Positions 1 to 63,408 of a stretch of DNA of 63,408 nucleotides are shown here, in pieces (positions within the stretch are counted from its first letter, which is position 1; the number at the start of each line of letters is the position of its first letter). The notes under the pieces were generated by a model, which saw nothing but the letters and a program-made list of their open reading frames with translations, searched no databases and was not told the DNA's origin. The stretch is from Patescibacteria group bacterium UBA3530. GTDB taxonomy: Bacteria; Patescibacteriota; Minisyncoccia; Phycocordibacterales; UBA2100. A program made the translations under genes and the position numbers. The stretch is taken from positions 31,468-94,875 of the forward strand of contig DFOX01000002.1 in the NCBI GenBank assembly GCA_002376945.1, in the 5' to 3' direction.

Positions 1-1
1 T

Positions 2-733
2 TCTGATGATTGGAGTGATTGGAATTCAGCTACATTCTACAACGACGAACCACGAACATTTGTAAATGATCAACCCCGTACTATCTACAACGACGAACCA
101 CGAACATTTGTAAATGATCAACCCCGTACTATCTATGACGATACTGTTCGTACGTACTATCACACACCAACAAAAAACTACACATACTCGATACCATCAG
201 TAAACATTGTTAAAAAGAAAAGCACTCCTGTTGTTTACACACAACCAACAATTCCTAAGCAAAAATCAGTAGTGACATATACTGGTGGAACGAATCTCAA
301 CTACAACAATAACCAAGTTACCAACACCAACACGAATGTCATTAACAACAACATTCCCGTAGCACAACCACAACCAGTTGTAAATTACGCATACCCAACC
401 ACTTACATGCCATACAGAAATCCGAACGTGGGCGTGGCATACACTGGATACACACAAGGGTACGATTATGTAGACATTAATCAGATTCCGTATACCGGTA
501 CACAAGAGATGCTCTACATACTTTCCGTTGTTGCTATCGCTTTAGGTGCAGTGGCAGTGTACTTCCGAAAAGAGATAGGAACTGCTTTTGCAAGATTCAC
601 CGGAACTGCACGTTATGCAAGTGAGGAAGTAGTAGAGACTCCAAAAACACCGGAAGCGTCAGCAGGAGAGTCAGCAACCCTTACTCTCGAAAAAGGTGAA
701 GGTGGACCACGACTATCCTTCACGCATAACTAA
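2..733 (+). CDS. repeat-containing envelope protein (5'-partial) with C-terminal TM anchor
   Basis: Frame 2 is open from the window edge (SDDWSDWNSATFYNDEPRTF...), so ORF-track start 272 (GTG) is internal. The protein is N/T/Y/P-rich with octapeptide repeats. It ends with IPYTG, a hydrophobic helix MLYILSVVAIALGAVAVYF, RK and a ~50-aa tail. A terminator lies directly downstream. Confidence 0.6.
   Translation, partial: SDDWSDWNSATFYNDEPRTFVNDQPRTIYNDEPRTFVNDQPRTIYDDTVRTYYHTPTKNYTYSIPSVNIVKKKSTPVVYTQPTIPKQKSVVTYTGGTNLNYNNNQVTNTNTNVINNNIPVAQPQPVVNYAYPTTYMPYRNPNVGVAYTGYTQGYDYVDINQIPYTGTQEMLYILSVVAIALGAVAVYFRKEIGTAFARFTGTARYASEEVVETPKTPEASAGESATLTLEKGEGGPRLSFTHN
37..132 (+). repeat. perfect 48-bp tandem duplication (2 copies, degenerate third copy from 133)
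   Basis: 37-84 and 85-132 are identical (ctacaacgacgaaccacgaacatttgtaaatgatcaaccccgtactat). In frame, each unit encodes YNDEPRTFVNDQPRTI. Confidence 0.95.
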
Positions 734-745
734 TGAGATAGGTAC

Positions 746-772
746 AAAAAACACCAAACCAAGGTGTTTTTT
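746..772 (+). terminator. rho-independent terminator
   Basis: Stem aaaaaacacc (746-755) pairs with ggtgtttttt (763-772) around loop aaaccaa; the T-run is part of the 3' arm. It begins 13 nt after the stop at 733. Confidence 0.75.
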
Positions 773-778
773 GTACTA

Positions 779-806
779 TTGACAGTATCAATATCTATGA
801 TATTAT
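779..806 (+). promoter_or_regulatory. sigma70-type promoter TTGACA-16 nt-TATTAT
   Basis: TTGACA at 779-784 and TATTAT at 801-806. ATG 815 lies 8 nt after the -10 box, which implies a leaderless or near-leaderless transcript. Confidence 0.45.
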
Positions 807-814
807 ATCCACAC

Positions 815-1234
815 ATGTATAGAAACACATTTTTGTTAGTTGCTGGCGCAGTCACGTTCGTGCTGTTTGCAACAATCCTGTTGCCAGATCAGACATACGC
901 ACAGACCTTCTCATATAATACGTACCCAAACAATGGATACCGTGCGTCGGGATGCATTAGTGGATTCTGCGCTAGTGGATATCAATACAATCCCACAAAC
1001 TACGGATTTCAATTTACTACCCAGGGTATGCAAATTGGATACCGATACGGACAGCCGATTCGAAAGCAATCATATCAACAGCGAAGTTCGTATCGACCGT
1101 ACATTCCCTATGTGGTAATCCAGCGGAAAACACCAACATACTATCAGCGATCTGATCCGTATGCATTTCGTCGAGATTTTAATCAGGCAGCATCTGAGTT
1201 TACAAGAGAGCTACGGTACTATACCAACTACTAA
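815..1234 (+). CDS. small secreted Tyr/Gln/Arg-rich protein (hypothetical)
   Basis: Signal-peptide-like N-terminus MYRNTFLLVAGAVTFVLFATILLPDQTYAQ. ORF-track start 764 lies inside the upstream terminator stem and ATG 797 lies inside the promoter spacer, so ATG 815 is preferred. Confidence 0.55.
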   Translation: MYRNTFLLVAGAVTFVLFATILLPDQTYAQTFSYNTYPNNGYRASGCISGFCASGYQYNPTNYGFQFTTQGMQIGYRYGQPIRKQSYQQRSSYRPYIPYVVIQRKTPTYYQRSDPYAFRRDFNQAASEFTRELRYYTNY

Positions 1235-1235
1235 A

Positions 1236-1256
1236 CATCCTCCTTCTCGGAGGATG
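1236..1256. terminator. bidirectional hairpin between convergent genes
   Basis: catcctcc-ttctc-ggaggatg. On the minus strand it is followed by UUUAGUAGUU, so it probably terminates thrS as well. Confidence 0.5.
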
Positions 1257-1361
1257 AATTAGTTATGAGTAATCAATTTTTTGAATTTAGATCCAACTCT
1301 TTTCAATCTATCACAACGAGCATCCATCTCGTTTCACTCCTGAGAAGAGTATGGCATATTC

Positions 1362-2582
1362 TCAATGCTTCTCTTCTGCTCGTATTCTTGAAACAAAATC
1401 TTCAATACGCATTGAACCAAGAGCCCCCTCATCTCTGCTCTCCACCGTTATGGTCGAATGGGACATTTCTTCATCACCAATAACGATGGTGTACGGAAGG
1501 AGATCCTCTGACGCTCTATGTATTTTCTTTCCAAGTGCAGTATTTGAAATATCAATTTCTGCCCTCACTTTTGCATCCTTTAATTTTTGATGTACTTCTT
1601 TTGCGTATGCTGCATGCGTTTCTGACACAGAAAGTATTCTCACTTGTTCAGGCGCAAGCCATGTGGGGAACGACCCCGCATAGTGCTCAATGAGGAATGC
1701 CATGATTCTCTCTATTGCTCCGACTGATGATCGGTGCACCACAAACGCGCGTTTGGGCGATCCATCTTCTGAGATGTAGGTAAGGTTAAAGCGATCCGGC
1801 ATGCAGAAGTCATATTGTACGGTAAACGCAGTGTCCTCCTTTCCATTGGAATTTTTCATTTGCACGTCAATCTTTGGTCCGTAGAATGCAGCTTCATCTC
1901 CTGCTTCGACAAATTTACTTCCTCGTTTATGCATCAATTCACGCATAAGGTCCTCTGATTTTTCCCACGCGTCTGGATTATCGTAGTATTTTTCAGTGTT
2001 ATTTCTATCACCAAGCGACAGACGATACCAATAGTCTTTTCCCATCTCGAGCCCGAACACTCCTGCAATGTATTCGATAAGGTCAAGAGCGCCACCGATT
2101 TCCTCAATAGCTTGTTCTTCGTCCTTGCAGATAATGTGTGCATCAGCAAGACAGAAGGTCCGTACTCTTTGCAGGCCCATCAGTTCCCCGGATTGCTCAT
2201 ACCGATAGAGTCCCGCAAGTTCTGCAATACGCATGGGAAGTTCTCGGTAGCTATGTGGTTTTGAAAGATACAATTCAAAGTGATGCGGACACGTCATGGG
2301 ACGCAGCATAAATTCTTCGTCATCGATTTTAATCGGCGCGTACATTGAGTCTTTGTAGTGTGGATAGTGCCCCGATTTTTTGTATAAATCCAACTTGGCG
2401 ATGTCTGGTGTTCGGACGTGTTGGTATCCGCGACGGATTTCTTCATCAATGATGAATGTTTCAATAGCACGTCGCATCGCTGCGCCTTTTGCGGTAAAGA
2501 GAGGTAATCCCTTCCCGACATCATGAGAGAAGGTAAACAACCCAAGTCGTTTTCCTAATTTTTTGTGATCTCGATCTTCCAT
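1362..2582 (-). CDS. thrS: threonine--tRNA ligase, catalytic core plus anticodon-binding domain only (no TGS or editing domains)
   Basis: ThrRS-type class II core (GHYPHYKDSMYAP, RPMTCPHH, GPKIDVQ, QYDFCMPDRF) and C-terminal anticodon-binding domain (WLAPEQVRILSVSE). It is 406 aa, against ~640 aa for canonical bacterial ThrRS. A Thr-specific T-box lies upstream. Confidence 0.9.
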   Translation of the reverse strand: MEDRDHKKLGKRLGLFTFSHDVGKGLPLFTAKGAAMRRAIETFIIDEEIRRGYQHVRTPDIAKLDLYKKSGHYPHYKDSMYAPIKIDDEEFMLRPMTCPHHFELYLSKPHSYRELPMRIAELAGLYRYEQSGELMGLQRVRTFCLADAHIICKDEEQAIEEIGGALDLIEYIAGVFGLEMGKDYWYRLSLGDRNNTEKYYDNPDAWEKSEDLMRELMHKRGSKFVEAGDEAAFYGPKIDVQMKNSNGKEDTAFTVQYDFCMPDRFNLTYISEDGSPKRAFVVHRSSVGAIERIMAFLIEHYAGSFPTWLAPEQVRILSVSETHAAYAKEVHQKLKDAKVRAEIDISNTALGKKIHRASEDLLPYTIVIGDEEMSHSTITVESRDEGALGSMRIEDFVSRIRAEEKH

Positions 2583-2589
2583 ATAGTAT

Positions 2590-2752
2590 GGTAATTAAAA
2601 ACGCCCTGGTAAACACACGAACACTCGTGTACTTACTAGGACGATTATACACCGCGGTTCCACCTAGTTTCCCCTTAGGGCACTTCATTATCAGATTAGG
2701 CAACTGAGCGCATACGCCTTTGGTTGGTAGCCAAAGCAATCTCTGATTAAGT
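2590..2752 (-). promoter_or_regulatory. T-box riboswitch leader (Thr ACC specifier) of thrS
   Basis: The minus-strand RNA contains the conserved T-box core AAACUAGGUGGAACCGCGGUG (plus 2650-2670). An antiterminator helix pairs ACUAGG with CCUAGU. A competing terminator CGUCCUAGU...ACACGAGUGUUCGUGU...ACCAGGGCG+UUUUU spans plus 2597-2643. There is a 5' AGAGA element, and a hairpin CUUUGG-CUACCAA-CCAAAG displays ACC-A (plus 2718-2736). Confidence 0.65.
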
Positions 2753-2848
2753 CTATGGTAGCACCATGGAGCAGAACTGCAAGCAGCGTTATTGACAACA
2801 CACCTAAATCCATGGCAGAATTTGAATCGGAGAAGGGAGGTGATCTTT

Positions 2849-3340
2849 ATGAATCATTTGCAAGTTCGGCTAGGTGGTACTCGCCTGGTGATACTATATC
2901 GCGATCGAGTATACAAGATAGGAAGAATTCGCCCTATCAAGGTAATCCTTAAGTGTTTTGCAATCGTTGTGCTGATTGAGCACTACTTCCGGTTGCAAAC
3001 GCATTGGGGAGGATCGAATCTCGCGGTAGCTCTGACCCGCTACTTTTTGGCGGGGATATGGAGCAACCGGCTTGAGTATCAATACTGGATTGAGTCTCAG
3101 GATACCCGGGTTGCGGAAGTATTCTCTAGTCATTTCGGGGGATTACTTTTGGTCCAGAAGCGGTATGGTGAGGTAAAAGACCACACCATCTATTCGTTGC
3201 ACGGATCGGCGGTAAAGCTCTACCGAGCAGCTGATTCTGAATTAGAAAAGGCAAGCCAATTCGGGAGACGATTGTCCAACAGAGCGGTAATCATCGATTA
3301 CGGATCACGCCTGACAATTCAGGCACTGAGGAGTACCTAG
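2849..3340 (+). CDS. hypothetical protein
   Basis: A strong SD (GGGAGGTG) lies ~7 nt upstream of ATG 2849; ORF-track start 2792 has none. No family is recognised with confidence. VILYRDRVYKIGR and IIDYG are only faintly reminiscent of small Kdo/RIO-type kinase folds. Confidence 0.6.
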   Translation: MNHLQVRLGGTRLVILYRDRVYKIGRIRPIKVILKCFAIVVLIEHYFRLQTHWGGSNLAVALTRYFLAGIWSNRLEYQYWIESQDTRVAEVFSSHFGGLLLVQKRYGEVKDHTIYSLHGSAVKLYRAADSELEKASQFGRRLSNRAVIIDYGSRLTIQALRST

Positions 3341-3344
3341 GCAA

Positions 3345-3370
3345 CAAAGTCCCGCGCACGCGGGACTTTG
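3345..3370. terminator. bidirectional terminator hairpin
   Basis: caaagtcccgcg (3345-3356) pairs with cgcgggactttg (3359-3370), followed by tcttttt on the plus strand. It sits between convergent 2849..3340 and dnaE. Confidence 0.75.
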
Positions 3371-3375
3371 TCTTT

Positions 3376-6300
3376 TTACAACGCTCGAACTGCTTCAATA
3401 ATAAAACTCATCTCCTCATTCCGTTTAGACACCCTTCCCTTTAAGAGTACACATTTGTCCATCTCAAGATTTTCTCCGTGTTCATTCAGAACTCTCGGAA
3501 AAGCTACTGCTTCAATAGAGTCCTCTAAGTCATTGAAGGTGATAAAAGCCATTTTCTCGCCATTTTTGGTAAGGATGGTCTTGTGTTCTGCAATAATTCC
3601 TGCAATCACTGTGGTGGTTCCCTCTCGAATCGATTCCTTCGTTTGCTTAATTGTTGGGTTTCCTGCAAGCTTATGCGCATGCATCTTCAGCGGATGTCCC
3701 GAGACATACAGACCAAGTAGTTCCTTCTCCCACACAAGGCGCTGCGTAGGATCGACGTCGTCGGCAGGTACGAGACGTAACGTATTGGTCGTTTCAGTTG
3801 CACCAAAGAGAGTATCTTGTCCTTCAGGTTGCTTGTTCATTTCTTTCTGGAATTCCAACAGGAGTTCGATGTTTTCAAGAAGTACGCCGCGAGTCGCAAA
3901 TGTATCAAGGGCACCACATTGAATGAGTGATTCAAGTCCGCGTCGGTTCATACCGCTGGTACGCACTCTTTCAAGAAAATCGCTGATATCTGAGAATGCA
4001 CCATTCGCTTTTCTCTCCTCAACAATTGCATGCGCCACATTGCTTCCAAAGTTTTTAATTGAATCCAATCCAAACAATATTGTATGTTCATGTGGTATGA
4101 CTGCAAATTCTTCATAACTTTTATTCACATCCGGTGGTGCAATCTCAATGTTCATGGACTTACACTCAGCAATAATTTCTGAAATTTTCTCAACATCTCC
4201 CGCATCTGCGGTGAGAAGAGCAGACATAAATTCAAGAGGATAATTGGCCTTCATATACGCTGTCTTGTACGCCAGATTTCCGTAACTCACGCTGTGACTC
4301 TTATTAAAGCCATATGCTGCAAATGTCTCAATCATATCCCACAGCTTCTGAGCCGCGTCCTCACTCATACCGTGCTCAATGCAACCATCATGGAACGTGT
4401 CCTTCTGTTTTGCCATTTCAGCAGGAATTTTCTTTCCCATCGCCTTTCGAAACTTATCCGCTTCTCCCCATGAATATCCCGCAAGTTCAACGGCGATGAG
4501 CATCACGTCATCTTGATAGATTAAAATACCAAACGTTGGCTTCAAATATTTTTCCATGCGAGGATCAATGTACGCTACTTTCGAAGGATCTCGCTTTCGT
4601 GCGATGTAATCAGAAATAAACTCCATCGGTCCTGGGCGATAGAGTGCAACCATGGCGTTAATGTCGTGAATCGTCGTTGGTTGCAGTTCCATTAAGTATC
4701 GTGTCATTCCGGCACTCGCCATTTGGAACACACCCATGGTATGCCCCTGCGCGAGCATCTCAAAAGTCTTCTCATCATCAAGTGGTATGTGATCCGCATC
4801 AATTTCAATGTCTCGAATCTTTTTGACACGCCTAATCGAGTCTGCAAGAACAGCCAGGTTCTTAAGTCCCAAAAAATCAAATTTCAAAAGACCAACCCCA
4901 CCGTACTCATCTGCAATGGAATACATATTGTACTGCGTGATGGTTTTTCCTCCCTTTGGGTCAGGTTGCAGTGGTGCATATTCAATTACCGGGTGCGGTG
5001 CAATCACCACACCTGCCGCGTGAACACCAATATGTCGAGCATTACCCTCAAGTTTCTTTGCGAGATCAATTATTTCTCTGGTTTCCGAGTCTTCCTTGTA
5101 CGCCTGCTTCAGCTCAGGCACCAGTGCGATGGCGCGGTCGATGCTCATAGGAAATCCTTGTGCACCAAACGGGATCAATTTTGCAATACGATCTCCAACA
5201 CCATATGAATGTCCTAAAGCTCGTGCAACGTCACGCACCACCGCTCGCGCCATCATCGTGCCAAATGTTCCAATTTGAGCAACGTGCTCTGTACCATATT
5301 TTTCTCGGGCGTAGTCAATCAAATCATCACGTCGATTGTCAGCAATATCCATATCAACATCAGGTGCGGATGGTCGCTCGGGATTTAAGAATCGCTCAAA
5401 CGGGAGGTTATAGTCAAGTGGATTCACTGTAGTGATTTCGGTGAGGTATGACACAAATGAGCCAGCGGCCGAACCTCTTGTGTTGGTTAATATTCCAACA
5501 CTTTTTGCGTACCGCAACAAGTCGGATACCACAAGGAAGTATGGTGAGAAACCCTTAAGAGCGATAATTTCCAATTCATATTCAACACGTTTCTTCATTT
5601 CCGGAGTAGGGGTGAGTTTCCGTTTTTCGTAACCACGCTCCACTGCTTCTCTGAGCATGTAATCATACGTCTTCCCGTCCTCGAGTGGGTATTCGGGAAA
5701 TATCCATTCCCCGAGAGTAAGTGTCAGGTTACACTGTGCCGCAATTTTTACGGTATTGGCGAGTGCCTCAGGGTATTTTCCAAAGTATTTTTTGGCCGTG
5801 TTTTGAGTAATGAACGAGAAATCGTCCGGGCGCTCCGCCTCATCTCCCATAAGTGATGTGCCACTTCGTATTTTTCGAGCGAGTTCGCGTGCCAGATTGT
5901 CTTCCTTTTTCATATAATACACATCATGCGCTGCAACAAGCGGAACCTGTTGCGTTTGTGCGAGCAATACAATACGCTCTTGCAGTTGTGCATGATTCGC
6001 TATCTCCGGATGATGCGTTACCTCAAGATATAAATCGTCCTCAAACACATCCTTGTACCATTTGAGTCGCTCTACTGCCTTTTCAGTATCATTGTACGTA
6101 AGAGCGTGCGATACCGGAGAGGAGAATGAGGGCAAAATGGCGATGAGATTATCCTTGTATGTTTCAATGAGTTCTTGATCAATACGGGGTCGGTAATAGA
6201 AACCATCGATGTGTGAGTGAGTGACCAATTTTATGAGATTATCGTAGCCCTGTTTGTTCTTAGCAAGCAGTACGAGTCGTGATGTTACATTATCAACCCG

Positions 6301-6543
6301 ATGCTCCTTATCAAACCGAGTTCTAGGAGCGACGTAGAAGTCAACACCGATGATTGGCTTGATACCTTCTTTGACACACGCTTTGTAGAACTCTATTGCT
6401 CCGTAGAGATTGCCATCATCAGTGAGTGCAATGGCGTGCTGATTGTCTTGTGCTGCCGCCTCCACCAGGTCAGGTATTTTTGGCAATGCATTAAGCAAGG
6501 AAAAGTGACTATGCGTATGCAAGTGTATGAAGTTGGCACTCAT
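3376..6543 (-). CDS. dnaE: DNA polymerase III alpha subunit
   Basis: PHP-domain N-terminus FIHLHTHSHFSLL, Pol IIIalpha core (GLLKFDFLGLKNL, GKKIPAEM, FNKSHSVSY) and a C-terminal OB-fold region; 1055 aa. Confidence 0.97.
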   Translation of the reverse strand: MSANFIHLHTHSHFSLLNALPKIPDLVEAAAQDNQHAIALTDDGNLYGAIEFYKACVKEGIKPIIGVDFYVAPRTRFDKEHRVDNVTSRLVLLAKNKQGYDNLIKLVTHSHIDGFYYRPRIDQELIETYKDNLIAILPSFSSPVSHALTYNDTEKAVERLKWYKDVFEDDLYLEVTHHPEIANHAQLQERIVLLAQTQQVPLVAAHDVYYMKKEDNLARELARKIRSGTSLMGDEAERPDDFSFITQNTAKKYFGKYPEALANTVKIAAQCNLTLTLGEWIFPEYPLEDGKTYDYMLREAVERGYEKRKLTPTPEMKKRVEYELEIIALKGFSPYFLVVSDLLRYAKSVGILTNTRGSAAGSFVSYLTEITTVNPLDYNLPFERFLNPERPSAPDVDMDIADNRRDDLIDYAREKYGTEHVAQIGTFGTMMARAVVRDVARALGHSYGVGDRIAKLIPFGAQGFPMSIDRAIALVPELKQAYKEDSETREIIDLAKKLEGNARHIGVHAAGVVIAPHPVIEYAPLQPDPKGGKTITQYNMYSIADEYGGVGLLKFDFLGLKNLAVLADSIRRVKKIRDIEIDADHIPLDDEKTFEMLAQGHTMGVFQMASAGMTRYLMELQPTTIHDINAMVALYRPGPMEFISDYIARKRDPSKVAYIDPRMEKYLKPTFGILIYQDDVMLIAVELAGYSWGEADKFRKAMGKKIPAEMAKQKDTFHDGCIEHGMSEDAAQKLWDMIETFAAYGFNKSHSVSYGNLAYKTAYMKANYPLEFMSALLTADAGDVEKISEIIAECKSMNIEIAPPDVNKSYEEFAVIPHEHTILFGLDSIKNFGSNVAHAIVEERKANGAFSDISDFLERVRTSGMNRRGLESLIQCGALDTFATRGVLLENIELLLEFQKEMNKQPEGQDTLFGATETTNTLRLVPADDVDPTQRLVWEKELLGLYVSGHPLKMHAHKLAGNPTIKQTKESIREGTTTVIAGIIAEHKTILTKNGEKMAFITFNDLEDSIEAVAFPRVLNEHGENLEMDKCVLLKGRVSKRNEEMSFIIEAVRAL

Positions 6544-6583
6544 GTTGGTGTAAGTATAGCAAAGTCGGTACTATGTACTATGT

Positions 6584-7174
6584 ATGAAATATATTATCGG
6601 TATAGATGAGGCAGGACGCGGTCCACTAGCAGGACCTCTTGCTGTTGGCGGAGTTATCTTTAAGGGAGATGTAAAGATAGAACACGAATATTTCCAAAAA
6701 GGAATTAAAGATTCCAAGAAACTCACCGCGTTAAGACGAGAGAAACTATTTACGTGGCTCAAAGAAAATACTGATATACAACATGCAGTGGCTTTTGCGC
6801 CGTCTGCACTAATTGATCAAGCAGGAGTAACGGTTGCCATACATCAAGCGTTGGAAGGAGTGTTGTCCAAGCTAATCCCAGAACATTGTGATCTCAAAGA
6901 CGTTACCATTCTTTTAGATGGTGGTCTTACAGCACCGGAGAGATACACGAATCAGAAAACTATCATAAAAGGAGATGAAAAGGAACGTGCTATCGCACTT
7001 GCGTCCGTTGCTGCCAAGGTGGTACGGGACAAGAGAATGATTGCATTAAGCAAGAAGTATCCACAGTATGGCTTCGAGCAACACAAAGGATACGGTACCA
7101 AGGCACATTTTGAATCTATCAAAGAGTACGGATTGTGCGATGAGCATCGTCGGCGTTTCCTGCGCCGTGAATAG
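6584..7174 (+). CDS. rnhB: ribonuclease HII
   Basis: IIGIDEAGRGPLAGPLAVGGV catalytic motif; size and C-terminal GYGTKAH are typical of RNase HII. Confidence 0.95.
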   Translation: MKYIIGIDEAGRGPLAGPLAVGGVIFKGDVKIEHEYFQKGIKDSKKLTALRREKLFTWLKENTDIQHAVAFAPSALIDQAGVTVAIHQALEGVLSKLIPEHCDLKDVTILLDGGLTAPERYTNQKTIIKGDEKERAIALASVAAKVVRDKRMIALSKKYPQYGFEQHKGYGTKAHFESIKEYGLCDEHRRRFLRRE

Positions 7175-7211
7175 GTTGCCTTTTGTGCGTTTTTCCGTAT
7201 AATCATGACCC

Positions 7212-7571
7212 ATGTCAGTACGAATGCGCGTGACGCGCTCACATACCGGTAATCGCCGCTCACACCATGCGCTCAAAGAGCCGCGTCTTTCAACATGCGC
7301 TCAATGTGGCGCTCAGCATCTTCGTCATCGAATGTGTCCGGAGTGCGGGAGTTACCGAGGACGTGAAGTGGTAGATGTCGTAGCAAAACGTACAGCTCGT
7401 ATGAAGCGACGTGAAGAGAAGATCAAGACACTTGGTGAAGAAAGAGTGCCTGAAGAAGAGATGCACGATACACCGAAGAATGCGAAGGAGGAAAAAATTG
7501 AAGCCAAGAAGAAGGAGGTGAAAGAAACCGTAAAGGTAGCTAAGAAAACCCAAGCAAAGAAAGAGAAATAA
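7212..7571 (+). CDS. rpmF: 50S ribosomal protein L32 with ~60-aa Lys/Glu-rich C-terminal extension
   Basis: RSHHALKEPRLSTCAQCGAQHLRHRMCPECGSYRGREV matches the L32 zinc-ribbon core. The tail is KRREEKIKTLGEE...KKKEVKETVKVAKKTQAKKEK. TATAAT at 7198-7203 lies 8 nt upstream of the ATG. Confidence 0.85.
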   Translation: MSVRMRVTRSHTGNRRSHHALKEPRLSTCAQCGAQHLRHRMCPECGSYRGREVVDVVAKRTARMKRREEKIKTLGEERVPEEEMHDTPKNAKEEKIEAKKKEVKETVKVAKKTQAKKEK

Positions 7572-7636
7572 TGCACTATGCACACCAATGGTGTGCGTTT
7601 TGCTATCCAAAAGGTACACTCTAGGTAAGCTGTTCT

Positions 7637-8539
7637 ATGTCAAATCGACACACCGCAAGATCCGTTGTTCTGCAAACACTATTCGAACTGGATTCGGAAG
7701 GTGTTACACCTACGCGTGCCGATGAGATATTAGCAAACAATGCGAGTGAATTCGCCCCAGATACAAACCTGTTCCCATTCATGAAGCAGCTACTTGACAC
7801 TGTTTTAGCAAAACAGGCGGAGATAGATAAGGTGATCGAAAAGGCGGCGCCTGAATGGCCCCTTGAGAAGATCGCAGTTACTGACCGCAACATCTTGCGA
7901 CTAGGACTCTCTGAACTGTTCTATGCTGATCGTGAACAGGTGCCACCTAAAGTTGCCATCAACGAAGCAATCGAACTGGGAAAAGAATTCGGTGGTGAAT
8001 CAAGTGGACGTTTCATTAACGGAGTGTTGGGGGCGGTATACAAAGAGATGGGTGAACCCGGAAAAGAACGACAAAACAAAAAAAAGAAAGAAATCGCTTA
8101 CGAAGATATGGTTGTTGAACGGCTCGGAGGCGCATTTGTCTATGCAAAGGATGAAACAGGAGCCATGTATGCTGCTTTTGTGCACGATATCTTCGGACAC
8201 TGGACGCTTTCTAAGGGACACATTGAAGCGGAAACTTCAGAAGAGGAGGGAACGAAGAAGAAAATACACGAAGAGCTTGGACTTGACGTTGAGATTAAAG
8301 AAAAGATTGGCGAGAACGAGTACATCGCAAATGATCCTGAGCTTATCAAAAAAAGAAAGCACGTGGTATATTTTTTGGCGGAATCTGCCTTTGATGATAT
8401 TCGATTGGATAAAGACAAGGGGGGGTTGGACGATGCACGGTGGTTTAAACTATCAGATATAGTCGATTTGAATTTTTACGATGATATTCTTCCGGTCATC
8501 ACCAAAGCGGTAAATATTCTTGCACAAGATCGTTCTTAA
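7637..8539 (+). CDS. nusB: NusB antitermination factor fused to a C-terminal Nudix-like domain
   Basis: Residues 1-~138 are NusB-like (RSVVLQTLFELD, EWPLEKIAVTDRNILRLGLSEL, INEAIELGKEFGGESSGRFINGVLG). A Lys-rich linker follows. The C-terminal half carries a degenerate Nudix box GHIEAETSEEEGTKKKIHEELGL. Confidence 0.85.
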   Translation: MSNRHTARSVVLQTLFELDSEGVTPTRADEILANNASEFAPDTNLFPFMKQLLDTVLAKQAEIDKVIEKAAPEWPLEKIAVTDRNILRLGLSELFYADREQVPPKVAINEAIELGKEFGGESSGRFINGVLGAVYKEMGEPGKERQNKKKKEIAYEDMVVERLGGAFVYAKDETGAMYAAFVHDIFGHWTLSKGHIEAETSEEEGTKKKIHEELGLDVEIKEKIGENEYIANDPELIKKRKHVVYFLAESAFDDIRLDKDKGGLDDARWFKLSDIVDLNFYDDILPVITKAVNILAQDRS

Positions 8540-8554
8540 CGGTACGGTAGCATC

Positions 8555-9244
8555 ATGAAAGATTTTTTAGAATTTGAAAAAAGAGTGGGGTGTGTCTTCA
8601 ATGATAAGCAGCTCATACAAACTGCATTTACGCATCGCTCATATGTGAATGAGAACCGAGATGTGGCGACTGAGCACAATGAGCGCCTCGAGTTTCTGGG
8701 AGACGCGGTTTTGGAATTGGTCATCACCGATTTTTTGTTTACTAAATACAAAGACCGACCAGAAGGAGAACTAACCGCTTTTCGAGCTGCTTTGGTTAAT
8801 ACGGTCAGTATTTCCGAATCAGCATCTTCCTTGGGAATGAATGACTTTCTCCTCCTTTCCAAGGGGGAGGAAAAAGATACCGGTCGCGCACGACAATATA
8901 TTCTTGCAAACACATTCGAAGCATTCATCGGCGCGCTCTACCTTGATCAAGGGTATGATGCGGCACGCACATTCATTGCACAGACGCTATTCCCCAAGAT
9001 TGATGAGATTGTTGAAAGACGCTTATGGCAAGATCCCAAGAGCTATTTTCAAGAAAAAGTACAGGAAGAATTTTCAGTGACACCGTCGTACAAAATGGTG
9101 AAAGAAGCGGGGCCAGATCACGATAAGAAATTTATTGCCGCGGCATATATCAATACTGAATCAGTAGCTCAAGGCGAGGGACGCTCAAAACAAGAAGCAG
9201 AACAAGCCGCAGCCCAGAAAGCCATCGAAGTGAAAGGGTGGTAG
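8555..9244 (+). CDS. rnc: ribonuclease III
   Basis: RNase III signature ERLEFLGDAVLELVITDFLF plus a C-terminal dsRBD (GPDHDKKF...GEGRSKQEAEQAAAQKA). Confidence 0.95.
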   Translation: MKDFLEFEKRVGCVFNDKQLIQTAFTHRSYVNENRDVATEHNERLEFLGDAVLELVITDFLFTKYKDRPEGELTAFRAALVNTVSISESASSLGMNDFLLLSKGEEKDTGRARQYILANTFEAFIGALYLDQGYDAARTFIAQTLFPKIDEIVERRLWQDPKSYFQEKVQEEFSVTPSYKMVKEAGPDHDKKFIAAAYINTESVAQGEGRSKQEAEQAAAQKAIEVKGW

Positions 9245-9278
9245 TCACTCTTTTCTCGACATTTCCTTTGGTATACTT

Positions 9279-11390
9279 ATGGATATGTTGAAATCGATTG
9301 AGCTGTCGGGGTTTAAATCCTTCGCCAAGAAAAGCACACTCTCCTTCTCATCCCCCATTTCAGGAATTGTCGGTCCCAATGGTTCCGGAAAGAGTAATAC
9401 TGCAGAAGCATTTCGTTTTGTACTCGGAGAGCAGTCAATGAAAGCTCTGCGCGGAAAGCGCGGTCCCGATCTTATCTGGTCAGGAAACGACCGACAGCCA
9501 AAAGCACACCGAGCACGTGTTGCGCTGGTCTTTGATAATAGGAGAAAGCTTCTCGATATAGATTTCGATGAAGTCGTTGTTGAGCGGATGGTGCACCGTG
9601 ATGGCGCACATGACTACACTATCAATGGAAGCAAGGTGCGTTTGAAGGACGTAATCGAGCTACTCTCTTCTGCCAATATAGGATCAACGGGACATCATAT
9701 CATCTCTCAAGGTGAAGCAGATAGAATCTTGGGTGCATCCACCAAAGAGAGAAAGGCAATGATTGAGGAGGCGCTCGGTCTGAAAACATTTCACTACAAA
9801 AAAGTGGAGAGTGAGAAAAAACTTGAAAAAACAAACGAGAATATGCGCGAAGCGCAGCTACAACAGCAAGAACTTGCACTACAGCGCACCCACCTTGAAC
9901 GACAGGTAAAAAAGGTTGAGCGCGCGCGAGCTCTAAAACGACAGTTGGTTGAACACTACACGCGCTACATAACACTTGAGAGACTGAGAATTAATTCAGA
10001 AAAGCGACGGGTTACGGAGTTGTTGAACGGAGCAGAACATAACGTTACGCTTGCAAGGGAACGCGTTACAAAAGCTGATGCAAAAATTGAGACCGAGAAA
10101 GATACCAGTGCACTCGGTGCGCTTGACGTGCAAACACAACGACTTGCCCAAGAAAAGGGAGTACTTGAACGAAGACGAGGAAAACTGGAGGGTACACTTT
10201 CCGTTGTGACAAACAGCACTGAAGCACAGCACACCAACCAACACATTCCTTTTGTAAAAGTGGAAGCGTTACTTGTCGATATTGAAAAACGTATACAAAA
10301 AGCCCATAAAGATAACGACACTTCTTTTCTACACGAAGTAGTTACTTCGGTACGTGAGTTCCTCAATCAATGCATACCCAATACAAAGACGTCAAAGCAC
10401 ACAGATTCCAAAGAAGCACTCCAAAAAGAATTGGCAGAGGTTGAAGAATCTCTCGCCGCTTTATGTAGTGAAGAGGAAGCTCTTGCGGTTGCAAGAACCA
10501 AAACGCTTGCCGCTTTACGTGAACAAAAGGCACAACAGAACGCATATTTTGAACTAAAAGAGCAACTACGAGAAAGAGAAAGAGAATACGATGTAGCGCA
10601 CCATGAGGCACAAGCGCTTGAGCGCGCACAAAAGCTTCTCGTTGACATTGAGCATCGAGCACAAGATAGAGGGATTGTATACACAGGACAAGCCGAAACC
10701 ATCTCCTTGTCCAAAGAAGAACTGCAAGAGCTATTATCAGAAATTGATCGTGTTGAGGCACGACTCGATGAGGCAGGCGGTGTTGATGAGTCGATTATCC
10801 AAAAATATGAAGCAGTGTGCACACAAGGTGAGTTTATCGAAAAAGAAGTGAGAGATTTAGAACACTCACAGCAAACACTTCTTGAAATTCTTAGCCGTTT
10901 AGATACTGAAATTGCAACACGTTTTACCGAGGGACTCACCAAAATTAATATTGAATTTGAGAAATTCTTCTCCATGCTTTTTGATGGGGGAGCAGCGCAA
11001 TTGGATGTAATAAAAGAATCACAAAGTGGTGAGGACGAGGGAATAGAGGTGCGTGTACAACTTCCTCGAAAGAAGGTAACGACACTCGAAGTGCTCTCAG
11101 GAGGTGAGCGCGCGCTGACGTCAATCGCACTCATCTTTGCCATGAGTCAGGTAAATCCACCACCCTTTATCATTCTCGATGAAACAGATGCGGCGCTTGA
11201 TGAAGCGAATTCTCGACGTTACGCTGATATGATACGCGCGCTTTCGGAAAAGAGTCAATTAATACTCATCACTCACAATCGACAGACCATGGAAGCCGCA
11301 GGGGAATTGTACGGAGTAACGATGGGAAGTGACGGAATATCAAAACTACTGTCGGTAAAATTTGACGAAGCTGTGCGTGTAACAGTATAG
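9279..11390 (+). CDS. smc: SMC-family chromosome partition ATPase, unusually short (703 aa)
   Basis: N-terminal head FKSFAKKSTLSFSSPISGIVGPNGSGKSN...VLGEQSMKALRG. C-terminal head LSGGERALTSIALIFAMSQVNPPPFIILDETDAALD...LYGVTMGSDGISK. The middle is coiled-coil-like with no recognisable hinge. Confidence 0.85.
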   Translation: MDMLKSIELSGFKSFAKKSTLSFSSPISGIVGPNGSGKSNTAEAFRFVLGEQSMKALRGKRGPDLIWSGNDRQPKAHRARVALVFDNRRKLLDIDFDEVVVERMVHRDGAHDYTINGSKVRLKDVIELLSSANIGSTGHHIISQGEADRILGASTKERKAMIEEALGLKTFHYKKVESEKKLEKTNENMREAQLQQQELALQRTHLERQVKKVERARALKRQLVEHYTRYITLERLRINSEKRRVTELLNGAEHNVTLARERVTKADAKIETEKDTSALGALDVQTQRLAQEKGVLERRRGKLEGTLSVVTNSTEAQHTNQHIPFVKVEALLVDIEKRIQKAHKDNDTSFLHEVVTSVREFLNQCIPNTKTSKHTDSKEALQKELAEVEESLAALCSEEEALAVARTKTLAALREQKAQQNAYFELKEQLREREREYDVAHHEAQALERAQKLLVDIEHRAQDRGIVYTGQAETISLSKEELQELLSEIDRVEARLDEAGGVDESIIQKYEAVCTQGEFIEKEVRDLEHSQQTLLEILSRLDTEIATRFTEGLTKINIEFEKFFSMLFDGGAAQLDVIKESQSGEDEGIEVRVQLPRKKVTTLEVLSGGERALTSIALIFAMSQVNPPPFIILDETDAALDEANSRRYADMIRALSEKSQLILITHNRQTMEAAGELYGVTMGSDGISKLLSVKFDEAVRVTV

Positions 11391-11395
11391 CAAAA

Positions 11396-11417
11396 GAGCG
11401 GGAAATCATTCCCGCTC
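11396..11417. terminator. bidirectional terminator hairpin
   Basis: gagcggga (11396-11403) pairs with tcccgctc (11410-11417). It sits between convergent smc and the 86-aa gene. Confidence 0.6.
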
Positions 11418-11428
11418 CTATCCGGAAC

Positions 11429-11689
11429 TTAGTTAGCATGCGCATTGTCATCAGCCGACAGTGTCACCAGGGTGGTGATAATCGTCTTGCACAGGTGATT
11501 GAGCTCCTCCTTAAGATGTGGAGGAGTATCTGTGCTCTTTAGAGATATCCCCTCATCATTTTCAATGACCATGTCTATTTCCAATGCATCAGCGTAGAGC
11601 TGAGCTATTTCAAACATACAGAACATCAACTGATCCTTGTACCTTGTGTCCAGTATGTTCGTGGTGTCGTAGATTCGTATTTCTGCCAT
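11429..11689 (-). CDS. hypothetical small acidic protein
   Basis: A strong SD (AAGGAGGG) lies upstream of ATG 11689. It is co-directional with rnr and 27 nt downstream of it. No family recognised. Confidence 0.65.
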   Translation of the reverse strand: MAEIRIYDTTNILDTRYKDQLMFCMFEIAQLYADALEIDMVIENDEGISLKSTDTPPHLKEELNHLCKTIITTLVTLSADDNAHAN

Positions 11690-11716
11690 TACCGCACCCT
11701 CCTTTTTGTGAGAATA

Positions 11717-13666
11717 CTACACGATGATTTCCCAATCAAGCTCTCTGGTTTCAAGATATACACCCGCTAACCGTATACGCACCGTGTCCCCGATGCGGTA
11801 TGTGGTGCCATTGTTTGTATTCACAATCGCGTACCGTTTTTCATCAAGTTCATACCATCCTCCGGGAATAGTGCTCATACGCACCATGCCTTCTGCCTGC
11901 GTGGTCACTTCTGCAACGAATATACCTCCCTTTGAAACCCCCGTGATTTTTCCGTCAAATGTATCACCAATACGTGTGCGCATATATTCAACCTGCTTGA
12001 ATTTAACCGAATCACGTTCTGCACGCACCGCTTCAACCTCTCTTTGGCTTGCGGCGGTCGCCATACGACGATACACAAGTAACTCTTCATGTGTGAGTGG
12101 TTCATGGTGAAGATGTGCAAAGAGTATGCGATGTACCATCATGTCAGGATACCGTCGTATGGGAGAGGTGAAGTGAGTATAGTGCTTAAATCCCAAACTA
12201 AAATGACCGATATTTTTATCACTATACACCGCTTTTGCCATTGATCGTAATGTAGCCATCTGCACCACGGCTTCTTCGGGTGTTCCCCGCACTTCTCTGA
12301 GAAGCTGTGCGATATCTTTTGTTTCAATTTGGGAGAGATCTCCACCCAAGTGATCATGTCCTAGTGCGCGCAAGAATACACTCAGCTCAGCCAACTTATC
12401 CGGATCAGGTGCGTCATGAATGCGATATATGGACATTGAATGTGAAGGGTTTTTTCCCACACAACACTCAGAAATATGTTTGGCGACAGTGCTGTTTGCC
12501 AGGAGCATAAACTCTTCGATGAGCTTCATGGTATTGAGATGTTCTTTTATGTGTACCTGCACGGGAGCGCCGTGCGCATCAAGTTCAAATTGAATTTCAT
12601 TATTGGTAAACTCAATCGCTCCTTTTGCGATACGTTTCGCTTTCAGTTTTTGTGAGAGTGCCCACAATGTGCGCAACTCTCGATCGTATTCGTGTGCCTC
12701 GCCATCCAAAATGTTTTGCGCATTGCGATAGGTGAATCGATGACGTGATGTAATGAGCGTCTTTGCAAACCTCTTTTTAACCACGCGAGCGTCAGTATCC
12801 ATTTCAAAGATGACCGAAAAGGCCCGTTTCTCTTCGTGAGGGTTTAAGCTGCAGAGATCATTTGAGATAATCTCGGGAAGCATTGGTATGGTGCGATCGA
12901 CAAGGTATACCGATGTTGCACGCTTTTGTGCCTCAGTTTCCAGGAGTGACCCAGGGCGCACATAATGGGTAACATCAGCGATATGTACTCCGACCTCATA
13001 GTTCCCGTTCGGAAGTGTCTGTATTGAAAGCGCGTCATCAAAATCTTTAGCGTCATCAGGGTCAATCGTACAGGTGGGAATGGCGGTATAGTCTTCCCTC
13101 CAACGTCTTTCCTCGTCGGTAATGTTACTCTCGCGCTGTAGTGTTCGAGCAGCGTCTTCAACCGCTTTTGGAAATTCGCTGACAAACCCACGATCAAGCA
13201 CTATTGCTTCCATCTCGGTCTCATGTTCACCTGCTTTACCAATGACTTTTTCCAACACTCCTTCCGGCAGTGTGCTCGGATCATCCCATTTCGTTATGTG
13301 CACCAAGGCCTTATACCCTTCTTGTGCTCCCTTGTGTGTAATGAGCCGGATCGCAGTATATACCAGTGGATTATCCGGTTTCAGTAGCCACATATGATTC
13401 TCTCGTGTAAGGGTTCCCACAAAATGCTCCTGTGCTCGAGAGATAATATTGAGTACTTTCCCTTGCTGACGCTCATCGCGGGATGTATGGGGAAATCGCA
13501 CAATTTCGACCGTGTCGCCGTTTAATGCGGTATGTAGGTATTGTGTTTCGATTCGAATGTCTTTTGGTATGTCTTCATGCATAAAGAATCCCGTTCCGTT
13601 TTTCGTAACGGTAATCACTCCGGTAAGTGTACGTACACGCTTGTGTTGTCTTTTCTTGTGTTGCAT
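11717..13666 (-). CDS. rnr: ribonuclease R (RNB-family 3'-5' exoribonuclease)
   Basis: RNB motifs DPDDAKDFDDALS and HFSLGFKHYTHFTSPIRRYPDMMVHR, N-terminal cold-shock-like OB region, C-terminal S1 domain (FDGKITGVSKGGIFVAE). Confidence 0.92.
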   Translation of the reverse strand: MQHKKRQHKRVRTLTGVITVTKNGTGFFMHEDIPKDIRIETQYLHTALNGDTVEIVRFPHTSRDERQQGKVLNIISRAQEHFVGTLTRENHMWLLKPDNPLVYTAIRLITHKGAQEGYKALVHITKWDDPSTLPEGVLEKVIGKAGEHETEMEAIVLDRGFVSEFPKAVEDAARTLQRESNITDEERRWREDYTAIPTCTIDPDDAKDFDDALSIQTLPNGNYEVGVHIADVTHYVRPGSLLETEAQKRATSVYLVDRTIPMLPEIISNDLCSLNPHEEKRAFSVIFEMDTDARVVKKRFAKTLITSRHRFTYRNAQNILDGEAHEYDRELRTLWALSQKLKAKRIAKGAIEFTNNEIQFELDAHGAPVQVHIKEHLNTMKLIEEFMLLANSTVAKHISECCVGKNPSHSMSIYRIHDAPDPDKLAELSVFLRALGHDHLGGDLSQIETKDIAQLLREVRGTPEEAVVQMATLRSMAKAVYSDKNIGHFSLGFKHYTHFTSPIRRYPDMMVHRILFAHLHHEPLTHEELLVYRRMATAASQREVEAVRAERDSVKFKQVEYMRTRIGDTFDGKITGVSKGGIFVAEVTTQAEGMVRMSTIPGGWYELDEKRYAIVNTNNGTTYRIGDTVRIRLAGVYLETRELDWEIIV

Positions 13667-13848
13667 AGCGAGATATCAACAATTTGCTCTTCGTTCACGT
13701 ATGGTACCATGTGCGGCAGCAAGCATATGAGTTTTCCTTGATAGGGAAGCTACGGGTGCTCCCTTATCCTAAGGGGGCGCTTACTATTTTACGCTGACAG
13801 TCGCAAGTATAGACATTAAAAGAAATTTTGCTATAGTTTCGCCCACAT

Positions 13849-14256
13849 ATGCTAAAGATACGATTACAGCGAACCGGCAGAAAAAACGATCCATCATATC
13901 GTGTGGTCGTTACCGAGCATACTCGCGGACCCAAGAGTGAAAAGCACGTAGACCGTGTTGGTTTCTACAATCCTAAAACAAAGGAACAAAATTTGAGCGA
14001 GGAAAAAATCAAACACTGGATTTCAGTTGGAGCTCAGGCAAGTGGTACCGTACACAATATGTTGGTAAAGGCGGGGATTGTCGATGCTGATACCATTAAT
14101 GTACTTCCGCAGAAATCCCCGGTCGTTAGCGAGACAGAGGAGGTTGCTGAAGAAACATCGGCTGCCCCAGAAGACGAAAATTCGGCAGAGAGCGCACAAG
14201 AGGAAGAAGCGCCAGACGCAGAAGATACTACCGAGGAAGCAAAGACAGACGAGTAG
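13849..14256 (+). CDS. rpsP: 30S ribosomal protein S16 with acidic C-terminal extension
   Basis: MLKIRLQRTGRKNDPSYRVVVTEHTRGPKS...VGFYNP is canonical S16. The tail is SETEEVAEETSAAPEDENSAESAQEEEAPDAEDTTEEAKTDE. An extended -10 TGcTATAGT lies at 13829-13837. Confidence 0.93.
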   Translation: MLKIRLQRTGRKNDPSYRVVVTEHTRGPKSEKHVDRVGFYNPKTKEQNLSEEKIKHWISVGAQASGTVHNMLVKAGIVDADTINVLPQKSPVVSETEEVAEETSAAPEDENSAESAQEEEAPDAEDTTEEAKTDE

Positions 14257-14289
14257 TTCAGTTGACTTAACATCATTGCATGTAATAAT

Positions 14290-14317
14290 AAAAGTCGTCG
14301 CGTATGCGGCGACTTTT
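14290..14317 (+). terminator. hairpin/attenuator between rpsP and the KH gene
   Basis: aaaagtcgtcgc-gtat-gcggcgactttt (one G-U pair), followed by an A-rich tract. Confidence 0.45.
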
Positions 14318-14338
14318 AAAAAATTAATACAGAACATC

Positions 14339-14713
14339 ATGGAAGGAGATCAAGCATTTCTAGAATTTGTAGTGAAGGCGTTGGTGGACAACCCGGACGA
14401 TGTAAAAGTAGATCGCACAGTAGACGAGATGGGCGTACTGCTCACACTCGACGTTCACAAGGACGATATGGGTAAAATTATCGGACGCTCGGGAAACACC
14501 GCAAAAGCTATCCGAACACTCTTGCGAGTAGTTGGGATGAAGAACGACGCGAGAGTTAATTTAAAAATTAACGAGCCGGAAGGTGGTATGCCACGCGACG
14601 CTCGTGAAGAAACTCCCGCAACTACTCCACAGGAAGCTGAAGAAATGTCAGCAGAAGATAAGGCAGCAGCTTCAAAATCTGTCGATGAAGCAATGGAAGA
14701 CTTGGGATTGTAG
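14339..14713 (+). CDS. KH-domain RNA-binding protein (YlqC/UPF0109-like) with acidic tail
   Basis: LEFVVKALVDNPDDVKVD...DMGKIIGRSGNTAKAIRTLLRV carries the GxxG KH motif, and the rpsP-KH-trmD synteny is conserved. ORF-track start 14078 overlaps rpsP and is rejected. Confidence 0.8.
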   Translation: MEGDQAFLEFVVKALVDNPDDVKVDRTVDEMGVLLTLDVHKDDMGKIIGRSGNTAKAIRTLLRVVGMKNDARVNLKINEPEGGMPRDAREETPATTPQEAEEMSAEDKAAASKSVDEAMEDLGL

Positions 14714-14731
14714 AGCATATTTTCGTAACAT

Positions 14732-14760
14732 AAAGCCCCGCTGTATTGCGGGGTTTTGTG
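14732..14760 (+). terminator. rho-independent terminator
   Basis: aaagccccgc-tgtatt-gcggggtttt followed by gtg. Confidence 0.65.
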
Positions 14761-14780
14761 TTGCCGTGTAAGCTACCATC

Positions 14781-15422
14781 ATGATACATTTTCACATAAT
14801 CACACTGTTTCCAGAGTCACTCGAATGCTACTTCAATGCATCAATACTCAAGCGTGCCCAGGAGGATAAAAAAGTGAGTGTTTCCTTTTATAATCCTCGT
14901 GATTTTACCAAAGACAAGCACCGGCGAGTGGACCACAAACCATACGGAGGAGGTCCGGGAATGGTATTAGAAGCCGAAAGTATACTGCGAGCTGTGCAAA
15001 AAGCAATTGGAAGAAAGAAAGATGTTGAAGTGATTTTCTTCTCTCCGAGCGGAAAACAGTTTGAACAAAAGGATGCACAACGACTGGCGAAAAGAAAACA
15101 TCTCGTGTTCCTATGCGGACACTATGAGGGAATCGATGCACGCGTAGCGAATATTCTAAAAGCAAAACCTATGTCGGTGGGCCCGTTTATACTCACCGGA
15201 GGAGAGTTGCCGGCTGCTCTGGTTGCCGATGCCGTCTCACGCAATATCCCCGGAGTGCTTGGTAACAGAGCGTCTCTTGAGGATACGAGAGTTGCGAGTC
15301 CGGACGTGTATACTCGCCCCGAAGTTCTCAAGTGGAAAGGAAAAGACTACAACGTTCCAAAAATACTTCTCTCAGGACATCATAAACATATTGAGCAGTG
15401 GAAGAGAGAGCAGCGAAAGTAA
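14781..15422 (+). CDS. trmD: tRNA (guanine37-N1)-methyltransferase
   Basis: IITLFPE...RRVDHKPYGGGPGMVL...LCGHYEGIDARV is the classic TrmD (SPOUT) signature. Confidence 0.95.
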   Translation: MIHFHIITLFPESLECYFNASILKRAQEDKKVSVSFYNPRDFTKDKHRRVDHKPYGGGPGMVLEAESILRAVQKAIGRKKDVEVIFFSPSGKQFEQKDAQRLAKRKHLVFLCGHYEGIDARVANILKAKPMSVGPFILTGGELPAALVADAVSRNIPGVLGNRASLEDTRVASPDVYTRPEVLKWKGKDYNVPKILLSGHHKHIEQWKREQRK

Positions 15423-15434
15423 TCTCGTGACTAT

Positions 15435-15470
15435 ATCTACTGAGATATCTACGTAGATATCTCAGTAGAT
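15435..15470. promoter_or_regulatory. 36-bp perfect palindrome (operator and/or hairpin)
   Basis: atctactgagatatctac|gtagatatctcagtagat, with no mismatch. It lies 13 nt after the trmD stop and covers the -35 region of a putative TGtTAGAGT extended -10 (15472-15480) for the AbrB-like gene. Confidence 0.7.
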
Positions 15471-15486
15471 GTGTTAGAGTGTATAT

Positions 15487-15675
15487 ATGAAAACAAGAAA
15501 ACGCATTGGAGAGAATTTAGTACGGAAACTTACTAAAGTTGCAGGAGGTGCAAGTTACAGCATCACTCTACCCATCAACATTGTTCGCCAATTTAGATGG
15601 AAGGGAAAACAGAACCTCCAACTTAAAATACATGAGAAAAAGAAGCGCATTGTTATCGAAGATTGGGAGAAGTAG
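15487..15675 (+). CDS. AbrB/MazE/SpoVT-type DNA-binding domain protein
   Basis: LTKVAGGASYSITLPINIVRQFRWKGKQNLQLKIHEKKKRIVIEDW resembles the swapped-hairpin SpoVT-AbrB domain; 62 aa; no SD. Confidence 0.55.
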   Translation: MKTRKRIGENLVRKLTKVAGGASYSITLPINIVRQFRWKGKQNLQLKIHEKKKRIVIEDWEK

Positions 15676-15692
15676 TTGTCCCTGAAAATCAG

Positions 15693-15721
15693 TTGACAAA
15701 AAATATTCCTTCAAGTACAAT
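15693..15721 (+). promoter_or_regulatory. near-consensus sigma70 promoter of rpoBC
   Basis: TTGACA (15693-15698), a 17-nt spacer, then TACAAT (15716-15721). The leader to rpoB is ~180 nt. Confidence 0.65.
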
Positions 15722-15902
15722 GCCGCGTACTTTTTGTGTGATTGTGTCCTGGCTGATTTCGTAGGAAATCGAGTCATGAAAAGTGATTTTTAATACTTTT
15801 GTTAAGTGATTTAAGAACTCACGTATTGCTTGGCAAACAATTACTAACCTTAGTGTGTAAATGTAACGAGACGATGCATCGTCGGCTCGTTCTAAATGTA
15901 AT

Positions 15903-18900
15903 ATGAGTAACACTACGTTGCCTAAGAAGTACTTCGGAAAGTTCACCACGAACTTAGTCGAAACACCTAATTTGGTGCGCGAGCAAATCGACTCGTACAA
16001 GCGCCTATTGGAAGAAGGTGTAAAAACGGTATTTGAAGAATTTTCACCCATTTCGGACTACTCAGGAAAGAAGTTCGACCTTGATATTTCAAAGTTCACC
16101 TTCGGCAAGCCCGAGTATGATGAACACTACGCTAAATACAAACGCTTGAGTTACAAGATTCCAATGCGAATCGAAGCAAAACTTACCAACAAAACAACGG
16201 GAGAGACAAAACGTCAGGAAATTTTTCTCGCTGATTTTCCCTACATGACGGATCACGGAACGTTTATCATCAATGGTGTTGAGCGTGTCGTGGTGCCACA
16301 GCTCGCCCGTTCATACGGCGTGTTTTTCTTGAAGAATGAGATGAAGGGATCTGAATACTTCGGCGCAAAGATTATTCCAGCACGTGGTGCATGGGTTGAG
16401 ATCGAAAGTGAGCCAGATGGTGTCATTTATGTAAAAATTGATCGAAAGCGAAAGTTTCCCGTCACCTCACTGCTCAAGGTGTTTGGAATTGAAGATGAAA
16501 CGGCGATACTCAAAACATTCAAAGATGTCGAAGGAGCAGAAGAGGTACTCAAAGCTTCATTGGAAGCTGATCTTGCGCAGACAACAGAAGACGCGTATTT
16601 GGAGATTTATAAACGTCTTCGAGATGGTGATCTTGCAACACCCGAAACTGCCAAAGAATTTGTCAACTCAATCTTTAGTGCAGAACGATACGATCTTTCA
16701 AAAGTAGGACGGTATCAATTCAATCATCGATTTGGTCTTAAGACCACCGACAAATCTCTTGAGGAACAGACACTTACCGCAGACGATATTGTTCGTATTA
16801 TCGGACAAATCATCACACTCAATAATACCAAAGGAGCTCAGGAAGACGATATTGATCACCTGGGATTTCGACGTGTTCGCTATGTGGGGGAAATGATGCA
16901 GCATCAAGTTCGCATTGGCATGAGTCGCTTGAAGAGAAACATACAAGACCGTATGTCCACCGTAGATGCTGAAACCGTACTTCCAGTGCAATTCATTAAT
17001 CCACGTCCATTTTCAGCGGCAGTGATGGAGTTCTTCTCAACAAACCAGTTGTCACAGTTTATGGAGCAACACAATATTCTCGGGGAACTTGAACACTTAC
17101 GAACATTATCTGCTCTTGGTCCGGGAGGACTTACCCGTGAGCGCGCGGGATTTGATGTGCGAGATGTACACACCAGTCACTACGGACGTCTCTGCCCAAT
17201 TCAAACGCCTGAAGGCCAAAACATCGGACTCATTCTTCGTCTTGCCGTACATGCACGTTTGAACGATTTTGGAATTATTGAGACACCGTATGCGCGAGTG
17301 AAGAACGGGAAAGTTACCGATGAAATCGTGTATCTCAATGCGTTGGATGAGGAGCAGTACTACATCGCCCACGCAGCGACGGATCGAGATGCGTCAGGGA
17401 AAATTAAGGAAGATCTAATTGAAGCACGAAAGGGAGGCGAACCACAATTTATTGATCCCAAAGAAGTTGATTACATCGAAGTGGCAACGGGACAGGCATT
17501 TTCAGTAGCAACGACCATGATTCCGTTCCTTGAGCACGATGATGCAAACCGATCACTTATGGGTTCAAACATGCAAAAACAGGCCGTTCCATGCATTGTG
17601 CCGGAAGTGCCTTTTGTTGCTACAGGAATTGAGGAAAACGCAGCGCGTGACTCCGGGCGATTGGTACTTGCCGATGAGGCCGGAACCGTGACCTACGCTG
17701 ATGCACGAAAAGTTGTAGTAAAAAACAATAAAGGAAAAGAGAGAGAATATAATCTCGTATTGTTCTCGCGAACAAATAATATGTCCATGGCCCATCAGCG
17801 CGTAGCGGTAAAAGTTGGCGATAAGATAAAGACCGGTGATGTTTTGGCTGACAATTCATCAAGTGTGGATGGCCAAATTGCTATCGGACAAAACGCACGG
17901 ATCGCATTCATGTCATGGGCTGGTTCAAATTATGAAGACGCCATTGTGATCTCCGAGCGTCTCGTCAAGAACAGTAAGTTCACTTCAATTCATGTTGAAG
18001 AGTTTGTTGCGTACGTACGTGACACAAAACTTGGAGCCGAAGTAACTACATACGATATTCCCAATGTCTCAGAGGCAAAATTGAAGAATCTCGATGAAGA
18101 GGGAGTGGTACGCATTGGAGCCGAGGTGCGAGCGGGGGACATCCTCGTTGGCAAAGTAACTCCCAAGGGGGAGACGCAACTTACCCCCGAAGAGCGATTG
18201 CTTCGATCAATCTTTGGCGAAAAGGCCAAAGATGTGAAAGACACTTCTCTGCGAATGGAGGCGGGAAAGCGTGGTCGCGTGGTCGGCGTACGAGTGTTCT
18301 CACGTGATAATGGAGACCATTTAGAATCCGGCATTATCAAAAGAATCCATATTGAAGTTGCGCAGCTTCGAAACATCTCGGTGGGAGATAAACTTGCGGG
18401 ACGTCACGGTAACAAGGGTGTTATCTCACGAGTACTTCCCGAGGAAGACATGCCATACACCAAGGAAGGAAAGCCAATTGATATTATCCTGACGCCGCTG
18501 GGAGTGCCATCCCGTATGAATCTGGGACAAATTTTAGAGATGCACTTGGGACTTGCGGCAGACGAGCTTGGATATCAGGCAATCGTACCGCCTTTTTCAG
18601 GAACAACGGAAGAAGAAATCACTCAAGAATTAAAGGAGGCGGGCATCCCTGAGTCCGGTAAGATGATTTTGCACGACGGACGAACCGGAGAAGCGTTCGA
18701 TCAGCCAATTGCAGTGGGAAACATGTACATCCTGAAATTGCACCACATGGTGGAGGATAAGATTCACATGCGCAGTGTCGGTCCATACTCAATTACCACA
18801 CAGCAACCACTGGGAGGAAAGGCCCAAAACGGTGGACAGAGAGTTGGAGAAATGGAGGTGTGGGCACTGTTGGGTTACGGAGCTTCCTATGCACTGCGAG

Positions 18901-19076
18901 AAATTCTCACCATAAAATCCGACGATATTCTTGGAAGATCAGCTGCTTTTGACGCAATTGTGAAGGGAGAACGAATTCGACAACCAAACGTTCCGGCAAC
19001 ATTCAACGTTCTGGTGCGCCACTTACGCGGATTGGCACTGGACATCAATTTAGAAAGAAATAACGACGACAACTAA
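15903..19076 (+). CDS. rpoB: DNA-directed RNA polymerase subunit beta
   Basis: Full-length RpoB signatures (FMEQHNILGELEHLRTLSALGPGGL, GDKLAGRHGNKGVIS, MNLGQILEMHLG); 1057 aa. Confidence 0.98.
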   Translation: MSNTTLPKKYFGKFTTNLVETPNLVREQIDSYKRLLEEGVKTVFEEFSPISDYSGKKFDLDISKFTFGKPEYDEHYAKYKRLSYKIPMRIEAKLTNKTTGETKRQEIFLADFPYMTDHGTFIINGVERVVVPQLARSYGVFFLKNEMKGSEYFGAKIIPARGAWVEIESEPDGVIYVKIDRKRKFPVTSLLKVFGIEDETAILKTFKDVEGAEEVLKASLEADLAQTTEDAYLEIYKRLRDGDLATPETAKEFVNSIFSAERYDLSKVGRYQFNHRFGLKTTDKSLEEQTLTADDIVRIIGQIITLNNTKGAQEDDIDHLGFRRVRYVGEMMQHQVRIGMSRLKRNIQDRMSTVDAETVLPVQFINPRPFSAAVMEFFSTNQLSQFMEQHNILGELEHLRTLSALGPGGLTRERAGFDVRDVHTSHYGRLCPIQTPEGQNIGLILRLAVHARLNDFGIIETPYARVKNGKVTDEIVYLNALDEEQYYIAHAATDRDASGKIKEDLIEARKGGEPQFIDPKEVDYIEVATGQAFSVATTMIPFLEHDDANRSLMGSNMQKQAVPCIVPEVPFVATGIEENAARDSGRLVLADEAGTVTYADARKVVVKNNKGKEREYNLVLFSRTNNMSMAHQRVAVKVGDKIKTGDVLADNSSSVDGQIAIGQNARIAFMSWAGSNYEDAIVISERLVKNSKFTSIHVEEFVAYVRDTKLGAEVTTYDIPNVSEAKLKNLDEEGVVRIGAEVRAGDILVGKVTPKGETQLTPEERLLRSIFGEKAKDVKDTSLRMEAGKRGRVVGVRVFSRDNGDHLESGIIKRIHIEVAQLRNISVGDKLAGRHGNKGVISRVLPEEDMPYTKEGKPIDIILTPLGVPSRMNLGQILEMHLGLAADELGYQAIVPPFSGTTEEEITQELKEAGIPESGKMILHDGRTGEAFDQPIAVGNMYILKLHHMVEDKIHMRSVGPYSITTQQPLGGKAQNGGQRVGEMEVWALLGYGASYALREILTIKSDDILGRSAAFDAIVKGERIRQPNVPATFNVLVRHLRGLALDINLERNNDDN

Positions 19077-22000
19077 TGCGTATGAAGACACACAAAGAAA
19101 TGCTCATCAATGATTTCGACAAGGTTACGCTGAAATTGGCGTCACCTGAGCGTGTACTCGAATGGTCACGCGGTGAGGTGACCAAACCGGAAACGATTAA
19201 CTATCGAACACAACGTCCTGAAAAGAATGGATTGTTTGATGAAAAGATATTTGGTCCAGAGAAGGACTTCGAATGCTACTGTGGAAAGTATCGCGGCATT
19301 CGATTCAAGGGAATCGTATGTGAGAAATGCGGCGTGGAAATAACCCGAAGTGTGGTACGACGTGAACGCATGGGACACATTGAACTGGCAACCCCGGTGG
19401 CACACATATGGTTTCATCGAGGAATACCTTCTCGCATCGCACTGATGCTCGGTATTTCAGCAGCAGATGTTGAAAAAGTGGTGTACTTTGCCGGGTACAT
19501 CATTACAAAGGTCAATGAAGAAGAGAAAGGGCGTCTTCTAAGAGATCTTGAAAATGAATTCAAGGCCAAGAGCCGCGATGTGAAGGATGATAAGACCAAG
19601 AAGAAGTTGAAGGAGCTTGCAACGATTGCTAAGAAGGAAATTGAAAGCATCAAGGAAGGTATTGTGCTTGATGAAAGTGACTACCACAAGTTTGCACTCA
19701 AGTATTCTGCGTGTTTTGAAGCAAAAATTGGAGCGGAAGCGATTTATGATATTTTTGTAAACCTTGACCTTGAAGATTTTAAGGTGCGACTGCTTGAACA
19801 GCATGAAAAAGCAGGAGCTGCTGATAGAGCAAAGTTGCAGAAACGAATTTCCTTGGTGACACAAATGATTGGAGCTAAAGTTCGACCTGAATGGATGTTT
19901 ATGACTCGCCTTCCGATCATCCCGCCGGCACTTCGACCAATGGTGGCGCTTGAAGGTGGCCGTCACGCATCATCTGATATTAACGATCTCTATCGTCGGG
20001 TGATTAACCGAAACAACCGACTCAAAAAGTTGAAGGATATTTATGCACCTGACGTTATTCTTCGAAATGAAAAACGCATCTTGCAAGAGGCAGTCGATGC
20101 TCTGTTGGATAATTCGGTGCGTCGTGGAAATACCGCATACTCAGTTGGTGGTCAACGAACGCGTCCACTCAAGTCACTCGCCGATTATCTCAAAAGCAAG
20201 CAAGGGTATTTCCGACAGAATCTACTTGGTAAGCGAGTAGACTACTCAGGACGTTCGGTAATTGTTATCGGATCCGACTTGGCGCTCGACCAGTGTGGTC
20301 TTCCCAAGATGATGGCTCTTGAACTCTTTCGACCCTTTATCATCGCCGGATTGCTTGAGAGAGAAATTGCCTATAACATTCGCGGTGCGGGACGATTAAT
20401 CGAAGAAGGAATTCCGGAAGTATGGGCAATTCTTGAGGAAGTGATTAAGGAGAAATACGTTCTTCTCAATCGGGCTCCGACGCTTCACCGACAAAGTATG
20501 CAGGCGTTTCGACCGGTGTTGATTGAGGGATCGGCCATTCAACTGCACCCACTTGTGTGTGAAGCATTCAACGCAGACTTTGACGGCGACCAAATGGCGG
20601 TACACGTACCACTTTCAGATGAGGCACAATATGAGGCACGAACGATTATGTCGTCACATAAAAACATTCTCAAGCCCGGATCAGGTGATGTAACCACAAA
20701 CGCACGACAAGACATGATTCTCGGAATCTACTGGATGACCAAAGACGTTGAAGGTGCGAAGGGCGAAGGTAAGATATTTGAGTCAACAAACCGTGCAATC
20801 AGTGCATACGACTTTGGGGAAGTTGATTTCCGTGCAAAGATTAAGGTTCTTCCGGGTGATACAGAAAAATATGCCGCATTCAACGGAGAGTTGTTTGAAA
20901 CGACCATAGGACGACTTTTGTTCAATTCAGTACTTCCCAAAGATTTTCCCTACATCAACGAAACGTTTGATCGAAGGCGTATGAACAGGTTGGTTGACGA
21001 CCTTATCGCACAATATGGATTGGAAGGAATGCCCGCGATTCTTGATAAGATCAAGGTGTTTGGATTCAAGTACGCAACACATGCCGGAATCACTTGGGGT
21101 CTTTCTGACCTTGCAACTCCCGAAAGCAAGGAGCGAATTATTTCCGAAAGTACTCAGGCAGTGCTCGAACTCCGACAACAATTCAACGAAGGGCTGCTCA
21201 GCGAAGGAGAACGACGACGTATGGCCATTGAAATATGGCAGAAAGCTAAGACTTCGATCGAGGACACCGTTATGGACTCTGTAGATCCACATGGATCAGT
21301 TGCAGATATGATCACCTCAGGAGCTCGGGGGTCTGTTGGACAACTAACACAAATGATTGGTATGAAAGGTCTCATTCAGAATCCGAAAGGAGATATCATC
21401 GAAACCCCCGTTATTGCCTCATATATGGAGGGAATGACACCAATTGAGTACTTCATTACCACGCACGGATCACGTAAAGGTCTTGCGGATACCGCATTGA
21501 AGACCGCACAGGCAGGATATCTTACCAGACGTCTCTTTGATGTTGCACAAGATATCGTGGTTACCGAAAAGAATTGCGGAACCAAAGAAGGAGTTGCGGT
21601 AAGTCGCGTGAATGCACTTGGTATGGAAATTCCGATGGGACGGTCAACGAAAGGACGTGTATTGGCAGCGCCGGTTGTGATTGATGGGAAAGAACGATTT
21701 GGAAAAAATTACTTGGTGACCGCTCTCGATGCAGATGAAATTGAAAACTCAAACGTCGAAACTGTCATCGTACGATCTCCGATGACATGCAAAACGCAAC
21801 ATGGAGTGTGCCAACACTGCTACGGATATGATCTCACTACAAATGCTTTGGTAGATATCGGAGAAGCGGTTGGAACTGTTGCGGCACAGTCTCTTGGAGA
21901 ACCTTCAACACAACTTACCATGAACACAAAGCATGCAGGGGGAACCGCTTCAGTTGGTGGAGATATTACGCAAGGTTTGCCACGTGTGGAAGAGGTATTT

Positions 22001-22747
22001 GACAAACGATCACCCAAGAATCCGGCTATTATTGCGCGAATTGACGGAGTGGTATCAGAACTTATCAAAGAGGGAGAAGATACCATCATCACACTAATTC
22101 CGGAAGGGACCAGCAAGAATACCAAAAAGCGAGAATTGGAGTATAAAGTGCCGGCGGTTCGCCAAATTATGGTAAAGAAGGGTGAAGCGGTGAAAAAAGG
22201 CCAATTTATAACCGATGGTTCAGCAGAACTCGCAGACTTGTTTATCTATGCAGGAAAAGAACTTGCACAAGAATACATCATCTCTGAGATCAACAAGATC
22301 TACGAATTGCAGGGTATCGCTGTTTCAAGAAAACACCTCGAGGTGGTGATTAAGCAGATGTTCTCACGTCGTAAGATTAAAGCACCGGGAGATACGAAAT
22401 TCTCAACCGGGCAGGTTGTTGAAGATGTGGAACTTGATCGCGAAAATGAGCGTATTAAGGCATCTGGAGGAGATACAGCTACCGCAGAACAGTTGGTAAC
22501 CGGAATCACGGAGACTGCATTGACCCGAGACAGTTTCCTATCAGCATCATCATTCCAAAATACGACGCGTAAATTGTCAGAGGCGGCTGTGCGCGGCGCG
22601 GAAGACAAACTTGAAGGACTGAAGGAGAACGTTATCGTCGGACGACTCATTCCGGCAGGAACCGGATTTGAGGGAAGCGAGAAGCATGCACGAATTGAAG
22701 CACTACAGGAAGAACTCTCCGCTCGCGAAATCACCGAGGAAGAATAG
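19076..22747 (+). CDS. rpoC: DNA-directed RNA polymerase subunit beta'
   Basis: Zinc motif [22 protein letters not shown] and catalytic [12 protein letters not shown]. The start overlaps the rpoB stop by 1 nt (TAATG). Confidence 0.98.
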
Positions 22748-22777
22748 AATGAGGAGCTCGCATGGTACAATCGCCAC

Positions 22778-24475
22778 ATGAGCAACGTTGATGAAATAAA
22801 GGCGAGACTTTCCATCGAGGAAGTTGTTGGCCAGTACGTTTCAATGAAATCTGCGGGGAGTAATCTCAAAGGGAAATGTCCCTTTCATGCCGAGAAAACA
22901 CCATCATTTGTTGTTTCTCCTCTGCGACAAACGTACCATTGTTTCGGCTGTGGCGTCGGTGGAGACATATTCACCTTCATACAAGAAATAGAGGGACTTG
23001 ACTTTAAAGGGGCGCTCAAACTCTTGGCGGACAGAGCGGGAGTTACACTCACTTACGAGAGTGGGGCCAAGAAAGATGATACCGACACACTGTTCTCAAT
23101 TCTCGAATCAGTCACCTCATACTACGAACAAAATCTTAAGAAGCACAAGGAAGCAACGGCGTATCTAACTGAGAGAGGACTTACAAAGGCGACCATACAG
23201 GCATTTCGAATTGGTTTTGCACCTGAGGGATGGAATGGTGCACTTGCTCATTTACAAAAAGCCGGTTTCTCTGAGAAAGATATCGAACGTGCCGGTCTCA
23301 TAAAAAAGGGAAACCGAGGGATGTATGATCGTTTTCGATCTCGCATTATGTTTCCCATTACCGACAGTGTCGGCAGAGTCGTTGCCTTTTCCGGGAGAAT
23401 ATTCGCTCAAAAAGATGATCGCACGGGAAAGTATATCAATTCTCCGGAAACAGTGCTGTATCACAAATCGAACATACTGTATGGATACGATAGAGCACGA
23501 CAAGCAATTCGGAAGACCAATTTTGCAATTCTCGTTGAAGGACAAATGGATCTCATTATGACGCATCAGGCAGGGTACACTAATACCGTCGCACTCTCCG
23601 GCACCGCACTCACTCAGGAGCACATAACGCTTCTTGGTAGAATGTCTCAGAATGTAGTGATTGCGCTGGACGCAGATCCGGCAGGTATCGCCAGTGCCGG
23701 AAAGTCTGCACGAGCGGCATTGCGAGCAGGGTTTGATGTAAAAATTGCAGCACTTCCTGCTGGAGAAGACCCCGCTGATATGCTCGCGCGCGGCGATATT
23801 GCTCTGTGGAGGAAAACGATTAAAGAGTCACAGCACGTTGTTGATTTTCTCCTCGAATACTATCGATTGCAGAGCAAGGACGATCGCACGTTTAAGCGTA
23901 CCGTGGAGAGAGAAGTACTCCCTTATATCTCTGAAATAGAGAGCGAGATTGACAAGAGCCATTTCATACAACGTGTTGCCGCACAATTGAGTGTTACCGA
24001 GGAAGCGATACGACGTGAACTTGCCAAGATACACACTGTTGCGCAGCCGGAAATACCACGGGAGGAACCGGGCAAGACACACACACCACTTGCGGGTGCT
24101 GAGGAGGAGTTGGTGCTCATGTACCTTTGGCAAACATCTTTGGAAAAACCGTTTGTAGATTTGGTGCTTTTAAAGAAACAAATTGAAGGTGTGATAACTC
24201 CCGTCGGATTCAGTGCTCTTGAAGCGCGGCTGCAAAACAACAGTGAAGCAGCGTTTCGATTGGAGCTCTTGTATACGGATGAAATATCAATGAAGCTGGC
24301 GATTGACGAGCTGCTCCAACGGTTGGACAAGAAAAGTATTGAACGAGAAATAGAGCAAACGGGAGCGGCGCTCAGAAAGGCCGAAAGTGAAGGAAATCGA
24401 GAGGAAATAGCAAAATGCGAGAAGCGATACCAAGAATTACTTGATAAGCGGTTGCACCTTGAGCGACATCTCTAA
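22778..24475 (+). CDS. dnaG: DNA primase
   Basis: Zinc finger CPFHAEKTPSFVVSPLRQTYHCFGCGVGGD and a TOPRIM domain (LVEGQMDLI...ALDADPAG). An extended -10 TGgTACAAT at 22763-22771 lies 6 nt from the ATG. Confidence 0.95.
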   Translation: MSNVDEIKARLSIEEVVGQYVSMKSAGSNLKGKCPFHAEKTPSFVVSPLRQTYHCFGCGVGGDIFTFIQEIEGLDFKGALKLLADRAGVTLTYESGAKKDDTDTLFSILESVTSYYEQNLKKHKEATAYLTERGLTKATIQAFRIGFAPEGWNGALAHLQKAGFSEKDIERAGLIKKGNRGMYDRFRSRIMFPITDSVGRVVAFSGRIFAQKDDRTGKYINSPETVLYHKSNILYGYDRARQAIRKTNFAILVEGQMDLIMTHQAGYTNTVALSGTALTQEHITLLGRMSQNVVIALDADPAGIASAGKSARAALRAGFDVKIAALPAGEDPADMLARGDIALWRKTIKESQHVVDFLLEYYRLQSKDDRTFKRTVEREVLPYISEIESEIDKSHFIQRVAAQLSVTEEAIRRELAKIHTVAQPEIPREEPGKTHTPLAGAEEELVLMYLWQTSLEKPFVDLVLLKKQIEGVITPVGFSALEARLQNNSEAAFRLELLYTDEISMKLAIDELLQRLDKKSIEREIEQTGAALRKAESEGNREEIAKCEKRYQELLDKRLHLERHL

Positions 24476-24528
24476 ATGGATAAAACCCTTGTAAATTAGT
24501 AGAAAAACTATACAGTAGTAACATAAAT

Positions 24529-25749
24529 ATGGCTCAAAAGAAAGTGACAACCAAAAGTGCTCGTGCGGCGACGAGCACGCGGAAAAAGACAGTGGCTAAA
24601 AAGGCGGCTGTAGAAAAGACTACCAAAAAAGCGGTGAAAAAAATGACACCAAAGCGAACGCCACCAAAAGCGACTGCATCAAAAAAAGAGAAACAAGCAG
24701 AAAAACTACTCAAGAATGGTCATGAGCGAGGATACGTTACCTACGATGAGATTCTTAAAGAATTTCCATCCATCGAATCAGACATTATCTTTCTCGAAGA
24801 GTTGTATGAGCGATTTTCAAGCGCAGGTATTGATGTGCTTGAGAGCGGGGGAATTTTGGAGGACAACACCGGAGAAATTTTGGAAAAGAAAAAATTTGGA
24901 TCAGGAAGCGACTCTTCACGCGACTCAGTGCAGATGTATCTGAGAGAAATTGGTCAATATCCACTGCTTGTTGCAGAACAGGAGAAAGAACTTGCGATGC
25001 GCATTAAGGAAGGAGATGCTGAGGCCCGCGGCATTTTAGCGCGTTCAAACTTGCGACTTGTGGTCTCAATTGCCAAGAAATATGTCGGACGCTCAAGTGA
25101 CTTAACACTTCTTGATTTAATTCAAGAAGGAAATATCGGATTGTTCAAAGCTGTTGATAAGTTTGACTACACCAAAGGATTTAAATTCTCAACGTATGCA
25201 ACATGGTGGATTCGCCAAGCAATTACTCGAGCACTGGCTGATCAGTCACGAACCATTCGTATCCCCGTGCACATGGTTGAAACAATCGCAAAATATAAAC
25301 AACGAGTGCGTGAACTATCACAACACTTGGGACGCGACCCCATGCCAGAGGAGGTTGCGGTCGAGATGGGACTTGATGTTGATAAAATTCATCACATTCA
25401 AAAGATTAGTCAGACTACCGTGAGTTTGGAATCTCCCGTCGGTGATGAGGGAGAAGAGAAGTCTACACTGGGACATTTTATCGCTGATGACAAGATGGAG
25501 TCACCTGATCAGGCTGCAAGTAGACGTATTCTTTCAGAGCATATTCACGCAGTGCTTGATGAGCTCTCAGATAAGGAGAGGAAGATTCTCGAAATGCGCA
25601 ACGGACTCAATGATGAGGGTATTTGCCACACCCTTGAAGAAGTGGGGAAAATGTTTGGGGTGACCCGTGAGCGTATTCGACAGATTGAAGCAAAGGCACT
25701 TGAAAAAATTCGCTTCCATGAGCGAGCGGCACAATTAAGAAATTATTAA
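24529..25749 (+). CDS. rpoD: RNA polymerase sigma-70 factor with Lys/Ala-rich basic N-terminal tail
   Basis: Region 2 ([19 protein letters not shown]...[13 protein letters not shown]), region 3, and region 4.2 ([24 protein letters not shown]). The N-terminal ~60 aa are K/A/T-rich. Confidence 0.95.
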
Positions 25750-25757
25750 TACACAAA

Positions 25758-25783
25758 CCCGACGCGTACGCGTCGGGTTTTTT
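25758..25783 (+). terminator. rho-independent terminator
   Basis: cccgacgcg-ta-cgcgtcggg followed by tttttt. Confidence 0.85.
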
Positions 25784-25818
25784 GGATATATTGCCACGTG
25801 TCGGTGTATACTGACATC

Positions 25819-28803
25819 ATGACCACGATGCGAGAGTTTAATCAGAAGTACAAAATACTCAATGCAGAGCAAAAGAAGGCGGTGGATACCATCGAGGGTC
25901 CGGTCATTGTTATCGCTGGTCCGGGAACAGGAAAAACGCAAATCCTTACACTCAGAATTGCCAATATTTTAAAGCGCACCGATACCGATCCTTCTTCGAT
26001 ACTCGCACTCACGTTTACCGAGGCCGGCGTTTCAGCGATGCGAAAACGACTGGTATCTTTGATAGGACCAGACGGATATCGGGTAAGCATTCACACATTC
26101 CACGGATTTTGCAATGCAACAATCCAAAGATTTCCGGATGATTTTCCCCGACTGATAAGTTCAGAAGCAATTACTGCCGTAGACAAAATTCTTTTAATGA
26201 GAGAAATTCTTGAAGAAAAAAAGCATCTCAAGCACCTACGACCTTTTTACGACAACTGTGCATACGCACAAAGCTGTTTGGATGCCATATCAAAACTCAA
26301 GCGGGAGTACATTAGCCCAAACGATTTTTCACTTCTGGTTGCAAAAAGCGAAGAGGAATTCTTTGCGCAGGAAGGGGTGTATCACGAGCGGGGAGCGTAT
26401 GCAGGAAAAATGAAGACCGAACATCAAAAAACACTCAAGAAAATTGAGAGAAATAAGGAGCTGATAGAAATATACAAGCGGTATGAGGAACTCATGAGAG
26501 TGCGAAAGCTCTATGATTATGATGATATGATCGGTGTCGTGGTTCAAAGACTTGATGAAAATGAGGATGTACTTCAGAGATTGCAGGAAGAGTATCATTA
26601 CATACTTGCCGATGAGCACCAAGATGCAAACACGGCGCAGAACCGATTGTTGGAATTATTGGTCGATTTTCACGAAGTACCCAACCTCTTCATCGTCGGT
26701 GATGAAAAACAGGCAATATTCAGATTTCAAGGAGCATCACTTGAAAACTTTCTCTACTTTAAGAAAAAGTATCCAACAGCAACGGTGGCGACACTCACCG
26801 ATTCCTATAGATCAGGTCAGAAAATTTTAGATGTCGCACACCGAGTCATTGACTCCTCGACAGAGAATATCGAAAGAGAAACGCTTAATTCAAGGGCTGC
26901 AATTGAACATGAGCGTGTCGAGGTGCGCACATGTACCCATGATGATTTTGAAGCATTGTGGGTCGCTCGCGATATTCAGGAAAAGATACAGCAGGGCATT
27001 GATCCTCGTGAGTTAGCCGTTTTGTATCGAACGAACGCAGATGCAGGATATATCGCACGTGCGCTCGAACGAGAGCATATACCTTATACCATAGAGTCAA
27101 GCACCAATGCACTTGATGATCCAGCCATGATGCAATTTATTCACCTCTTGCGTGCAATTGCAGAGTATGGGAATGAAGAAGTGCTTGCCAAAGCACTCCA
27201 CTCGCGATTCTTGGGGATAGAACCACTCGATGTGTTCAAGATTCTGAAGTACCCTCGACGGAAGAACATCTCATTATACGAATGTTTGCAAAGCGAGAAA
27301 ACACTCAGTGCTATTGGTGTGCGTGACCCTAAAAAACTTTTTGTGTTTGGAAAACGGCTTGCGAAATGGGCCGCTGCAGGATCGAATGATCCGGTTGTAG
27401 ATGTGTTCAATGATGTACTGGACACATCTGGATTCTTAACTTATATTCTCAACTCAACACGTTCAGTTGAATTACTGGCAAAATTGGGAGGATTGGCACG
27501 TGATGTGGAACAACTCGCAGCAGGTAATCGGGAATACACACTTGCTCGTTTGATGCACCATCTTGATCTTATGGTCACCTACAAAATTCGTGTCACTCAA
27601 ACAGAGGGCGAAACCTCGCGACCAGGAGTTCGCTTACTGACCGCACACAAGGCAAAGGGACTCGAATTTGATTACGTATATATCATTGGCGCATGGGATA
27701 CTCATTGGGGTAATAGAAGGCAAATGTCCGTTTTCTCACTCCCGCTTGCAGGCGCAGACGAGCAGGACAATGCTGACGAAAGACGACTTTTCTACGTGGC
27801 ACTTACTCGTGCTCGAGTGGGTATCTCTGTCAGTTACGGACGCACTTCGATACAGGGGAAAGAGCGACTCCCCTCTCAGTTTATCGAAGAGATGGGTGAC
27901 GACAAGCGAGAATATATCAGTACTGAAGATTTTGAAGATGCTATTCCGGAAGATGTGTTCTTCAGAGCGATTCCCAAAACACAGCAATTGTCGATACATG
28001 ATGCGGAATATGTGAAAGAGCTATTTATCGAGCAAGGGCTGTCGGTAACGGCACTTAATAACTACTTAGAATGTCCGTGGAGATTTTTCTATAGCAACTT
28101 GATACGAATACCGAAGATATCAAACAAGCATATGATTCTCGGAACGGCAGTACATGCGGCACTCCGCACCTTTTTTGATGCCGGTAAACGTCGGACAAGA
28201 ACGCTTCTTGTACAATCATTCACCGACGCTCTTGAAAAAACCGCGCTTTCTGGAAGTGTTTTTGATGAAGTTCACCAAAGAGGGATCGAAGCACTTACAG
28301 GTTGGTTTGAAGCTCGTAATCACGCAGTCGTTTCAGATACAATAAACGAGTATAAAGTCGATACTATAATTTCTTTGCCACGTAAAGAGCTGGCGAATAT
28401 AAGAATTCGAGGGATGTTGGATAAGATTGAAATTCATCCAGATGGCGTAACGGTGGTGGATTATAAAACGGGAAATCCAAAGAGTAGGAATCACATTCTT
28501 GGAAATACTCAGGCGCTTGACGCTGGAAATTATTTCAGACAGCTCGTCTTCTATAAACTCCTCTTGGACACGGAGGGAAAGCATGTCATGAAGCGAGGGG
28601 TGATTGACTTCATACAGCCAAAAAACAATGGTACATATACCACAGAGATATTTGACATCACTCCACAACACGTCGATACACTGCTCACAGAAATAGCGGA
28701 TATGGTACAAGAAGTGCTCTCACTTGCTTTTTGGGACAGAAGATGTGAGGCACACAAGAAGGGAGCATGTGAGTATTGTGCGCTGAGAGATGTTATGCAG
28801 TAA
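25819..28803 (+). CDS. UvrD/PcrA-family helicase fused to a Cas4/AddB-like PD-(D/E)XK nuclease domain
   Basis: Walker A AGPGTGKTQ, LADEHQD, helicase motifs (VGDEKQAIFRFQGA, LTAHKAKGLEFDYVYI, LFYVALTRAR). The C-terminus has LECPWRFFY, MLDKIEI...VVDYKTG, QLVFYKLLL and CEAHKKGACEYC. TATACT at 25807-25812 favours ATG 25819 over GTG 25798. Confidence 0.85.
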   Translation: MTTMREFNQKYKILNAEQKKAVDTIEGPVIVIAGPGTGKTQILTLRIANILKRTDTDPSSILALTFTEAGVSAMRKRLVSLIGPDGYRVSIHTFHGFCNATIQRFPDDFPRLISSEAITAVDKILLMREILEEKKHLKHLRPFYDNCAYAQSCLDAISKLKREYISPNDFSLLVAKSEEEFFAQEGVYHERGAYAGKMKTEHQKTLKKIERNKELIEIYKRYEELMRVRKLYDYDDMIGVVVQRLDENEDVLQRLQEEYHYILADEHQDANTAQNRLLELLVDFHEVPNLFIVGDEKQAIFRFQGASLENFLYFKKKYPTATVATLTDSYRSGQKILDVAHRVIDSSTENIERETLNSRAAIEHERVEVRTCTHDDFEALWVARDIQEKIQQGIDPRELAVLYRTNADAGYIARALEREHIPYTIESSTNALDDPAMMQFIHLLRAIAEYGNEEVLAKALHSRFLGIEPLDVFKILKYPRRKNISLYECLQSEKTLSAIGVRDPKKLFVFGKRLAKWAAAGSNDPVVDVFNDVLDTSGFLTYILNSTRSVELLAKLGGLARDVEQLAAGNREYTLARLMHHLDLMVTYKIRVTQTEGETSRPGVRLLTAHKAKGLEFDYVYIIGAWDTHWGNRRQMSVFSLPLAGADEQDNADERRLFYVALTRARVGISVSYGRTSIQGKERLPSQFIEEMGDDKREYISTEDFEDAIPEDVFFRAIPKTQQLSIHDAEYVKELFIEQGLSVTALNNYLECPWRFFYSNLIRIPKISNKHMILGTAVHAALRTFFDAGKRRTRTLLVQSFTDALEKTALSGSVFDEVHQRGIEALTGWFEARNHAVVSDTINEYKVDTIISLPRKELANIRIRGMLDKIEIHPDGVTVVDYKTGNPKSRNHILGNTQALDAGNYFRQLVFYKLLLDTEGKHVMKRGVIDFIQPKNNGTYTTEIFDITPQHVDTLLTEIADMVQEVLSLAFWDRRCEAHKKGACEYCALRDVMQ

Positions 28804-28864
28804 ACAGGTTGTCATATAAAAAATCTTCTCGTTTGTGAGCTAATGTTGTACGATAGGTGTCACT

Positions 28865-29680
28865 ATGGGAGATGTTGTTATCTGGACGAATATTTTTTTA
28901 GGTGTAGTACAAGGTATTACCGAACTACTCCCTATATCTTCATCCGGACACTTGGTAATCATACACGCATGGCTTGGCGCAAGTGGCGAGGATTTGGCAT
29001 TTGATGGAATGTTGCATTTTGCAACAGCCCTGGCCATTTTTGCGTATTTCTACAATGATATCAAAGTCTTGCTACATGCCACGTGGCGAGTACCCGGTGC
29101 CATTTCTCAAGGACGTTCGTTGGACGAATCGCAATCTGTGGCTGTGGCGATAGGGGTGGCAACCATACCTGCGGTAGTGCTAGGTATTTTTTTGGAGGAG
29201 ATCATGGCGACTGTTTTTAGGAACCCCCAATTGGTTGCCGGTACACTCGCAGCGGGTGCACTACTTATGATTCTTGCTGAATGGCGAGTGCGCATCAACA
29301 ATGAGAAACGCCATCATGTAGTACTAGGATGGAAACAAGGTATCATTGTGGGCTTATTTCAATCTCTTGCGTTGATTCCGGGAATGAGTCGTTCCGGTAT
29401 GACTATCGTGGGAGGCATGTTTGTCGGATTGCAAAGAAAAGATGCTGCGCGGTTTGGGTTTCTGCTGGGCATACCACTATTACTTGGAGCGGGAGCAAAA
29501 AAGATAATCGACATTGGCGTTTTGAGTATAGATATGGCGATGTTTGCCGGTGCTGCAGCCGCCTTCCTGGTCGCTCTTGTTGTCATCCACTACTTACTCG
29601 AATTTTTGAGAAATAATTCACTGTATGTCTTCATTGTGTATCGGATGGCATTAGCTGCAGTCATTTTGATGATTTTCTAG
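28865..29680 (+). CDS. uppP: undecaprenyl-diphosphate phosphatase
   Basis: GVVQGITELLPISSSGH and PGMSRSG motifs of the BacA/UppP family; polytopic membrane protein. Confidence 0.93.
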   Translation: MGDVVIWTNIFLGVVQGITELLPISSSGHLVIIHAWLGASGEDLAFDGMLHFATALAIFAYFYNDIKVLLHATWRVPGAISQGRSLDESQSVAVAIGVATIPAVVLGIFLEEIMATVFRNPQLVAGTLAAGALLMILAEWRVRINNEKRHHVVLGWKQGIIVGLFQSLALIPGMSRSGMTIVGGMFVGLQRKDAARFGFLLGIPLLLGAGAKKIIDIGVLSIDMAMFAGAAAAFLVALVVIHYLLEFLRNNSLYVFIVYRMALAAVILMIF

Positions 29681-30252
29681 AAGGGAAGTGTATGGGTGAG
29701 CGTAGTCTCGCCCTTGTCTTTCCATGTACGGGTATCAAGCGATATTGTTTGTATCTTTCCCAATTCTTTGTACTTAACTGATCCGTGCTTGAGTGCGTAT
29801 TCGTATATATCTTTCGTAACCTTCACATCCTGAATACAGTAGTCAATAACTTTTTGTTTTTCCCCATCACGCCACCATTGAATCGCCTGTAGTCCATGCC
29901 CTCCTTTTCTCTCTCCGAGTGTTGCTTCGGCGATAGTGTCGAGTTTAATTCTTCGTCCCAAAGATGCACGAATTTCTTTTAAGAGATCAAGACTGGCAAT
30001 ATGCGAGAGATCCCCCGGATAGTATTTATTCAACAGAGGAATATCAAAATGATCTGAGTTGAATCCGATTAACAAATCTGCTTGTTCGATACTTTTCCAA
30101 AGATCATTGAATTGGTGTTGCTCATAGGCGGTATACTTTTCTGTCTTGGAGTCGTAAATGCCAACAACAGATATATCAAGTGCACTGGGGTCAGCGGAGC
30201 CAACATCTGAGAACTGATTGCTCGTTTCTATGTCAAAAACAATAAATCGCAT
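29677..30252 (-). CDS. RNase H-like (DEDD-type) 3'-5' exonuclease domain protein
   Basis: MRFIVFDIETSN... / GFNSDHFDIPLL / YCIQDVKVT resemble Exo I/II/III motifs. ORF-track start 30345 overlaps the hisS 3' end, so ATG 30252 is preferred. Confidence 0.6.
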   Translation of the reverse strand: MRFIVFDIETSNQFSDVGSADPSALDISVVGIYDSKTEKYTAYEQHQFNDLWKSIEQADLLIGFNSDHFDIPLLNKYYPGDLSHIASLDLLKEIRASLGRRIKLDTIAEATLGERKGGHGLQAIQWWRDGEKQKVIDYCIQDVKVTKDIYEYALKHGSVKYKELGKIQTISLDTRTWKDKGETTLTHTLPF

Positions 30253-30274
30253 TGCAGGATTGTAGCACAACAAG

Positions 30275-31522
30275 CTACACCTCGTAGGTGCAGAGGTGAT
30301 CAGCAACTTCGTCCATTGGTACAGTTTTTTCCTCTCCTGTTGCAAGATGCTTCACCACCAAGGTTCCACTCTCAGCTTCTTGCTGCCCGATACATGCTGA
30401 GAAAGGAATATGCTTTTTGATCGCCAATTTAATTTGATCACCTACTTTTTTGTATGAGTAATTAACCGCAACATTGATATCCTGAGACCGCAGGTTTTGG
30501 GCAATCGTATCGGCGATAGATGCTGATTGCTCATCAAGCACGCAGAGCATTATATCCGTTGGAGAAACGTATTCGGGAAGCAGCTCGTGTGTAGTGAGAA
30601 AATCCTGTAGCGTTACGTCCCCAAGAGCAAAACCAATTGTGGGGATTGGCGTAACGCCAAAAAGCTCCAAGAGTGCATCATAGCGACCACCTCCGGCTAT
30701 TGATCGATTGTTTTCATCTGAAGTGTCAAATATTTCAAATACCATTCCTGTGTAATAGTCAAATCCGCGAATAATTGAAGTATCCACTACAACATTCGTC
30801 ACACCCAAGTTTTTAAGTCGCGCATGGAGGGATTCAAGCAGAGGATTGCTCGCAGCTGATGCAAGGAGCGACAGAAGGTGTTCGCTCTTCTCTCCCACAC
30901 TGCTCCTCAGTGCGTCTTCAAAATTGTCCATTTTTGCACGTCGATCAAGGAGTGACATAACACTTTTTCTGGTTCCCGCATCAATACCGGCTTCGTCAAA
31001 AATGTGCTCAAACACCCTGCGGTCATTAATGTGAATCTGAAAATCAGCTTCGGTTGCACCAAATGCGGTTATGAGATGGTGCGCAAGGGTAATTATTTCA
31101 ACATCTGCATCAGCTCCGGCAATCCCAAAAAGATCTGCATTTAATTGCCAGAATTCACGAAGGCGTCCTCGTTGGGCGCGCTCATAGCGAAAACAATTTG
31201 GCATTGAGTACCAGCGGAGCGGGAAACCGAGCTCTCGATATTTCGCTGCCACCATACGAGCCACAGTCGGGGTCATCTCAGGGCGCAAAGTAACATCTCG
31301 TCCTCCGCGGTCTTTGAAGGTATAGGTTTGTTCGTTTACAATCTCATCACTCGTTTTAGTCCGATAGAGCTCAGCGGGTTCAAGCAATGAAGCGCTGTAT
31401 GGTTCATATCCAAAACTTTCGCAGACGCGCGACAGTGTATTGACCATATAGTCATGTAGGTATGTATCTTTTGGATAGAAGTCACGTACCCCTCTATACG
31501 AATCAGTTGAAAGCTTTTTCAT
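30275..31522 (-). CDS. hisS: histidine--tRNA ligase
   Basis: GVRDFYP..., RPEMTPTVARM, FRYERAQRGRLREFWQLN, AGGGRYD, and a C-terminal anticodon-binding domain. The real start is MKKLSTDSYRG at 31522; the ORF-track start 31726 extension is non-homologous. Confidence 0.93.
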   Translation of the reverse strand: MKKLSTDSYRGVRDFYPKDTYLHDYMVNTLSRVCESFGYEPYSASLLEPAELYRTKTSDEIVNEQTYTFKDRGGRDVTLRPEMTPTVARMVAAKYRELGFPLRWYSMPNCFRYERAQRGRLREFWQLNADLFGIAGADADVEIITLAHHLITAFGATEADFQIHINDRRVFEHIFDEAGIDAGTRKSVMSLLDRRAKMDNFEDALRSSVGEKSEHLLSLLASAASNPLLESLHARLKNLGVTNVVVDTSIIRGFDYYTGMVFEIFDTSDENNRSIAGGGRYDALLELFGVTPIPTIGFALGDVTLQDFLTTHELLPEYVSPTDIMLCVLDEQSASIADTIAQNLRSQDINVAVNYSYKKVGDQIKLAIKKHIPFSACIGQQEAESGTLVVKHLATGEEKTVPMDEVADHLCTYEV

Positions 31523-31583
31523 AGTCAAATGGTAGCAGAAAAGTGAACCGGCCGCACCAAGAACGATGCGGCCGATGATGTTC

Positions 31584-31799
31584 TCACTCGTACACCTTCG
31601 TAAACTCAGCATTGACCAGTTTGCTCTGCGAGCCGGTGCTGAGACGGAATACTTCTTTGTTTTCGGTTTCCGAGAGAGTGATCCAAAGAGGATACTCTCC
31701 GAAAATTTCCTTGGCCAACGCTTCAATTGCGCGTTGCTTTTGCCGGTATGCTTCCAGAGCGAAATGGCCTTCCACTCGGAATTTCCTTTTTCTTTCCAT
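31584..31799 (-). CDS. hypothetical 71-aa protein
   Basis: Strong SD GGGAGG 8 nt upstream of the ATG. A hairpin cggccgca...tgcggccg lies downstream, before hisS. No family recognised. Confidence 0.55.
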   Translation of the reverse strand: MERKRKFRVEGHFALEAYRQKQRAIEALAKEIFGEYPLWITLSETENKEVFRLSTGSQSKLVNAEFTKVYE

Positions 31800-31881
31800 G
31801 GAGGTAACCTCCCTTCCTATGGGGAAATATACCAGCGAAATATGGTTTCAACAACGATTGCCGTGTATTATACCCACTATT

Positions 31882-32262
31882 ATGGGTGTTTTAATGGTAA
31901 AAAAATCTCGAGTCGGTATGGGTTTTGGGCTTTTTGTCACCACAGATTTTAAGGAGGGAGATTTTATCATCGAATACACCGGTGAAATCATCTCATCCAA
32001 AGAAGCAGATCGACGTGTCAGCAAGTACCTGTTTCAAATAGATGAGTACTACACAATCGACGGCGCCGGGGAAAGTAATCGTGCACGGTATATAAATCAT
32101 TTTTGTAACCCCAATATAGAAGCGGTTGTTGAGGCAGGTCAAATCAACTTCTATGCACTGCGTGACATACAAGAAGGAGAGGAGTTGGGATTTGACTATG
32201 GAGAAGAGTATAAAGATGAATTCATCACACCATTTGGTTGTAAATGTCCGCACTGTGCATAA
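31882..32262 (+). CDS. minimal SET-domain protein (putative protein-lysine methyltransferase)
   Basis: KKSRVGMGFGLFVTTDFKEGDFIIEYTGEII, NHFCNPN (NHSCxPN motif), ELGFDYG (ELxFDY) and a post-SET-like CKCPHC. The start is ambiguous (31882 or 31894). The longer ORF from 31612 overlaps the opposite-strand gene. Confidence 0.75.
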   Translation: MGVLMVKKSRVGMGFGLFVTTDFKEGDFIIEYTGEIISSKEADRRVSKYLFQIDEYYTIDGAGESNRARYINHFCNPNIEAVVEAGQINFYALRDIQEGEELGFDYGEEYKDEFITPFGCKCPHCA

Positions 32263-32325
32263 TTCTTGATTACGATACGAATTACGGTATTGTCACTGCA
32301 GGAAATAGCACATAAGGAGTACAAC

Positions 32326-33453
32326 ATGAGCTTTGAATCTCGGGCGCTTGGGGTGCTTGAGCGCATGAATGTGAAAGTGGGTGGAGACCGCCCGCAAGAT
32401 ATCCATGTTCACCACCCCGCGGTATATCGAAAGGTACTCATGGGCGGGACACTCGCCCTGGGTGATGCATACGTTAATGGTGAGTGGAGTGCGAATCAAT
32501 TAGATGTGTTTTTCGCGCATATCATCAACACACCAGAAGCACGTTCGATGCAAGGTGTGAATACATGGCGGATACGTCTTGCATCCAGACTGATGAACAT
32601 ACAGTCGAGAGCACGTGCGTTCATGGTCGGAGAGCATCATTATGATGTTGGGAACGATATCTACGAATGCATGCTTGGCGACATTCGTGCATATACGTGT
32701 GGGTATCGTGGGCGTGGCGCTAAAACGCTGAAGCAGATGCAGTTCGACAAACATCAGTTGATCTGCGAAAAGCTGCACTTGACCGAAGGACAGCGTATTC
32801 TCGACATTGGATGCGGTAATGGAGAGTTTATGTACCATGCGCTGGTACATGGTCACGCACGGCAAGTTGTGGGTGTCTCTGTTTCTCGTGAGCAGACAAA
32901 GCTCGCGATGCAAAGAAATAAAGGGCTGTCCGCTCGCTTCCGCATTCTGGACTATCGCCTGCTCAATCCGGTCGAGTGTGGCCAGTTTGATCGGGTCGTA
33001 TCGATTGGTATGGCAGAGCACGTGGGGTGCAAGAACTTCGGTGAATACATGGCAGCGGCGCATCGCATGCTGCGGCCTGATGGGTTGTTCCTTCTGCACA
33101 CCATTACGTCAAACACCACCCAAGACTATGGGGACGGATGGCTGAGCAGGAGAATTTTTCCTGGAGGGGTTCTGCCGTCGGTGGCAACCATCGCCAAAAG
33201 CGCCGAGCCGTACTTTGTCATCGAAGACGTACATAACTTCGGTGCCGACTACGATTGGACGTTGATGTTCTGGTACAGAAACCTTCTTGATAACCGGCGT
33301 GATATCGAGAAAAGATATGATGAGCGTTTCTTCCGAATGTGGGAGTACTATCTGTTGCAGTGTGCCGGACTCTTTCGATCACGGCATATCCAGTTGCAAC
33401 AGTTCGTCCTCTCCCCAAACGGAGTGTCTGGAGGATACACCAGTGTGCGCTGA
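32326..33453 (+). CDS. cfa: cyclopropane-fatty-acyl-phospholipid synthase family SAM methyltransferase
   Basis: SD AAGGAG lies upstream of ATG 32326. N-terminal ALGDAYVNGEW, SAM motif ILDIGCGNGEF, FDRVVSIGMAEHVG, and a C-terminal RMWEYYL typical of the CFA/mycolic-acid synthase family. Confidence 0.85.
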   Translation: MSFESRALGVLERMNVKVGGDRPQDIHVHHPAVYRKVLMGGTLALGDAYVNGEWSANQLDVFFAHIINTPEARSMQGVNTWRIRLASRLMNIQSRARAFMVGEHHYDVGNDIYECMLGDIRAYTCGYRGRGAKTLKQMQFDKHQLICEKLHLTEGQRILDIGCGNGEFMYHALVHGHARQVVGVSVSREQTKLAMQRNKGLSARFRILDYRLLNPVECGQFDRVVSIGMAEHVGCKNFGEYMAAAHRMLRPDGLFLLHTITSNTTQDYGDGWLSRRIFPGGVLPSVATIAKSAEPYFVIEDVHNFGADYDWTLMFWYRNLLDNRRDIEKRYDERFFRMWEYYLLQCAGLFRSRHIQLQQFVLSPNGVSGGYTSVR

Positions 33454-33460
33454 AAGAAGC

Positions 33461-33490
33461 AAAGGGGCGGTTTATATGACCGCCCCTTTT
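33461..33490 (+). terminator. rho-independent terminator
   Basis: aaaggggcgg-tttatatga-ccgccccttt followed by tgtt. Confidence 0.8.
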
Positions 33491-33617
33491 GTTATCACCT
33501 GTTCTAATAGAATATACGTGCAATGCATGGTACTATTTTAGCAGTTTTCGAAGAGTAGGTTGTGCTACGCAATCGAGTCGATAAGGGAACACAACTTAAT
33601 AAGAAATAACAGAATAC

Positions 33618-33893
33618 ATGGATAACGAACGACAGATGTTCACCGGAGATTGGAAATGTGGAGGATGTGGTGCAGCCATCACCGAACTTCCCTTTAAGCC
33701 AGATCCGGCGCGTGAAGCAGACCTTATGTGTCGTGACTGTCACAAGAAGCGAATGGACGAACGACCTCGTCAGGAACGAACAATGCATGAAGGAAATTGG
33801 ACGTGTGCTGATTGTGGGGGAGCCATCACGAGTCTTCCTTTTGAGCCGCGAGATACCAGTAACCTCAAATGTAGGGATTGTTTCCGCAAGTAG
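33618..33893 (+). CDS. duplicated CxxC...CxxC zinc-ribbon protein
   Basis: Two internal repeats: W(K/T)C(G/A)xCGxAIT(E/S)LPF(K/E)P...(M/K)CRDC(H/F)(K/R)K. This gives 8 Cys in two CxxC-x18/20-CxxC units. It has its own terminator. Confidence 0.6.
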   Translation: MDNERQMFTGDWKCGGCGAAITELPFKPDPAREADLMCRDCHKKRMDERPRQERTMHEGNWTCADCGGAITSLPFEPRDTSNLKCRDCFRK

Positions 33894-33902
33894 TGACGGT
33901 AC

Positions 33903-33938
33903 AAAACCACCTTACCATTTTCTTGCGAGGTGGTTTTT
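33903..33938 (+). terminator. rho-independent terminator
   Basis: aaaaccacct (33903-33912) pairs with aggtggtttt (33928-33937), plus one further t. Confidence 0.7.
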
Positions 33939-33957
33939 GCATGGGTATTCTATACAC

Positions 33958-34623
33958 ATGGACAACGTACGTATCGAAGCATCATGGAAGGAGCGTCTAC
34001 TTCCGGAGTTTGAGAAACCGTACTTTTCTTCTCTGCGCAGTGCGATACGCAAGGCATACGTAGAGGGGAAGGTATTCCCACCTCCGGATCGGATTTTCTA
34101 TGCTTTTGATTTGTGCCCGTTTGATAAAGTGAAAGTGGTCATTTTAGGACAAGATCCCTATCACGGAACAGGACAGGCAAACGGTCTTTGTTTTGCGGTA
34201 AATGAAGGAGTGAAGCTGCCGCCATCGCTACAGAATATCTTTAAAGAAATTGAACATGATCTAGGAAGAGAGGTAACCAAGGCGGGTAATTTAGAGCGTT
34301 GGGCAAAACAAGGGGTGTTGCTACTGAATGCAACACTGACCGTTTCCGCACATCAGGCAGGTTCACACCAGGGAAAGGGTTGGGAAGTATTCACCGATGC
34401 TGTGGTACGCACGCTGTCAGCGCAGCGAGAAGGCATTGTGTTTATGCTCTGGGGTAACTATGCAAAAGAGAAGGGTAAGGGAATTGATTGGGGTAGGCAT
34501 CTGGTACTTGAAGCGGCGCACCCATCGCCATTTTCTGCATACAGCGGATTCTTCGGATGTAAGCACTTCTCCCAGGCAAATGAATATTTAAAGAAAAAAG
34601 GAAAAGGAGAGATTGAATGGTAG
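33958..34623 (+). CDS. ung: uracil-DNA glycosylase (family 1)
   Basis: VKVVILGQDPYHGTGQANGLCFAV, LLLNATLTV and HPSPFSA motifs. The ORF-track extension from 33658 overlaps the zinc-ribbon gene and its terminator. Confidence 0.93.
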   Translation: MDNVRIEASWKERLLPEFEKPYFSSLRSAIRKAYVEGKVFPPPDRIFYAFDLCPFDKVKVVILGQDPYHGTGQANGLCFAVNEGVKLPPSLQNIFKEIEHDLGREVTKAGNLERWAKQGVLLLNATLTVSAHQAGSHQGKGWEVFTDAVVRTLSAQREGIVFMLWGNYAKEKGKGIDWGRHLVLEAAHPSPFSAYSGFFGCKHFSQANEYLKKKGKGEIEW

Positions 34624-34651
34624 AAATGCCGCGAGTGGCTCGCGGCATTTC
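34623..34651. terminator. bidirectional terminator hairpin
   Basis: gaaatgccgcgag-tgg-ctcgcggcatttc, a 13-bp perfect stem between convergent ung and the usg-like gene. Confidence 0.75.
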
Positions 34652-34658
34652 CAACGTC

Positions 34659-34928
34659 TCATTGCATCAGAATCTGATGGTTGATGAACCGAATTTCGGT
34701 TGGTTTTATGAGACGTCGGTGCGCTATGGTGACATGACGGAGAGGACCCTCAATGTTATGTTCCCAGTAGTCGAGAAATCGAGCCAATCGTGGGAATTGT
34801 GGATAGCAATCTTCGAATTGCCACACGAATTTTTGCAGGATACTCGGATGATCGGGAAGACCGTAGGTCACATCGATAATCGTAAGTCCAAAGCCAGCCA
34901 ACGAGCGCTCAAGAAGTGTTCGATACAT
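34659..34928 (-). CDS. Usg-like family protein
   Basis: GFGLTIIDVTYGLPDHPSILQKFVWQFEDCYPQFPRLARFLDYWEHNIEGPLRHVTIAHRRLIKPTEIR matches my recollection of the Usg family (GYGLTTAEILYRMPDHP..LQ.FVWQ...P.FP.L..FL.FW...L.GPL..V.VAH..L). The start is taken at MYRTLL (34928). Confidence 0.6.
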   Translation of the reverse strand: MYRTLLERSLAGFGLTIIDVTYGLPDHPSILQKFVWQFEDCYPQFPRLARFLDYWEHNIEGPLRHVTIAHRRLIKPTEIRFINHQILMQ

Positions 34929-34980
34929 AACGAAAGTCCTTTCCAAAAGCAAATCCTCATATCTTAATACCATATTTTGT

Positions 34981-35016
34981 AGACAAAACGAAGACCACCC
35001 GGACGGGGGTGGTCTT
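34981..35016 (-). terminator. rho-independent terminator (minus strand)
   Basis: Minus-strand AAGACCACCC-CCGUCC-GGGUGGUCUU followed by CGUUUUGUCU, 10 nt after the stop of 35026..35331. Confidence 0.7.
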
Positions 35017-35025
35017 GTAGTGGGT

Positions 35026-35331
35026 TCAACACCTCTTGGCATATACTGCCTGCAACGGTGTTCGTGGCATTTCACGAATCTCTTTCCAGAGCTGCATCTC
35101 ACCTATGGTGAGATGAGAAATGCCCATTTCCTTGAGGTCCTGAAGGTATCCCGGCGAGTAGGGTGACTCACCAATCCTTTTAAGGGCCACAAGGTATTTC
35201 TTCAGGTCGCAAGGCCTTTTTATAGCCCCGGTGTCCAGTAACAACTGAACGTACTCCACCGAGACGTATTCGCTCGATGGGGGACACATCCCTGCGCCTT
35301 CCCAAATTTTCTGAAAAAATGAATTTTTCAT
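35026..35331 (-). CDS. hypothetical protein
   Basis: AGGAGG SD lies upstream of ATG 35331 (MKNSFFQKIWEG...). No family recognised. Confidence 0.6.
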   Translation of the reverse strand: MKNSFFQKIWEGAGMCPPSSEYVSVEYVQLLLDTGAIKRPCDLKKYLVALKRIGESPYSPGYLQDLKEMGISHLTIGEMQLWKEIREMPRTPLQAVYAKRC

Positions 35332-35380
35332 ACCCGCACCTCCTATAAAAACGTTAGCACTAAAATACTTGACTGTCAAA

Positions 35381-36448
35381 TTAGATAGCATCGGTCGGTA
35401 TTTTTGTTTGTGGCGTTGCCGGTGTGGCGGTAAAAGTGGTTCGTCCGATCAGTGCGCCCCACTTAGTTTCCACATTACACCGCCATACTCCCGAGTCGAT
35501 CTGTGTCGTTTGTGTATATCCGCGATATCCCGCATCTCTACCACCGCGTATAGGAAATGGTGTACGTGATACGGTATTCCACGAGTCGGTGGCCTGATCG
35601 TATTTCTCCCAACGATGCCAAATTTCCGTTTCCAGGCGTGGTGGTGCAAATACTGAACTCATACAGTATGCGGTACCACTTGCATCGAAATGATAGGTCG
35701 AATTAGTGTCTCTCCAGAATTCAAACCATGCCGGTTTCTCGTAGGTGACTTCATACTCGAGCCCGCGACGTTCTATCGAGTGATAGATACCAATCTGCTT
35801 AAGTGCCAATGGTACGGGTGGTATGAGATTCGCAGCGTAGAGAGTGCCAAAGATTACCGTTATGGTGATCACCGAAATTCTGATGTGTTGCGCATATTCA
35901 TCACGCGGCATACCGGCAACTAATGCCAGTATTCGAATAAATAGCGACATAACTACCAATGCGAAAAATATACTGGTGGCAAATGCAAGTACTCCGATTT
36001 CATTTACCAAAATCGGAACAACCAAAGCCATGTAGGTGAGCAAGAGAAAATACCATAAAGACACCCGCAAGGTGTTTCTTGCATAACGGTCCTTCAACAG
36101 TTCGTTTCCGAGAAAGAGTGCGCCGAGCAAACCGATGAATATAAGACTACCGGTGAACGTTCCACTTCGTGCGTAGAGAACCATCAACGCACTCGCGAGG
36201 TTGCCAAAGGAGAATTGCAGGACGGTTAAGAGTGTCAGTCTTGCTCGTTCGTGAGTGTTGAAGAAGTTGGTTTGAAATGCCACTATTGCTAATGCGCTGA
36301 TAATTAGATAGCCGCTAATCACTATATTTTCAAACAATGCATCCGGGCGGTTTAGGGTGAAAATATCAAATACAAATCCTGCAAAAAGTGCAATGGTTGG
36401 TGCCAGATGTGCGTAGCTGCGCGCTGTGCCAACAATACTCATAGCCAA
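35381..36448 (-). CDS. polytopic membrane protein with C-terminal DUF2914-like domain
   Basis: There are ~7 predicted TM helices. The C-terminal soluble domain has EIWHRWEKYD...GGRDAGYRGYTQ...GVWRCNVETKWGALIGRTTF, resembling DUF2914. Confidence 0.5.
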   Translation of the reverse strand: MAMSIVGTARSYAHLAPTIALFAGFVFDIFTLNRPDALFENIVISGYLIISALAIVAFQTNFFNTHERARLTLLTVLQFSFGNLASALMVLYARSGTFTGSLIFIGLLGALFLGNELLKDRYARNTLRVSLWYFLLLTYMALVVPILVNEIGVLAFATSIFFALVVMSLFIRILALVAGMPRDEYAQHIRISVITITVIFGTLYAANLIPPVPLALKQIGIYHSIERRGLEYEVTYEKPAWFEFWRDTNSTYHFDASGTAYCMSSVFAPPRLETEIWHRWEKYDQATDSWNTVSRTPFPIRGGRDAGYRGYTQTTQIDSGVWRCNVETKWGALIGRTTFTATPATPQTKIPTDAI

Positions 36449-36492
36449 ATGGTAGCATAAATACTATGGTTAAAATAAAGAGGTAGCCAAAC

Positions 36493-36522
36493 AAAAAACC
36501 CGATCTCTCGAGCGGGCTTTTT
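36493..36522 (-). terminator. rho-independent terminator of csp
   Basis: Minus-strand AAAAGCCCG-CUCGAGAGAU-CGGGUUUUUU. Confidence 0.7.
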
Positions 36523-36529
36523 GTTTTCG

Positions 36530-36730
36530 TTAGATCTTGCTAACCTTTTCTGCCTGTGGTCCTTTCTGTCCTTCCGAAACCTCAAACTCTACACTGTCTC
36601 CTTCTCGGAGATCGTTAAATGCAACGTTTTGAAGTTCGTTGGAATGGAAGAAAAGATCCTTCTCGTTGCCCTCAACGGAAATAAAGCCATAACCTTTATC
36701 CATAATTCGGGCGATTGTACCTTGTGTCAT
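36530..36730 (-). CDS. cspA: cold-shock protein (CSD)
   Basis: GTIARIMDKGYGFISVEGNEKDLFFHSNEL carries the RNP1/RNP2-like motifs; 66 aa. Confidence 0.95.
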   Translation of the reverse strand: MTQGTIARIMDKGYGFISVEGNEKDLFFHSNELQNVAFNDLREGDSVEFEVSEGQKGPQAEKVSKI

Positions 36731-36820
36731 CGTTCTTCGAACTTAGACTATTAAAATCAAAAACAGCCTAAAAAAGAAACTCATGAGCTCTACTTCAAGG
36801 GAGTACCTGATTGCAAGTGA

Positions 36821-36848
36821 TTAAACATGAATACTCATGAGAAGTCAA
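36821..36848 (-). promoter_or_regulatory. csp promoter TTGACT-16 nt-TTTAAT
   Basis: On the minus strand, TTGACT is plus 36843-36848 and TTTAAT is plus 36821-36826. This leaves a ~85-nt 5' UTR, as is typical for csp genes. Confidence 0.5.
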
Positions 36849-36863
36849 GCATCAAGCACCAGT

Positions 36864-36986
36864 CTAACCACGTTTTCTCTTTGATGCTCGTGCTGAAAGC
36901 ATGGAGTGTTTTGCAGCAAGGCGCTTTGCGGTTTTTCGCGAGTGCGACTTTTTCATCTTCTCGATTCCTGTGTTTCGTTTTGCCAT
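36864..36986 (-). CDS. candidate 40-aa highly basic peptide (possibly ribosomal-protein-like)
   Basis: My hand translation gives MAKRNTGIEKMKKSHSRKTAKRLAAKHSMLSARASKRKRG. It is below the ORF-track cutoff and has no clear SD. KMKKSHS..AKR and H..L.....KRKR loosely recall bL35. Confidence 0.3.
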   Translation of the reverse strand: MAKRNTGIEKMKKSHSRKTAKRLAAKHSMLSARASKRKRG

Positions 36987-37033
36987 GTGCGGTTTAGCAT
37001 ACACACATTTTCGTATTTAGCAATGCGGTCAAT

Positions 37034-37309
37034 TTAGAGTACGTGCGCATACACAAAATAGGACAGTATCGGGAACAGTATAAGCCACCAAGTATAGAAC
37101 CAGCCAAGTGCGAGTATCCATATCAGGAGACTTCGGCGCATATAGAACCAGTCCCTTTCATTTGTATGTGAATCACTTCGCCATATATGGGTGATACTGA
37201 AGCCGGTAACTACCAAAGCGGCTATCTGCGGGAACAGAATGAACACAAGTATCTTCTCCCATAAGGGAGATGCTTCTATTCGCTTCTCGACCCAGTCAAT
37301 AGGTATCAT
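37034..37309 (-). CDS. small membrane protein (3 TM), hypothetical
   Basis: Hydrophobic segments ILVFILFPQIAALVVTGFSI, LLIWILALGWFYTWWLILFPILSYFVY. It is the last gene of a three-gene minus-strand unit with 8-nt spacers. Confidence 0.6.
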   Translation of the reverse strand: MIPIDWVEKRIEASPLWEKILVFILFPQIAALVVTGFSITHIWRSDSHTNERDWFYMRRSLLIWILALGWFYTWWLILFPILSYFVYAHVL

Positions 37310-37317
37310 AGGTACAC

Positions 37318-37704
37318 CTATGACAAGGAATCAATTGATGCCTTGAGCTCTTGTTCCACATCTGTTGCGATGGAGGTAAGTTGCTCGTTTTGAACAAACG
37401 ACATCGCCGCTGAGGGAAGTATTGCGGATACATATATTTCGGAATCTTTCTCGTAAACGATAACGTTGCAGGGAAGAAGAAGACCTATTTCCTTCTCTGC
37501 TTGCAGCGCCTGGTACGCGAAAGTGGGATTGCATGCACCCAAGATGAGGTAATTGTCATAATCAATATCAAGCTTTGCCTTTAGAGTGCTTGTAACATCA
37601 ATCTCGGTGAGCACACCAAACCCTCGTGAGGCAAGCGCTTCTTTAATCCGCTCTGTCGCCTCAGCAAACGACAAAGCTACTTTTTTGGTATATCCGTATT
37701 GCAT
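37318..37704 (-). CDS. DUF302 domain protein
   Basis: FAEATERIKEALASRGFGVLTEIDVTSTLKAKL...YLILGACNPTFAYQAL...EIGLLLPCNVIVYE resembles DUF302. The start is taken at MQYGYTKK (37704), which avoids overlap with the upstream gene. Confidence 0.7.
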   Translation of the reverse strand: MQYGYTKKVALSFAEATERIKEALASRGFGVLTEIDVTSTLKAKLDIDYDNYLILGACNPTFAYQALQAEKEIGLLLPCNVIVYEKDSEIYVSAILPSAAMSFVQNEQLTSIATDVEQELKASIDSLS

Positions 37705-37712
37705 GATGTTAC

Positions 37713-37952
37713 TTATACGAACTTGTTGTATACCCACCCAAAGGCATACGAGAATACAAACCCGATGATTGCCGCCTCAATCATTCCTGCAAGAATCCCG
37801 CCTGCAGATGGAGAGAAGAACATATGCACACCTTGCATTGCCTGCATTGCCCCCGCATAGATACCCATGCCACCAAGTACCCCCAAAAGAAGCATGATAG
37901 CTGCAGATAGTATTGCTCCTGCATAACCAAGAGCCATTGCGTTTAGTTTCAT
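37713..37952 (-). CDS. small 2-3 TM membrane protein, paralogue of 41130..41393
   Basis: Gly/Ala/Met-rich TM protein ending in GFVFSYAFGWVYNKF, compared with ESYAYGWLFGALYAWL in 41130..41393. Confidence 0.6.
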   Translation of the reverse strand: MKLNAMALGYAGAILSAAIMLLLGVLGGMGIYAGAMQAMQGVHMFFSPSAGGILAGMIEAAIIGFVFSYAFGWVYNKFV

Positions 37953-37996
37953 ATTAAAAGTATATTACGTTATTAACATCGGGATAATTTGACTAT

Positions 37997-38013
37997 ATAC
38001 CCCATAGGGGTAT
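37997..38013. promoter_or_regulatory. CsoR-type operator ATACCCC-ATA-GGGGTAT inside the csoR promoter
   Basis: A 7-3-7 perfect inverted repeat of the GC-tract type bound by CsoR-family repressors. It lies in the spacer between TTGACT (37989-37994) and TATTAT (38011-38016). ATG 38025 is 8 nt after the -10. Confidence 0.75.
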
Positions 38014-38024
38014 TATACGTGCAT

Positions 38025-38294
38025 ATGAAAAAAGCAGTCAAGACCCAGGTGGGGAGGAGATTAAAAATAATTTCAGGCCAAATAGCGGGTTTGCAAAAAA
38101 AGGTAGAGAATGAAGAATACTGTATTGATATTATCACACAAACGTCAGCAGTACGGCAGGCACTTTCCGCTATTGAAGACTTGATGCTTGAAAACCACCT
38201 CACCACTCATGTTACTGAACAAATACAGGCCGGACAGCAAAAGAAAGCAGTTGATGAGATTTTATCGGTTTACAAGTTATCAAAGAAAAAATAA
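38025..38294 (+). CDS. csoR: CsoR/RcnR-family metal-sensing repressor
   Basis: RRLKIISGQIAGLQKKVENEEYCIDIITQTSAVRQALSAIEDLMLENHLTTHV has the typical CsoR helix bundle, with the Cys (YCID) and His (ENHLTTH) ligand positions. Confidence 0.85.
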   Translation: MKKAVKTQVGRRLKIISGQIAGLQKKVENEEYCIDIITQTSAVRQALSAIEDLMLENHLTTHVTEQIQAGQQKKAVDEILSVYKLSKKK

Positions 38295-38299
38295 TCACT

Positions 38300-39136
38300 A
38301 TGATGGGAACAAGTGGAATCATTGCATTACTCATAACTGTCGCCGTGCTCATAGCGGGTGGATATTACATCACCACAAGGAATGATGACGCTCATCATTC
38401 CGATACGGCTGTTTCCGGAGAAATATATCCGAGTGCAGTTGTGGAAAAAATTGCAAACAAGGAGGATATAATCATACTTGACGTCAGAACTCCTGAAGAA
38501 TACGAAGAGGTGCATATTGAAAACGCCGTACTGCTACCGGTGCAGGTACTTTCAGCACAAACGCTTGAGGAAGTAGGTATTGGGAACGACATGAAAGACA
38601 AGGAAATAATCGTATACTGTAGAAGCGGTGCTCGAGGACAAACGGCCTATAACATAATGAAGTCTCTCGGCTATACCAATGTTAAAAATATCTCCGGAGG
38701 AATGATTCACTGGGAGGAAGATGGAAACCCGTATACGGAAAGCGGCGCATACCAGGGGGTTGTACCTTCCTCTGAAACCACTACCGTACAATCACCTACA
38801 GCTTCTCCCAAGCTCGTCATGAAAAGTGACTTCTATGACTTTGGGGTCATACCCCAATACGGAGGTGTGGTAGAGCAGACGTTTCCCATTACCAACGACG
38901 GCACCGAAACGCTCATTATCGGAGAAATCACCACTAGTTGTGGATGCACCTCGGCAAACATCAGTCGTTCGAGTTTGGAACCAGGAGAAGAAGCGATACT
39001 TACCGTCTCCTTTGACCCCGATTTTCATGAAGAACCACCGAATGTATTTAAGCGAACCGTATTTATCCCAACCAATGATCCGACCATTCCTGAAAAAGAG
39101 GTTACGATACGTGTGGATATAGAAGAAGGTATTTAG
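38300..39136 (+). CDS. membrane-anchored rhodanese domain fused to a DUF1573-like domain
   Basis: N-terminal TM. Rhodanese region ILDVRTPEEYEEVHIENAVLLP...IIVYCRSGARGQTA (active-site CRSGAR loop). The C-terminal region FYDFGVIPQYGGVVEQTFPITNDGTETLIIGEITTSCGCTSA is DUF1573-like. Confidence 0.8.
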   Translation: MMGTSGIIALLITVAVLIAGGYYITTRNDDAHHSDTAVSGEIYPSAVVEKIANKEDIIILDVRTPEEYEEVHIENAVLLPVQVLSAQTLEEVGIGNDMKDKEIIVYCRSGARGQTAYNIMKSLGYTNVKNISGGMIHWEEDGNPYTESGAYQGVVPSSETTTVQSPTASPKLVMKSDFYDFGVIPQYGGVVEQTFPITNDGTETLIIGEITTSCGCTSANISRSSLEPGEEAILTVSFDPDFHEEPPNVFKRTVFIPTNDPTIPEKEVTIRVDIEEGI

Positions 39137-39153
39137 TATAATAAAAGTAATAT

Positions 39154-39633
39154 ATGACCAAATATATAATCGGATTGGGGTTAGTGATTGCTCTCGGAGT
39201 TCTGTTTGCGGCAGGAGGTTCTCAGAGCGGTAAAAGAGCGACTGAGGTGATTCCGGTCGTTTCCGCGCCACTTGTGGTTGTTGAGGAACCATTTGATTTT
39301 GGAGACATTGATATATTCGGCGGTACCGTTACTACAACGTTCACGTTACAAAATAATGGCACAGAGGATGTTAGTATCGTTGCTGCGGTAACAAGTTGTG
39401 CGTGTACCGAGGGAGAGATTGATGATTTGCAATTCGGTATGCATGAAAGTACGGGCGCACAGGTAGTCGTTCCTGCTGGAGGCACCAAAGAGCTGGTAGC
39501 CACCTTCGATCCCCTGGCACACGGTCCAAATGGTACAGGTAGGGTTACCAGAGAATTGTATCTATCAACGAATTCAACCGTTACACCCGAGGTCAAGGCA
39601 GTGTTTACCGGAAACGTAGTCAAGTATGAGTAG
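39154..39633 (+). CDS. membrane-anchored DUF1573-like protein
   Basis: Signal anchor, then FDFGDIDIFGGTVTTTFTLQNNGTEDVSIVAAVTSCACTEGE, paralogous to the C-terminal half of the preceding protein. Confidence 0.65.
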   Translation: MTKYIIGLGLVIALGVLFAAGGSQSGKRATEVIPVVSAPLVVVEEPFDFGDIDIFGGTVTTTFTLQNNGTEDVSIVAAVTSCACTEGEIDDLQFGMHESTGAQVVVPAGGTKELVATFDPLAHGPNGTGRVTRELYLSTNSTVTPEVKAVFTGNVVKYE

Positions 39634-40648
39634 TGCATTGAAAAAACTCCTGGTTTTTGCAGCGTTCCTGTTGTTTAGTATTTCCCTGATAGGGTTGTTC
39701 TATGTATTCCTCTCGCCTGCAGAAACCGCTAATATAGCTTTCGCCTACGCGGTTGGTTTGACCATGATTGTACTTCCCTGTACGCTGCCGCTTGCGTTTG
39801 TCATTGTGCCACTCGCAATGGGTAAGAATCCAAAAAAAGGACTGATGATGTCGTTGTTCTTTGCGTTGGGGGTGTCGCTTACACTGTCACTTTACGGATT
39901 ATTTATCGCACTCATTGGTAAGTCCATCGGACTTGATCAGGCAATAGGTGACGCTGGTTTGGTGAGTCGTATTTTGTTTATGGTCGGGGGACTGGCGGCA
40001 TTTATTTTCGGACTTTCTGAGTTGCGACTCATCAAATTCAAAATACCAAGCTATAGCGGCTCATATCCACAGTTCATACAAAAGCAAGGAGATTATCTCA
40101 AAGCATTTTTCTTGGGACTCTTCCTCGGCAATGCTGGTGTTGGTTGTCCGAACCCGCTCTTCTATGTGCTTCTTGGCAATATTGCAGTTGTAGGCAGTGC
40201 AGCTACCGGGTGGTGGCTTGGATTTATACATGGTGTGGGTAGGGCGACGCCGCTTCTCTTCTTGGCGATTTTGGGAATTCTGGGAGTCAATGCCGTGAGC
40301 TCGATTGCATCCAAAACCGCAACGGTAACGAAATGGACCGGTATCAGTCTTGTGTTCCTCGGAGCTTTCATTTTCATAAGTGGTGCTTCACATCAATGGT
40401 ATGAGGAAACGGTTGTCCATAAAGGGTGGAATACGATGGTTGAGATAGTGACCGGCGAAGATAGTGGTATAGCAGAGATAGAAGAACACGAAGAAGCGCC
40501 GGGAACACCTGAAGACCATGTGGATGAGCCCGTCGTAGAAGATGATCATGCCGATGCAGGTGACTTGTTACCCGCTCCATGGTCGTGGATTGTATTAATT
40601 GCGATGATAGGAATTCCTCTCATCTGGTATAGAAGCATTAATAAGTAA
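39626..40648 (+). CDS. ccdA: CcdA/DsbD-family transmembrane thiol-disulfide electron transporter
   Basis: Polytopic, with the two family-typical intramembrane Cys-Pro motifs (VLPCTLPL and GVGCPNPLFY). It has an acidic/His-rich insert EEHEEAPGTPEDHVDEPVVEDDHADAGD and a final TM. Confidence 0.75.
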   Translation: MSSALKKLLVFAAFLLFSISLIGLFYVFLSPAETANIAFAYAVGLTMIVLPCTLPLAFVIVPLAMGKNPKKGLMMSLFFALGVSLTLSLYGLFIALIGKSIGLDQAIGDAGLVSRILFMVGGLAAFIFGLSELRLIKFKIPSYSGSYPQFIQKQGDYLKAFFLGLFLGNAGVGCPNPLFYVLLGNIAVVGSAATGWWLGFIHGVGRATPLLFLAILGILGVNAVSSIASKTATVTKWTGISLVFLGAFIFISGASHQWYEETVVHKGWNTMVEIVTGEDSGIAEIEEHEEAPGTPEDHVDEPVVEDDHADAGDLLPAPWSWIVLIAMIGIPLIWYRSINK

Positions 40649-40658
40649 TAAAATACAT

Positions 40659-40916
40659 ATGCACAAAATAATATTTTTAACCATGCCGGGATGTCATTCT
40701 TGTGAAGAAGCGAAGGGGATATTCAGCGAAATTATTCCTGAATTTGAATCGATAGTCAGTGTTGAGGAGGTCGATATGATGAGCGAACAAGGACAAGCGT
40801 TAGTGCAAAAACACAGCGTGTTCGCATCACCAGGAATCATTATTGACGATGAGTTGTTCTCTACCGGAGGAGTTGATAAGAACGCGCTAGTGGAGAGGTT
40901 ACGAGAACTTGAATAA
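40659..40916 (+). CDS. small thioredoxin/glutaredoxin-like protein (CHSC active site)
   Basis: IIFLTMPGCHSCEEAK...ASPGIIIDDELFSTGG; 85 aa, with Thioredoxin_3-like architecture. Confidence 0.7.
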   Translation: MHKIIFLTMPGCHSCEEAKGIFSEIIPEFESIVSVEEVDMMSEQGQALVQKHSVFASPGIIIDDELFSTGGVDKNALVERLRELE

Positions 40917-40918
40917 AG

Positions 40919-41092
40919 ATGAGCAACAAGGCAACAAGCATCTATTTTGCAATTTTTGCAGTGGCGTATGTTGTCTATGTGTTGCAGATAGTAAAACACG
41001 ATATTCATTTCACCAATGCAGTAATACTGACAACTTTCGTAGGACTGGCCGCTTACTACTACATTAAATCTCGTCGAGAGATGACCGATTAA
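40919..41092 (+). CDS. candidate 57-aa 2-TM peptide
   Basis: My hand translation gives MSNKATSIYFAIFAVAYVVYVLQIVKHDIHFTNAVILTTFVGLAAYYYIKSRREMTD. It starts 2 nt after the preceding stop and is below the ORF-track cutoff. Confidence 0.4.
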   Translation: MSNKATSIYFAIFAVAYVVYVLQIVKHDIHFTNAVILTTFVGLAAYYYIKSRREMTD

Positions 41093-41129
41093 TACATTAT
41101 TAGTTTATTACGATAATATATAAAATTGT

Positions 41130-41393
41130 ATGAATCATAGTTTAAAGAAAACAGGACATATAGTAGGTGTTTTATTTGTTGCGTTTTTCGCACTCTGCAT
41201 GTTCTGGGGGTTGTTGTTAGTCGACCCTGCCTTAAAAGAATTGCATAGAAACTTGCTGCTTATCGCCTTTCCAGGATTTAGCTTTACGGCAATAGGAATA
41301 GTGATCGGAGCCGCGGAATCATATGCGTACGGATGGTTATTCGGAGCATTGTATGCGTGGTTGTGCAAAGTAACTTGCGCACAAGGAAAATAG
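41130..41393 (+). CDS. small membrane protein, paralogue of 37713..37952
   Basis: Two or three TM helices and a conserved C-terminal AESYAYGWLFGALYAWL. It lies directly upstream (1-nt spacer) of the Cu ATPase. Confidence 0.6.
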   Translation: MNHSLKKTGHIVGVLFVAFFALCMFWGLLLVDPALKELHRNLLLIAFPGFSFTAIGIVIGAAESYAYGWLFGALYAWLCKVTCAQGK

Positions 41394-41394
41394 T

Positions 41395-43455
41395 ATGAGC
41401 CAAGACCACGATGCGCATGTACATGACGAAGAATATTTCTGCAGTGTGTGTAAGGTAACGACCAAAGAAAAACATGCGCATGGTGGTATGGCGGCAATGT
41501 CACATGGTTCGGCAACGATGTTTCTTCGACGTTTCTGGATCGTCACGGTGTTGTTAATCCCTCTACTATTCACCAATGAATTTGTTACGGGAGTATTGGG
41601 TGTTGGTCTTTTGCCCTACAACACGTTTATCGGATTTGGCATATCGACCGTTATATTCGGATTTTCTCTGATTTTTTTCAGACACGCATGGCACGAAATA
41701 CGTTCGAAAAGCTACGGGATGATGACATTGGTAAGTATTGCGGTTGGATCGGGATATCTGTTTTCAGTCGCTTCGACATTTGTACCGTCACTTGAGGTGG
41801 CGTTTTACATGGAGATTTCAACCCTTATATGGGTGCTGCTCTTTGGACATTACTTGGAGGCCAAATCAACATCGGCTGCTGGCAATGCGTTACAGGAGGT
41901 GGCCAAGTTGCTACCTAAGAAGGCACACAAGGTGGTTGATGGAGTAGAAAGTGAAGTCGCGATAGCTGATTTACAGGAAGGAGACGTGGTTGTGGTAAAA
42001 CCGGGAGAGAAAGTTCCGGCAGACGGTGTAGTTGATGCGGGAGTTGCAAATGTCAACGAATCGCTCATATCAGGTGAATCCAAACCTGTGCAAAAAGAGG
42101 TCGGCGATACGGTAGTTGCGGGAGCGATTTGTATTGATGGAGCACTTACCATTGTGCTCTCGCGCGTAGGAGAACACTCTACTATAGGGCAGATTAAAAA
42201 ATTGATTTCTGACGCACAGTCTACCAAGCCACACTCGCAAAAGGTTGCAGACAAAGCTTCCGCTGTACTTACCTTTGTCGCTGCGGTAACGGCGTTACTC
42301 ACCATACTCATCTGGTCGGTATTTCTTGGACAACCCTTCGTTTTTGCGATAACGCTTGCCATTACCGTTTTAGTGATTGCGTGCCCGCATGCATTGGGGC
42401 TTGCTATTCCAACGGTTACAACGATTAGTACTTCGCTTGCAGTGAAAAATGGCGTGTTTATAAAAGACCTTTCCAAAATTGAGGTGATCAGAAAGGCGGA
42501 CTATGTCGTATTTGACAAAACTGGAACACTGACCAAAGGAGAATTTGGGGTGAGTAACATTCACACCACTACCGATGACTATACACCAGACGAGATTTTG
42601 GCCATTGCAGCTTCTCTTGAACAACAGTCGTCGCACATAATCGGACAGTCTATTGTCGCACATGCGCAGCACAGTGAAGTAGATATGAAAAACCCCGAAG
42701 CGTTTAAGAATATAGCGGGAAAAGGAGTTTCGGGCATGCTGGCAGGAGCGTCCTACTACGTGGGCAACATAACACTCATGAAGGAAAACGTAGCGGTGAC
42801 TGAGCGCATTGAGGAGAAAATCAAGAATCTTTCTTCAGGCGGAAATACACTTGCCATAGTTGCCAATCAACGAGCAGTTATCGGAATTATTACACTGTCT
42901 GATGAAATAAAGGAAGAGTCATATGCGGCGATACAAGATATACACAACCTTGGTGTTAAGGTTGCGATGCTTACAGGAGATAATGACGGTGTGGCGAAAG
43001 GGGTAGCCGACGCACTGGAAATCGACACCTACTTCGCACAAGTCCTCCCTGAGGATAAATATACGCACATTCAAAATCTACAAAAAGACGGATCGGTGGT
43101 TCTCATGATTGGTGATGGGGTAAATGATGCTCCCGCACTGACGCAAGCTGATGCGGGAATTGCTGTTGGAGCTGGGACAGATGTTGCGGTTGAGTCAGGG
43201 GATGTTGTGTTAATGAGCAATAATCCTCAAGACGTGCGAAGACTTATCGTTTTGTCCAAAAAGGTGTATTCGAAAATGGTCCAGAATCTTGTATGGGCAC
43301 TGGGATACAACGTGGTTGCAATACCAGCCGCAGCAGGAGCGTTTGCCGCATGGGGATTCTTTCTTCGACCGGAGGTCGCTGCCTTGCTCATGGCACTATC
43401 CACCGTGATTGTGGTTGCGAATGCAATGTTATTAAAAAGAATTAATTTACAGTAA
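41395..43455 (+). CDS. copB: copper-translocating P1B-type ATPase (CPH motif, CopB-like)
   Basis: His-rich N-terminus (DHDAHVHDEE...KEKHAHGG), TGES-type actuator (LISGESKPV), TM6 CPHALGLAIP, DKTGTLT and GDGVNDAPAL. Confidence 0.93.
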   Translation: MSQDHDAHVHDEEYFCSVCKVTTKEKHAHGGMAAMSHGSATMFLRRFWIVTVLLIPLLFTNEFVTGVLGVGLLPYNTFIGFGISTVIFGFSLIFFRHAWHEIRSKSYGMMTLVSIAVGSGYLFSVASTFVPSLEVAFYMEISTLIWVLLFGHYLEAKSTSAAGNALQEVAKLLPKKAHKVVDGVESEVAIADLQEGDVVVVKPGEKVPADGVVDAGVANVNESLISGESKPVQKEVGDTVVAGAICIDGALTIVLSRVGEHSTIGQIKKLISDAQSTKPHSQKVADKASAVLTFVAAVTALLTILIWSVFLGQPFVFAITLAITVLVIACPHALGLAIPTVTTISTSLAVKNGVFIKDLSKIEVIRKADYVVFDKTGTLTKGEFGVSNIHTTTDDYTPDEILAIAASLEQQSSHIIGQSIVAHAQHSEVDMKNPEAFKNIAGKGVSGMLAGASYYVGNITLMKENVAVTERIEEKIKNLSSGGNTLAIVANQRAVIGIITLSDEIKEESYAAIQDIHNLGVKVAMLTGDNDGVAKGVADALEIDTYFAQVLPEDKYTHIQNLQKDGSVVLMIGDGVNDAPALTQADAGIAVGAGTDVAVESGDVVLMSNNPQDVRRLIVLSKKVYSKMVQNLVWALGYNVVAIPAAAGAFAAWGFFLRPEVAALLMALSTVIVVANAMLLKRINLQ

Positions 43456-43456
43456 T

Positions 43457-43810
43457 ATGAAAAAGTTTTTCGGAGCATTAATAGTAGGGTTACTTCTAGT
43501 CTCTCCAAGTGTGTCGCTTGCTGATGTGGGGCGTGATCATGGAATGGCTACACCAGAAGAGCATCAAGAAATGGAGGATTTGATGGTGAAAATGATGACG
43601 AATGAAATGAACGAAAAAGAGGCACGAAAAATGATCACACTGATGCAAAACATAGATGGTGGCATGATGGGCATGATGGGCGGTGGTGTACAACACCGTA
43701 AAGGAGTGCTCAATGATTACAACATGATGGGAACGTCTCTTGGCCTTATATGGCTCATTGCAGGAGTGCTACTCATCGCGTGGCTGGCGAGAGAACTTCG
43801 TAAGAAATAA
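43457..43810 (+). CDS. Met/His-rich exported protein with C-terminal TM anchor
   Basis: Signal peptide MKKFFGALIVGLLLVSPSVSLA, then HGMATPEEHQEMEDLMVKMMTNEMNE...GGMMGMMGGG...YNMMG, a C-terminal TM and RELRKK. Confidence 0.65.
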   Translation: MKKFFGALIVGLLLVSPSVSLADVGRDHGMATPEEHQEMEDLMVKMMTNEMNEKEARKMITLMQNIDGGMMGMMGGGVQHRKGVLNDYNMMGTSLGLIWLIAGVLLIAWLARELRKK

Positions 43811-43812
43811 GT

Positions 43813-45279
43813 ATGTTTGCCAAGTACAAAGATGCCATACGCCGAGTAACGGGCGATTACCTCTACACAATCATTGCGGTGAGTTTCGCACTAAACTTAC
43901 TTGCACTCGATTATATATTGTTGAGTCAGGCCACTACATTTCGCATAATGGCTGCACAAAACACCCTGTTTTACAACGCGTCCACGATACTTTTAAGCAT
44001 TATCACAGCGATACTCTTTGGTGTATCAAGTGCAATGGTGGTGTATATACTCAAGCGACGAAAAAGTGTCAAGGAATCGGCACCGAGTACATTTTTCGGA
44101 ACGGTCTTTGCTGCGGTTGCAAGCGGTTGTCCGGTATGTGGAGCGTGGCTACTCCCGCTTCTGGGAATTGCAGGGTCTTTGGCGGCCTTTCCGTTGCAAG
44201 GGCTTGAAATTCGGCTATTGGCAATTGGCCTTTTGATTTTCTCAATTGCACAATCAACCAATATAATATTGGGGTTGTGTAAGGATTCGAAGAAGCATGT
44301 GCAGACTTCGGTGATCGTGATTGTGGCTTTCATTGTCGCACTCTTGTTACTCCCAAATCTTCCTTCTCAGTTTAAAGTGAGGTTTCAGTTGTCAGGTGTC
44401 AGTGTACCCACCGTTACTGCAGGTGCTGACGTGAATGCCATCTATGATCAGGTCAATCCACGAGAAGGGTACGCCATATCTGCGCGCTATGGAAATATCG
44501 GGTATCAACTCGTACAAGCGGGCGTGATTGATTTTGATCGGTTCAGCTTGTTGTACGAGCGATCGGGTACTCCACTGACAAAGGCGCAACTCAAAATCTT
44601 TAGTGAAGAGGGATCAGATGAGAATATTCTCATCAATAGAGAGAATTCATATTTCCTCCTCAACCTTTTCTGGGCATTTGGTCTCGGGAACGATAACCCC
44701 ATATTGACTGAAGGGCAGATTACACAGTATGGAAATGCAAGCATTGGAGATTTTGCCTCCACTGGCGGTTGGACTATTGCTACAAAACCACTTGAAGCGT
44801 ACTACTCAAAATTACCCATGGCGCCACTTAACGATGAACAACAGGCGAGACTCTTGGCGGTTGCTGAAAACACGTATAGACCGTGCTGTGGAAATTCAAC
44901 CGCTTTTCCTGATTGTAATCACGGCATGGCACTACTTGGTGTTTTGGAGTTGATGGCGTACAACAACGCTACGGAAGAAGAAATGTTCGAAGCAGCAAAG
45001 TACTTTAGTGCGTTTTGGTTCCCACAACAAGCAGTGGATGTGGCAACTTTGTTTATGGTAACTGAGGGAAAGGCCTTTAAAGACATTGACGGAAGCATGT
45101 TCTTAAGCGAACAATTTTTCTCAGGACGTGGTTGGAGCCAGGTGCGCGGATGGCTTGAGAGTAATGTGCAAGGAGGTGTCGAATCACAAACACCAAACGG
45201 CGGCGGTTGCGGCGTGGAAAGCGGTGCTCCCGTGCAAAAGCAAGTCATCCCGCAAGGCGGCGGCGGTTGCGGAGTCTAA
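43813..45279 (+). CDS. membrane protein with intramembrane GCPVCG motif and large Cys-motif ectodomain (unknown family)
   Basis: The N-terminal ~190 aa are polytopic (AAVASGCPVCGAWLLPLLGIAG). The C-terminal ~300 aa are soluble, with YRPCCGNSTAFPDCNHGMA. It ends in a duplicated GGGCGV...GGGGCGV. Confidence 0.7.
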   Translation: MFAKYKDAIRRVTGDYLYTIIAVSFALNLLALDYILLSQATTFRIMAAQNTLFYNASTILLSIITAILFGVSSAMVVYILKRRKSVKESAPSTFFGTVFAAVASGCPVCGAWLLPLLGIAGSLAAFPLQGLEIRLLAIGLLIFSIAQSTNIILGLCKDSKKHVQTSVIVIVAFIVALLLLPNLPSQFKVRFQLSGVSVPTVTAGADVNAIYDQVNPREGYAISARYGNIGYQLVQAGVIDFDRFSLLYERSGTPLTKAQLKIFSEEGSDENILINRENSYFLLNLFWAFGLGNDNPILTEGQITQYGNASIGDFASTGGWTIATKPLEAYYSKLPMAPLNDEQQARLLAVAENTYRPCCGNSTAFPDCNHGMALLGVLELMAYNNATEEEMFEAAKYFSAFWFPQQAVDVATLFMVTEGKAFKDIDGSMFLSEQFFSGRGWSQVRGWLESNVQGGVESQTPNGGGCGVESGAPVQKQVIPQGGGGCGV

Positions 45280-45293
45280 CATCAACGTAACAA

Positions 45294-45323
45294 AAGCACT
45301 CCTGGGGTTTGTGGGTGCTTTTT
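45294..45323 (+). terminator. rho-independent terminator ending the csoR-copB operon
   Basis: aagcactc...gggtgctt stem (8 bp including G-U) followed by ttt. Confidence 0.65.
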
Positions 45324-45420
45324 AAATGTAAATTACGCTTTATATTTATCCCCTGTGCAAGATACTGCAAATTCAGCAGGTATGTCATAATTGAAGGAAG
45401 AGGTTACTAGTACATACACT

Positions 45421-46134
45421 ATGAATATGAATGTATCAAAAGGAAATTATGCAATACCAGCTTCTATTGTGATTGCGGGAGCTTTTATCGCACTTGCCAT
45501 ATTCTTCACTGCAGGCAAGAATGCAGTGCAACCGGCACCATCGCAGCCACTGGCAGTCGATACCACTGACCGGATAAATCCGGTGACCGCAGAGGATCAC
45601 ATTCGAGGAAGTATAGACGCGCAGGTTTTTGTGGTGGAGTATTCAGATTTCGAGTGCCCGTTTTGTAAGCGATTTCACCCCACGATGAAGCAAGTGATGG
45701 AAGCGTACGATGCAGACGAAGTTGCGTGGGTATATCGACAATTCCCGCTCGACTCACTTCACCCAGTTAAAGCAAGACGGGAGGCAATCACTTCAGAATG
45801 TGTTGCTGAGCTGGGAGGAAATGATGCTTTTTGGCAATTTACCGACAGGTTCTTTGAGGTCACTCCGTCTAATAATCAAACTGATTTGGATGTAGTGTTA
45901 CCTGAGATTATTGCCGAGATCGGACTTTCGCAAGAAGCGGTGGACGAGTGTGTTGCAAGTGGTAGGTATGACCAACATGTGCAGGATGATGTCGATAATG
46001 CATTTGCAACCGGTGGACAGGGAACGCCCTGGAGCGTGATAATCGGGAAAAATGGAGAAACCTTCCCCCTCTCCGGTGCTCAACCATATACTTCTGTGAC
46101 ACAACTTATCGATATTGCACTCAAGGATAAGTAG
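45421..46134 (+). CDS. DsbA/BdbD-family thiol:disulfide oxidoreductase (CPFC), membrane-anchored
   Basis: N-terminal anchor, then VVEYSDFECPFCKRFHP, and a GTPW cis-Pro-loop-like segment (GGQGTPWSVI). The start is taken at MNMNVSK (45421); ORF-track start 45391 is TTG. Confidence 0.85.
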   Translation: MNMNVSKGNYAIPASIVIAGAFIALAIFFTAGKNAVQPAPSQPLAVDTTDRINPVTAEDHIRGSIDAQVFVVEYSDFECPFCKRFHPTMKQVMEAYDADEVAWVYRQFPLDSLHPVKARREAITSECVAELGGNDAFWQFTDRFFEVTPSNNQTDLDVVLPEIIAEIGLSQEAVDECVASGRYDQHVQDDVDNAFATGGQGTPWSVIIGKNGETFPLSGAQPYTSVTQLIDIALKDK

Positions 46135-46136
46135 GT

Positions 46137-46673
46137 ATGGGCGCACTGCAGAAAGTTTTCGTTCAATGGAAGTATGTGGCTCTTTCTGCCATGGTAGCGA
46201 TTGCGATATTTGCATTTTCTGTATGGCTTCCCAATTGGAAGTTGATTTACACCGTCTTCACTGCACCCTCTGTGAGCTTCTTTGAAGCAATCAGTGTAGT
46301 GCTCGGGTTGTTTTTATCGATTGGCACCAACTTCACCATCGTATCTGCTTCCTATACCATAGTGATTGCCATTTTGTTTGGTGTGAATGTATCACTCCTG
46401 ACCTACTACATTACGCGAAAGAGGGGTGCGTTTGGTACAGGGGGCGTGCTCGGTGCGGGAGGTTTGGTAAGTGGTGTCTTCGGGGTTGGTTGTGCATCGT
46501 GTGGAACATTTATACTCACGTCACTCCTTACCTTTGTCGGTGTCGGAGGACTACTCACCATGCTGCCATTGAAAGGGGAGGAGTTTGGTATATTGGGAGT
46601 TGCACTTATTGGCTACGCGACCTATTGGACAATGAGGAAAATAGAGGAACCGTTATTAGTTTGTGATGTATAA
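46137..46673 (+). CDS. membrane protein with intramembrane GCASCG motif, paralogue of the N-terminal domain of 43813..45279
   Basis: ILFGVNVSLLTYYITRKRG...GVGCASCGTFILTSLLTFVGVGGLLTMLPLKGEE aligns by eye with ILFGVSSAMVVYILKRRKS...ASGCPVCGAWLLPLLGIAGSLAAFPLQGLE. Confidence 0.65.
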   Translation: MGALQKVFVQWKYVALSAMVAIAIFAFSVWLPNWKLIYTVFTAPSVSFFEAISVVLGLFLSIGTNFTIVSASYTIVIAILFGVNVSLLTYYITRKRGAFGTGGVLGAGGLVSGVFGVGCASCGTFILTSLLTFVGVGGLLTMLPLKGEEFGILGVALIGYATYWTMRKIEEPLLVCDV

Positions 46674-47067
46674 AAGTATGAGTAATAGCGTACAACTTAC
46701 CATAGCATCAGTGATACTCGCAGGAGGACTCATTGTTTCAGCCATCGTGCTTACATCAGGAGGACAGAGCACTAAAAAATTCAATGTGGTTATGCAGAAT
46801 AATAGGTACAACCCGTCTGAAATTGTTGTGTCAGTTGGTGATCGGGTTATTATCAATTTTGAAAATAGAGACCCGGTCAGTCACGGTATTGCAATACCGC
46901 AATTCAATGCTACAGTTCCAAATGGACATGTTCCCGCAGGAGGTTCGGCGCGCATGGAGTTTATCGCAGATAGAGCTATCGATACTGATGCGGCAGTGTG
47001 TGGAGGGCCAAACCCGACCGACAAGACTGATGAACATGGAGAAGAGTTTATAGTACGAGTTAGATAA
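46663..47067 (+). CDS. membrane-anchored cupredoxin-like domain protein
   Basis: TM anchor, then NRYNPSEIVVSVGDRVIINFENRDPVSHGIAIPQF...GGSARMEF, a cupredoxin-like beta-sandwich pattern. The alternative start 46678 avoids the 11-nt overlap. Confidence 0.55.
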   Translation: MMYKSMSNSVQLTIASVILAGGLIVSAIVLTSGGQSTKKFNVVMQNNRYNPSEIVVSVGDRVIINFENRDPVSHGIAIPQFNATVPNGHVPAGGSARMEFIADRAIDTDAAVCGGPNPTDKTDEHGEEFIVRVR

Positions 47068-47073
47068 TCAAGT

Positions 47074-47835
47074 ATGAAAAAGAGTATCATCATTGCTTTA
47101 ATTATTATAGGAGGAATTGCATTCTATGCATTCTCTGCCGGTAGCGCAGATCAGGACGATTTTGTGGTTACTGCGGAAACTGATGGTAGTGCAGTTCTCG
47201 TGGAGAGTGTAACTCTAGATGCCCCAGGTTTTGTGGTCATACGAGAAGTAATCAATGATCGACCGGGACAGATAGTGGAGGTGAGCGACCTGCTTCCGGC
47301 GGGACGTAATACCAATGTTACCATTGGTTTAGGAGCCCCGTCCGGGATTGAGGGCATTGACATCGGTGGTGGTTTTCCACTCTTTACCAGTCTCGCTGCT
47401 GTGGTGTATTACGATGATGGAGACGGAGGATTCAATTCTCTGACGGATACGGTGGCGTATGTTAACGGTAATGTACTCGCTGAAGATTTGGGTACCGGTG
47501 AACGTGCACAAGAATCGGCGGTCGTTCCAAATGTACAAGCTGAATCTCTTGAGGGAGAAGTTGCGGTAACGGTTCGGTATACTGATCAGGGTTTCTTGCC
47601 AAAGAGAGTGGAGATACAAGTGGGAGATACGGTGAAGTTTATCAACGAAAGTAGTAGGCCTATGTGGGTTGCGTCTGATGTGCATCCTGCACACACCATT
47701 CTTCCTACCTTTGATCAATTTACCACCTCAGCATACGGGGAGAGTTACTTCTACACATTTCAAGAGGCCGGCGAGTGGCGATACCATGATCACGTAAACG
47801 CAAACGAACTTGGTACGGTCATGGTGAGTGAATAA
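47074..47835 (+). CDS. exported protein with C-terminal Cys-less cupredoxin-like domain
   Basis: Signal anchor. The C-terminus FLPKRVEIQVGDTVKFINESSRPMWVASDVHPAH...GEWRYHDHVNANELGTVMV has His-rich potential ligands but no Cys. Confidence 0.6.
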   Translation: MKKSIIIALIIIGGIAFYAFSAGSADQDDFVVTAETDGSAVLVESVTLDAPGFVVIREVINDRPGQIVEVSDLLPAGRNTNVTIGLGAPSGIEGIDIGGGFPLFTSLAAVVYYDDGDGGFNSLTDTVAYVNGNVLAEDLGTGERAQESAVVPNVQAESLEGEVAVTVRYTDQGFLPKRVEIQVGDTVKFINESSRPMWVASDVHPAHTILPTFDQFTTSAYGESYFYTFQEAGEWRYHDHVNANELGTVMVSE

Positions 47836-47861
47836 ATACATTACAATGTAAACGATATACT

Positions 47862-48386
47862 ATGAATGATAATCAAGAATTAAGTGCAAAGGAGGTGTAC
47901 GACTTAGAGAAAAAACACAAAGAGGAAGCAAAAAGAAAAGAGCATGTATCGCAAAAAAGATCTCGCAACAAAATGAAAATGGGGAAGTATGTAGCGTATA
48001 CGGTAATCACTCTCGGTGTGCTTTGGGGAATTATATGGTTGCTATCGTTGGTGCCCAAACTGCCTCCGATATCGGCGGAGAACCACTCAGAGGATAGTCC
48101 GGTGGCGCATATTTTAACGACACCAATACCAGACAGGATGCAGCGACATATGCTCGAACACGCAGATGGTATCGGGGCACCGGGTGTCATCATTCAATAT
48201 AACTGTGACGATTACGAGTGTGATGCTGATATGGTAGAGAAGCTCGTTGGACTTGTTGGAGAATATCCTAACAACGTATACCTCGCTCCAAATACCTATG
48301 CAGGAAAAATTATTCTCACCAAATTGGGAAAGCGGGAGGTACTTGATGAGTTCAATGAGGAGACCATTCGCAATTTCATTAGATAG
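47862..48386 (+). CDS. membrane-anchored DUF3105-like protein
   Basis: Basic N-terminus, a TM, then HILTTPIPDRMQRHMLEHADGIGAPGVIIQYNCDDYEC...VYLAPNTY, resembling DUF3105 (H..LEHG.V...Y). Confidence 0.5.
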   Translation: MNDNQELSAKEVYDLEKKHKEEAKRKEHVSQKRSRNKMKMGKYVAYTVITLGVLWGIIWLLSLVPKLPPISAENHSEDSPVAHILTTPIPDRMQRHMLEHADGIGAPGVIIQYNCDDYECDADMVEKLVGLVGEYPNNVYLAPNTYAGKIILTKLGKREVLDEFNEETIRNFIR

Positions 48387-48390
48387 TCTG

Positions 48391-48420
48391 CTAAACGGCT
48401 CAGTCCATTGAGCCGTTTAG
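48391..48420. terminator. bidirectional terminator hairpin
   Basis: ctaaacggctca-gtccat-tgagccgtttag, a 12-bp perfect stem. It overlaps the stop of the minus-strand gene 48417..48803. Confidence 0.7.
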
Positions 48421-48803
48421 ATTCTCTCGTAATATACCGATCTGCCCGTTTTTCCCACCTGTCTGATTTTACGATCCTGTTCAAGTTCCTGTAAGTACCG
48501 TGTAGCAGTTGCATCCGAGACGTTAAGGATACTTTCAACGTCATTATTTGTTATGGTATCCATGTTCTCGAAGTGCTTGAGAATATACTCTTTTCGCTTT
48601 GTTTTGCGAGAAGGTCGTTTTGTTGCGTATATGCCAATATATATTCCTATAAGCAGTGCACCGAGTATGATAAGGAAAATCATAGATAAAGTATGCCATA
48701 TGTTTACATTGTACACACTAGGTGTTGTGAAGGTGTTGATTGTTTTGACGTTTACAACGACATTTATTTGGCTCGACGGCATGAGACGCATTAGAACCGC
48801 CAT
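48417..48803 (-). CDS. TM-anchored winged-helix DNA-binding protein (hypothetical)
   Basis: TM MIFLIILGALLIGIYIGIYA, a basic linker, then ITNNDVESILNVSDATATRYLQELEQDRKIRQVGKTGRSVYYE (wHTH). The start is uncertain: 48803, or ATG 48683 directly at the TM. Confidence 0.5.
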   Translation of the reverse strand: MAVLMRLMPSSQINVVVNVKTINTFTTPSVYNVNIWHTLSMIFLIILGALLIGIYIGIYATKRPSRKTKRKEYILKHFENMDTITNNDVESILNVSDATATRYLQELEQDRKIRQVGKTGRSVYYERI

Positions 48804-48929
48804 AGAATGGGACTATTGGGAGATCTCACGCAAGGCACAGGAGCGTGCCGGACTCACGCCGATCATCCCGAGCTACATGCGAGAGGCACGAAGCGACTAA
48901 GTAGCAAGTAACTGCAACAAGTGCGTGTG

Positions 48930-49442
48930 TTACTTCTGGGCACGATGTTTCAATGCCAGCCTGTTTTTGAGAATCAGAAAAATAATACTTATGATCAAAG
49001 CAATGCCTATAGGGGGTGCGATATATAGCACCAGGTTGGCAATGTTGAAAAGAACAGACGCTCCAGTGTTCAAGAACTTAAATAGCCACGGTACGAGATA
49101 GGCATAAGAGACATACATTAAGCCCAGCCAGATCACCGCCTTGATCAGGTTATAGAGTTCCCACATACCGAAGGCTTTAACCACGATGTCGTGCAAGACT
49201 TTATAAAAGCGGAGCACATACAGCAATAAACCTAGTGTTCCAAACGTGAATGCGCTGTAAAATGCACGGATAAAGATACTCGGTTCTGACAAAGGTGCTA
49301 TCTGTTGCCACTGAAATTTCATACCAAGAGCAAAGTGCCAGAGTAATAGCACGAGCGCGAGGATTGCATAGGTCATCCCGCTAGTCGCTATTTCTTTAGC
49401 GTGTTTTAACAATACTCTTTTGTGCCAACTGTCTGTTCTCAT
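48930..49442 (-). CDS. 4-TM membrane protein (unknown family), second gene of a two-gene cassette
   Basis: Four long hydrophobic helices. The start overlaps the stop of the upstream gene by 4 nt (ATGA). Confidence 0.6.
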   Translation of the reverse strand: MRTDSWHKRVLLKHAKEIATSGMTYAILALVLLLWHFALGMKFQWQQIAPLSEPSIFIRAFYSAFTFGTLGLLLYVLRFYKVLHDIVVKAFGMWELYNLIKAVIWLGLMYVSYAYLVPWLFKFLNTGASVLFNIANLVLYIAPPIGIALIISIIFLILKNRLALKHRAQK

Positions 49443-50413
49443 GATTCTTTTTTCTTAGTTATCTTACTGAGCTCTTGAATCAGATTCTCCTGCGTTTCGT
49501 AAGTATTCAGAAGACCTTTGGTGGCTTTATTCTTCCGGAACTGCAACACAGTATCAACGAAGTTATCTGCGATAGTGATCTTCTGATCAACAAAACGCTG
49601 ATAGTAGTCTTCTGCATGCTTGGGCATGATTACTTCAAAAAAGTTCTTGAGTGGATCACCGGTCCAATACTCGTCTTCGATCCCTTCGATATAGTCCTTC
49701 GTGAGGTATTCAAACTGGCCGGAGTATCGCAACTCTCTCATAAAGCCCTCTGCAGGGATGACTGCCGCGTCGACCAGCTTTTTAGCGCTCTTCGGTACGT
49801 ACGTTTTATAGAGATTCAATCCCAGAACTGAGGTGCCTTTGAACATCGGAAACAAAATACCCGATATCTTTCTAGCCACCACTACGGGTAGTCGTTTTCT
49901 ACGCTGTGTCTCTTGTAAGAAGGCAAACAATTCTTCATTGGGGAGTACCCACTGACCATTCTTAATAAGAAAAGAAATCGGAATCTTGTCGAATGTACCG
50001 TCTACAACAAAAGGGTCCTGGGAGGTTACTTTAAGATCACTGACATAAGTAGAGAGAACTTTTAAAATCAGCTTTCTAGTAGCTTCCGTATCCTGATTAT
50101 CTCTGAGGTACTCATCAATCTTCTTTTTCTTCTCTCCAAGCTCAATAATTTCAGAGATATTTTCATACGGGGAAGTAGAGAGAAGGTCATCATCTTGGAT
50201 AAGTAGTGGGATGTGTCGTGGATCAAAACGGCGATCACCCGGGCCAGTCTCACAGAGTAGATACTCAAGTTCTCGCATGGTCACTATCTTTTTGTCACGC
50301 AAAACCTTCTCAAGTCGTGAGTCAAAATAAAGTTGCAACTCTTCCGCTGTCAAAGCAGCCAAATAGTATTTATTGAGCTTTGCCTTCACTTGTTCTAGAG
50401 GGGATTTCTTCAT
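49439..50413 (-). CDS. 324-aa soluble protein of unknown family
   Basis: A long uninterrupted ORF in an AT-rich island. The start is taken at MKKSPLEQ (50413) because ORF-track start 50449 falls inside palindrome 50422-50447. I recognise no catalytic or family motif. Confidence 0.7.
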   Translation of the reverse strand: MKKSPLEQVKAKLNKYYLAALTAEELQLYFDSRLEKVLRDKKIVTMRELEYLLCETGPGDRRFDPRHIPLLIQDDDLLSTSPYENISEIIELGEKKKKIDEYLRDNQDTEATRKLILKVLSTYVSDLKVTSQDPFVVDGTFDKIPISFLIKNGQWVLPNEELFAFLQETQRRKRLPVVVARKISGILFPMFKGTSVLGLNLYKTYVPKSAKKLVDAAVIPAEGFMRELRYSGQFEYLTKDYIEGIEDEYWTGDPLKNFFEVIMPKHAEDYYQRFVDQKITIADNFVDTVLQFRKNKATKGLLNTYETQENLIQELSKITKKKES

Positions 50414-50421
50414 AGTTAAAA

Positions 50422-50447
50422 GCCTACTTATAATATTATAAGTAGGC
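50422..50447. promoter_or_regulatory. 26-bp perfect palindrome (operator 1) with embedded TATAAT on both strands
   Basis: gcctacttataat|attataagtaggc shares the 16-bp core CTTATAATATTATAAG with 50464-50487. Confidence 0.7.
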
Positions 50448-50463
50448 AAATAGCAACATGATG

Positions 50464-50487
50464 ATGTCTTATAATATTATAAGACAT
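50464..50487. promoter_or_regulatory. 24-bp perfect palindrome (operator 2) with embedded TATAAT
   Basis: atgtcttataat|attataagacat has the same 16-bp core as operator 1, with 16 bp between the two palindromes. Confidence 0.7.
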
Positions 50488-50590
50488 GTACTAGATACGC
50501 CCATTTCCCCATTATCTCTATTTGTTTGATTCTCTAAAATATGCTATATTGTTACTGGAAAGGGACTTAAATACCCTTTCTAGACTAAAA

Positions 50591-51193
50591 ATGGATAAAA
50601 TACCAACAAAAGGAGAATTTTTAGAGGTCTTATTGAGATCTTCCAAAACGGTCTTTTCTACGAAAGACGCTGCTTTGTTGTGGAATGAAGATGATAGTTC
50701 TGTTGTCACTGATCGATTAAAGCGATATGTGAAGGCTGGAAAGTTGATTCGAGTACGTCGTGGCTTGTATGCAAAAGACAAGAACTACGATCGTTTCGAG
50801 TTAGCAACCAGAATCTATACGCCTTCCTATGTAAGTTTTGAGACTGTTTTAACTCGTGAAGGGGTCAGCTTCCAATATTACGGAAATATATTTATTGCCT
50901 CATATGTAAATCGCGAAATCACCATTGGAGACCAGAAGATTACTTTTATCCGCATGAAAGATTATGTCTTGAGTAATACAGCCGGCATTGAAAGCAAAGC
51001 CGGCTACTCAATCGCAACAAAGGAACGTGCATTTTTGGATCGTATCTACGTGAGCAAAGACTATCATTTTGATAATTTAGCGAGTTTGGATTGGGATAAG
51101 GTTTTTAAAATCGCGCCTATCTATCACAACAAGCGATTGGAGAAGAAAGTAAAAGAATACTTCAAAGCCCATAATAAAGAAAAAACCGTATGA
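50591..51193 (+). CDS. abiEi: AbiEi-family antitoxin / transcriptional regulator (type IV TA)
   Basis: N-terminal wHTH with the characteristic KLIRVRRGLYA motif. It overlaps by 4 nt (ATGA) with the downstream AbiEii-like nucleotidyltransferase. The start is taken at MDKIPTKGEF. Confidence 0.75.
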   Translation: MDKIPTKGEFLEVLLRSSKTVFSTKDAALLWNEDDSSVVTDRLKRYVKAGKLIRVRRGLYAKDKNYDRFELATRIYTPSYVSFETVLTREGVSFQYYGNIFIASYVNREITIGDQKITFIRMKDYVLSNTAGIESKAGYSIATKERAFLDRIYVSKDYHFDNLASLDWDKVFKIAPIYHNKRLEKKVKEYFKAHNKEKTV

Positions 51194-51885
51194 CCTTAGA
51201 CTATTCAAAACATAAAAATATCCTGTTGCAGATATTGAAAGATATCTACTCTGATACCTCCATTGCCCCCTGCCTCGGGTTTAAAGGTGGTACTGCGGCA
51301 CTTATGTTTTATGACTTGCCGCGTAATTCAGTAGACTTGGATTTTGATTTGCTGGACGAATCAAAGGAGGATGAGGTGTTTGAAAAGGTCAGCAACATTG
51401 TTAAAGAATACGGCACAGTACTCGACTCTCATATCAAGAGATTCAACCTGCTCCACGTCGTATCCTATGACCCGAAAGCGCAGAATATAAAGGTTGAGAT
51501 CAATCGCAGACAATTCGGCTCACGGTACGAGATGAAAACATTATTGGGTATCTCAATGCTCGTCATGGTCCAAGAAGATATGTTTGCTCACAAGTTGATG
51601 GCAATGTATGAACGCATCGGCAAGACAAGCCGGGATGTGTTTGACGTTAATTACTTTGCTAAAAGCAACTGGTCGATTAATCGAGAGATTGTTGAGCAGC
51701 GTTCAGGGATGTCCTTCAAAGAAACGTTGGAGAAATGCATCGAAATGCTCGAAAAGATGGATAACAAGCACATCTTGGATGGCTTGGGCGAATTGTTGTC
51801 TGATTCTCAAAAAGACTCTGCCCGAGCAAAGCTCAAGTCAGACACGATCTTCCAATTGAAAGTCATGCTCGACAATGAAAAGTGA
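51190..51885 (+). CDS. abiEii: AbiEii/AbiGii-family nucleotidyltransferase toxin (DUF1814)
   Basis: LGFKGGTAALMFYDLPRNSVDLDFDL matches the KGGTAL...R.S.DLDF NTase motif of the family. Confidence 0.8.
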   Translation: MTLDYSKHKNILLQILKDIYSDTSIAPCLGFKGGTAALMFYDLPRNSVDLDFDLLDESKEDEVFEKVSNIVKEYGTVLDSHIKRFNLLHVVSYDPKAQNIKVEINRRQFGSRYEMKTLLGISMLVMVQEDMFAHKLMAMYERIGKTSRDVFDVNYFAKSNWSINREIVEQRSGMSFKETLEKCIEMLEKMDNKHILDGLGELLSDSQKDSARAKLKSDTIFQLKVMLDNEK

Positions 51886-51886
51886 T

Positions 51887-53041
51887 ATGGCAAACAGTAA
51901 CCTAGCAAAAGCTAAATTAGTAAAGAATGACGAGTTTTATACTCAGTACATTGATATTCAGAAAGAAATAGAATCTTATCTTGAGTACGATCCTGATACT
52001 TTCAAAAATAAAACAATCTACAGTAACTGTGATGATCCATATGAAAGCAACTTTTTCCGTTACTTCGTTCTGAATTTCAATAGACTTGGCCTGAAACGGC
52101 TTATCACCACTAGCTACAAACCCTCACCAGTTGCAAACACTCAAATCGGTCTGTTCGGCGATGATGTCACCCTAGAGCCAGTCAAAGGGCGACCGAAAAT
52201 AACGGCAAATAAGTTTATTATAAATGAGGTTGGTGATGTTGATGGTGATGGTTCCTTTTCTCTTGAAGATATCGCCTTACAGCTTAAGGCCAACAAAAAT
52301 AATGAATGGCATCCCCTAAAGGAAGACGGTGACTTTCGTAGCGCAGAATGTGTAGAGTTATTAAAAGAAGCTGATGTGGTTGTAACGAACCCTCCTTTTT
52401 CTCTTTTTCGTGAGTATGTTGCACAACTCATGGAGTATAAAAAGCGATTTTTGATTATCGGCAATCAAAACTCAATTACTTTAAAGGAGATTTTTCCGCT
52501 AGTTAAAGATAACAAAGTATGGTTTGGATGTAAGAAAGTCAAAGAATTTTGTAAGCCCGACGGCTCAATTCAAAAGTTTGGAAATGTCGGATGGTTTACC
52601 AATCTTGATCATGGTCGCCGGCACCAACCACTTAGTTTGATGACCATGCGTGATAATAGGAAGTTTAATAAAAAACTTGAAGAAAAACAGGCATACGAGA
52701 AATATGATAATTTTGACGCAATTGAAGTTCCTTTCGTCGATGCTATTCCTAGTGATTATGATGGTGTTATGGGGGTCCCCGTTTCATTTCTAGACAGGTA
52801 CAATCCTGATCAATTCGAAATTTTAGGGCTCACCAAAACTTGGTTTGGTGCTGCTACTAAAATTTATCCTGAGCAAATACAGGTTAGTAAAGATAATAAA
52901 AAAAGTAAGGTAACGAAATTAAACGATGGTGCCGTTTTGAAAATTAAAGAGCCACCAGAAAATAAAACGTATTACATTGTAAAAGAAAAACTCTATAGAC
53001 AGACATTCCCGCGATTATTAGTTAAGCAAAAGAAAAAATAG
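51887..53041 (+). CDS. M.EcoRI-family N6-adenine DNA methyltransferase
   Basis: N-terminal KNDEFYTQYIDIQKE...SNCDDPYESNFFRYFVLNF and catalytic VVTNPPFSLFREY, as I recall for M.EcoRI (PF13651-like). The alternative ATG 51875 overlaps abiEii. Confidence 0.85.
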   Translation: MANSNLAKAKLVKNDEFYTQYIDIQKEIESYLEYDPDTFKNKTIYSNCDDPYESNFFRYFVLNFNRLGLKRLITTSYKPSPVANTQIGLFGDDVTLEPVKGRPKITANKFIINEVGDVDGDGSFSLEDIALQLKANKNNEWHPLKEDGDFRSAECVELLKEADVVVTNPPFSLFREYVAQLMEYKKRFLIIGNQNSITLKEIFPLVKDNKVWFGCKKVKEFCKPDGSIQKFGNVGWFTNLDHGRRHQPLSLMTMRDNRKFNKKLEEKQAYEKYDNFDAIEVPFVDAIPSDYDGVMGVPVSFLDRYNPDQFEILGLTKTWFGAATKIYPEQIQVSKDNKKSKVTKLNDGAVLKIKEPPENKTYYIVKEKLYRQTFPRLLVKQKKK

Positions 53042-53044
53042 ACC

Positions 53045-54208
53045 ATGAAAACAACTCTAAAAAATGACATCACTATCAAAGAAGTTTGCGACGGCTTCGT
53101 CTACAACGAGCTGGAAGGTAAAGGGTTGTTTGGCTTATCCGGAAAATTAACTATTCAGCCGGAGTACCAGCGAAACTACATTTACGCTGACGGTAAAAAA
53201 GATGTTGCAGTGATTGATTCAATTTTGAAAGGTTACCCAATCGGTTTAATTTATTTCAACCAGGTTGGTAAAGATAAGTTTGAGGTACTTGATGGCCAAC
53301 AGCGCATCACCAGTATAGGTCGATTTGTGACCGGCAAGTTTGCTGTAAAAGATAAGAACGGCCATGAGCAATATTACAGTGGCATGGCCGACAGTCAGCG
53401 CAAACAGATATTAAACACTAAATTGTTGGTGTATATATGCGAGGGCGACGAGCCAGAGATCAAGGATTGGTTCAAGACTATTAATATCGCTGGGGTGCCG
53501 CTAACCGAGCAAGAAATTTTAAACGCCGTCTATTCGGGACCTTTTGTTACGAAAGCACGTGAGGAGTTTAGTAACAGTCAGAACGCCAACGTGCAAAAAT
53601 GGAGCGCTTACATCGCTGGTGACTTGAAACGTCAAGCTTACCTTGAGCGAGCTTTAGACTGGGTGTCTGGTGGCGCTATAGACAACTACATGAGCAAACA
53701 TCGTAACGATAAGGATATTACAGAGCTAAAGAACCACTTTGATAAAGTCATTGACTGGGTATCCAAAACATTCACAGATGTTGAGAGTGAGATGAGAGGA
53801 TTGGAATGGAATCGTCTCTATGAGACATATCACAAGAAAAAATATGATCCTAAGAAAGTAGCCACTGCAGTGCAACGGCTCTATGGTGATGCATACGTAA
53901 AGAACCGCAAAGGAATCTTTGAGTACGTCTTAGGTGGTGAAGTTGACACAAAGCTCCTGGACGTGCGTGTTTTCGATGACGCAACCAAGCGTTCAGTGTA
54001 CGAAGCTCAAACCGCAACAGCAAAGAAAAAGGGTAAATCAAATTGTCCGCTTTGTGCCGTTGGGCATGATGCCAACAAAGAGAAGATCTGGAGTCTGGGT
54101 GACATGGATGCCGACCACGTTGCAGCATGGAGTAAGGGAGGTGCAACGGATGTAAAGAATTGCCAGATGTTGTGTAAGACACACAACAGGGCGAAGGGTA
54201 ATCGGTAA
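53045..54208 (+). CDS. DUF262 (ParB/GmrS-like) domain fused to an HNH nuclease
   Basis: N-terminal PEYQRNYIY...[12 protein letters not shown]...[11 protein letters not shown] (DUF262). C-terminal CPLCAVG...[32 protein letters not shown] (HNH, beta-beta-alpha-Me). Confidence 0.85.
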
Positions 54209-54215
54209 ATAAGAT

Positions 54216-55466
54216 ATGAAAAAGAATGCAAAAAAAGATACAGAAAATAATGCTGGCGCCACTGAAGAATCGTTGGTCCGAGTCTTAATCTCAGGTGCAG
54301 GAAATATTAATATCGAAAAAGAATCTGATGAGAGTTTTAAGGTTGTCGTTGATAAATCCCTGCAAATTGAAGACAAAACCTTTACTGCACTTGAAGAAGC
54401 AAAAAAGCATGCAAATACTTTGCTTTACAAGCAACTGGGAAGAAAGTTTGAAAAATCAATCAGATCTGAAAATCTTGTTTTGCTAACTGGAGCGGGTGCA
54501 TCAATGGAATGCGGTGGGCCATCTATGTTGGGGTTGTGGAAAATCGTGAGTGAGGACACGTCAATTACAACCGACTGGAGCAGTCTATTGACATCGGCAG
54601 GATATGCACCCGAGATAGGTAAAGAAAATCTTGAGGATCTTTTGTCTCGCTTACAAACGCTGACGCGCGCCCACAAGATAAACAGCAGTGGAACTGATTT
54701 TGAAAATGTAATCGAAAAGATAGAAGCCAAAATTCTTGAGGAGTGTAAGAAGGTTCAAATTGGAGACAACTCCTCACACATTCGCTTCATCTCGCGCATT
54801 CTCAAAGGAAGAAGTGCATCGAGTCCGCGTCTTAAAGTTTTTACTTTAAATTATGATACTGCCTTTGAACAGACAGGCGATAAGATCAAAGCTGTTGTTC
54901 TGGACGGTTTTCTTCTCTCAAAAAACTTCAAGAGCGTAGAGTTTGATTTGGATATTGTACAGCGTGAACGTTCTCGTATTCATAATGAAGAAAACTTTTA
55001 TAGTAAGGTTTTTCAACTATATAAAATGCACGGTTCAGTTGACTGGGACTCAAGTGGCGAAGTCATTCAAAAAAATGAAACACCCACTAAGCCCACTTTG
55101 ATATATCCTAATTCGTCTAAGTTTGAAAGGAGTTTTGAAATGCCGTTTTTTGAAATGGTCTCGAGGTTACAAAGTGTCTTACGAAAAGAAAATACTACCC
55201 TTTTTGTCGTTGGTTACGGTTTTGGTGATGAGCATGTAAATAGAATTATCGGAGAAGCTCTGAAAAACAATCTGAATCTAGAAATATTTATCGTTAAGCC
55301 AAATCTTCAAGACATTAGTTTGCATAACTATATTGAGAAAATTGAAAAAGGCTCCATGAATATCCATTTGATAGGCAATACCTTTGATGAACTATCAACA
55401 GGAGTCCCCGATGTAAAAATCGGAGAACATTTGTTAGAAGAGGAAAAAAATGAAAAACCCATTTGA
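54216..55466 (+). CDS. SIR2-family (SIR2_2) NADase-like defence protein
   Basis: LVLLTGAGASMECGGPSMLGLW, FTLNYDTAFEQ, LYKMHGSVDW and VVGYGFGDEHVN are SIR2_2-type motifs. It is paired with HerA downstream. Confidence 0.8.
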   Translation: MKKNAKKDTENNAGATEESLVRVLISGAGNINIEKESDESFKVVVDKSLQIEDKTFTALEEAKKHANTLLYKQLGRKFEKSIRSENLVLLTGAGASMECGGPSMLGLWKIVSEDTSITTDWSSLLTSAGYAPEIGKENLEDLLSRLQTLTRAHKINSSGTDFENVIEKIEAKILEECKKVQIGDNSSHIRFISRILKGRSASSPRLKVFTLNYDTAFEQTGDKIKAVVLDGFLLSKNFKSVEFDLDIVQRERSRIHNEENFYSKVFQLYKMHGSVDWDSSGEVIQKNETPTKPTLIYPNSSKFERSFEMPFFEMVSRLQSVLRKENTTLFVVGYGFGDEHVNRIIGEALKNNLNLEIFIVKPNLQDISLHNYIEKIEKGSMNIHLIGNTFDELSTGVPDVKIGEHLLEEEKNEKPI

Positions 55467-57207
55467 TCACAATAAGTTTATCGGATATGTGTCGCGTGTC
55501 ACTCCAGAGCTTACACGGGTACATTTTCCTAACTCAAATCTTCTTAAGAAGTTTTATTTTGATGGTGATGTTCTTCATAGTGGCATCGTTAGAAACTATG
55601 TAATCATTGAGGGTGAAGGATATGGATTTTTAGGTCGTATTGTGAGAGTAGAACTCCCAGAAAAAGAGAGGCTCTTCTTAAGCGAAGCGGCGTTTCAACG
55701 ACAAGATGGCAACTTCCACCCAACAAGTGAAGTAGAAATTCAGCTAGCCTTCAGTATCTTCGGAGAGATAAAAGCAAAAAAAGGACTTGATCAGTACCCT
55801 CCAATCGGCTCGCGAGTGTATGCATGTTCCCCTGAGTATTTGGAGCTGTTCTTGAAAGATTTTGGGAAAGACGAAAGTGGAGAAGTTGAGGACGATTTGT
55901 TAGAAATTGCTACGCTTCCACAAGATCAAGGATATCCGATAAAAATATCTGCAAACTCATTATTCAGTCGACACTGTGCTGTCGTTGGAACTACTGGTGG
56001 AGGTAAAAGTTACACGGTAGCAAAGCTAATAGAAGAAATGATTAGGAAAGAAAAGCCGATTAAAATACTTCTACTTGACTCTACTGGAGAATACAAATCA
56101 ATTTCGGAAGAAGATAGCTGTGAGACAGCGACACTGGGCGTTGGGGGAAATACCTTTGTACATCATAAAGACCTCACGGAGTCTGATCTGTTTGCTCTTT
56201 TTAGACCTGCCGGACAGGTCCAGATGCCAATTTTACAGAATGCAATAAAGAGTTTGAAACTGGCAAGAATTCTGGAAAATAAAAAGATAGCCGATGCTAC
56301 TTTTCAAGTTCCCGCCTACTGCCAAAATGGTAATATCAAAAAAGCTGGCAACGCTATTGGTGATTATGACACTCTTCTTCAAGAGCACGCGAGCAAAATA
56401 AATTCAGAGAAAGCGGACTTTGACATAGAAAAACTGCCCGTTCAGATTGAAAACGAGTGTATCTTCCCTACAGATAGATATGATTTGACTAAATGGGGTG
56501 GTGTATCGGACAGCGCACTAACCAACGCATCAAGTCTCATTGTGAGAGTGAAATCGCGTATAAATAATAATGACTTCGCTTTTGCTTTTGGTCTGACAAG
56601 TGAAGCGAGACAAGATAAGGAATCGTTTGAGAAAATTTTCAACACCTTTTATGGTGGTGACAAAAAAATACTTCGTATTGATATAAGCAACATAGGTTTT
56701 GAAGAAAATCTTCGAGAGGTGTTGGTCAACAGTCTGGGAAGATATTTTCTGAATAGATTTCAGGACGATTCTGGAAGTTTTCGTACTATGCCTGTCATTT
56801 TTATAGTGGATGAGGCACATCAATTATTCAGGGTTGAAAAAATTAAAGACGAATACTCTAACGAATTCAAATTAGATGCCTTTGAGCGTATTGCCAAGGA
56901 AACGCGAAAGAAGGGATTGTTTTTGTGTCTAGCCACTCAAAGACCTCGTGACATACCGCACGGCGTTTTAAGTCAGATGGGAGCCTTTATTGCTCACCGC
57001 TTGATAAATCCTCTAGATCGCGAAGCAATAATGTCTGCTTCACCGGAGGGATCAAAATACTTGCTGTCCTTTCTTCCGTCTCTAGGACAAGGCGAGGCCC
57101 TGCTTCTTGGGGTTGATTTTCCAATGCCAGTTAATTTAAGGATCAAAACAGTATCAGAGCAGTTTAGACCAGATTCCGACACACCGAAGTTATTCAAAAG
57201 GGCATGA
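55450..57207 (+). CDS. HerA/FtsK-like hexameric ATPase (DUF87)
   Basis: HAS-barrel-like N-terminus (IGYVSRVTPELTRVHF), Walker A VGTTGGGKSYT, Walker B IFIVDEAHQLF, and LATQRPRDIPHGVLSQMGAFIAHRL. It overlaps the SIR2 gene by 17 nt. Confidence 0.88.
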   Translation: MKNPFDHNKFIGYVSRVTPELTRVHFPNSNLLKKFYFDGDVLHSGIVRNYVIIEGEGYGFLGRIVRVELPEKERLFLSEAAFQRQDGNFHPTSEVEIQLAFSIFGEIKAKKGLDQYPPIGSRVYACSPEYLELFLKDFGKDESGEVEDDLLEIATLPQDQGYPIKISANSLFSRHCAVVGTTGGGKSYTVAKLIEEMIRKEKPIKILLLDSTGEYKSISEEDSCETATLGVGGNTFVHHKDLTESDLFALFRPAGQVQMPILQNAIKSLKLARILENKKIADATFQVPAYCQNGNIKKAGNAIGDYDTLLQEHASKINSEKADFDIEKLPVQIENECIFPTDRYDLTKWGGVSDSALTNASSLIVRVKSRINNNDFAFAFGLTSEARQDKESFEKIFNTFYGGDKKILRIDISNIGFEENLREVLVNSLGRYFLNRFQDDSGSFRTMPVIFIVDEAHQLFRVEKIKDEYSNEFKLDAFERIAKETRKKGLFLCLATQRPRDIPHGVLSQMGAFIAHRLINPLDREAIMSASPEGSKYLLSFLPSLGQGEALLLGVDFPMPVNLRIKTVSEQFRPDSDTPKLFKRA

Positions 57208-58598
57208 CCAAAGAACACAAACAAAAACTAGAAAATGTAATTTCTGTTGCTGACTTTATTGAAAGCATAAATGCATCTTTGCTATCCCACCGTGGACGAA
57301 TTCAGGGTGAGGTAACGAGTATAAGTAAAAATTATCCTCGCGCTATTTATTTCACTATCAAAGACACCGAAGAAGAGGCGCTGCTTAATTGCATCATTTG
57401 GAGATCGGTTTACGAGCAAAACGGAGTTGATCTTGAAGTTGGTGACGAAGTTATCGTAACCGGTACACCAGAAATATATCCGAGAAATGGTCGATTCTCT
57501 CTAAAAACTCAAACGATTGAATATGCGGGTGAAGGCGCACTCAAAAAAGCATATGAGGCATTGAAAGAAAAGCTGTCTAAAGAAGGGCTGTTTGCTATAG
57601 AGAAGAAAAGAGGCTTGCCAAAGTATCCTAACAAGATCGGAGTTATTACCTCAAAGGCCGGAGTTGTTAGGCAAGACTTTAGCTCCAATCTCGGGCGTTA
57701 CGGTTTTAAAATAACAACGATCGACTCAAGAGTTGAGGGTAAAGATGCCATACATGAAATACTTGCATCTATAAAAACCTTCGCGAAAGAAGACATAGAT
57801 GTCTTGGTAATTATGCGTGGAGGTGGTTCTTGGGAGTCGCTTCAGCCATTCAACACAGAGTCTGTGGTTCGAGCTATAGCAGACTTCAAATGTCCCGTGC
57901 TTACAGGCATAGGGCATGATGTAGACGTAACGCTGGCAGAACTTGCAGCAGATGTCGGTGAATCAACCCCGACGGCGGTAGCCGAAGCGCTAAATGAGTC
58001 ATGGGATACTCTCGTTAATTCTATAGAGTCTTCAGAGGCGAAAATAGTAGGAACATTTAAAAATCTGCTGGCAGATGTTACTAGTGCGATACGAGAGAAT
58101 TCTAACTTTGCCCTGCGTTCCTATCAGAACGATTTAGCAAACTCCAATAAGACATTGAGTGTAAAAGCATCAAGAATTCGCTCGTTCTTTATTGAACTTG
58201 AAAGAAAGATAAATAAAGCCCGTACAGCGCTCCAAAGTGTCGTTGGTGGTATGAAATCAAGTATTCGTGAAAGGAAACGGTATCTGCAGAGCGCCCCTTT
58301 AAAAATTATTCGATTATCGAAAAACTATTTAGGAACCACACAGACATCTCTGTCAAAAATTGCCATGCAAATTGGTTCAGGTCAGAAAGAGATGTTTAAG
58401 ATCCTCACAAATGAATTGGATGCCGTCGAAAAAAGCATAAAACTCGTCAATCCAGAACGCAACCTCAAACTCGGCTATAGTCTCTCGTACTCGGGCGGCA
58501 AGCTCATTCGATCAACAAAAGATGTTGGTGTGGGAGACGAGACAGAGACTCATTTGTCGGACGGGAAATTTACTTCAGAAGTAAAAAATGTAAAATAA
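57204..58598 (+). CDS. xseA: exodeoxyribonuclease VII large subunit
   Basis: OB-fold N-terminus (RIQGEVTSISKNYPRAIYFTIKD), catalytic region (IGVITSKAGVVRQDF, VLVIMRGGGSWESL, TGIGHDVD). The start overlaps the HerA stop (ATGA). Confidence 0.92.
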   Translation: MTKEHKQKLENVISVADFIESINASLLSHRGRIQGEVTSISKNYPRAIYFTIKDTEEEALLNCIIWRSVYEQNGVDLEVGDEVIVTGTPEIYPRNGRFSLKTQTIEYAGEGALKKAYEALKEKLSKEGLFAIEKKRGLPKYPNKIGVITSKAGVVRQDFSSNLGRYGFKITTIDSRVEGKDAIHEILASIKTFAKEDIDVLVIMRGGGSWESLQPFNTESVVRAIADFKCPVLTGIGHDVDVTLAELAADVGESTPTAVAEALNESWDTLVNSIESSEAKIVGTFKNLLADVTSAIRENSNFALRSYQNDLANSNKTLSVKASRIRSFFIELERKINKARTALQSVVGGMKSSIRERKRYLQSAPLKIIRLSKNYLGTTQTSLSKIAMQIGSGQKEMFKILTNELDAVEKSIKLVNPERNLKLGYSLSYSGGKLIRSTKDVGVGDETETHLSDGKFTSEVKNVK

Positions 58599-58602
58599 AG
58601 AT

Positions 58603-58905
58603 ATGGCGAAAAATCAAGATAAAAAAGATGAGATAAACCTTACCAAATCTCTGGAAGAACTTAATTCCATTGTTACTTGGTTTGATGAGCAAGAGGACGT
58701 GGATGTAGAAGCTGGTTTAGAAAAAGTACGAGAGGCAGCCAAATTGATTAAAGTATCTAAAAGTAGACTTGCTCAAATTGAAAACGAATTTAAAGAGATT
58801 GAAAAAGAGATTGGAGAAGATATTCCTGAAGAGGCAGATGACGAGGAAGATTCTGGTTCTGAAGAAGATGATGAAGACGAGGAGCCAGACAACACCCCAT
58901 TTTAG
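58603..58905 (+). CDS. xseB: exodeoxyribonuclease VII small subunit with acidic tail
   Basis: LTKSLEELNSIVTWFDEQEDVDVEAGLEKVREAAKLIKVSKSRLAQIENEFKEI matches the XseB helical hairpin. It has an acidic C-terminal tail. Confidence 0.85.
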   Translation: MAKNQDKKDEINLTKSLEELNSIVTWFDEQEDVDVEAGLEKVREAAKLIKVSKSRLAQIENEFKEIEKEIGEDIPEEADDEEDSGSEEDDEDEEPDNTPF

Positions 58906-59163
58906 ATGGCGTAGCTAAGTTTTAAATAAATTGTTTTATCCACACAATCCCTTGGCGGTCCGGTCCGGATTTTGTATCATAAAGATACGAAAAGGCGTAC
59001 GATTTAGATAAAGATAAAAACGATTCTCGATTGGACTGATTGCTTGTCGCTGTGGCGACACATCTTAAGCATCGGTCTTTTTGTTTCCTGACTTCAAAGT
59101 TTCCGGAGGAAACAAAGTGATGTAGATAACGATAAGAAAAAGATACGTAGCGAGTGAACTGAT

Positions 59164-59196
59164 CGGACTAGTGATATCCCTACTGGTCCGCTTTTT
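59164..59196 (+). terminator. terminator-like hairpin + T-run inside a long structured intergenic region
   Basis: cggactagt-gatatccct-actggtccg (9 bp, one G-U) followed by cttttt. Confidence 0.5.
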
Positions 59197-59227
59197 CGTT
59201 TACTAACTAAAGCACTGCCATTATGAA

Positions 59228-59464
59228 ATGGAAACATCTAGAGGTCGGTATACGACCAACAACCTCGCACTTGCTGCAGCTCTCGCGCTATGGCACCCAC
59301 TCACAGAGGTAGAGAAAGGCAGCTCCAAACGGGTCACATTCGTCTTCAAGCGAAGCTCCGCGCTTGATACGGACATTGAGCGGTTCTACAACCGCGAGCT
59401 TTCGGTCGAGCCAAACGAGTACTACCAGCAACTACAGGTCCTCAAAGCGAGGATCTACGAATGA
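59228..59464 (+). CDS. DUF5659-like small protein
   Basis: TTNNLALAAALALWHPLTEVEKGSSKRVTFVFKRSSALDTDIERFYNRELSVEPNEYYQQLQVLKARI resembles the DUF5659 pattern. The segment is higher in GC than the flanks. Confidence 0.45.
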   Translation: METSRGRYTTNNLALAAALALWHPLTEVEKGSSKRVTFVFKRSSALDTDIERFYNRELSVEPNEYYQQLQVLKARIYE

Positions 59465-59670
59465 GTATGCTCCCGGCCGAAGCAATACAGGAGTTTCAAA
59501 CTCTCTACAAAAAGCGCTATGGCACACAGTTGACCGAACGCGAGGCGGTCTTCCGTGCCAACAACCTGATAGATCTCTACAAATTCGCCTGGGAATCTGC
59601 GTCTAAGCGTGCGCAGGAAGATAACGATAAAGATAAAAATGAAGCCGAAGCAACCCAAGCGAACCGGTAA
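59461..59670 (+). CDS. hypothetical protein
   Basis: ORF with a 4-nt overlap (ATGA) with the preceding gene. No family recognised. Confidence 0.4.
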   Translation: MSMLPAEAIQEFQTLYKKRYGTQLTEREAVFRANNLIDLYKFAWESASKRAQEDNDKDKNEAEATQANR

Positions 59671-60145
59671 AGGGTTCTTCAAAGTGCCGCATGGATTCTT
59701 CGACAGTCCAGCAATCATGGAGAAGCTGACACACGCGGAGCAGGGCTTCTTCGTAATTCTCTGCAAACTCTACAATCGTTATGCAGATGAGGACGGATGG
59801 TTCTGGCACACCGATAAGACCTTCACTACAAAAGATGGATCGATGTGCGGATTTGAACAGTACAAATTATCACCGCGCGTATGCAAGAGCGCACGAAAGA
59901 AGCTTGTGGAGATGGGACTTATAGAGACGAGACGCGAAAGGTCCGCCAATGGTGTTCGCTATGGTGGCACTGTTTATCGTCTCACATGCACGCACCTAAT
60001 CGCAAGAACCAAGGGTGCAAAAAGTGCTCTTGGTAGAGAACGGAATGAACCCTTACAAGAGCACCATCCGGACCCCCGAATAAGAGAGTTAAATATTAAG
60101 AAAAAAGAATTAATGAATTCGTTCCGAATGAATCGCAGGAGTTAA
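59639..60145 (+). CDS. winged-helix protein, possible replication/organiser protein of a mobile element
   Basis: FFKVPHGFFDSPAIMEKLTHAEQGFFVILCKLYN...KSARKKLVEMGLIETRRE is a wHTH of the phage/plasmid replisome-organiser type. The assignment is weak. The start is taken at MKPKQPKR. Confidence 0.4.
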   Translation: MKPKQPKRTGKGFFKVPHGFFDSPAIMEKLTHAEQGFFVILCKLYNRYADEDGWFWHTDKTFTTKDGSMCGFEQYKLSPRVCKSARKKLVEMGLIETRRERSANGVRYGGTVYRLTCTHLIARTKGAKSALGRERNEPLQEHHPDPRIRELNIKKKELMNSFRMNRRS

Positions 60146-60171
60146 TTACTCAAAAGTGATAAAATAGGCAC

Positions 60172-60984
60172 ATGACATCCTCAATGGACACAGTAAAGCC
60201 AATTGGATCATTCCTTCAGACTGACGCTGACGGCTTTATTGTGAACACCACATCACCAGAAAAGATACAAAGTGTATGGCTACCAGCAGTTGAGATGGTA
60301 AAAGAAGCGTACCAAAAGCACTTTGGCGAGCATCTACATAGTGTCTACATCAGAGGGTCAGTAGCCAAAGGTGAAGCTATAGACAACATCTCAGATATAG
60401 ATAGCTTTGCGGTCGTTACGCTGCCATATGACGACATCGACACCTCATGGTCAAAGGACTTCGTAAGAGAAATGACCACACAATTTCCGTTCATCGTGGG
60501 AGTTGAAATCGGAGCCATACCGCTTGAAGAACTAGAAGATCACAAAGGTGATCGGATAATGATTAAGACGCAAAGTATTTGTGTGTATGGCGAGAATCTT
60601 GCTGAAACACTTCCTTCGCTAAAGCCCGGAATAGAGACGGCACAGCACATCAAAGGAATCGAGCGAGAAATCAACAAGACAAAAGAGTGGTTACAAGAAG
60701 ATCACACGGATGAAGAAATAAAACGGCGCTGTACTTGGATCATGAAGCGAATCATACGGTCCGGCTTTGAGTTGGTGATGGAGCGATCACAGAAGTACAC
60801 TCGTGATCTCTACCCATGTTACGAGGGATTCTCAGAATACTATCCGGAGAAAAAGGAAGAAATGTACGAAATACTAAAGCTCGCCATTGAGCCGATCTCT
60901 GATAAGAAAAAGATCGTCATGATTCTAGACAACTTGGTAGCTTGGCTCGTCGAAGAAATCTCAAAAGTCTTCAAAAAGAATTAG
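60172..60984 (+). CDS. nucleotidyltransferase-domain protein (AadA/ANT-like architecture)
   Basis: HSVYIRGSVAKGEAIDNISDIDSFAVV (GS...G...SDID Pol-beta-type NTase motif) plus a helical C-terminal domain; 270 aa. Confidence 0.6.
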   Translation: MTSSMDTVKPIGSFLQTDADGFIVNTTSPEKIQSVWLPAVEMVKEAYQKHFGEHLHSVYIRGSVAKGEAIDNISDIDSFAVVTLPYDDIDTSWSKDFVREMTTQFPFIVGVEIGAIPLEELEDHKGDRIMIKTQSICVYGENLAETLPSLKPGIETAQHIKGIEREINKTKEWLQEDHTDEEIKRRCTWIMKRIIRSGFELVMERSQKYTRDLYPCYEGFSEYYPEKKEEMYEILKLAIEPISDKKKIVMILDNLVAWLVEEISKVFKKN

Positions 60985-61025
60985 TCGTGCCCGCACAGTA
61001 GGCACGAAGCAAATTGAAAAACTGT

Positions 61026-61092
61026 ACCAACACTGGACCAAATCTGTACCAAAAATTGCACCAACGCTTCACCAAAACTTCACCAGTTTGGT
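61026..61092 (+). repeat. iteron-like array: six ACCA(A/G) cores in 11-bp phase plus an inverted TTGGT
   Basis: Cores start at 61026, 61037, 61048, 61060, 61071 and 61082 (spacing 11, 11, 12, 11, 11), each in the context CT(G/T)NACCAA. An inverted TTGGT lies at 61088-61092. Confidence 0.8.
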
Positions 61093-61331
61093 TGGGTAAA
61101 ACTTGGGCAAAACGGGGGTGGAAATTAGACACTCAGAACAAATTAATCGCTTAAACAAAAGAGATATCAAGAGAGAAAGAAAAACGATATAATTTCACCA
61201 GGAGTCACAATGCTCAGAAACTGGTGCAATGCAGAAAACGAGCTGGTGCAGACCCCTTAAAAACAGGATTCGTGCCCACAGGAGACGCACGTTTGACTTC
61301 TTCGGGCATTGGGACCAGTGTTGTAAGTAAT

Positions 61332-62438
61332 ATGGAAAATCAACCCACATTCAACAAAAAGATATTAATCGGCGCAGGTATTGCTCTTGCGATTGTTGCA
61401 GTTGGTATTTTCCTAACCTGGGGTCTCTTTGGAGCACCATATAAAAACACGGAGTCACAGCAATTCACCATTCCATTCGGACTTGGTGATCAAATACAAG
61501 AAAAGACAATCGAGGAACTGAAAGAGAAATACTACATCAGAAGCGAACTCGGATTCCGTATCGCACTCGGCAATACAGACATCGAACCCGGCGCATATAA
61601 GATCTCGAAGAGCATGAACGCATGGGAGGTTGCGAGCGTACTCAAGAAGGGTCCGTACATGAAATGGGTTGTCATTCCCGAGGGATTGCGTAAAGAACAG
61701 ATTGCAGAACTCATTGGAGACACACTCAGCTGGACTGGCCAAGAGAAAAGCAGCTGGGTAAACACCTACACCTCAATGACATTCGACGAAGTGGAGGGCG
61801 TGTACTTTCCGGACACCTACCTCATTCCGGTGGATGAGGGACTGGAAGCGGTTGCAGACAGACTCAGATCAAAATTCAACGAAGAGTTCGCACCATATCT
61901 CAATGAAGCAACTGCACAAAATATAAAATGGACGACACTCCTCAAGATTGCATCGCTTGTGCAACGAGAAGCAGCCGGGAAAGAAGACATGCCGCTTATT
62001 GCAGGTATTCTTTGGAACCGACTTTTGAATGATCAGAAACTCGATATAGACGCGACGGTCCAGTATGCACGCGACACACGACTGGCGTACAAAGACGATC
62101 CCTGTGAAGATCCTGACAGCTACGCGCGGAATCCCGAAAACGATCTCTGCTTTAATTCAGAAATGCTCCAACCGAGCGTAGAGTACCGAGGCATAGATGA
62201 TTGGTGGAAACCACTTTCTGCAGGAGACACACAGAACATTGATTCGCTCTACAACACTTACCTCTACAAAGGACTCCCTCCGCACCCGATCGCAAACCCC
62301 GGCAAAGAAGCTATCGAAGCAGTGCTGTATCCGGAAGAAACAAATTGCTTCTACTATCTTCACGACAGTGAAGGCATTATTCATTGCTCCGCAACCTATG
62401 CAGAGCATCAAACTAATATAGATAAATATTTACAATGA
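61332..62438 (+). CDS. mltG: endolytic murein transglycosylase MltG (YceG-like)
   Basis: N-terminal TM, YceG domain (EGVYFPDTYLIP, LKIASLVQREAA, PLIAGILWNRL, DATVQYA, YNTYLYKGLPPHPIANPG). The start is taken at MENQPTF (61332). Confidence 0.9.
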   Translation: MENQPTFNKKILIGAGIALAIVAVGIFLTWGLFGAPYKNTESQQFTIPFGLGDQIQEKTIEELKEKYYIRSELGFRIALGNTDIEPGAYKISKSMNAWEVASVLKKGPYMKWVVIPEGLRKEQIAELIGDTLSWTGQEKSSWVNTYTSMTFDEVEGVYFPDTYLIPVDEGLEAVADRLRSKFNEEFAPYLNEATAQNIKWTTLLKIASLVQREAAGKEDMPLIAGILWNRLLNDQKLDIDATVQYARDTRLAYKDDPCEDPDSYARNPENDLCFNSEMLQPSVEYRGIDDWWKPLSAGDTQNIDSLYNTYLYKGLPPHPIANPGKEAIEAVLYPEETNCFYYLHDSEGIIHCSATYAEHQTNIDKYLQ

Positions 62439-63408
62439 CCAACGAAAGCACCCAATATTTCCTCTACGTTCGTAAATCATCAGAACAGGAAGATCGGCAG
62501 GTGCTCTCGATTGACTCACAGAAATCAGAACTGATCGCTCTCGCCAAGCGCGAGAAACTCGACATCAAAGAAGTACTGGAAGAGTCCTATTCAGCAAAAG
62601 CACCTGGCCGACCCGTCTTCGGCGAAATGATCAAGCGGATAGAGAAAGGAGAAGCAGACGGCATCATCCTGTGGAATCCGAACCGACTCTCACGAAACTC
62701 GGTGGACACCGGACACGTCATCTACCTACTCGACATCGGCAAACTCAAAGAAGTGAAAGTGCCCGGGCAGACATTCTCCAACTCGCCCAATGATAAATTC
62801 TTGCTGAACCTGCTGTGTAGCCAGGCGAAGCTTGAGAACGACACCAAAGGCGTGGACGTAAAGCGCGGACTGAGGCGAAAAGTGGAGATGGGCTGGTATC
62901 CGTGTCCGGCACCGGTGGGCTACCTCAACACGCCCGACCGGTCCAAAGGCATGAAGATCATCAAGAAAGACAAGAAGCGCTTTGACCAGCTGCGCAAGCT
63001 CTTTGAAATGGTCATGCGCAAAGAGTGCAATGCAGTGGAAGCGGCACGCATCGCCAAAGACGAAATGAGTTTCCGCATGAAAAACGGCAAGCCGATGGCA
63101 CGCAGTACCTTTTACCGGCTCCTAACCGATCCGTTTTACTGCGGCATCTTCGAGTACCCGAAAGGAAGCGGTAACTGGCACGAGGGCAAACATCCGGCCA
63201 TGATCACCGAAGAAGAGCATCACCAGATACTTGCCGTGCTCGGACGGAAAGGCATCGCCCGACCACGCCGACACCGCTTCGCATACACCGGCATGATGTT
63301 CTGTGGAGAGTGTGGATGTGGCATCACGGCCGAGGACAAAGAAAAGCACCAGAAGAATGGCAATATCCACTACTACACCTACTACCACTGCACCAAGAAG
63401 CGCGGTCC
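62435..63408 (+). CDS. large serine recombinase (3'-partial, runs off the window)
   Basis: Not in the ORF track because there is no stop. My hand translation gives MTNESTQYFLYVRKSSEQEDRQVLSIDSQ (resolvase catalytic Ser region), ADGIILWNPNRLSRN, a recombinase domain, and a zinc ribbon FCGECGCGIT...YYHCTKK. The ATG overlaps the mltG stop (ATGA). Confidence 0.88.
   Translation, partial: MTNESTQYFLYVRKSSEQEDRQVLSIDSQKSELIALAKREKLDIKEVLEESYSAKAPGRPVFGEMIKRIEKGEADGIILWNPNRLSRNSVDTGHVIYLLDIGKLKEVKVPGQTFSNSPNDKFLLNLLCSQAKLENDTKGVDVKRGLRRKVEMGWYPCPAPVGYLNTPDRSKGMKIIKKDKKRFDQLRKLFEMVMRKECNAVEAARIAKDEMSFRMKNGKPMARSTFYRLLTDPFYCGIFEYPKGSGNWHEGKHPAMITEEEHHQILAVLGRKGIARPRRHRFAYTGMMFCGECGCGITAEDKEKHQKNGNIHYYTYYHCTKKRG

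Follow-up and report, generated by a model that had tools for sequence, protein, structure and literature searches.

The window analysed is a stretch of 63,408 nucleotides from a Parcubacteria-type Patescibacterium, an ultrasmall member of the CPR. Positions 37034-48386 contain 18 tightly packed open reading frames in three units. The earlier note had described about 17 genes in three units; the three units are retained and the number of reading frames is now 18. Every reading frame in its list was found at the same coordinates, and the family assignments are backed by HMMs. Within the units, the gaps between genes range from -11 to +37 nt, and the only long gap, of 111 nt, is located 5' of dsbA. 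Both hairpins reported previously are present and fold at 45292-45322 and 48391-48420. The first (plus strand, -12.3 kcal/mol, z = -2.0) has a U-run and could plausibly act as the intrinsic terminator of unit 2. The second, assigned to neither strand, has a perfect 12-bp stem (-19.5 kcal/mol, z = -5.2) and lies between convergent genes; a clear U-tract was not found in it. The HMM searches gave no family match for the products of 37034-37309, 40919-41092, 43457-43810, 43813-45279 and 46137-46673.

The regulatory gene csoR (38025-38294, plus strand) codes for a repressor of the CsoR/RcnR family (PF02583, 2.5e-22). Its most likely start is the ATG at 38025, and a longer reading frame (37989-38294) passes through the candidate operator. 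The best PDB matches of the product are the Cu-sensing CsoRs 4m1p, 2hh7, 4adz and 3aai. Residue alignments give the ligand set Cys/His/His, which is like that of the T. thermophilus protein 3aai but differs from the canonical Cys/His/Cys, and the metal specificity of the regulator is therefore uncertain. The divergent promoter region with the candidate CsoR operator occupies 37989-38041 and is assigned to neither strand. The promoter scan predicts a rightward promoter with TTGACT at 37989-37994 and TATTAT at 38011-38016 (10/12 matches), and a leftward one with TTGACT at 38041-38036 and TATAAT at 38017-38012 (11/12 matches). A perfect 17-bp palindrome, ATACCCCATAGGGGTAT, is located at 37997-38013 inside these back-to-back promoters, within the spacer of the rightward one and abutting or overlapping the -10 box of the leftward one. 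The same design, TTGAC-N-ATACCCCC..GGGGTAT-AAT, is also found 5' of csoR in the homologous loci L008, L087 and L088. Judged by its sequence, the palindrome looks like a canonical CsoR box, and its position inside both promoters suggests that a single CsoR-type repressor probably governs units 1 and 2. Its exact sequence occurs only once in the window and no operator was found there for the dsbA unit, which is probably not under this control. The description of the whole island as CsoR-headed is thus appropriate for units 1 and 2 but not for the dsbA unit, which in the closest syntenic genome (L088) lies upstream of the operator.

Unit 1 is read leftward (minus strand) and begins with a DUF5676-like protein of two transmembrane segments (37713-37952; weak full-length match to PF18926, 0.006), whose homologue in L090 (1.3e-28) is likewise divergently placed. 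It is followed by a DUF302 protein (37318-37704, in a reading frame extending to 37737; PF03625, 6e-24), most likely starting with the ATG of M12 at 37704. Topology prediction finds no transmembrane segment in this protein and places it in the cytoplasm. Its homologues adjoin csoR or the ATPase gene in L087, L088, L090 and L092 (1e-41 to 1e-52), as DUF5676 genes do in L002, L005 and L088. The last member is a putative reading frame of 91 residues for a predicted membrane protein with two hydrophobic segments (37034-37309), which has no homologue in any of the loci fetched.

In unit 2, on the plus strand, csoR is followed by a membrane-anchored fusion of rhodanese and DUF1573 domains (38300-39136; 4e-19 and 2.4e-19, respectively), with the rhodanese loop CRSGARG and the DUF1573 motif SCGCT. 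The fused architecture is kept in all 120 of the 120 matches listed, at 55-67% identity, and the carriers named among these matches are Kaiser-, Nomura- and Pacebacteria. The fusion lies directly 3' of csoR, or one gene further, in L090, L091 and L092, and in these loci it precedes orthologues of the next gene. The latter codes for a secreted or anchored DUF1573 protein with the CxC motif SCACT (39154-39633; PF07610, 3.8e-10). Selenoprotein forms of DUF1573 carry UGC at the CxC motif (PMC9312934), and this motif is therefore taken as a redox site. The CcdA-type membrane electron transporter (39626-40648; DsbD_TM/CcdA PF02683, 9.1e-8) scores 32.1 bits, above the cut-off of 27.1 bits, and has Cys52, Cys174, an acidic and His-rich tail and an additional C-terminal transmembrane segment. 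Its cysteines align with those of a CcdA-like family of other loci, the profile of which matches the CcdA structure 5vkv (9.9e-14). The thioredoxin/glutaredoxin-like protein of 85 residues (40659-40916; Thioredoxin_3 2.9e-7, TIGR00411 of the MJ0307 family 1e-9) contains CHSC and, by topology prediction, has no signal, anchor or hydrophobic segment. It is therefore placed in the cytoplasm, which contradicts the expectation that all redox partners face outward, and it is likely the electron donor to CcdA. Counterparts of the CcdA and thioredoxin types of the window were not found in the loci fetched, nor was a homologue of the putative hydrophobic 57-residue reading frame that follows (40919-41092).

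The small transmembrane protein noted previously on the 5' side of the ATPase is now recognized as a second DUF5676-like protein (41130-41393; weak full-length match to PF18926) with two transmembrane segments and a C-terminal CKVTC. Its gene directly precedes that of the ATPase here and in L088 (6e-31), and a further orthologue is found in L092 (9e-36). The predicted Cu-exporting P-type ATPase (41395-43455; TIGR01511, 3.5e-164, 547.6 bits against a cut-off of 397 bits) is of the CopB type (P1B-3-like, CPH). It has the membrane CPH motif and a His-rich N-terminus with CSVC, the HMA domain is absent, and the motifs ACPHALGLA, GYNVVAIP and MALST are read from the sequence. In the PDB comparison it scores 432 bits with A. 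fulgidus CopA, 263 with ZntA and 240 with CadA, and the ATP-binding domain is closer to CopB than to CopA. This ranking groups the ATPase with copper pumps and not with the non-copper subfamilies, in agreement with the earlier note. The adjacent Met-rich extracytoplasmic protein (43457-43810) has a signal peptide and a C-terminal transmembrane anchor. A protein of the same build lies beside csoR in L092 (weak match, 0.004), and in L090 a small Met/Cys/His-rich protein comes after the ATPase.

The last gene of unit 2 codes for a protein of 488 residues, here called X (43813-45279), with a domain of five transmembrane segments and an ectodomain of about 290 residues. Topology prediction places GCPVCG within the membrane and Cys156 on the cytoplasmic side. 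The ectodomain is rich in Cys, His and Met, contains the invariant motif RPCC-N-T-F-DCNHGMA, and ends in a duplicated GGGCGV tail with Cys466 and Cys486; the GGxCGV tail is near-universal in the family. Its predicted structure is confident, and no structural match was found in the PDB. At least 595 species genomes encode protein X. Of 84 loci compared, 46 have a P1B ATPase within 10 kb of X, and the same loci contain CcdA-like (37), Cupredoxin_1 (30), CsoR (19-24), DsbA (15), DUF5676 (14) and DUF3105 (11-13) proteins around it. DUF1573 lies within three genes of X in 28 loci, the motif [ST][ST]CxCT is kept in 32 of 35 DUF1573 neighbours of X, and the exact order DUF1573-CcdA-X is found in 18 of 79 loci, its central member being a true CcdA by the match to 5vkv. 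A multicopper oxidase is located beside X in L086, and DUF411 in L001, L005 and L087.

Unit 3, also on the plus strand, begins with a membrane-anchored DsbA-like oxidoreductase (45391-46134; Thioredoxin_4 3.1e-19, DSBA 2.4e-14) with CPFC and a second Cys pair. The next gene, g15, codes for a GCASCG protein of 178 residues (46137-46673), which has no relative in Pfam, NCBIfam or the PDB and is a stand-alone copy of the membrane domain of X (BLASTP E = 5e-9; hhalign probability 99.6%, E = 1.1e-23). All three invariant cysteines, the intramembrane C119 and C122 and the C-terminal C176 on the cytoplasmic side, are aligned between the two. A DsbA-like (CPFC) gene lies immediately 5' of g15 in 49 of 56 metagenome loci. 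Among 87 genes scanned 3' of g15 in 51 loci, 20 code for Cupredoxin_1 proteins, 11 for DUF7282 proteins and five for a true DsbB in the same cluster. Within 5 kb of the dsbA-g15 pair, csoR is found in only 5 of 56 loci and the ATPase in 12 of 56. This rarity, together with the lack of an operator in the window, means that the copper link of this module may be loose. The next product is an anchored cupredoxin-like protein (46663-47067; Cupredoxin_1, 5.7e-7) with candidate ligands His74, Cys113 and His125 and a weak match to nitrosocyanin; its orthologue in L088 (2.1e-66) keeps the position. It is followed by a secreted protein with DUF7282 and a cupredoxin-like domain (47074-47835; DUF7282 2.3e-10, cupredoxin match weak), which in the plastocyanin alignment has a gap at the type-1 Cys ligand; its orthologues are in L088 (2.6e-78) and L090 (1.4e-49). 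The unit ends with an anchored DUF3105-like protein (47862-48386), whose PF11303 score of 18.9 bits is below the 25-bit cut-off; it contains HMLEH (HxxEH) and a C-x4-C pair. A close homologue is found in L002, and true DUF3105 proteins (82-91 bits) hold the equivalent position after g15 in L097 and L121.

Conservation of the gene neighbourhood extends through Patescibacteria and to lineages outside them, and its recurrence in many independent genomes points to more than a chance juxtaposition. All three Parcubacteria loci sampled contain csoR-rhodanese/DUF1573-DUF1573 together with divergently placed DUF302/DUF5676 and an ATPase gene. The closest synteny is that of L088, with the order dsbA-g15-cupredoxin-DUF7282/cupredoxin-rhodanese-csoR-DUF302-DUF5676-copB. 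A second CsoR-like gene with rhodanese and Lactamase_B adjoins the island in this locus. The pair dsbA-g15 is located within copper islands of L002, L088, L090 and L091, and very distant lineages again have DUF1573, CcdA and X together with Cu ATPases.

From these sequence comparisons, the locus is probably a chromosomal copper-defence cluster of 11 kb, a copper-stress island in which units 1 and 2, probably under CsoR, bring the CopB-type pump together with thiol proteins and to which a dsbA module is fused. Cytoplasmic Cu(I) would release CsoR and switch on the leftward unit (DUF5676, DUF302 and the 91-residue protein) and the rightward unit (csoR, rhodanese/DUF1573, DUF1573, ccdA, trx, the small membrane proteins, copB, the Met-rich protein and X). 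Copper exported by the ATPase would be met outside by the Met-rich protein, the DUF1573 CxC proteins and the X ectodomain with its Cys-tipped C-terminal arm. Electrons may pass from the cytoplasmic thioredoxin through CcdA and keep the outer cysteines of the DUF1573 proteins and X reduced. These thiols could bind or pass on Cu(I), reverse wrong disulfides catalysed by copper, or both, and the anchored rhodanese may contribute sulfane-sulfur or thiol-exchange chemistry. Disulfide repair is thus one possible role, and the handling of Cu(I), the transfer of sulfur and the maturation of cupredoxins are possible to the same degree. The genes for DsbA, g15, the two cupredoxin-like proteins and the DUF3105-like protein form a module of their own, which is widely conserved in Patescibacteria and has here been fused onto the island. 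In it the CPFC protein would partner g15, a new CxxC membrane protein with four transmembrane segments. Our best guess, based on the conserved Cys on the cytoplasmic side and the co-occurrence with true DsbB, is that g15 is a DsbD-like device supplying reductant, in which case the module would serve copper proteins at the surface; the direction in which electrons would move through g15 and X is read only from cysteine positions and the positive-inside count. The earlier comparison with the Scs system is valid as an analogy but not as membership: the island has the CcdA core without an ScsB-type DsbD, has no anchored TlpA-like ScsD, and its DsbA-like protein fits DsbA, MdbA and BdbD structures better than ScsC.

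The same genes could serve the biogenesis of cuproproteins instead of detoxification. The ATPase would then provide metal for surface cupredoxins and multicopper oxidases, with the DsbA-like protein, g15, CcdA, DUF1573 and X as Sco/TlpA-type thiol reductases and copper chaperones. Some P1B ATPases do function in cuproenzyme assembly, many loci have cupredoxin-like genes 3' of dsbA-g15, and multicopper oxidases adjoin X or DsbA in L086, L087, L090 and L091. However, operons that combine CsoR repression with a CopB-type pump typically confer resistance, and the type-1 Cys is missing from one of the two cupredoxin-like proteins. Respiratory cuproenzymes are also mostly absent from Patescibacteria (PMC7507113), and we consider this explanation unlikely. 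Slightly less probable still is that X and g15 are not electron relays but transporters of a thiophilic metal, Cu(I), Ag(I) or Hg(II). Their intramembrane GCxxCG and single invariant cytoplasmic-side Cys, aligned between the two, resemble the layout of MerC, MerT and MerF, which hand mercury from a CxxC within the membrane to a cytoplasmic-side Cys, and the composition of the X ectodomain would suit metal binding. Against this, neither protein has sequence kinship to any solved or Pfam family, MerA and MerR are absent nearby, and the almost constant pairing of g15 with a DsbA-like oxidoreductase points to thiol-disulfide chemistry. Copper import would sit badly with a role of the island in resistance, but CopCD offers a precedent.

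It is improbable that the island is a reactive-sulfur (persulfide or sulfane sulfur) system with a CstR-like sensor of the CsoR family, with the rhodanese, DUF302 and the Cys-tipped arm of X as sulfur carriers and the copper pump as a passenger. The rhodanese keeps an intact CRxGxR loop, the GGxCGV-COOH tail of X is like the GGCGG carrier arm of SoxY, DUF302 is present in sox clusters (PMC5037610), and the second regulator and its neighbours in L088 would fit such a system. However, the regulator retains His ligands and best matches Cu-CsoRs, and the constant partners are the operator and the ATPase. X occurs far more often with the ATPase, cupredoxin, DUF411 and multicopper oxidase than with sulfur enzymes, and the HMM searches found no persulfide dioxygenase or SQR in the island. 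We give least credence to the view that the redox genes are housekeeping genes of envelope oxidative folding, placed beside a standard csoR-copB operon with no link to copper. The usual separation of dsbA-g15 from csoR and the ATPase, and the terminator-like hairpin and missing operator 5' of dsbA, would agree with it. But DUF1573, CcdA and X belong to the CsoR-headed unit, lying 3' of csoR and 5' of the terminator, and accompany Cu ATPases in distant lineages; dsbA-g15 precedes cupredoxin-like genes and enters copper islands.

The copper-stress explanation is thus preferred. The view that DUF1573 and its companions stand outside the described copper systems fits the literature searched, in which only four papers mention DUF1573, one DUF3105 and none DUF5676, and in which no link of these families to copper was found. 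The island would combine a CsoR/Cop copper operon with several conserved, uncharacterised partner families. In this ultrasmall bacterium a copper pump appears to be joined to cysteine-based envelope proteins, several of which belong to widespread uncharacterised families.

The copper island at 37034-48386 contains 18 open reading frames arranged in three units. The leftward unit 1, on the minus strand, encodes a DUF5676-like protein with two transmembrane (TM) segments (37713-37952), a DUF302 protein (PF03625, 6e-24) and a putative membrane protein of 91 residues. The rightward unit 2 opens with a gene of the CsoR family (PF02583, 2.5e-22), followed by an anchored rhodanese-DUF1573 fusion, a second DUF1573 protein, CcdA (DsbD_TM), an 85-residue thioredoxin of the MJ0307 type, a 57-residue ORF, a second DUF5676-like protein, a P1B ATPase (TIGR01511, 3.5e-164), a Met-rich protein and, at its end, the 488-residue GCPVCG membrane protein designated here as X (43813-45279). 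Unit 3 is also read rightward and consists of a DsbA-like gene, the 178-residue GCASCG protein g15 (46137-46673), two cupredoxin-like proteins and a weak match to DUF3105. The intergenic gaps inside the units range from -11 to +37 nt, and a gap of 111 nt containing a hairpin separates unit 2 from unit 3. The folding energies of the two island hairpins are -12.3 and -19.5 kcal/mol. By predicted topology, CsoR, DUF302 and the small thioredoxin are cytoplasmic, while the rhodanese fusion, DUF1573, the DsbA-like protein, both cupredoxin-like proteins, the DUF3105-like protein, the Met-rich protein and the ectodomain of X face outward.

The genes rpoB, rpoC, dnaG, dnaE, smc and that of RNase R are present elsewhere in the window, and the island is therefore taken to be chromosomal. 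Its GC content is not distinct from the rest of the window, with no GC shift at the island, and no recombinase was found in the window. Just to the right of the island (49000-58000) the GC content drops to 0.39-0.41 from approximately 0.45; two ORFs at 48930-50449 on the minus strand are without a Pfam match. Scans of the full 63-kb window for tRNA genes and Rfam families gave no tRNA gene and no family at gathering score.

The regulator scores 79.5 bits against PF02583 (cut-off 22.8). Its best PDB matches are copper CsoRs, and FrmR and InrS match it more poorly. Alignment with the solved CsoRs gives a ligand set of Cys-His-His, compared with Cys-His-Cys in the CsoRs of M. tuberculosis and Geobacillus; the residue equivalent to the second Cys (C65 in M. 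tuberculosis) is His, the same substitution as in the T. thermophilus protein (PDB code 3AAI). Copper sensing by such a regulator is plausible. The most likely start of csoR is the ATG at 38025. The segment ATACCCCATAGGGGTAT (37997-38013) is an exact palindrome with a single occurrence in the window. In the rightward promoter it occupies the spacer between TTGACT and TATTAT, and in the leftward promoter, an 11/12 match, it abuts the TATAAT box, so that one bound repressor would block both. The same design is found upstream of csoR in three of the loci fetched from other genomes and metagenomes around homologues of island proteins (L008, L087 and L088), where TTGACx is followed by ATACCCCC..GGGGTAT leading into the -10 box. 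The palindrome is a candidate operator conserved in these three related loci. Allowing up to three mismatches, no further CsoR box was found before dsbA or elsewhere in the window, except for a chance-level site at 5526.

The ATPase scores 547.6 bits against TIGR01511 (cut-off 397). Among the pumps of the PDB the best scores are those of AfCopA and LpCopA (432 and 383 bits), followed by ZntA and CadA (263 and 240 bits); when the ATP-binding domain is compared alone, AfCopB (218.6 bits) exceeds AfCopA (188.5 bits). The earlier note had stated that its copper reading would fall if the pump grouped with a non-copper P1B subfamily, and it is the copper pumps that score highest. The characteristic motifs are ACPHALGLA, GYNVVAIP and MALST, and the N-terminus is His-rich (MSQDHDAHVHDEE...KHAHGG) with a CSVC motif; no HMA domain was found in the protein. 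By these signatures the ATPase is a predicted copper exporter of CopB type (P1B-3-like). The His-rich stretch and CSVC of its N-terminus (41395-41520) could be a metal-binding site. Judged from sequence, the island has a copper-type repressor gene preceded by a conserved candidate operator within a divergent promoter, together with a pump of the copper clade.

This arrangement can be compared with the csoR-copZ-copA operons of Gram-positives and Thermus (3AAI). These share with the island a repressor of the CsoR family, a promoter that contains a GC-rich palindromic operator, and a P1B pump in the operon, and Thermus CsoR also has the C-H-H ligand variant. However, the island has no CopZ or HMA chaperone, its pump is of the CPH/CopB type with a His-rich N-terminus, about nine additional envelope genes are present, and a single operator serves two divergent promoters. 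The island is a member of the csoR-cop kind of operon in a C-H-H/CopB variant. What is new here is the presence of several uncharacterised, strongly conserved partners on this known kind of operon.

The CcdA protein scores 32.1 bits (cut-off 27.1), and its residues Cys52 and Cys174 align with the paired cysteines of the CcdA-like family, one in each half of the membrane core. Its acidic, His-rich tail (residues ~260-340, 40400-40648; EIEEHEEAPGTPEDHVDEPVVEDDHADAGD), which is followed by an extra TM segment, could bind metal. The rhodanese domain (PF00581, 4e-19) has a loop of the catalytic type, CRSGARG, and with this intact Cys loop it is a predicted sulfurtransferase. The rhodanese-DUF1573 fusion has 523 matches at 90% clustering; the 120 matches listed all have the same fused architecture at 55-67% identity, and the named ones belong to Kaiser-, Nomura- and Pacebacteria. 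The two DUF1573 domains score 69.6 and 40.1 bits (cut-off 26.1) and contain the motifs SCGCT and SCACT. The CxC motif is retained in 32 of 35 DUF1573 neighbours of X. In DUF1573 selenoproteins the CxC position carries selenocysteine (UGC; PMC9312934), which argues that it is a redox site. The 85-residue thioredoxin, the only small thioredoxin in the island, has no hydrophobic segment; it would therefore be cytoplasmic, in a position to pass electrons to CcdA rather than to work outside. CcdA adjoins CxC proteins that are extracytoplasmic by prediction.

A two-Cys CcdA beside a probable extracytoplasmic client, with cytoplasmic thioredoxin as the electron source, is also found in the CcdA-ResA/StoA pathways of Gram-positives (T. 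thermophilus CcdA, PDB code 5VKV). However, the clients in the island are Ig-like DUF1573 CxC proteins, the rhodanese fusion and X, not thioredoxin-fold proteins of the ResA type. There is no cytochrome c context, and the CcdA of the window differs in its acidic/His-rich tail. The island had previously been described as Scs-like. The ScsABCD proteins of Salmonella, Proteus and Caulobacter (PMC10907172, PMC5524982, PMC8900818, PMC3322552) indeed resemble it in having copper-linked envelope thiol oxidoreductases, among them a DsbA-fold CxxC protein, and a membrane device that could import cytoplasmic electrons, as well as in the possible binding of Cu(I) by reduced cysteines. The similarity of logic is retained, but membership in the Scs family is not. 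Compared with ScsB, the island protein has a DsbD_TM core only (residues 37-215), with no thioredoxin or Ig-like flanking domains, and there is no anchored TlpA-like thioredoxin equivalent to ScsD. The DsbA-like protein (CPFC, DsbA fold) matches ScsC over ~60 residues only (6e-7 to 2e-4), more weakly than it matches 4n30, MdbA and BdbD. Its partner throughout is an unrelated CxxC protein with four TM segments, and the host is a monoderm-like CPR cell.

The protein X is predicted to have five hydrophobic segments, and the counts of Lys and Arg fit a topology with the N-terminus inside and the ectodomain outside. The invariant residues are C106 and C109 in the middle of the membrane, the motif R356-P-C-C-x-N-x-T-x-F-x-D-C-N-H-G-M-A, and C466; a further Cys, C156, located on the cytoplasmic side, is nearly invariant. 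No Pfam or NCBIfam match was obtained for X, and the profile search of PDB sequences was empty. The model of the ectodomain has a pLDDT of 86 and a pTM of 0.86. In Foldseek searches of the PDB the best E values were 0.72 (whole protein) and 0.51 (ectodomain by itself), and no TM-score exceeded 0.24. The periplasmic domain of CcmH was considered as a relative and rejected, as the short local match (E = 4.5) is not significant. The search for homologues gave more than 3665 matches at 90% clustering, forming 483 clusters at 50% identity, and among the scanned species genomes of GTDB at least 595, most of them Patescibacteria and Chloroflexota, contain a relative. Short forms with one TM segment and the ectodomain are common. 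Many contigs with typical CPR gene content are labelled 'uncultured Gammaproteobacteria' or 'Alphaproteobacteria' (for example L011, L016, L020 and L033), and these labels look unreliable.

The C-terminus of X, GG[GS]CGV-COOH, is shared by 41 of the 42 members that were aligned and by about 70 of the 85 loci L001-L085. In the clade of the window this tail motif is doubled at a distance of ~20 residues (Cys466 and Cys486; residues 453-488, 45169-45279), and the tail is predicted to be disordered (pLDDT <50). A Gly-flanked Cys at the extreme C-terminus of an extracytoplasmic protein is also a feature of SoxY with its GGCGG arm (PMC6067878, PMC5336275). However, the folds are unrelated, the arm of X is joined in cis to a domain bearing its own CC...CNHGM motif, and the context of X is copper genes while that of SoxY is Sox enzymes. 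The tail resembles the SoxY arm by analogy, with no common family implied.

The neighbourhood of X was compared in 84 loci, many of them cut short by contig ends. Domain-specific HMM seeds were used for the neighbour counts; iterated HMMs merge the membrane domain of X with g15. A P1B ATPase lies within 10 kb of X in 46 of these loci. This proximity appears far above expectation by a rough estimate, which is not a formal random-gene control, because a 20-kb window is ~2% of a genome of ~1 Mb. A CcdA-like protein is found near X in 37 loci, a response regulator in 31, Cupredoxin_1 in 30, DUF1573 within three genes in 28, CsoR in 19-24, DsbA in 15, DUF5676 in 14 and DUF3105 in 11-13. Of 79 loci, 18 show precisely the gene order DUF1573-CcdA-X; its middle gene is without a Pfam match, and its profile matches the CcdA structure 5VKV (9.9e-14). 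X adjoins a multicopper oxidase in L086 and DUF411 in L001, L005 and L087. The fetched loci contain no homologues of the 91-residue ORF, the 57-residue ORF, the thioredoxin or the CcdA of the window type.

The three sampled Parcubacteria loci with the rhodanese-DUF1573 fusion (L090-L092), selected solely by the length of their contigs, all contain csoR, rhodanese/DUF1573, DUF1573 and the ATPase. Divergent DUF302 and a DUF5676-like gene are present in two of the three, DsbA-g15 with a multicopper oxidase in one, and a short X in one. The closest overall synteny is found in L088, the chromosome of 'Patescibacteria group bacterium UBA2163', with the order dsbA-g15-cupredoxin-DUF7282/cupredoxin-rhodanese-[operator]-csoR-DUF302-DUF5676-copB. 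Sampling in three ways, from X, from the rhodanese-DUF1573 fusion and from g15, therefore indicates that the window merges three recurring modules, recognised by gene content: csoR/DUF302/DUF5676/copB, DUF1573/CcdA/X, and dsbA/g15/cupredoxins/DUF3105.

The copper island of L088 is immediately followed (13403-14534) by another gene that weakly matches the CsoR family, a rhodanese and Lactamase_B, a combination reminiscent of the CstR/cst persulfide system. In L090 (13058-14353) and L091 (1-7222) the copper islands are flanked by serine recombinase genes, the latter island also adjoining terminase-like, ParB-methyltransferase and CD-NTase genes; in some Parcubacteria, mobile or prophage-like elements may carry the island. 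In loci of the Microgenomates type (L039, L048, L057, L066, L076, L077 and others), a response regulator and a histidine kinase are encoded just after X; among all 84 loci they lie within three genes of X in 19 and 16, respectively. This suggests two-component control in the Microgenomates-type loci, instead of or besides CsoR.

The membrane domain of X and g15 are aligned by hhalign with a probability of 99.6% (E = 1.1e-23) and with all three invariant cysteines in register. No Pfam or NCBIfam match was found for g15, and the PDB profile search gave nothing better than E = 0.15. A gene for a CPFC DsbA-like protein is located directly upstream of g15 in 49 of 56 evaluable metagenome loci (88%). 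The pairs of DsbA with DsbB, VKOR or MauE (bioRxiv 10.64898/2026.03.05.709764) are comparable in that a DsbA-like gene directly adjoins the gene of a small protein with four TM segments and a Cys pair of catalytic appearance. However, g15 has no sequence similarity to those partners, its CxxC is inside the membrane and not in an outward loop, its third invariant Cys faces the cytoplasm, and true DsbB is found in the same clusters. A relationship to CcdA is ruled out (hhalign probability 0.7%), and so is one to DsbB/VKOR, by the absence of sequence or profile similarity and by the true DsbB adjoining g15 in some loci. The idea that g15 simply substitutes for DsbB in quinone-poor CPR is weakened by the DsbB of the g15 clusters; since the two co-occur, g15 is not merely a replacement.

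One or two genes downstream of g15 were scanned in 51 loci. The 87 proteins include 20 Cupredoxin_1, 11 DUF7282, 10 second DsbA proteins of the CEAC type, eight true DUF3105 and five true DsbB. DsbB (PF02600, CVLC) and a second, CEAC DsbA-like gene directly follow dsbA(CPFC)-g15 at L105:5500-5985, L109:2581-3024 and L133:6248-6808, and some Patescibacteria therefore encode two pairs of DsbA-like protein and membrane partner side by side. In the window, the first cupredoxin-like protein (46663-47067) has candidate His/Cys/His copper ligands in a weak alignment, and in the second (47074-47835) the type-1 Cys is missing and the position of the Met ligand is occupied by Glu. The protein at 47862-48386 scores 18.9 bits against DUF3105, below the cut-off of 25 bits; true DUF3105 proteins occupy the same place after g15 in other loci. 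A conserved family of ~130-145 residues without a Pfam match, absent from the window, is located upstream of dsbA-g15, or after csoR or the ATPase (L088:5749-6180, L089:5782-6192, L090:7537-7932, L091:7537-7950, and 23 metagenome loci such as L109 and L124). Its layout is a TM segment, C..H..C..EHIxxWQ, a second TM segment and the end ...EAFSxGILxPKVF.

That this is a CsoR-controlled copper island we regard as highly probable. The fuller explanation, in which the controlled island has envelope thiols fed by CcdA and a separate DsbA-like/g15 pair, is favoured with reasonable but lesser confidence, and the details of the electron flow are tentative. Copper would derepress units 1 and 2, and CopB would export Cu(I). 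Electrons passing from thioredoxin to CcdA would keep the thiols of DUF1573 and X reduced, and these might bind or pass on Cu(I), repair disulfides made by copper, or both. The rhodanese could supply sulfur or thiol exchange. The DsbA-like protein and g15 would form a separate redox pair serving copper proteins at the surface; the Cys of g15 on the cytoplasmic side and the occurrence of DsbB beside g15 favour a reductive, DsbD-like role for this protein. Other explanations have been considered. The purpose of the island could be the maturation of cuproproteins, or it could be a sulfur-stress system; X and g15 could transport metal; or the genes could be merely juxtaposed. As far as gene order can tell, X, DUF1573, DUF5676, DUF302 and g15 have a conserved co-location with copper genes. 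Mercury resistance is rejected as the purpose, since no MerA or MerR was found and the ATPase falls in the copper clade. In the literature searched, DUF1573 is mentioned in four papers, DUF3105 in one and DUF5676 in none, and no connection of these families with copper was found among those read or listed; CsoR is absent from the top-ranked papers on CPR, and copper-related terms are absent from the two of them searched for such terms.

It is conceivable, though rather unlikely, that the GCxxCG 4-TM module and the ectodomain of X are two unrecognised machines. The module, which exists on its own as g15 and as a part of X, could represent a membrane thiol relay of a third kind, with no relationship to either DsbD/CcdA or DsbB/VKOR/MauE. 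It could act as the dedicated partner of the CPFC DsbA-like protein across Patescibacteria, using the intramembrane CxxC and the cytoplasm-side Cys. The ectodomain could be a new enzyme or chaperone handling copper or sulfur. Its SoxY-like, Gly-flanked Cys arm could, by analogy, shuttle Cu(I) or sulfane sulfur into the invariant CC...C-N-H-G-M pocket, and this pocket could receive electrons from CcdA via the DUF1573 CxC proteins.

The Patescibacteria make up a large share of bacterial diversity, and their metal handling and the folding of their surface proteins are almost unstudied. The patescibacterial copper defence described here consists of a standard CsoR/P1B core and a conserved set of uncharacterised Cys proteins. 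Among the hypotheses are a new partner of DsbA-like proteins in the membrane, which would bear on the missing disulfide pathways, and a new fold with a carrier-arm Cys tied to copper; DUF1573, DUF5676, DUF302 and DUF3105 would for the first time be placed in a functional context. Should the accessory genes turn out to be ordinary, the analysis would still leave a copper regulon of CPR bacteria cleanly annotated together with its operator.

Follow-up and report, generated by a model that had tools for sequence, protein, structure and literature searches.

To our knowledge, the membrane partners described so far for extracytoplasmic thioredoxin-fold proteins are confined to DsbB, VKOR and the DsbD/CcdA/ScsB group. 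CcdA and the beta domain of DsbD, together with DsbC, ResA or ScsC, resemble the locus described here in being polytopic, in carrying cysteines within helices, and in having an outer thioredoxin-fold partner with a CxxC; the ScsB-ScsC and CcdA systems are, moreover, frequent in copper-stress gene sets. Likewise, DsbB and VKOR are small membrane proteins of about four helices with a CxxC, and their genes may adjoin a DsbA-type gene. Among DsbA-like proteins, CdDsbA/TsdA of C. diphtheriae (PDB 4PWO, 7UNN) is a monomer anchored in the membrane that has the DsbA fold, a CPFC active site, and a Thr-cisPro loop; it acts as an isomerase/reductase and, in vitro, reduces the copper protein CueP (PMC4546943). 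TsdA was judged by its authors to be "not primarily an oxidizer" (PMC9974433). The window analyzed here, a stretch of 63,408 nucleotides from a Patescibacteria group bacterium (UBA3530), carries a gene of the DsbA type flanked by two genes for membrane proteins, and cupredoxin-like genes lie downstream:

43813-45279, + strand: open reading frame of the large paralogue, 488 aa.
45391-46134, + strand: membrane-anchored DsbA-like protein (Thioredoxin_4, E 3e-19; DSBA, E 2e-14).
46137-46673, + strand: open reading frame of the small paralogue, 178 aa, starting 2 nt past the dsbA stop codon.
46663-47835, + strand: two cupredoxin-like genes, 46663-47067 and 47074-47835 (Pfam Cupredoxin_1, DUF7282).

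The preliminary description of this locus had held the two membrane proteins to be paralogous, with the small gene starting 2 nt downstream of dsbA, a basic loop and a CxxC motif in each protein, and an outer domain of ~300 aa in the larger one. All of this was borne out. The first ~170 residues of the large protein match the whole small protein in BLASTP (29% identity over 112 aa, E 5e-9), and the two family alignments match in hhalign with 99.5% probability (E 2.9e-23) over 162 columns, which represent the entire membrane module. Both open reading frames lie on the + strand at the coordinates given above. The basic loops are KRRKS (aa 81-85, large) and TRKRG (aa 93-97, small), and the motifs are GCPVCG (aa 105-110, large) and GCASCG (aa 118-123, small). 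The large protein is predicted to have five membrane helices with the N-terminus inside and the C-terminus outside, followed by the outer domain of ~300 aa; the small protein is predicted to start and end inside, with four helices and a short re-entrant segment. More than 3665 homologues of the large protein were found, none of them with a Pfam domain. For the small protein, a word search returned 251 homologues and an exhaustive search 310 clusters at 50% identity with E<1e-30; the module itself occurs in about 1,700 clusters at this identity level. Judged from these sequence comparisons, the shared module is a widespread family without annotation. One weak search match with no cysteines at all (L012) was excluded from the family.

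The module is distinguished by three conserved cysteines:

44125-44142, + strand: GCPVCG, intramembrane CxxC (C106, C109) in helix 3 of the large protein, 99% conserved.
44278-44280, + strand: C156 of the large protein, in the K/R-rich loop that joins helices 4 and 5, 96% conserved and predicted to be cytoplasmic.
46488-46505, + strand: GCASCG, intramembrane CxxC (C119, C122) of the small protein, invariant.
46662-46664, + strand: C176 of the small protein, in a K/R-rich C-terminal tail, 98-100% conserved and predicted to be cytoplasmic.

Conservation of the cysteines had been named as a check in the preliminary description, and it was scored over 120 homologues per protein. C119 and C122 are present in 100% and C176 in 98% of the small family, C106 and C109 in 99% and C156 in 96% of the large family; the CxxC of the module is thus 99-100% conserved in both. 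C156 and C176 are aligned with each other in the hhalign comparison of the families. This third cysteine had been overlooked in the preliminary description. In most small-family members the CxxC is CAAC, and the small family also has invariant polar residues within its helices (N33, T64, N65, Y73, T74, and E149).

Charge statistics and natural fusions together predict that the CxxC is located within the third helix and the third cysteine in the cytoplasm. Lysine and arginine average 2.6 to 4.1 at the N-terminus, in the loop preceding the CxxC helix, and in the segment of the third cysteine (mean 2.9 for the C156 loop of the large family and 2.6 for the C-terminal C176 segment of the small family). 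Past the CxxC segment comes an acidic loop, in which K+R averages 0.17 in the small family. In the large protein, the CxxC sits in the middle of an uncharged stretch of ~40 aa. With this position and this charge distribution, the CxxC does not appear to face the cytoplasm, an orientation that had also been set out for checking. As for the natural fusions, a cytoplasmic SAM-methyltransferase domain is fused directly behind the third cysteine in one protein (P0361), present on 12 contigs, and some large-family members carry long K-rich N-terminal extensions. The AF2 models have a mean pLDDT of 80 for the small protein and 82 for the large protein, mostly above 90 in its outer domain. The depth of the CxxC in the membrane is uncertain, because the AF2 models of both proteins have low confidence at precisely this point.

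No known family accounts for the module. Pfam and NCBIfam scans of both proteins gave no family match, and neither is a member of a known transporter or redox family; assignment to a known transporter family was among the outcomes that the preliminary description had named as counting against its reading. Pfam scans of 111 alignment members (56 small, 55 large) gave no consistent family, PDB sequence searches with both family profiles gave no match, and Foldseek comparison of both AF2 models with the PDB gave none at E<0.001, the best-scoring structures being unrelated helical bundles. We found no described family of this kind in the literature. The TMcin system with its DsbA-like TmcD was considered and judged unrelated. 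The DsbB model (PF02600) had zero matches at E<=1 in the 56 small- and 55 large-family members, whereas it detects a true DsbB beside one module gene (L053) at E 1.7e-14; hhalign gave 0.2% probability against Patescibacteria DsbB. VKOR (PF07884) gave no Pfam match, and hhalign against 11 Patescibacteria VKORs gave 2.8% probability. The module also differs from DsbB in having no second extracytoplasmic cysteine pair, its conserved cysteines being only three and the third being cytoplasmic.

Comparison with CcdA and with MerC/MerT led to the same result. CcdA/DsbD_TM (PF02683, PF13386) matches none of the 111 members in Pfam, and hhalign against CcdA reached 1.5% probability over just 18 columns around "GVGC". 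In CcdA, there are six helices in an inverted repeat and one cysteine to each of two helices, whereas the module has four helices and a re-entrant segment, with a CxxC in one helix and a single cytoplasmic cysteine; moreover, it often occurs alongside a true CcdA. A likeness to CcdA-type systems is the cytoplasmic Trx/Grx-type gene found in some module operons (the window, L117). MerC/MerT (PF03203, PF02411) likewise matches none of the 111 members, and hhalign against a MerC-like protein (P0391, PF03203 at E 9e-6) gave 1% probability. The module shares with MerC/MerT a helix cysteine pair plus a cytoplasmic cysteine, an outer thiol partner, and a metal-resistance context. It differs from them in that its CxxC lies in helix 3 instead of helix 1, in that one cytoplasmic cysteine is present and no pair, and in that the partner has a DsbA fold and is not MerP.

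The putative partner of the small protein is a member of the DsbA-like thioredoxin fold (PF13462, PF01323), as indicated by its Pfam match, CxxC active site (CPFC, aa 89-92), and Thr-cisPro loop (GTPW, aa 211-214); it also has a second cysteine pair, C137/C187. Both tblastn and the Pfam model find DsbA-like genes in a single copy in this genome. The closest solved relatives include CdDsbA/TsdA, BdbD and ScsC. The window's DsbA resembles CdDsbA/TsdA in membrane anchoring, fold, CPFC, and Thr-cisPro loop, with a distant sequence match (E about 1e-9). We know of no small-family gene beside tsdA. A functional tie between the small protein and DsbA, suggested in the preliminary description, is supported by gene order: a DsbA gene on the same strand directly precedes the small gene in 78 of 80 loci from independent Patescibacteria genomes, as it also did in the earliest independent loci that we examined. 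Across 60 parsed DsbA-module pairs, the median gap is 5 nt, and the DsbA partner has CPFC in 59 and GTPW in 57. Since the small gene is nearly always right behind one type of DsbA, the small protein is probably a dedicated membrane partner of its CPFC-type DsbA. A third, stand-alone version of the module (L006) closely follows a double thioredoxin-like protein that is anchored in the membrane and carries CTDC and CTEC motifs.

The large paralogue has its candidate partner within its own chain:

44875-44931, + strand: YRPCCGNSTAFPDCNHGMA motif of the outer domain (aa 355-373), a vicinal Cys-Cys and then a Cys-x-His.
45199-45216, + strand: first GGGCGV (C466), aa 463-468, C466 being 95-100% conserved.
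45256-45276, + strand: second copy, GGGGCGV (C486), with GGGCGV at aa 483-488, in 17% of 120 homologues.

R356, P357, C358, C359, N361, T363, F365, D367, C368, N369, H370, G371, M372, and A373 are invariant in 55 large-family sequences, and C358, C359, and C368 are 100% conserved in 120 large-family homologues. The C-terminal tail is disordered (pLDDT about 30-35, roughly aa 461-488). The preliminary description had seen a duplicated GGGCGV motif at the end of the protein. Both copies are indeed present here; however, only the first is conserved, and since the C486 copy occurs in 17% of homologues, the duplication is no feature of the family.

Considering these features together, we tentatively favor, at somewhat less than an even chance, a reading in which the module is a previously undescribed trans-membrane cysteine relay by which a cytoplasmic reductant supplies electrons to DsbA, in the case of the small protein, or to the fused cysteine-rich outer domain, in that of the large one. 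We infer that the cysteines of the module exchange electrons and not metal, and that an outward flow of reducing equivalents is the likeliest direction. The parts of such a relay would be the CxxC in the third helix, the acidic loop outside, and the single cysteine on a short cytoplasmic segment past the fourth helix. Each paralogue would serve one outer cysteine-bearing partner: the small protein, the CPFC DsbA encoded upstream, and the large protein, its own outer domain with the CC...C-x-H motif and mobile GGCGV tail. A cytoplasmic protein of the Trx/Grx type would reduce the cytoplasmic cysteine, which would in turn reduce the membrane CxxC, and the CxxC would then reduce DsbA or, in the large protein, the outer domain. 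In this way, exofacial thiols, copper-binding ones included, could be held reduced or correctly paired, especially under copper stress. The logic would be akin to that of CcdA/DsbD-DsbC or ScsB-ScsC, made from an unrelated protein. Both the predicted topology and the linkage to DsbA are compatible with membrane cysteines that would join the cytoplasm to an outer thioredoxin-fold partner, as in CcdA/DsbD.

A link to a cytoplasmic reductant, which we counted for the relay, is seen in an operon (L117) with the order ArsR, cytoplasmic DUF302-glutaredoxin (CPYC), DsbA (CPFC), and module, without CcdA, and in the genome of the window, where a TrxB-like gene occurs along with small Trx_3-like proteins. 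We also counted for it that, in loci with DsbB and a second DsbA, the first DsbA and the module run in parallel beside a true oxidase, and that a CcdA match is absent from five of the six genomes holding these loci. The precedent of CdDsbA/TsdA and the copper context were placed on the same side: about half of the small-family loci have P-type ATPase, CsoR-type or cupredoxin genes <=3 kb away, and the large-family loci examined are mostly copper islands or neighbors of DUF411/CopG. Of the 80 related loci, about a quarter have cupredoxin-like homologues past the small gene. Against the relay, the module has a CxxC and one further cysteine, whereas known disulfide relays use pairs; therefore, the cytoplasmic step would need a dimer or a mixed disulfide. 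Also against it, the exported proteins of this genome are biased toward even cysteine numbers (38 even, 9 odd; cytoplasmic proteins 113 even, 136 odd), and this bias, together with one DsbA and no DsbB or VKOR, suggests that DsbA may act as an oxidant here.

This last point leads to the best of the alternatives, a possible but rather doubtful one, in which the module serves DsbA as an oxidase and functional analogue of DsbB/VKOR, its CxxC reoxidizing the CPFC DsbA and passing electrons to a membrane or bound acceptor. The preliminary description had proposed a DsbB/VKOR replacement on the ground that the island has neither protein and that a DsbA needs a reoxidant. The absence holds and extends to the entire 538-kb genome (99.5% complete), which with its single DsbA still shows an even-cysteine export signature typical of disulfide-forming organisms. 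The near-constant pairing with DsbA, a CxxC that does not face the cytoplasm, and invariant intrahelical polar residues that could make a cofactor site would also suit an oxidase, as would the fact that about 10 of 50 pair-bearing genomes have neither VKOR nor CcdA. We counted on the same side that TsdA, whose active site is likewise CPFC, is able to sustain oxidative folding in vivo (PMC9974433). In the strongest form of this alternative, which we consider unlikely, DsbB and VKOR would be joined by the small family as a third, unrelated class of DsbA-recycling membrane enzyme, which would regenerate oxidized DsbA without a canonical quinone site and be the sole disulfide source of the 538-kb genome, with the large paralogue performing the same chemistry for a fused copper-binding domain.

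However, several observations speak against an oxidase. A second outward-facing cysteine pair is absent, the third cysteine being cytoplasmic; sequence and fold show no similarity to DsbB or VKOR, and there is no evident electron acceptor. VKOR is not depleted where the DsbA-module pair occurs (18 to 24 of 50 pair-bearing genomes versus 59 to 62 of 201 in the phylum sample). In six loci, the module is closely followed by a DsbB-like gene and the DsbA that goes with it, Pfam confirming the DsbB in one of them (L053); five of these loci are closely related (L040, L050, L052, L053, L054) and have the order DsbA1, module, DsbB, DsbA2, and in the sixth (L093) DsbA2 is followed by a DsbB-like gene that is more distant. 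A DsbA-like gene is found in 159 of 201 Patescibacteria genomes and VKOR in only about 62, and most DsbA-bearing Patescibacteria have neither VKOR nor the module. DsbA without a recognizable reoxidant is thus normal in the phylum, and therefore no neighboring gene is needed for that role on this ground. The module is neither a relative of DsbB or VKOR nor a general stand-in for either, and the replacement proposed in the preliminary description lacks support as a general role. A similar comparison was made for CcdA, which exceeds the Pfam cut-off in 28 of 50 pair-bearing genomes versus 71 of 201 in the phylum sample, and which, with Trx_3, already forms a pair in the window and many other islands. 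The DsbA-module pair therefore shows phyletic complementarity with neither protein; it occurs independently of VKOR and has a mild association with CcdA. Since CcdA coexists with the DsbA-module pair and is commoner with it, the module is no general substitute for CcdA, a point that we counted against the relay.

About as improbable as that strongest oxidase form is a relay of a thiophilic metal, be it Cu(I) or a different soft metal or metalloid, which would move in the manner of MerT/MerC among an outer thiol site, the membrane CxxC, and the cytoplasmic cysteine. Metal handling was the other possibility raised in the preliminary description, and it would concern mainly the large protein. The outer thiol site would be the CPFC of DsbA or the CC...C-x-H domain, whose GGCGV tail is mobile. 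Three cysteines suit trigonal Cu(I) coordination, and a helix CxxC with a cytoplasmic cysteine, as in the layout of MerC/MerT, is mirrored by the module; both were counted for this reading. The vicinal CC, C-x-H, and flexible cysteine tail may resemble metal hand-off arms. The genomic setting points the same way for the large family, whose examined loci are mostly copper islands or adjoin DUF411/CopG, the neighboring genes of the islands being P-type ATPase, CsoR, cupredoxins, DUF1573, YHS, and DUF411/CopG. One methyltransferase-fused member in an ArsR-regulated operon also fits, as does the hhalign pairing of the CxxC and the next helix with the MerC-like island protein, which is non-significant at 1% probability. 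However, about half of the 80 loci, L017 for instance, have the pair without any metal gene nearby, models of MerC, MerT, and other transporters match 0 of 111 members, and in three subfamilies the module is partnered by a thioredoxin-fold CxxC protein, as is typical of redox chemistry. Import of copper from an export-induced island would also be physiologically implausible.

That the small protein is a non-catalytic substrate or structural anchor of DsbA, its CxxC disulfide being formed by DsbA or the protein serving as a tether, is very improbable: synteny alone cannot tell a partner from a substrate, and TmcD, a DsbA-type enzyme, is encoded beside TmcA, the membrane-embedded substrate on which it acts (PMC13712780), but conservation is very high throughout the four-helix module, including the cytoplasmic cysteine and the intrahelical polar residues, and in more than 3600 proteins the module is fused to a different cysteine-rich outer domain, which is more in keeping with a general service module than with the substrate of a single enzyme.

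Whether it passes electrons, as in the cysteine relay that we favor, or metal, the module would be a new building block for the thiol and copper biology of the envelope. It would also help explain how exported cysteines are handled in ultra-small bacteria, which mostly have DsbA without DsbB or VKOR. Among the best 150 representatives, there are no fusions of the module to DsbA or thioredoxin, and the sole real fusion is to a SAM-methyltransferase; another candidate (P0321) appears to be a chimera or a frameshift. At the window itself, a consensus scan of the 111-nt gap upstream of dsbA found no promoter, and the gap contains a hairpin with a U-run.

The two proteins encoded on either side of the DsbA gene share a membrane module of about 170 residues, which forms the N-terminal part of the large protein and the whole of the small one. 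This module is a real, uncharacterized, and widespread membrane partner of extracytoplasmic cysteine proteins. In the window's genome (Patescibacteria, 538 kb, 17 contigs, 99.5% complete), the three genes belong to a co-directional run in this order:

CsoR-like repressor
Rhodanese-DUF1573 fusion and DUF1573 protein
CcdA-like protein and small Trx/Grx-like protein
P-type ATPase and Met-rich small protein
Large protein (43813-45279, + strand, 488 aa), DsbA (45391-46134, + strand), and small protein (46137-46673, + strand, 178 aa)
Two cupredoxin-like proteins and DUF3105-like protein

Just past the stop of the large gene, inside the 111-nt gap upstream of dsbA, lies a hairpin (AAAAGCACUCC...GGGUGCUUUUU, then a U-run; 45292-45323; -14.3 kcal/mol, z -2.6), which may be a full or partial terminator. 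If it does terminate, transcription from the CsoR promoter may not simply extend through dsbA, the small gene, and the cupredoxin genes.

The preliminary description had proposed two paralogous CxxC membrane modules flanking dsbA, and this observation as a whole is confirmed. The proteins are 29% identical across 112 residues (E 5e-9), and the profiles of their families align over 162 columns (99.5% probability, E 2.9e-23). The motifs quoted earlier were all found in place, and the small gene does start 2 nt past the dsbA stop. The CxxC is invariant in both families (120 homologues each), as are C358, C359, C368, and H370 in the large family, where the first tail cysteine, C466, is 95 to 100% conserved. 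The tail motif had been described as duplicated; its second copy, GGGGCGV, occurs in just 17% of homologues. Additionally, we observed a third conserved module cysteine, which is C176 (98 to 100%) of the small protein and C156 (96%) of the large protein; the two align mutually, 4 to 6 residues past the fourth helix. Gly-rich tails with a terminal cysteine, reminiscent of the large protein's GGCGV tail, also end other cluster proteins (L015:8559-9764; L006:87-401), namely, a second DsbA (CEAC) with a His-rich C-terminal domain ending in VGGLGTEC and a small anchored protein that starts with HHDHCANCNEH and ends in MVGGC.

Lysine and arginine are concentrated (2.6 to 4.1 per segment; 120 sequences per family) at the N-terminus, in the loop leading into the CxxC helix, and in the third-cysteine segment, and in the small family the loop past the CxxC stretch is acidic (0.17 K+R). 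From this charge distribution, the N-terminus is predicted to lie inside, the CxxC within helix 3, mid-way in an uncharged stretch of about 40 residues, and the third cysteine in the cytoplasm. The extra fifth helix of the large protein would place its outer domain of 300 aa outside. In agreement with this topology, P0361, a small-family homologue found on 12 contigs, carries a SAM-methyltransferase domain straight after the third cysteine, some members of the large family are extended at the N-terminus by long K-rich stretches, and a 319-aa outer-domain-only version has a single N-terminal anchor. The methyltransferase fused C-terminally in P0361 (L117:4001-5146) is of class I and Cys-free, and the surrounding operon encodes an ArsR-type regulator, a cytoplasmic DUF302-glutaredoxin, a YgaP-like membrane peptide, and a CPFC DsbA.

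In sequence and structure comparisons, the module falls outside every known family. Pfam and NCBIfam scans of both proteins gave no match, a Pfam scan of 111 aligned members gave no consistent one, and sequence searches of the PDB gave none. AF2 models reached a pLDDT of 80 (small) and 82 (large), with values mostly above 90 in the outer domain and low confidence exactly around the CxxC; Foldseek of these models against the PDB returned none at E<0.001. Against profiles built from fetched Patescibacteria loci, hhalign assigned the small family probabilities of 2.8% for VKOR, 0.2% for DsbB, and 1.5% for CcdA. Kinship with MerC was likewise rejected, as a MerC-like protein of a related island matches the CxxC and next helix, yet at 1% probability. 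At 50% identity, the clusters recovered by exhaustive search with the small-family profile number 310 at E<1e-30 and 1,740 at E<=1e-3; for the large family, matches exceed 3,665.

Gene neighborhood is the key result. The survey covered 80 loci of species-representative genomes, Patescibacteria MAGs in nearly all cases; in 78 of them, the gene directly upstream of the small-family gene, on the same strand, is DsbA-like. For 60 parsed pairs, the gaps have a median of 5 nt, and the DsbA partner carries CPFC in 59 and a GTPW cis-Pro loop in 57. The pair is retained where metal genes are absent nearby (e.g., L017) and in L117, from a distant organism of high GC content. In L006, the module occurs in a third, stand-alone form, 3′ of a membrane-anchored protein that has two thioredoxin-like domains (CTDC, CTEC). 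The general rule is one module per extracytoplasmic cysteine-bearing partner, as an adjacent gene or a fusion. In at least 35 loci (including L015:6782-7192 and L013:6749-7180), the gene directly upstream of DsbA1, the CPFC-type DsbA of the pair, encodes a membrane protein of roughly 140 aa in which a C...HS...CQM..EHI..WQ motif is conserved and which carries a C-terminal DPLKEAFSxGILNPKxF. This protein, missing from the window and unmatched in Pfam, may be a third component or substrate.

The large family occurs mainly in copper islands, next to CsoR, P-type ATPases, cupredoxins, DUF1573, YHS and DsbD_2-cupredoxin fusions, or DUF411/CopG; a single stand-alone case lies away from any metal genes. 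In our favored, though tentative, reading, the module is a cysteine relay that would deliver reducing equivalents to the outside, where either DsbA1 or the fused outer domain would accept them, in many cases as part of copper defense. A link to cytoplasmic reductant is favored by the predicted cytoplasmic third cysteine and by the L117 operon, in which the glutaredoxin (CPYC), DsbA (CPFC), and module follow one another without CcdA. Furthermore, CcdA gave no match in five of the six genomes in which a DsbB-like gene adjoins the pair. The window's genome encodes a TrxB-like flavoprotein (CATCDG) and a TlpA-like WCPFC protein (C9 and C10), together with two small Trx_3-like proteins, and no canonical thioredoxin above the Pfam cut-off. 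Its cytoplasmic disulfide reductants may be the small Trx_3/Grx-like proteins of 85 aa, one of them at 40659-40916. Among the solved structures nearest to the DsbA is Corynebacterium diphtheriae CdDsbA/TsdA, a CPFC protein with Thr-cisPro. It has isomerase/reductase activity in vitro, reduces CueP (PMC4546943), and is "not primarily an oxidizer" according to its authors (PMC9974433). The module does not simply stand in for CcdA, since CcdA is commoner in pair-carrying genomes (28/50) than in the phylum sample (71/201). That the module instead relays Cu(I) in a Mer-like manner seems unlikely, even with the large family mainly in copper islands.

A DsbB-like oxidase role is comparably improbable. 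It agrees with the window's genome, which has a single DsbA-like gene and neither DsbB nor VKOR, and with about 10 of 50 pair-carrying genomes that lack both VKOR and CcdA. Likewise, by crude gene calling, single-N-terminal-anchor proteins of the window's genome show 38 even versus 9 odd cysteine counts (cytoplasmic proteins, 113 versus 136), and such an even-cysteine bias is the signature of a disulfide-forming organism. However, the module has no second outer cysteine pair, and its third cysteine is predicted to face the cytoplasm. As a general role, the replacement of DsbB/VKOR proposed earlier fails several tests. VKOR occurs in 18 (above cut-off) to 24 of 50 pair-carrying genomes versus 59 to 62 of 201 in the phylum sample, thus showing no complementarity; the first eight other pair-carrying genomes hold VKOR in five and DsbB in one. 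Five loci (L040, L050, L052, L053, and L054) have the order DsbA1 (CPFC), module, DsbB, DsbA2 (CEAC). In L053, the DsbB (Pfam E 1.7e-14) overlaps the DsbA2 start with its 3′ end, and in L093 the DsbB-like gene is more divergent and lies 3′ of DsbA2. Two adjacent, translationally coupled pairs suggest distinct jobs. Moreover, of the 201 Patescibacteria genomes, 159 have DsbA-like genes and about five have the small family proper; DsbA is usually an orphan, and the module is not the phylum's general answer. Partnership with DsbA is strongly supported, whereas the specific replacement claim is not. In the same sample, VKOR occurs in about 62 genomes and CcdA in 71 to 97, so that about half of the phylum has DsbA without a recognizable membrane oxidase.

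Related copper islands hold further cysteine-bearing membrane proteins. P0391 (L102:136-732), which is MerC-like (PF03203, E 9e-6) and has a cytoplasmic tail that is Cys-rich and resembles a zinc ribbon, lies at the edge of an island that also encodes the 319-aa outer-domain-only protein with its single membrane anchor. Polytopic proteins without Pfam match (L104:4158-4973; L019, region 3068-3553) carry vicinal Cys-Cys inside helices (APCCITF, SSCCAPV; MVMCCAHH) and look like more unclassified cysteine conduits.

Follow-up and report, generated by a model that had tools for sequence, protein, structure and literature searches.

Two neighboring genes on the minus strand, one encoding a soluble protein of 324 amino acids (X324) and the other a membrane protein of 170 amino acids (TM170), appear to be independent modules that are merely juxtaposed at this locus, where X324 would bind palindromes of its own, either as a regulator or as a structure-specific binder. 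We favor this reading tentatively, with a confidence that falls somewhat short of even. The genes lie in a window of 63,408 nucleotides (the whole stretch of DNA that was analyzed) from a Patescibacteria group bacterium. The original prediction had presented the pair as one defense cassette composed of two undescribed proteins. The cassette did not survive the check for conserved pairing, and the novelty of its parts did: both proteins belong to families without a Pfam, NCBIfam, PADLOC, PHROGs, or PDB sequence match. The predicted defense-gene neighborhood was also recovered, since both families are found almost only beside defense genes, and all X324 and TM170 contexts examined hold AbiE, restriction-modification (RM), SIR2-HerA, KAP NTPase, PIN-TPR-GreABC, PDC-S39, or similar genes. 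The genomes of Patescibacteria (CPR) are tiny, but their defense islands are dense and rapidly shuffled, and this locus offers two recurrent, uncatalogued building blocks, namely, X324 with its cis element, and TM170. If X324 proved to regulate by sensing structure, or if TM170 were an effector in common use, these would be new parts for the catalogue of defense systems.

The X324 gene (positions 49439-50413, 324 aa from its ATG) and the TM170 gene (48930-49442) were called as open reading frames (ORFs) on the minus strand and overlap by 4 nt (ATGA, 49439-49442), which bears out the arrangement first described. An alternative TTG start at 50449 would extend X324 to 336 aa; the ATG is favored because the homologues all begin with MKK. 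On the plus strand, the divergent AbiE pair consists of the AbiEi antitoxin/repressor (50591-51193; PADLOC PDLC02255, 1e-57; Pfam AbiEi_4) and the AbiEii nucleotidyltransferase toxin (51190-51885; Pfam AbiEii, 3e-15; PADLOC PDLC02324, 3e-77). The ATG of AbiEi at 50591 agrees with its homologues in a tblastn map, the mechanical ORF call beginning at a TTG at 50522. Pfam and PADLOC found every defense neighbor that had been named: AbiEi/AbiEii, an EcoRI-like methyltransferase, a GmrSD_N(DUF262)-HNH protein, and SIR2-HerA. The gene pair had also been placed inside an AT-rich island, and here the description has to be amended, as the AT-rich stretch spans 50-59 kb (GC content 0.37-0.43), whereas 49-50 kb has a GC content of 0.438 and the left flank one of 0.44-0.47. 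The closest relative, a Saccharibacteria MAG (L001), has in common with the window a block at 48763-54216 (blastn, 76-89% DNA identity) that contains TM170, X324, the palindromes, AbiEi, AbiEii, the methyltransferase, and the GmrSD_N-HNH gene, with different flanks on both sides. As for the ORF at 48417-48803, described earlier as a membrane-anchored winged-helix (wHTH) gene that might belong to the unit, its single transmembrane (TM) segment was found and its wHTH matches were weak and sub-threshold; we rejected it as a member of the unit, as it is missing from L001 and falls outside the shared block.

Of the 40 dereplicated X324 lineages whose downstream sequence was long enough, 2 have TM170 directly 3' of X324. 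These two lineages are the window and L001 and, being 89% identical, they represent one evolutionary event. The idea of a dedicated two-gene abortive-infection system, in which X324 would be the cytosolic sensor and TM170 the membrane effector, is thus highly improbable, even though the ATGA overlap couples the genes translationally, both families are uncharacterized and defense-associated, and the pair is kept in L001, the dN/dS values against this relative (0.11 for X324 and 0.13 for TM170) indicating purifying selection on both genes. Besides the single pairing event, TM170 is coupled just as tightly to unrelated proteins, and at locus L010 it stands at the far end of an AbiE array, away from X324. 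The two proteins are also unequally conserved, with identities beyond the closest relatives of 64-91% for TM170 and 39-53% for X324, which argues against their co-evolution. What recurs beside X324 is the AbiE pair, in divergent orientation, rather than TM170.

TM170 contains three clear and one or two weaker hydrophobic segments, which fits about four TM helices and agrees with its initial description as a small four-helix membrane protein. Its homologues form at least 157 clusters, with a mean column identity of 74% and 45 invariant columns, and TM170 gave no match in Pfam, PADLOC (E <= 0.1), NCBIfam, PHROGs, a PDB sequence-profile search, or an IMG/VR scan. Among eight contexts, selected by the length of their contigs, TM170 is the last gene in at least seven unrelated defense operons of Patescibacteria, where it is preceded by EMARD_N/PDC-S39, DUF2254 plus two genes, PIN-TPR-GreABC, AbiEii with an AAA_15 ATPase, Mrr_cat, or a KAP-NTPase with a 195-aa protein, and is joined to these unrelated upstream genes by an ATGA overlap or a gap of 3-8 nt. 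Small TM effectors are known from CBASS, retron, and Thoeris-type abortive-infection systems. TM170 resembles them in being multi-TM and the last, tightly coupled gene of defense operons, but it is one nearly invariant family with at least seven unrelated partners and is not system-specific. We infer that TM170 is an independent module rather than a dedicated effector of X324. More weakly, its distribution hints at a self-contained membrane module, which might be a generic effector or exclusion protein, or else a backbone gene of the islands.

X324 is accompanied by a cis element of its own. The twin palindromes noted in the original prediction are indeed present 5' of the gene, both of them perfect. 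The proximal one (GCCTACTTATAAT/ATTATAAGTAGGC, 50422-50447, 26 nt) stops 8 nt short of the X324 ATG, and the distal one (ATGTCTTATAAT/ATTATAAGACAT, 50464-50487, 24 nt) has the same 12-bp core with other self-complementary arms. Both contain CTTATAATATTATAAG, at a spacing of 41 nt, and chance alone would be expected to give no such match in the window. Across 758 kb, the core TATAATATTATA occurred 131 times, in each case within 200 nt 5' of X324, and the X324 loci examined carry two or three perfect palindromes of 20-48 bp directly 5' of the start codon. We rejected the palindromes as boundaries of the cassette or island, since the core is confined to the stretch 5' of X324. They had further been read as a control region common to X324 and AbiE. 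This did not hold, as the palindromes travel with X324, and AbiE has its own leader inverted repeat on the plus strand (CTGGAAAGGG-N9-CCCTTTCTAG, 50555-50583), located just before the AbiEi ATG and conserved in other loci with compensatory changes. A role as AbiEi operators was likewise discarded, because the palindromes persist at X324 loci devoid of canonical AbiE (L020, L024, and L066), and AbiE keeps its different repeat where the palindromes are missing; an AbiE locus 83% identical and without X324 retains the leader repeat and lacks the TATAATATTATA core. Twin palindromes were looked for and not found upstream of the plasmid-borne distant relatives of X324, and a literature search on the core sequence returned nothing relevant.

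The composition of these sites is unusual. Their 12-bp center (TATAAT/ATTATA) is invariant, and this dyad is kept in X324 homologues down to 27% identity, whereas the arms differ from site to site and yet stay exactly self-complementary. Six positions flanking the core vary while remaining Watson-Crick complementary; positions 7-11 from the center include all four pair types with 95-99% complementarity, and background is reached from position 13. The arm covariation score was 0.659, compared to 0.130 +/- 0.018 for shuffles (0 of 500 reached 0.659) and 0.04-0.16 for slid controls, and the same covariation test revealed no one-sided (wobble, G:U-type) changes in the arms. The DNA fold had an energy of -15.5 kcal/mol (z = -6.05). 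An invariant 12-bp dyad with stem-like covarying arms is a signature rarely seen among ordinary operators.

Could the palindromes be mere promoter, 5'-UTR, or terminator hairpins, with the role of X324 lying elsewhere, for example, in ligand or protein binding? The core does amount to two TATAAT -10 hexamers placed back to back, the score of the proximal palindrome with its subsequent T run is terminator-like, and an invariant loop of X324 (E-T-G-P-G..R..DP) could bind something other than DNA. Nevertheless, we consider this quite improbable, as an Rfam scan of 48300-50700 gave no match at E <= 1, the absence of G:U-type intermediates is unusual for RNA stems, and a dyad that is invariant over such divergence exceeds what a promoter needs. 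No convincing -35/-10 promoter could be assigned at the locus.

The 324-aa protein had been described as lacking any catalytic or family motif. With regard to family, this stands: X324 has no match in Pfam, PADLOC, NCBIfam, or PHROGs, nothing in PADLOC-DB v2 at E <= 0.1, and none in a PDB sequence-profile search, and its homologues form 46 clusters, none of them named or bearing a Pfam domain. Scans of Pfam, PADLOC, NCBIfam, and PHROGs that included at least ten distant relatives together with X324 and TM170 gave nothing usable. The protein is not unrecognizable, though, because its AlphaFold2 model, Foldseek, and distant homologues point to a degenerate PD-(D/E)xK core. X324 is a soluble protein, devoid of hydrophobic segments, and is predicted to comprise an N-terminal helical domain, a central PD-(D/E)xK-like alpha/beta domain, and a C-terminal helical domain (pLDDT 92.8, pTM 0.89). 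Foldseek matched the model locally to EndoMS/NucS (prob 0.87-0.89), and also to FokI, Cap4, and VC1899, as well as to viral 'restriction endonuclease' models (prob 0.96-0.99). These nuclease-fold matches are weak, with E-values from 1e-3 to 0.5 and low global TM-scores, so that the assignment of the fold depends largely on aligning X324 with distant homologues (15-20% identity), whose 'hDhhh...hhExKN..W.YP' aligns with 'FLIKNGxWxxP' in X324. In this alignment, the catalytic E is replaced by L/I and the D is absent ('FLIKNG' versus 'IExKN'), and no invariant acidic residue is found in the central domain among the homologues. Together, the model and the alignments support a putative PD-(D/E)xK nuclease fold that has lost its catalytic residues.

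X324 can be compared on this basis with enzymes of the PD-(D/E)xK fold, such as Mrr, NucS/EndoMS, and the FokI cleavage domain. Its central alpha/beta domain matches them locally, its distant homologues keep the canonical hD...ExK in the aligned strands, and, as for type II enzymes, there is an association with palindromic sites; it differs by an extra conserved N-terminal domain and by having no fixed partner methyltransferase. The invariant N-terminal motif E-T-G-P-G..R..DP is the most conserved feature of the whole superfamily. A Foldseek search with the model of the N-terminal domain returned no significant match (best E = 2), and winged-helix proteins were found only among the weak ones. 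X324 did not match, in Pfam, the Mrr_N winged helix and Mrr_cat domains of an Mrr-like type IV enzyme, nor HTH_3 or Xre. A rolling-circle Rep of the HUH type was rejected, as no histidine is invariant among the homologues.

We infer that X324 binds its own palindromes. Probably dimeric, like its nuclease ancestors, it would do so without cutting, and its target could be either duplex operators over the -10-like TATAAT hexamers or extruded hairpins or cruciforms. In either target form, bound X324 would control its own transcription unit, which, judging by layout, would run from X324 to TM170 in the window, and in other genomes from X324 through small genes and a replication-like wHTH gene to a large serine recombinase. 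A plain dimeric operator leaves unexplained why the arms should have to be self-complementary and yet differ between the two sites of one locus. RM controller (C) proteins, which are Xre-type HTH proteins of ~80 aa with paired palindromic C-boxes, offer a similar arrangement in one respect: X324 likewise has two adjacent palindromes just upstream of its own gene, at the head of a defense or mobile cluster. It differs in its 324 aa and its nuclease-like fold, and its sites are longer than C-boxes, their invariant core consists solely of A and T, and their arms show the covariation of a hairpin stem. A conserved apex on a variable stem is also seen in certain hairpin DNA elements, including CRESS/geminivirus origins (with their TAATATTAC loop), integron attC sites, and N4 hairpin promoters. 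The X324 palindromes are similar to these in their invariant center, compensating arms, and strict complementarity at the DNA level, and their core contains TAATATTA; however, X324 carries neither HUH nor tyrosine-recombinase motifs, and its palindromes are not at cassette boundaries.

A bolder version can be imagined, in which X324 and its twin hairpin-forming palindromes would make up a hitherto unrecognized protein-DNA switch operated by a dead nuclease that reads an extruded cruciform or hairpin, TM170 being a universal plug-in membrane module that is added in Patescibacteria to the 3' end of defense operons with nothing else in common. In such a switch, X324 might sense supercoiling, the entry of single-stranded DNA, or phage-induced DNA stress, and might activate the genes that it heads, possibly with the divergent AbiE-led array or genes for island mobilization. 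We regard the combination as rather improbable.

Structure-specific binding could also serve a purpose other than the regulation of transcription, with X324 and its palindromes forming a DNA-transaction module of mobile islands, in which the protein would mark an origin or a site of transfer or recombination. The strict Watson-Crick covariation of the arms, free of wobble, fits DNA hairpins or cruciforms, and the structural neighbors of X324 include nucleases of branched or mismatched DNA, e.g., NucS/EndoMS. Genomic context adds to this. In 9 of 20 lineages, X324 heads a same-strand run that contains wHTH or AAA_25 genes of replication-like type and has a large serine recombinase as its last gene. 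Moreover, near-identical X324 proteins face different AbiE subtypes, which implies a recombination junction at or near the palindromes, and distant relatives of X324 occur on small plasmids, adjoining resolvases and relaxases. Against such a module, X324 is without catalytic residues, and the palindromes are located solely 5' of X324, never at the boundaries of an island or cassette. In the window, L001, and L018, the 10 kb downstream of X324 are free of recombinase genes, and X324 itself had no match in tblastn searches of phage and plasmid collections or in an IMG/VR scan. On balance, we see this reading as unlikely.

The remaining partner to be considered is AbiE. X324 is divergent from AbiEi in 30 of 36 lineages, and from AbiEi plus AbiEii in 26 of 30. 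This divergent arrangement is constant, the genes being separated by ~170-180 bp, and holds for X324 identities from 27% to 100% and for at least three AbiE subtypes as well as an AbiE-like pair (HTH plus NTase-like). Locus L018 is even reduced to X324, AbiEi, and AbiEii, with no cargo and no recombinase. X324 could accordingly be imagined as a functional accessory of AbiE-type systems, such as a third component that senses phage or modulates the pair. Yet the AbiEii subfamily, with at least 7,928 clusters versus 46 for X324, is more than 100-fold commoner, AbiE occurs without X324 with its leader intact, each side has a separate cis element, and L024 combines X324 and palindromes with no AbiE at all. 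Co-occurrence with the AbiE pair is not obligate (about 26/30 for AbiE given X324), and the abundance of AbiE in these islands may account for part of this high value. AbiE retains a leader repeat of its own and is mostly found in the absence of X324, so we take X324 to be an accessory neighbor and not an AbiE subunit, and we judge a functional role in AbiE to be distinctly unlikely. A literature search on three-gene AbiE variants returned nothing relevant.

Independent juxtaposition, our preferred reading, still leaves an instructive parallel between the two divergent units. The AbiEi antitoxin of this type IV toxin-antitoxin system is known to control its own expression via inverted repeats in the promoter (PMC7319586), much as X324 would through its own upstream palindromes. 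The resemblance stops there: X324 is dissimilar to AbiEi and AbiEii, with no match to either in Pfam or PADLOC although the neighboring genes match strongly, and it lies outside the bicistronic operon. The survey of these loci also shows that AbiE pairs serve as the common 5' leader of variable defense arrays in Patescibacteria.

Two minus-strand ORFs were found as originally predicted, namely, X324 (49439-50413), encoding a soluble protein of 324 aa counted from its ATG, and TM170 (48930-49442), encoding a membrane protein of 170 aa, joined by an ATGA stop/start overlap. An alternative TTG start at 50449 would extend X324 to 336 aa, and the ATG at 50413 is favored because the homologues all begin with MKK. 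X324 contains no hydrophobic segment; TM170 has three that are clear and one or two that are weaker. In comparison with the closest relative, both genes evolve under purifying selection, with dN/dS values of 0.11 for X324 and 0.13 for TM170, and neither product matched a model in Pfam, PADLOC, NCBIfam, or PHROGs, or a PDB sequence. The neighbors were also identified correctly (AbiEi/AbiEii, an EcoRI-type methyltransferase, a GmrSD_N(DUF262)-HNH enzyme, and SIR2-HerA), and the view of the two proteins as novel and defense-associated holds. The location of the pair in AT-rich DNA was not borne out, as its GC content is 0.438 and the AT-rich stretch spans 50-59 kb. Neither X324 and its twin, covarying palindromes nor the near-invariant and promiscuous TM170 has been catalogued, and their functions are inferred.

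The two genes had been proposed to form a dedicated cassette. We collected 75 X324 loci, which collapsed to 46 lineages at 95% identity; the homologues, 307-331 aa long with 39-89% identity, form 46 clusters from Saccharibacteria, Falkowbacteria, Buchananbacteria, Paceibacterota, and a small number of other bins, all unnamed and without Pfam domains. Of the 40 lineages with sufficient sequence downstream, only 2 have TM170 directly 3' of X324, namely, the window and a relative with 89% identity to it, the Saccharibacteria MAG L001; elsewhere, TM170 ends operons of unrelated proteins. These results show that X324 is not tied to TM170, and a two-gene abortive-infection (Abi) model uniting them is disfavored, as the co-occurrence data speak against it.

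TM170 itself is represented by at least 157 clusters sharing 64-91% identity, with a mean column identity of 74% and 45 invariant columns in the alignment. It is the final gene, tightly coupled by an ATGA overlap or a 3-8-nt gap, after an EMARD_N/PADLOC PDC-S39 protein, DUF2254 with two unknown genes, a 1183-aa PIN-TPR-GreABC protein, an Mrr_cat protein, or a KAP NTPase with a 195-aa protein. At locus L010, TM170 follows an AAA_15 ATPase and closes an AbiE array that faces X324 with its opposite end. The DNA 5' of TM170 shows no conservation between these contexts. The most plausible reading of TM170 is that of an autonomous membrane module added at operon 3' ends, serving perhaps as a generic effector, as an exclusion protein, or as an island backbone gene. 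Genes encoding LexA_DNA_bind/Peptidase_S24/DNA methyltransferase fusions, which look like an SOS-type controller joined to a methylase, adjoin TM170-ending defense arrays, either divergently (L027-L029, L085), in the place held elsewhere by X324, or downstream (L025).

X324 was found to be usually back-to-back with an AbiE-led defense array. Where 700 nt or more of upstream sequence is available (36 lineages), 30 have a divergent AbiEi gene beside X324; where 1.5 kb or more is available (30 lineages), 26 have both AbiEi and AbiEii. The X324-AbiEi intergenic distance is ~170-180 bp. The AbiE partners belong to at least three subtypes, namely, the window type, the L010/L014 type (26-28% identity to the former), and the L073 type (PDLC02267/02304); at L020 and L066, an HTH protein and an NTase-like protein stand in AbiE's stead, the L066 protein being a weak AbiEii match. 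AbiE pairs of different subtypes lie opposite near-identical X324 proteins (P0005 group and P0009), indicating that the module junction has recombined, and the genes 3' of AbiEii vary as well (MTase with GmrSD-HNH, type I or type III-like RM, KAP NTPase, AAA_15 ATPase, SIR2-HerA). The linkage is one-way: the window's AbiEii subfamily comprises at least 7,928 clusters, including more than 120 with identities of 77% or above, from many Patescibacteria, and X324 is missing from a Nomurabacteria locus whose AbiEii is 83% identical to that of the window. This abundance of AbiE without X324, together with the separate cis elements of the two, disfavors X324 as a third subunit of AbiE.

Across Patescibacteria, a highly conserved AbiEi-AbiEii pair forms the constant 5' leader of variable defense arrays (window 50591-57207; L001-L019 and L092-L097), with RM types I/II/III, GmrSD-HNH, KAP NTPase, AAA_15 ATPase, and SIR2-HerA as cargo. 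The start of the first cargo gene overlaps with, or lies right next to, the AbiEii stop (51875 versus 51885 in the window). At L002-L005 (7313-8507), two separate ORFs (193 and 167 aa) make up the EcoRI-like methyltransferase next to an intact GmrSD_N-HNH gene, a split that could represent a frameshift or a phase variant. L020 and L021 are the same sequence, assigned to Elusimicrobia in one bin and to Nanoarchaeota in the other, and carry a frameshifted X324; their divergent pair of HTH (356 aa) and 298-aa proteins has its own, different twin palindromes, two copies of TATATTCCTATATAGGAATATA 66 nt apart.

Between X324 and AbiEi lie two perfect palindromes sharing CTTATAATATTATAAG, one proximal (50422-50447) and one distal (50464-50487), where chance would provide none. 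In 758 kb of X324 loci, we counted 131 copies of the core TATAATATTATA, its two one-mismatch variants included, all 131 of them within 200 nt 5' of X324, and the sites are kept where AbiE is replaced (L020, L066) or missing (L024, with DUF3800 upstream). The core was not found in AbiE loci without X324, which keep the AbiE-proximal leader ATATGCTA..ATTGTTACTGGAAAGGG-N-CCCTTTCCAGT..ATGGATA (50540-50593 in the window). The intergenic region therefore consists of two separate modules, and the palindromes, originally predicted to be a control region shared with AbiE, belong to X324, which is inseparable from this special palindromic element at its own 5' end. The AbiE leader carries an inverted repeat, ATATGCTATATTGTTACTGGAAAGGG-N9-CCCTTTCTAG (50555-50564/50574-50583), just 5' of the AbiEi ATG at 50591; its stem shows compensatory changes between loci, and it is probably an AbiEi operator or a 5'-UTR hairpin. 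AbiEi is known to autoregulate via promoter inverted repeats (PMC7319586), a precedent for the neighboring AbiE module that leaves the X324 sites unexplained.

We then profiled 82 unique palindrome sites, counting positions outward from the dyad. Positions 1-6 are invariant, save for an A:A variant at position 3; positions 7-11 accept all four base-pair types, yet remain 95-99% Watson-Crick complementary. Complementarity is 74% at position 12 and at background from position 13 onward (20-60% by position, mostly 24-40%), with some arms reaching 22-24 nt (L073, L081). The covariation score of 47 sites was 0.659, compared to 0.130 ± 0.018 for shuffles (0 of 500 reached 0.659) and 0.04-0.16 for slid controls, with no one-sided (wobble) change in the arms of this set. 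Since the arms differ between the two sites of one locus, they are not read as sequence; what the sites preserve is an exact dyad symmetry, or DNA-level pairing within a strand. When folded as single-stranded DNA, the region forms two hairpins (-15.5 kcal/mol, z = -6.05), and it had no Rfam match. These sites are hard to square with just a promoter hairpin, given that the 12-bp invariant dyad is retained in homologues down to 27% identity.

The AlphaFold2 model of X324, built with 44 homologues (pLDDT 92.8, pTM 0.89), has a central alpha/beta domain (~125-240), preceded by a helical N-terminal domain (1-120) and followed by C-terminal helices. Foldseek returned no match with E <1e-3; the weak local matches to the central domain were thematically uniform, including EndoMS/NucS (probability 0.87-0.89, 90-110 columns), VC1899, FokI, Cap4, and HamA in the PDB and "restriction endonuclease" models in BFVD (probability 0.96-0.99). 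An exhaustive profile search yielded 118 representative clusters, in which distant relatives of 330-400 aa have region 130-215 in common with X324. Nine of these align with the canonical PD-(D/E)xK signature hDhhh ... hhExKN..W.YP, while the X324 clade reads FLIKNGxWxxP at the aligned site, with E changed to L/I, the conserved Asp absent, and no invariant acidic residue in the central domain. From model and alignment, X324 is predicted to be a catalytically degenerate member of a nuclease-fold family. G57, R62, and W155 are invariant throughout the superfamily, and R33, E55, P65, and P158 nearly so; the N-terminal loop E-T-G-P-G..R..DP is therefore taken to be central to function. Modeled separately (pLDDT 87.8), the N-terminal domain had no significant structural neighbor, winged-helix proteins appearing only as weak matches.

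The distant relatives, all annotated "hypothetical protein", reside near resolvases and relaxases on small plasmids of Acidiphilium, Acidithiobacillus, and Mycobacteroides abscessus, where the twin palindromes were not found. Loci L082-L084 (e.g., NZ_CP041721.1, NZ_CP065281.1, NZ_AP022580.1) hold relatives of the distant members with intact D...ExK, likewise "hypothetical proteins", on plasmids of 22-35 kb from Acidiphilium, Mycobacteroides abscessus, and Mycolicibacterium, with small serine recombinases and MobF relaxases nearby. According to the PLSDB table, ~1 kb of unannotated DNA lies upstream in two of these three loci (L082, L083).

In 9 of 20 lineages, X324 is followed on its own strand by a series of small genes, a replication-like wHTH gene or AAA_25 protein, and a large serine recombinase. 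A role of X324 in a DNA transaction, with the palindromes as origin or recombination site, fits these recombinase-containing operons and the DNA-level covariation, but X324 lacks catalytic residues and the palindromic element has no boundary copies. We rather propose that X324 would bind the palindromes without cleavage, the invariant 12-bp dyad being suited to a dimer of nuclease ancestry. As the dyad consists of two back-to-back TATAAT hexamers whose distance to the start codon is 5-25 nt, such binding would regulate the X324 transcription unit. Judging from its stem-like arms, the element may also act, or be recognized, as an extruded hairpin or cruciform.

The block common to the window and L001 (48763-54216) runs from TM170 to GmrSD-HNH at 76-89% DNA identity, and beyond either edge the two sequences are unrelated. 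In this comparison, only the window has SIR2-HerA, and in L001 an additional SDH-protease gene separates AbiEii from the methyltransferase. The window end truncates a large serine recombinase (fragment 62453-63406) that shares 65% identity with its L002 counterpart, and a replication-like wHTH ORF (59609-60145) upstream of this fragment has 46% identity to a 146-aa L002 protein. Relative to these two genes, the X324-AbiE-cargo block is inverted compared to L002. The TM-anchored wHTH ORF (48417-48803, minus strand) lies outside the L001-shared block, is not in L001, and has no homologue in any fetched locus; as the left edge of the block (~48770) falls inside its first 40 codons, its start is probably Met 48683 (88 aa). 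Inside the block, a plus-strand 39-codon ORF, MRRIRTAIEWDYWEISRKAQERAGLTPIIPSYMREARSD (48781-48900), converges on TM170; it has 66% aa identity in L001, occurs nowhere else among the fetched loci, and may not be a gene. A full-length XseA (exonuclease VII large subunit; 57204-58598, Pfam 7e-64), overlapping the HerA stop codon by 4 nt, is either a host gene bordering the island or recruited cargo. The left flank (39626-48386) holds a copper/thiol-disulfide cluster of P-type ATPase, DsbD-like, DsbA-like, cupredoxin-domain, and DUF3105-like proteins, which is host context unconnected with the island.
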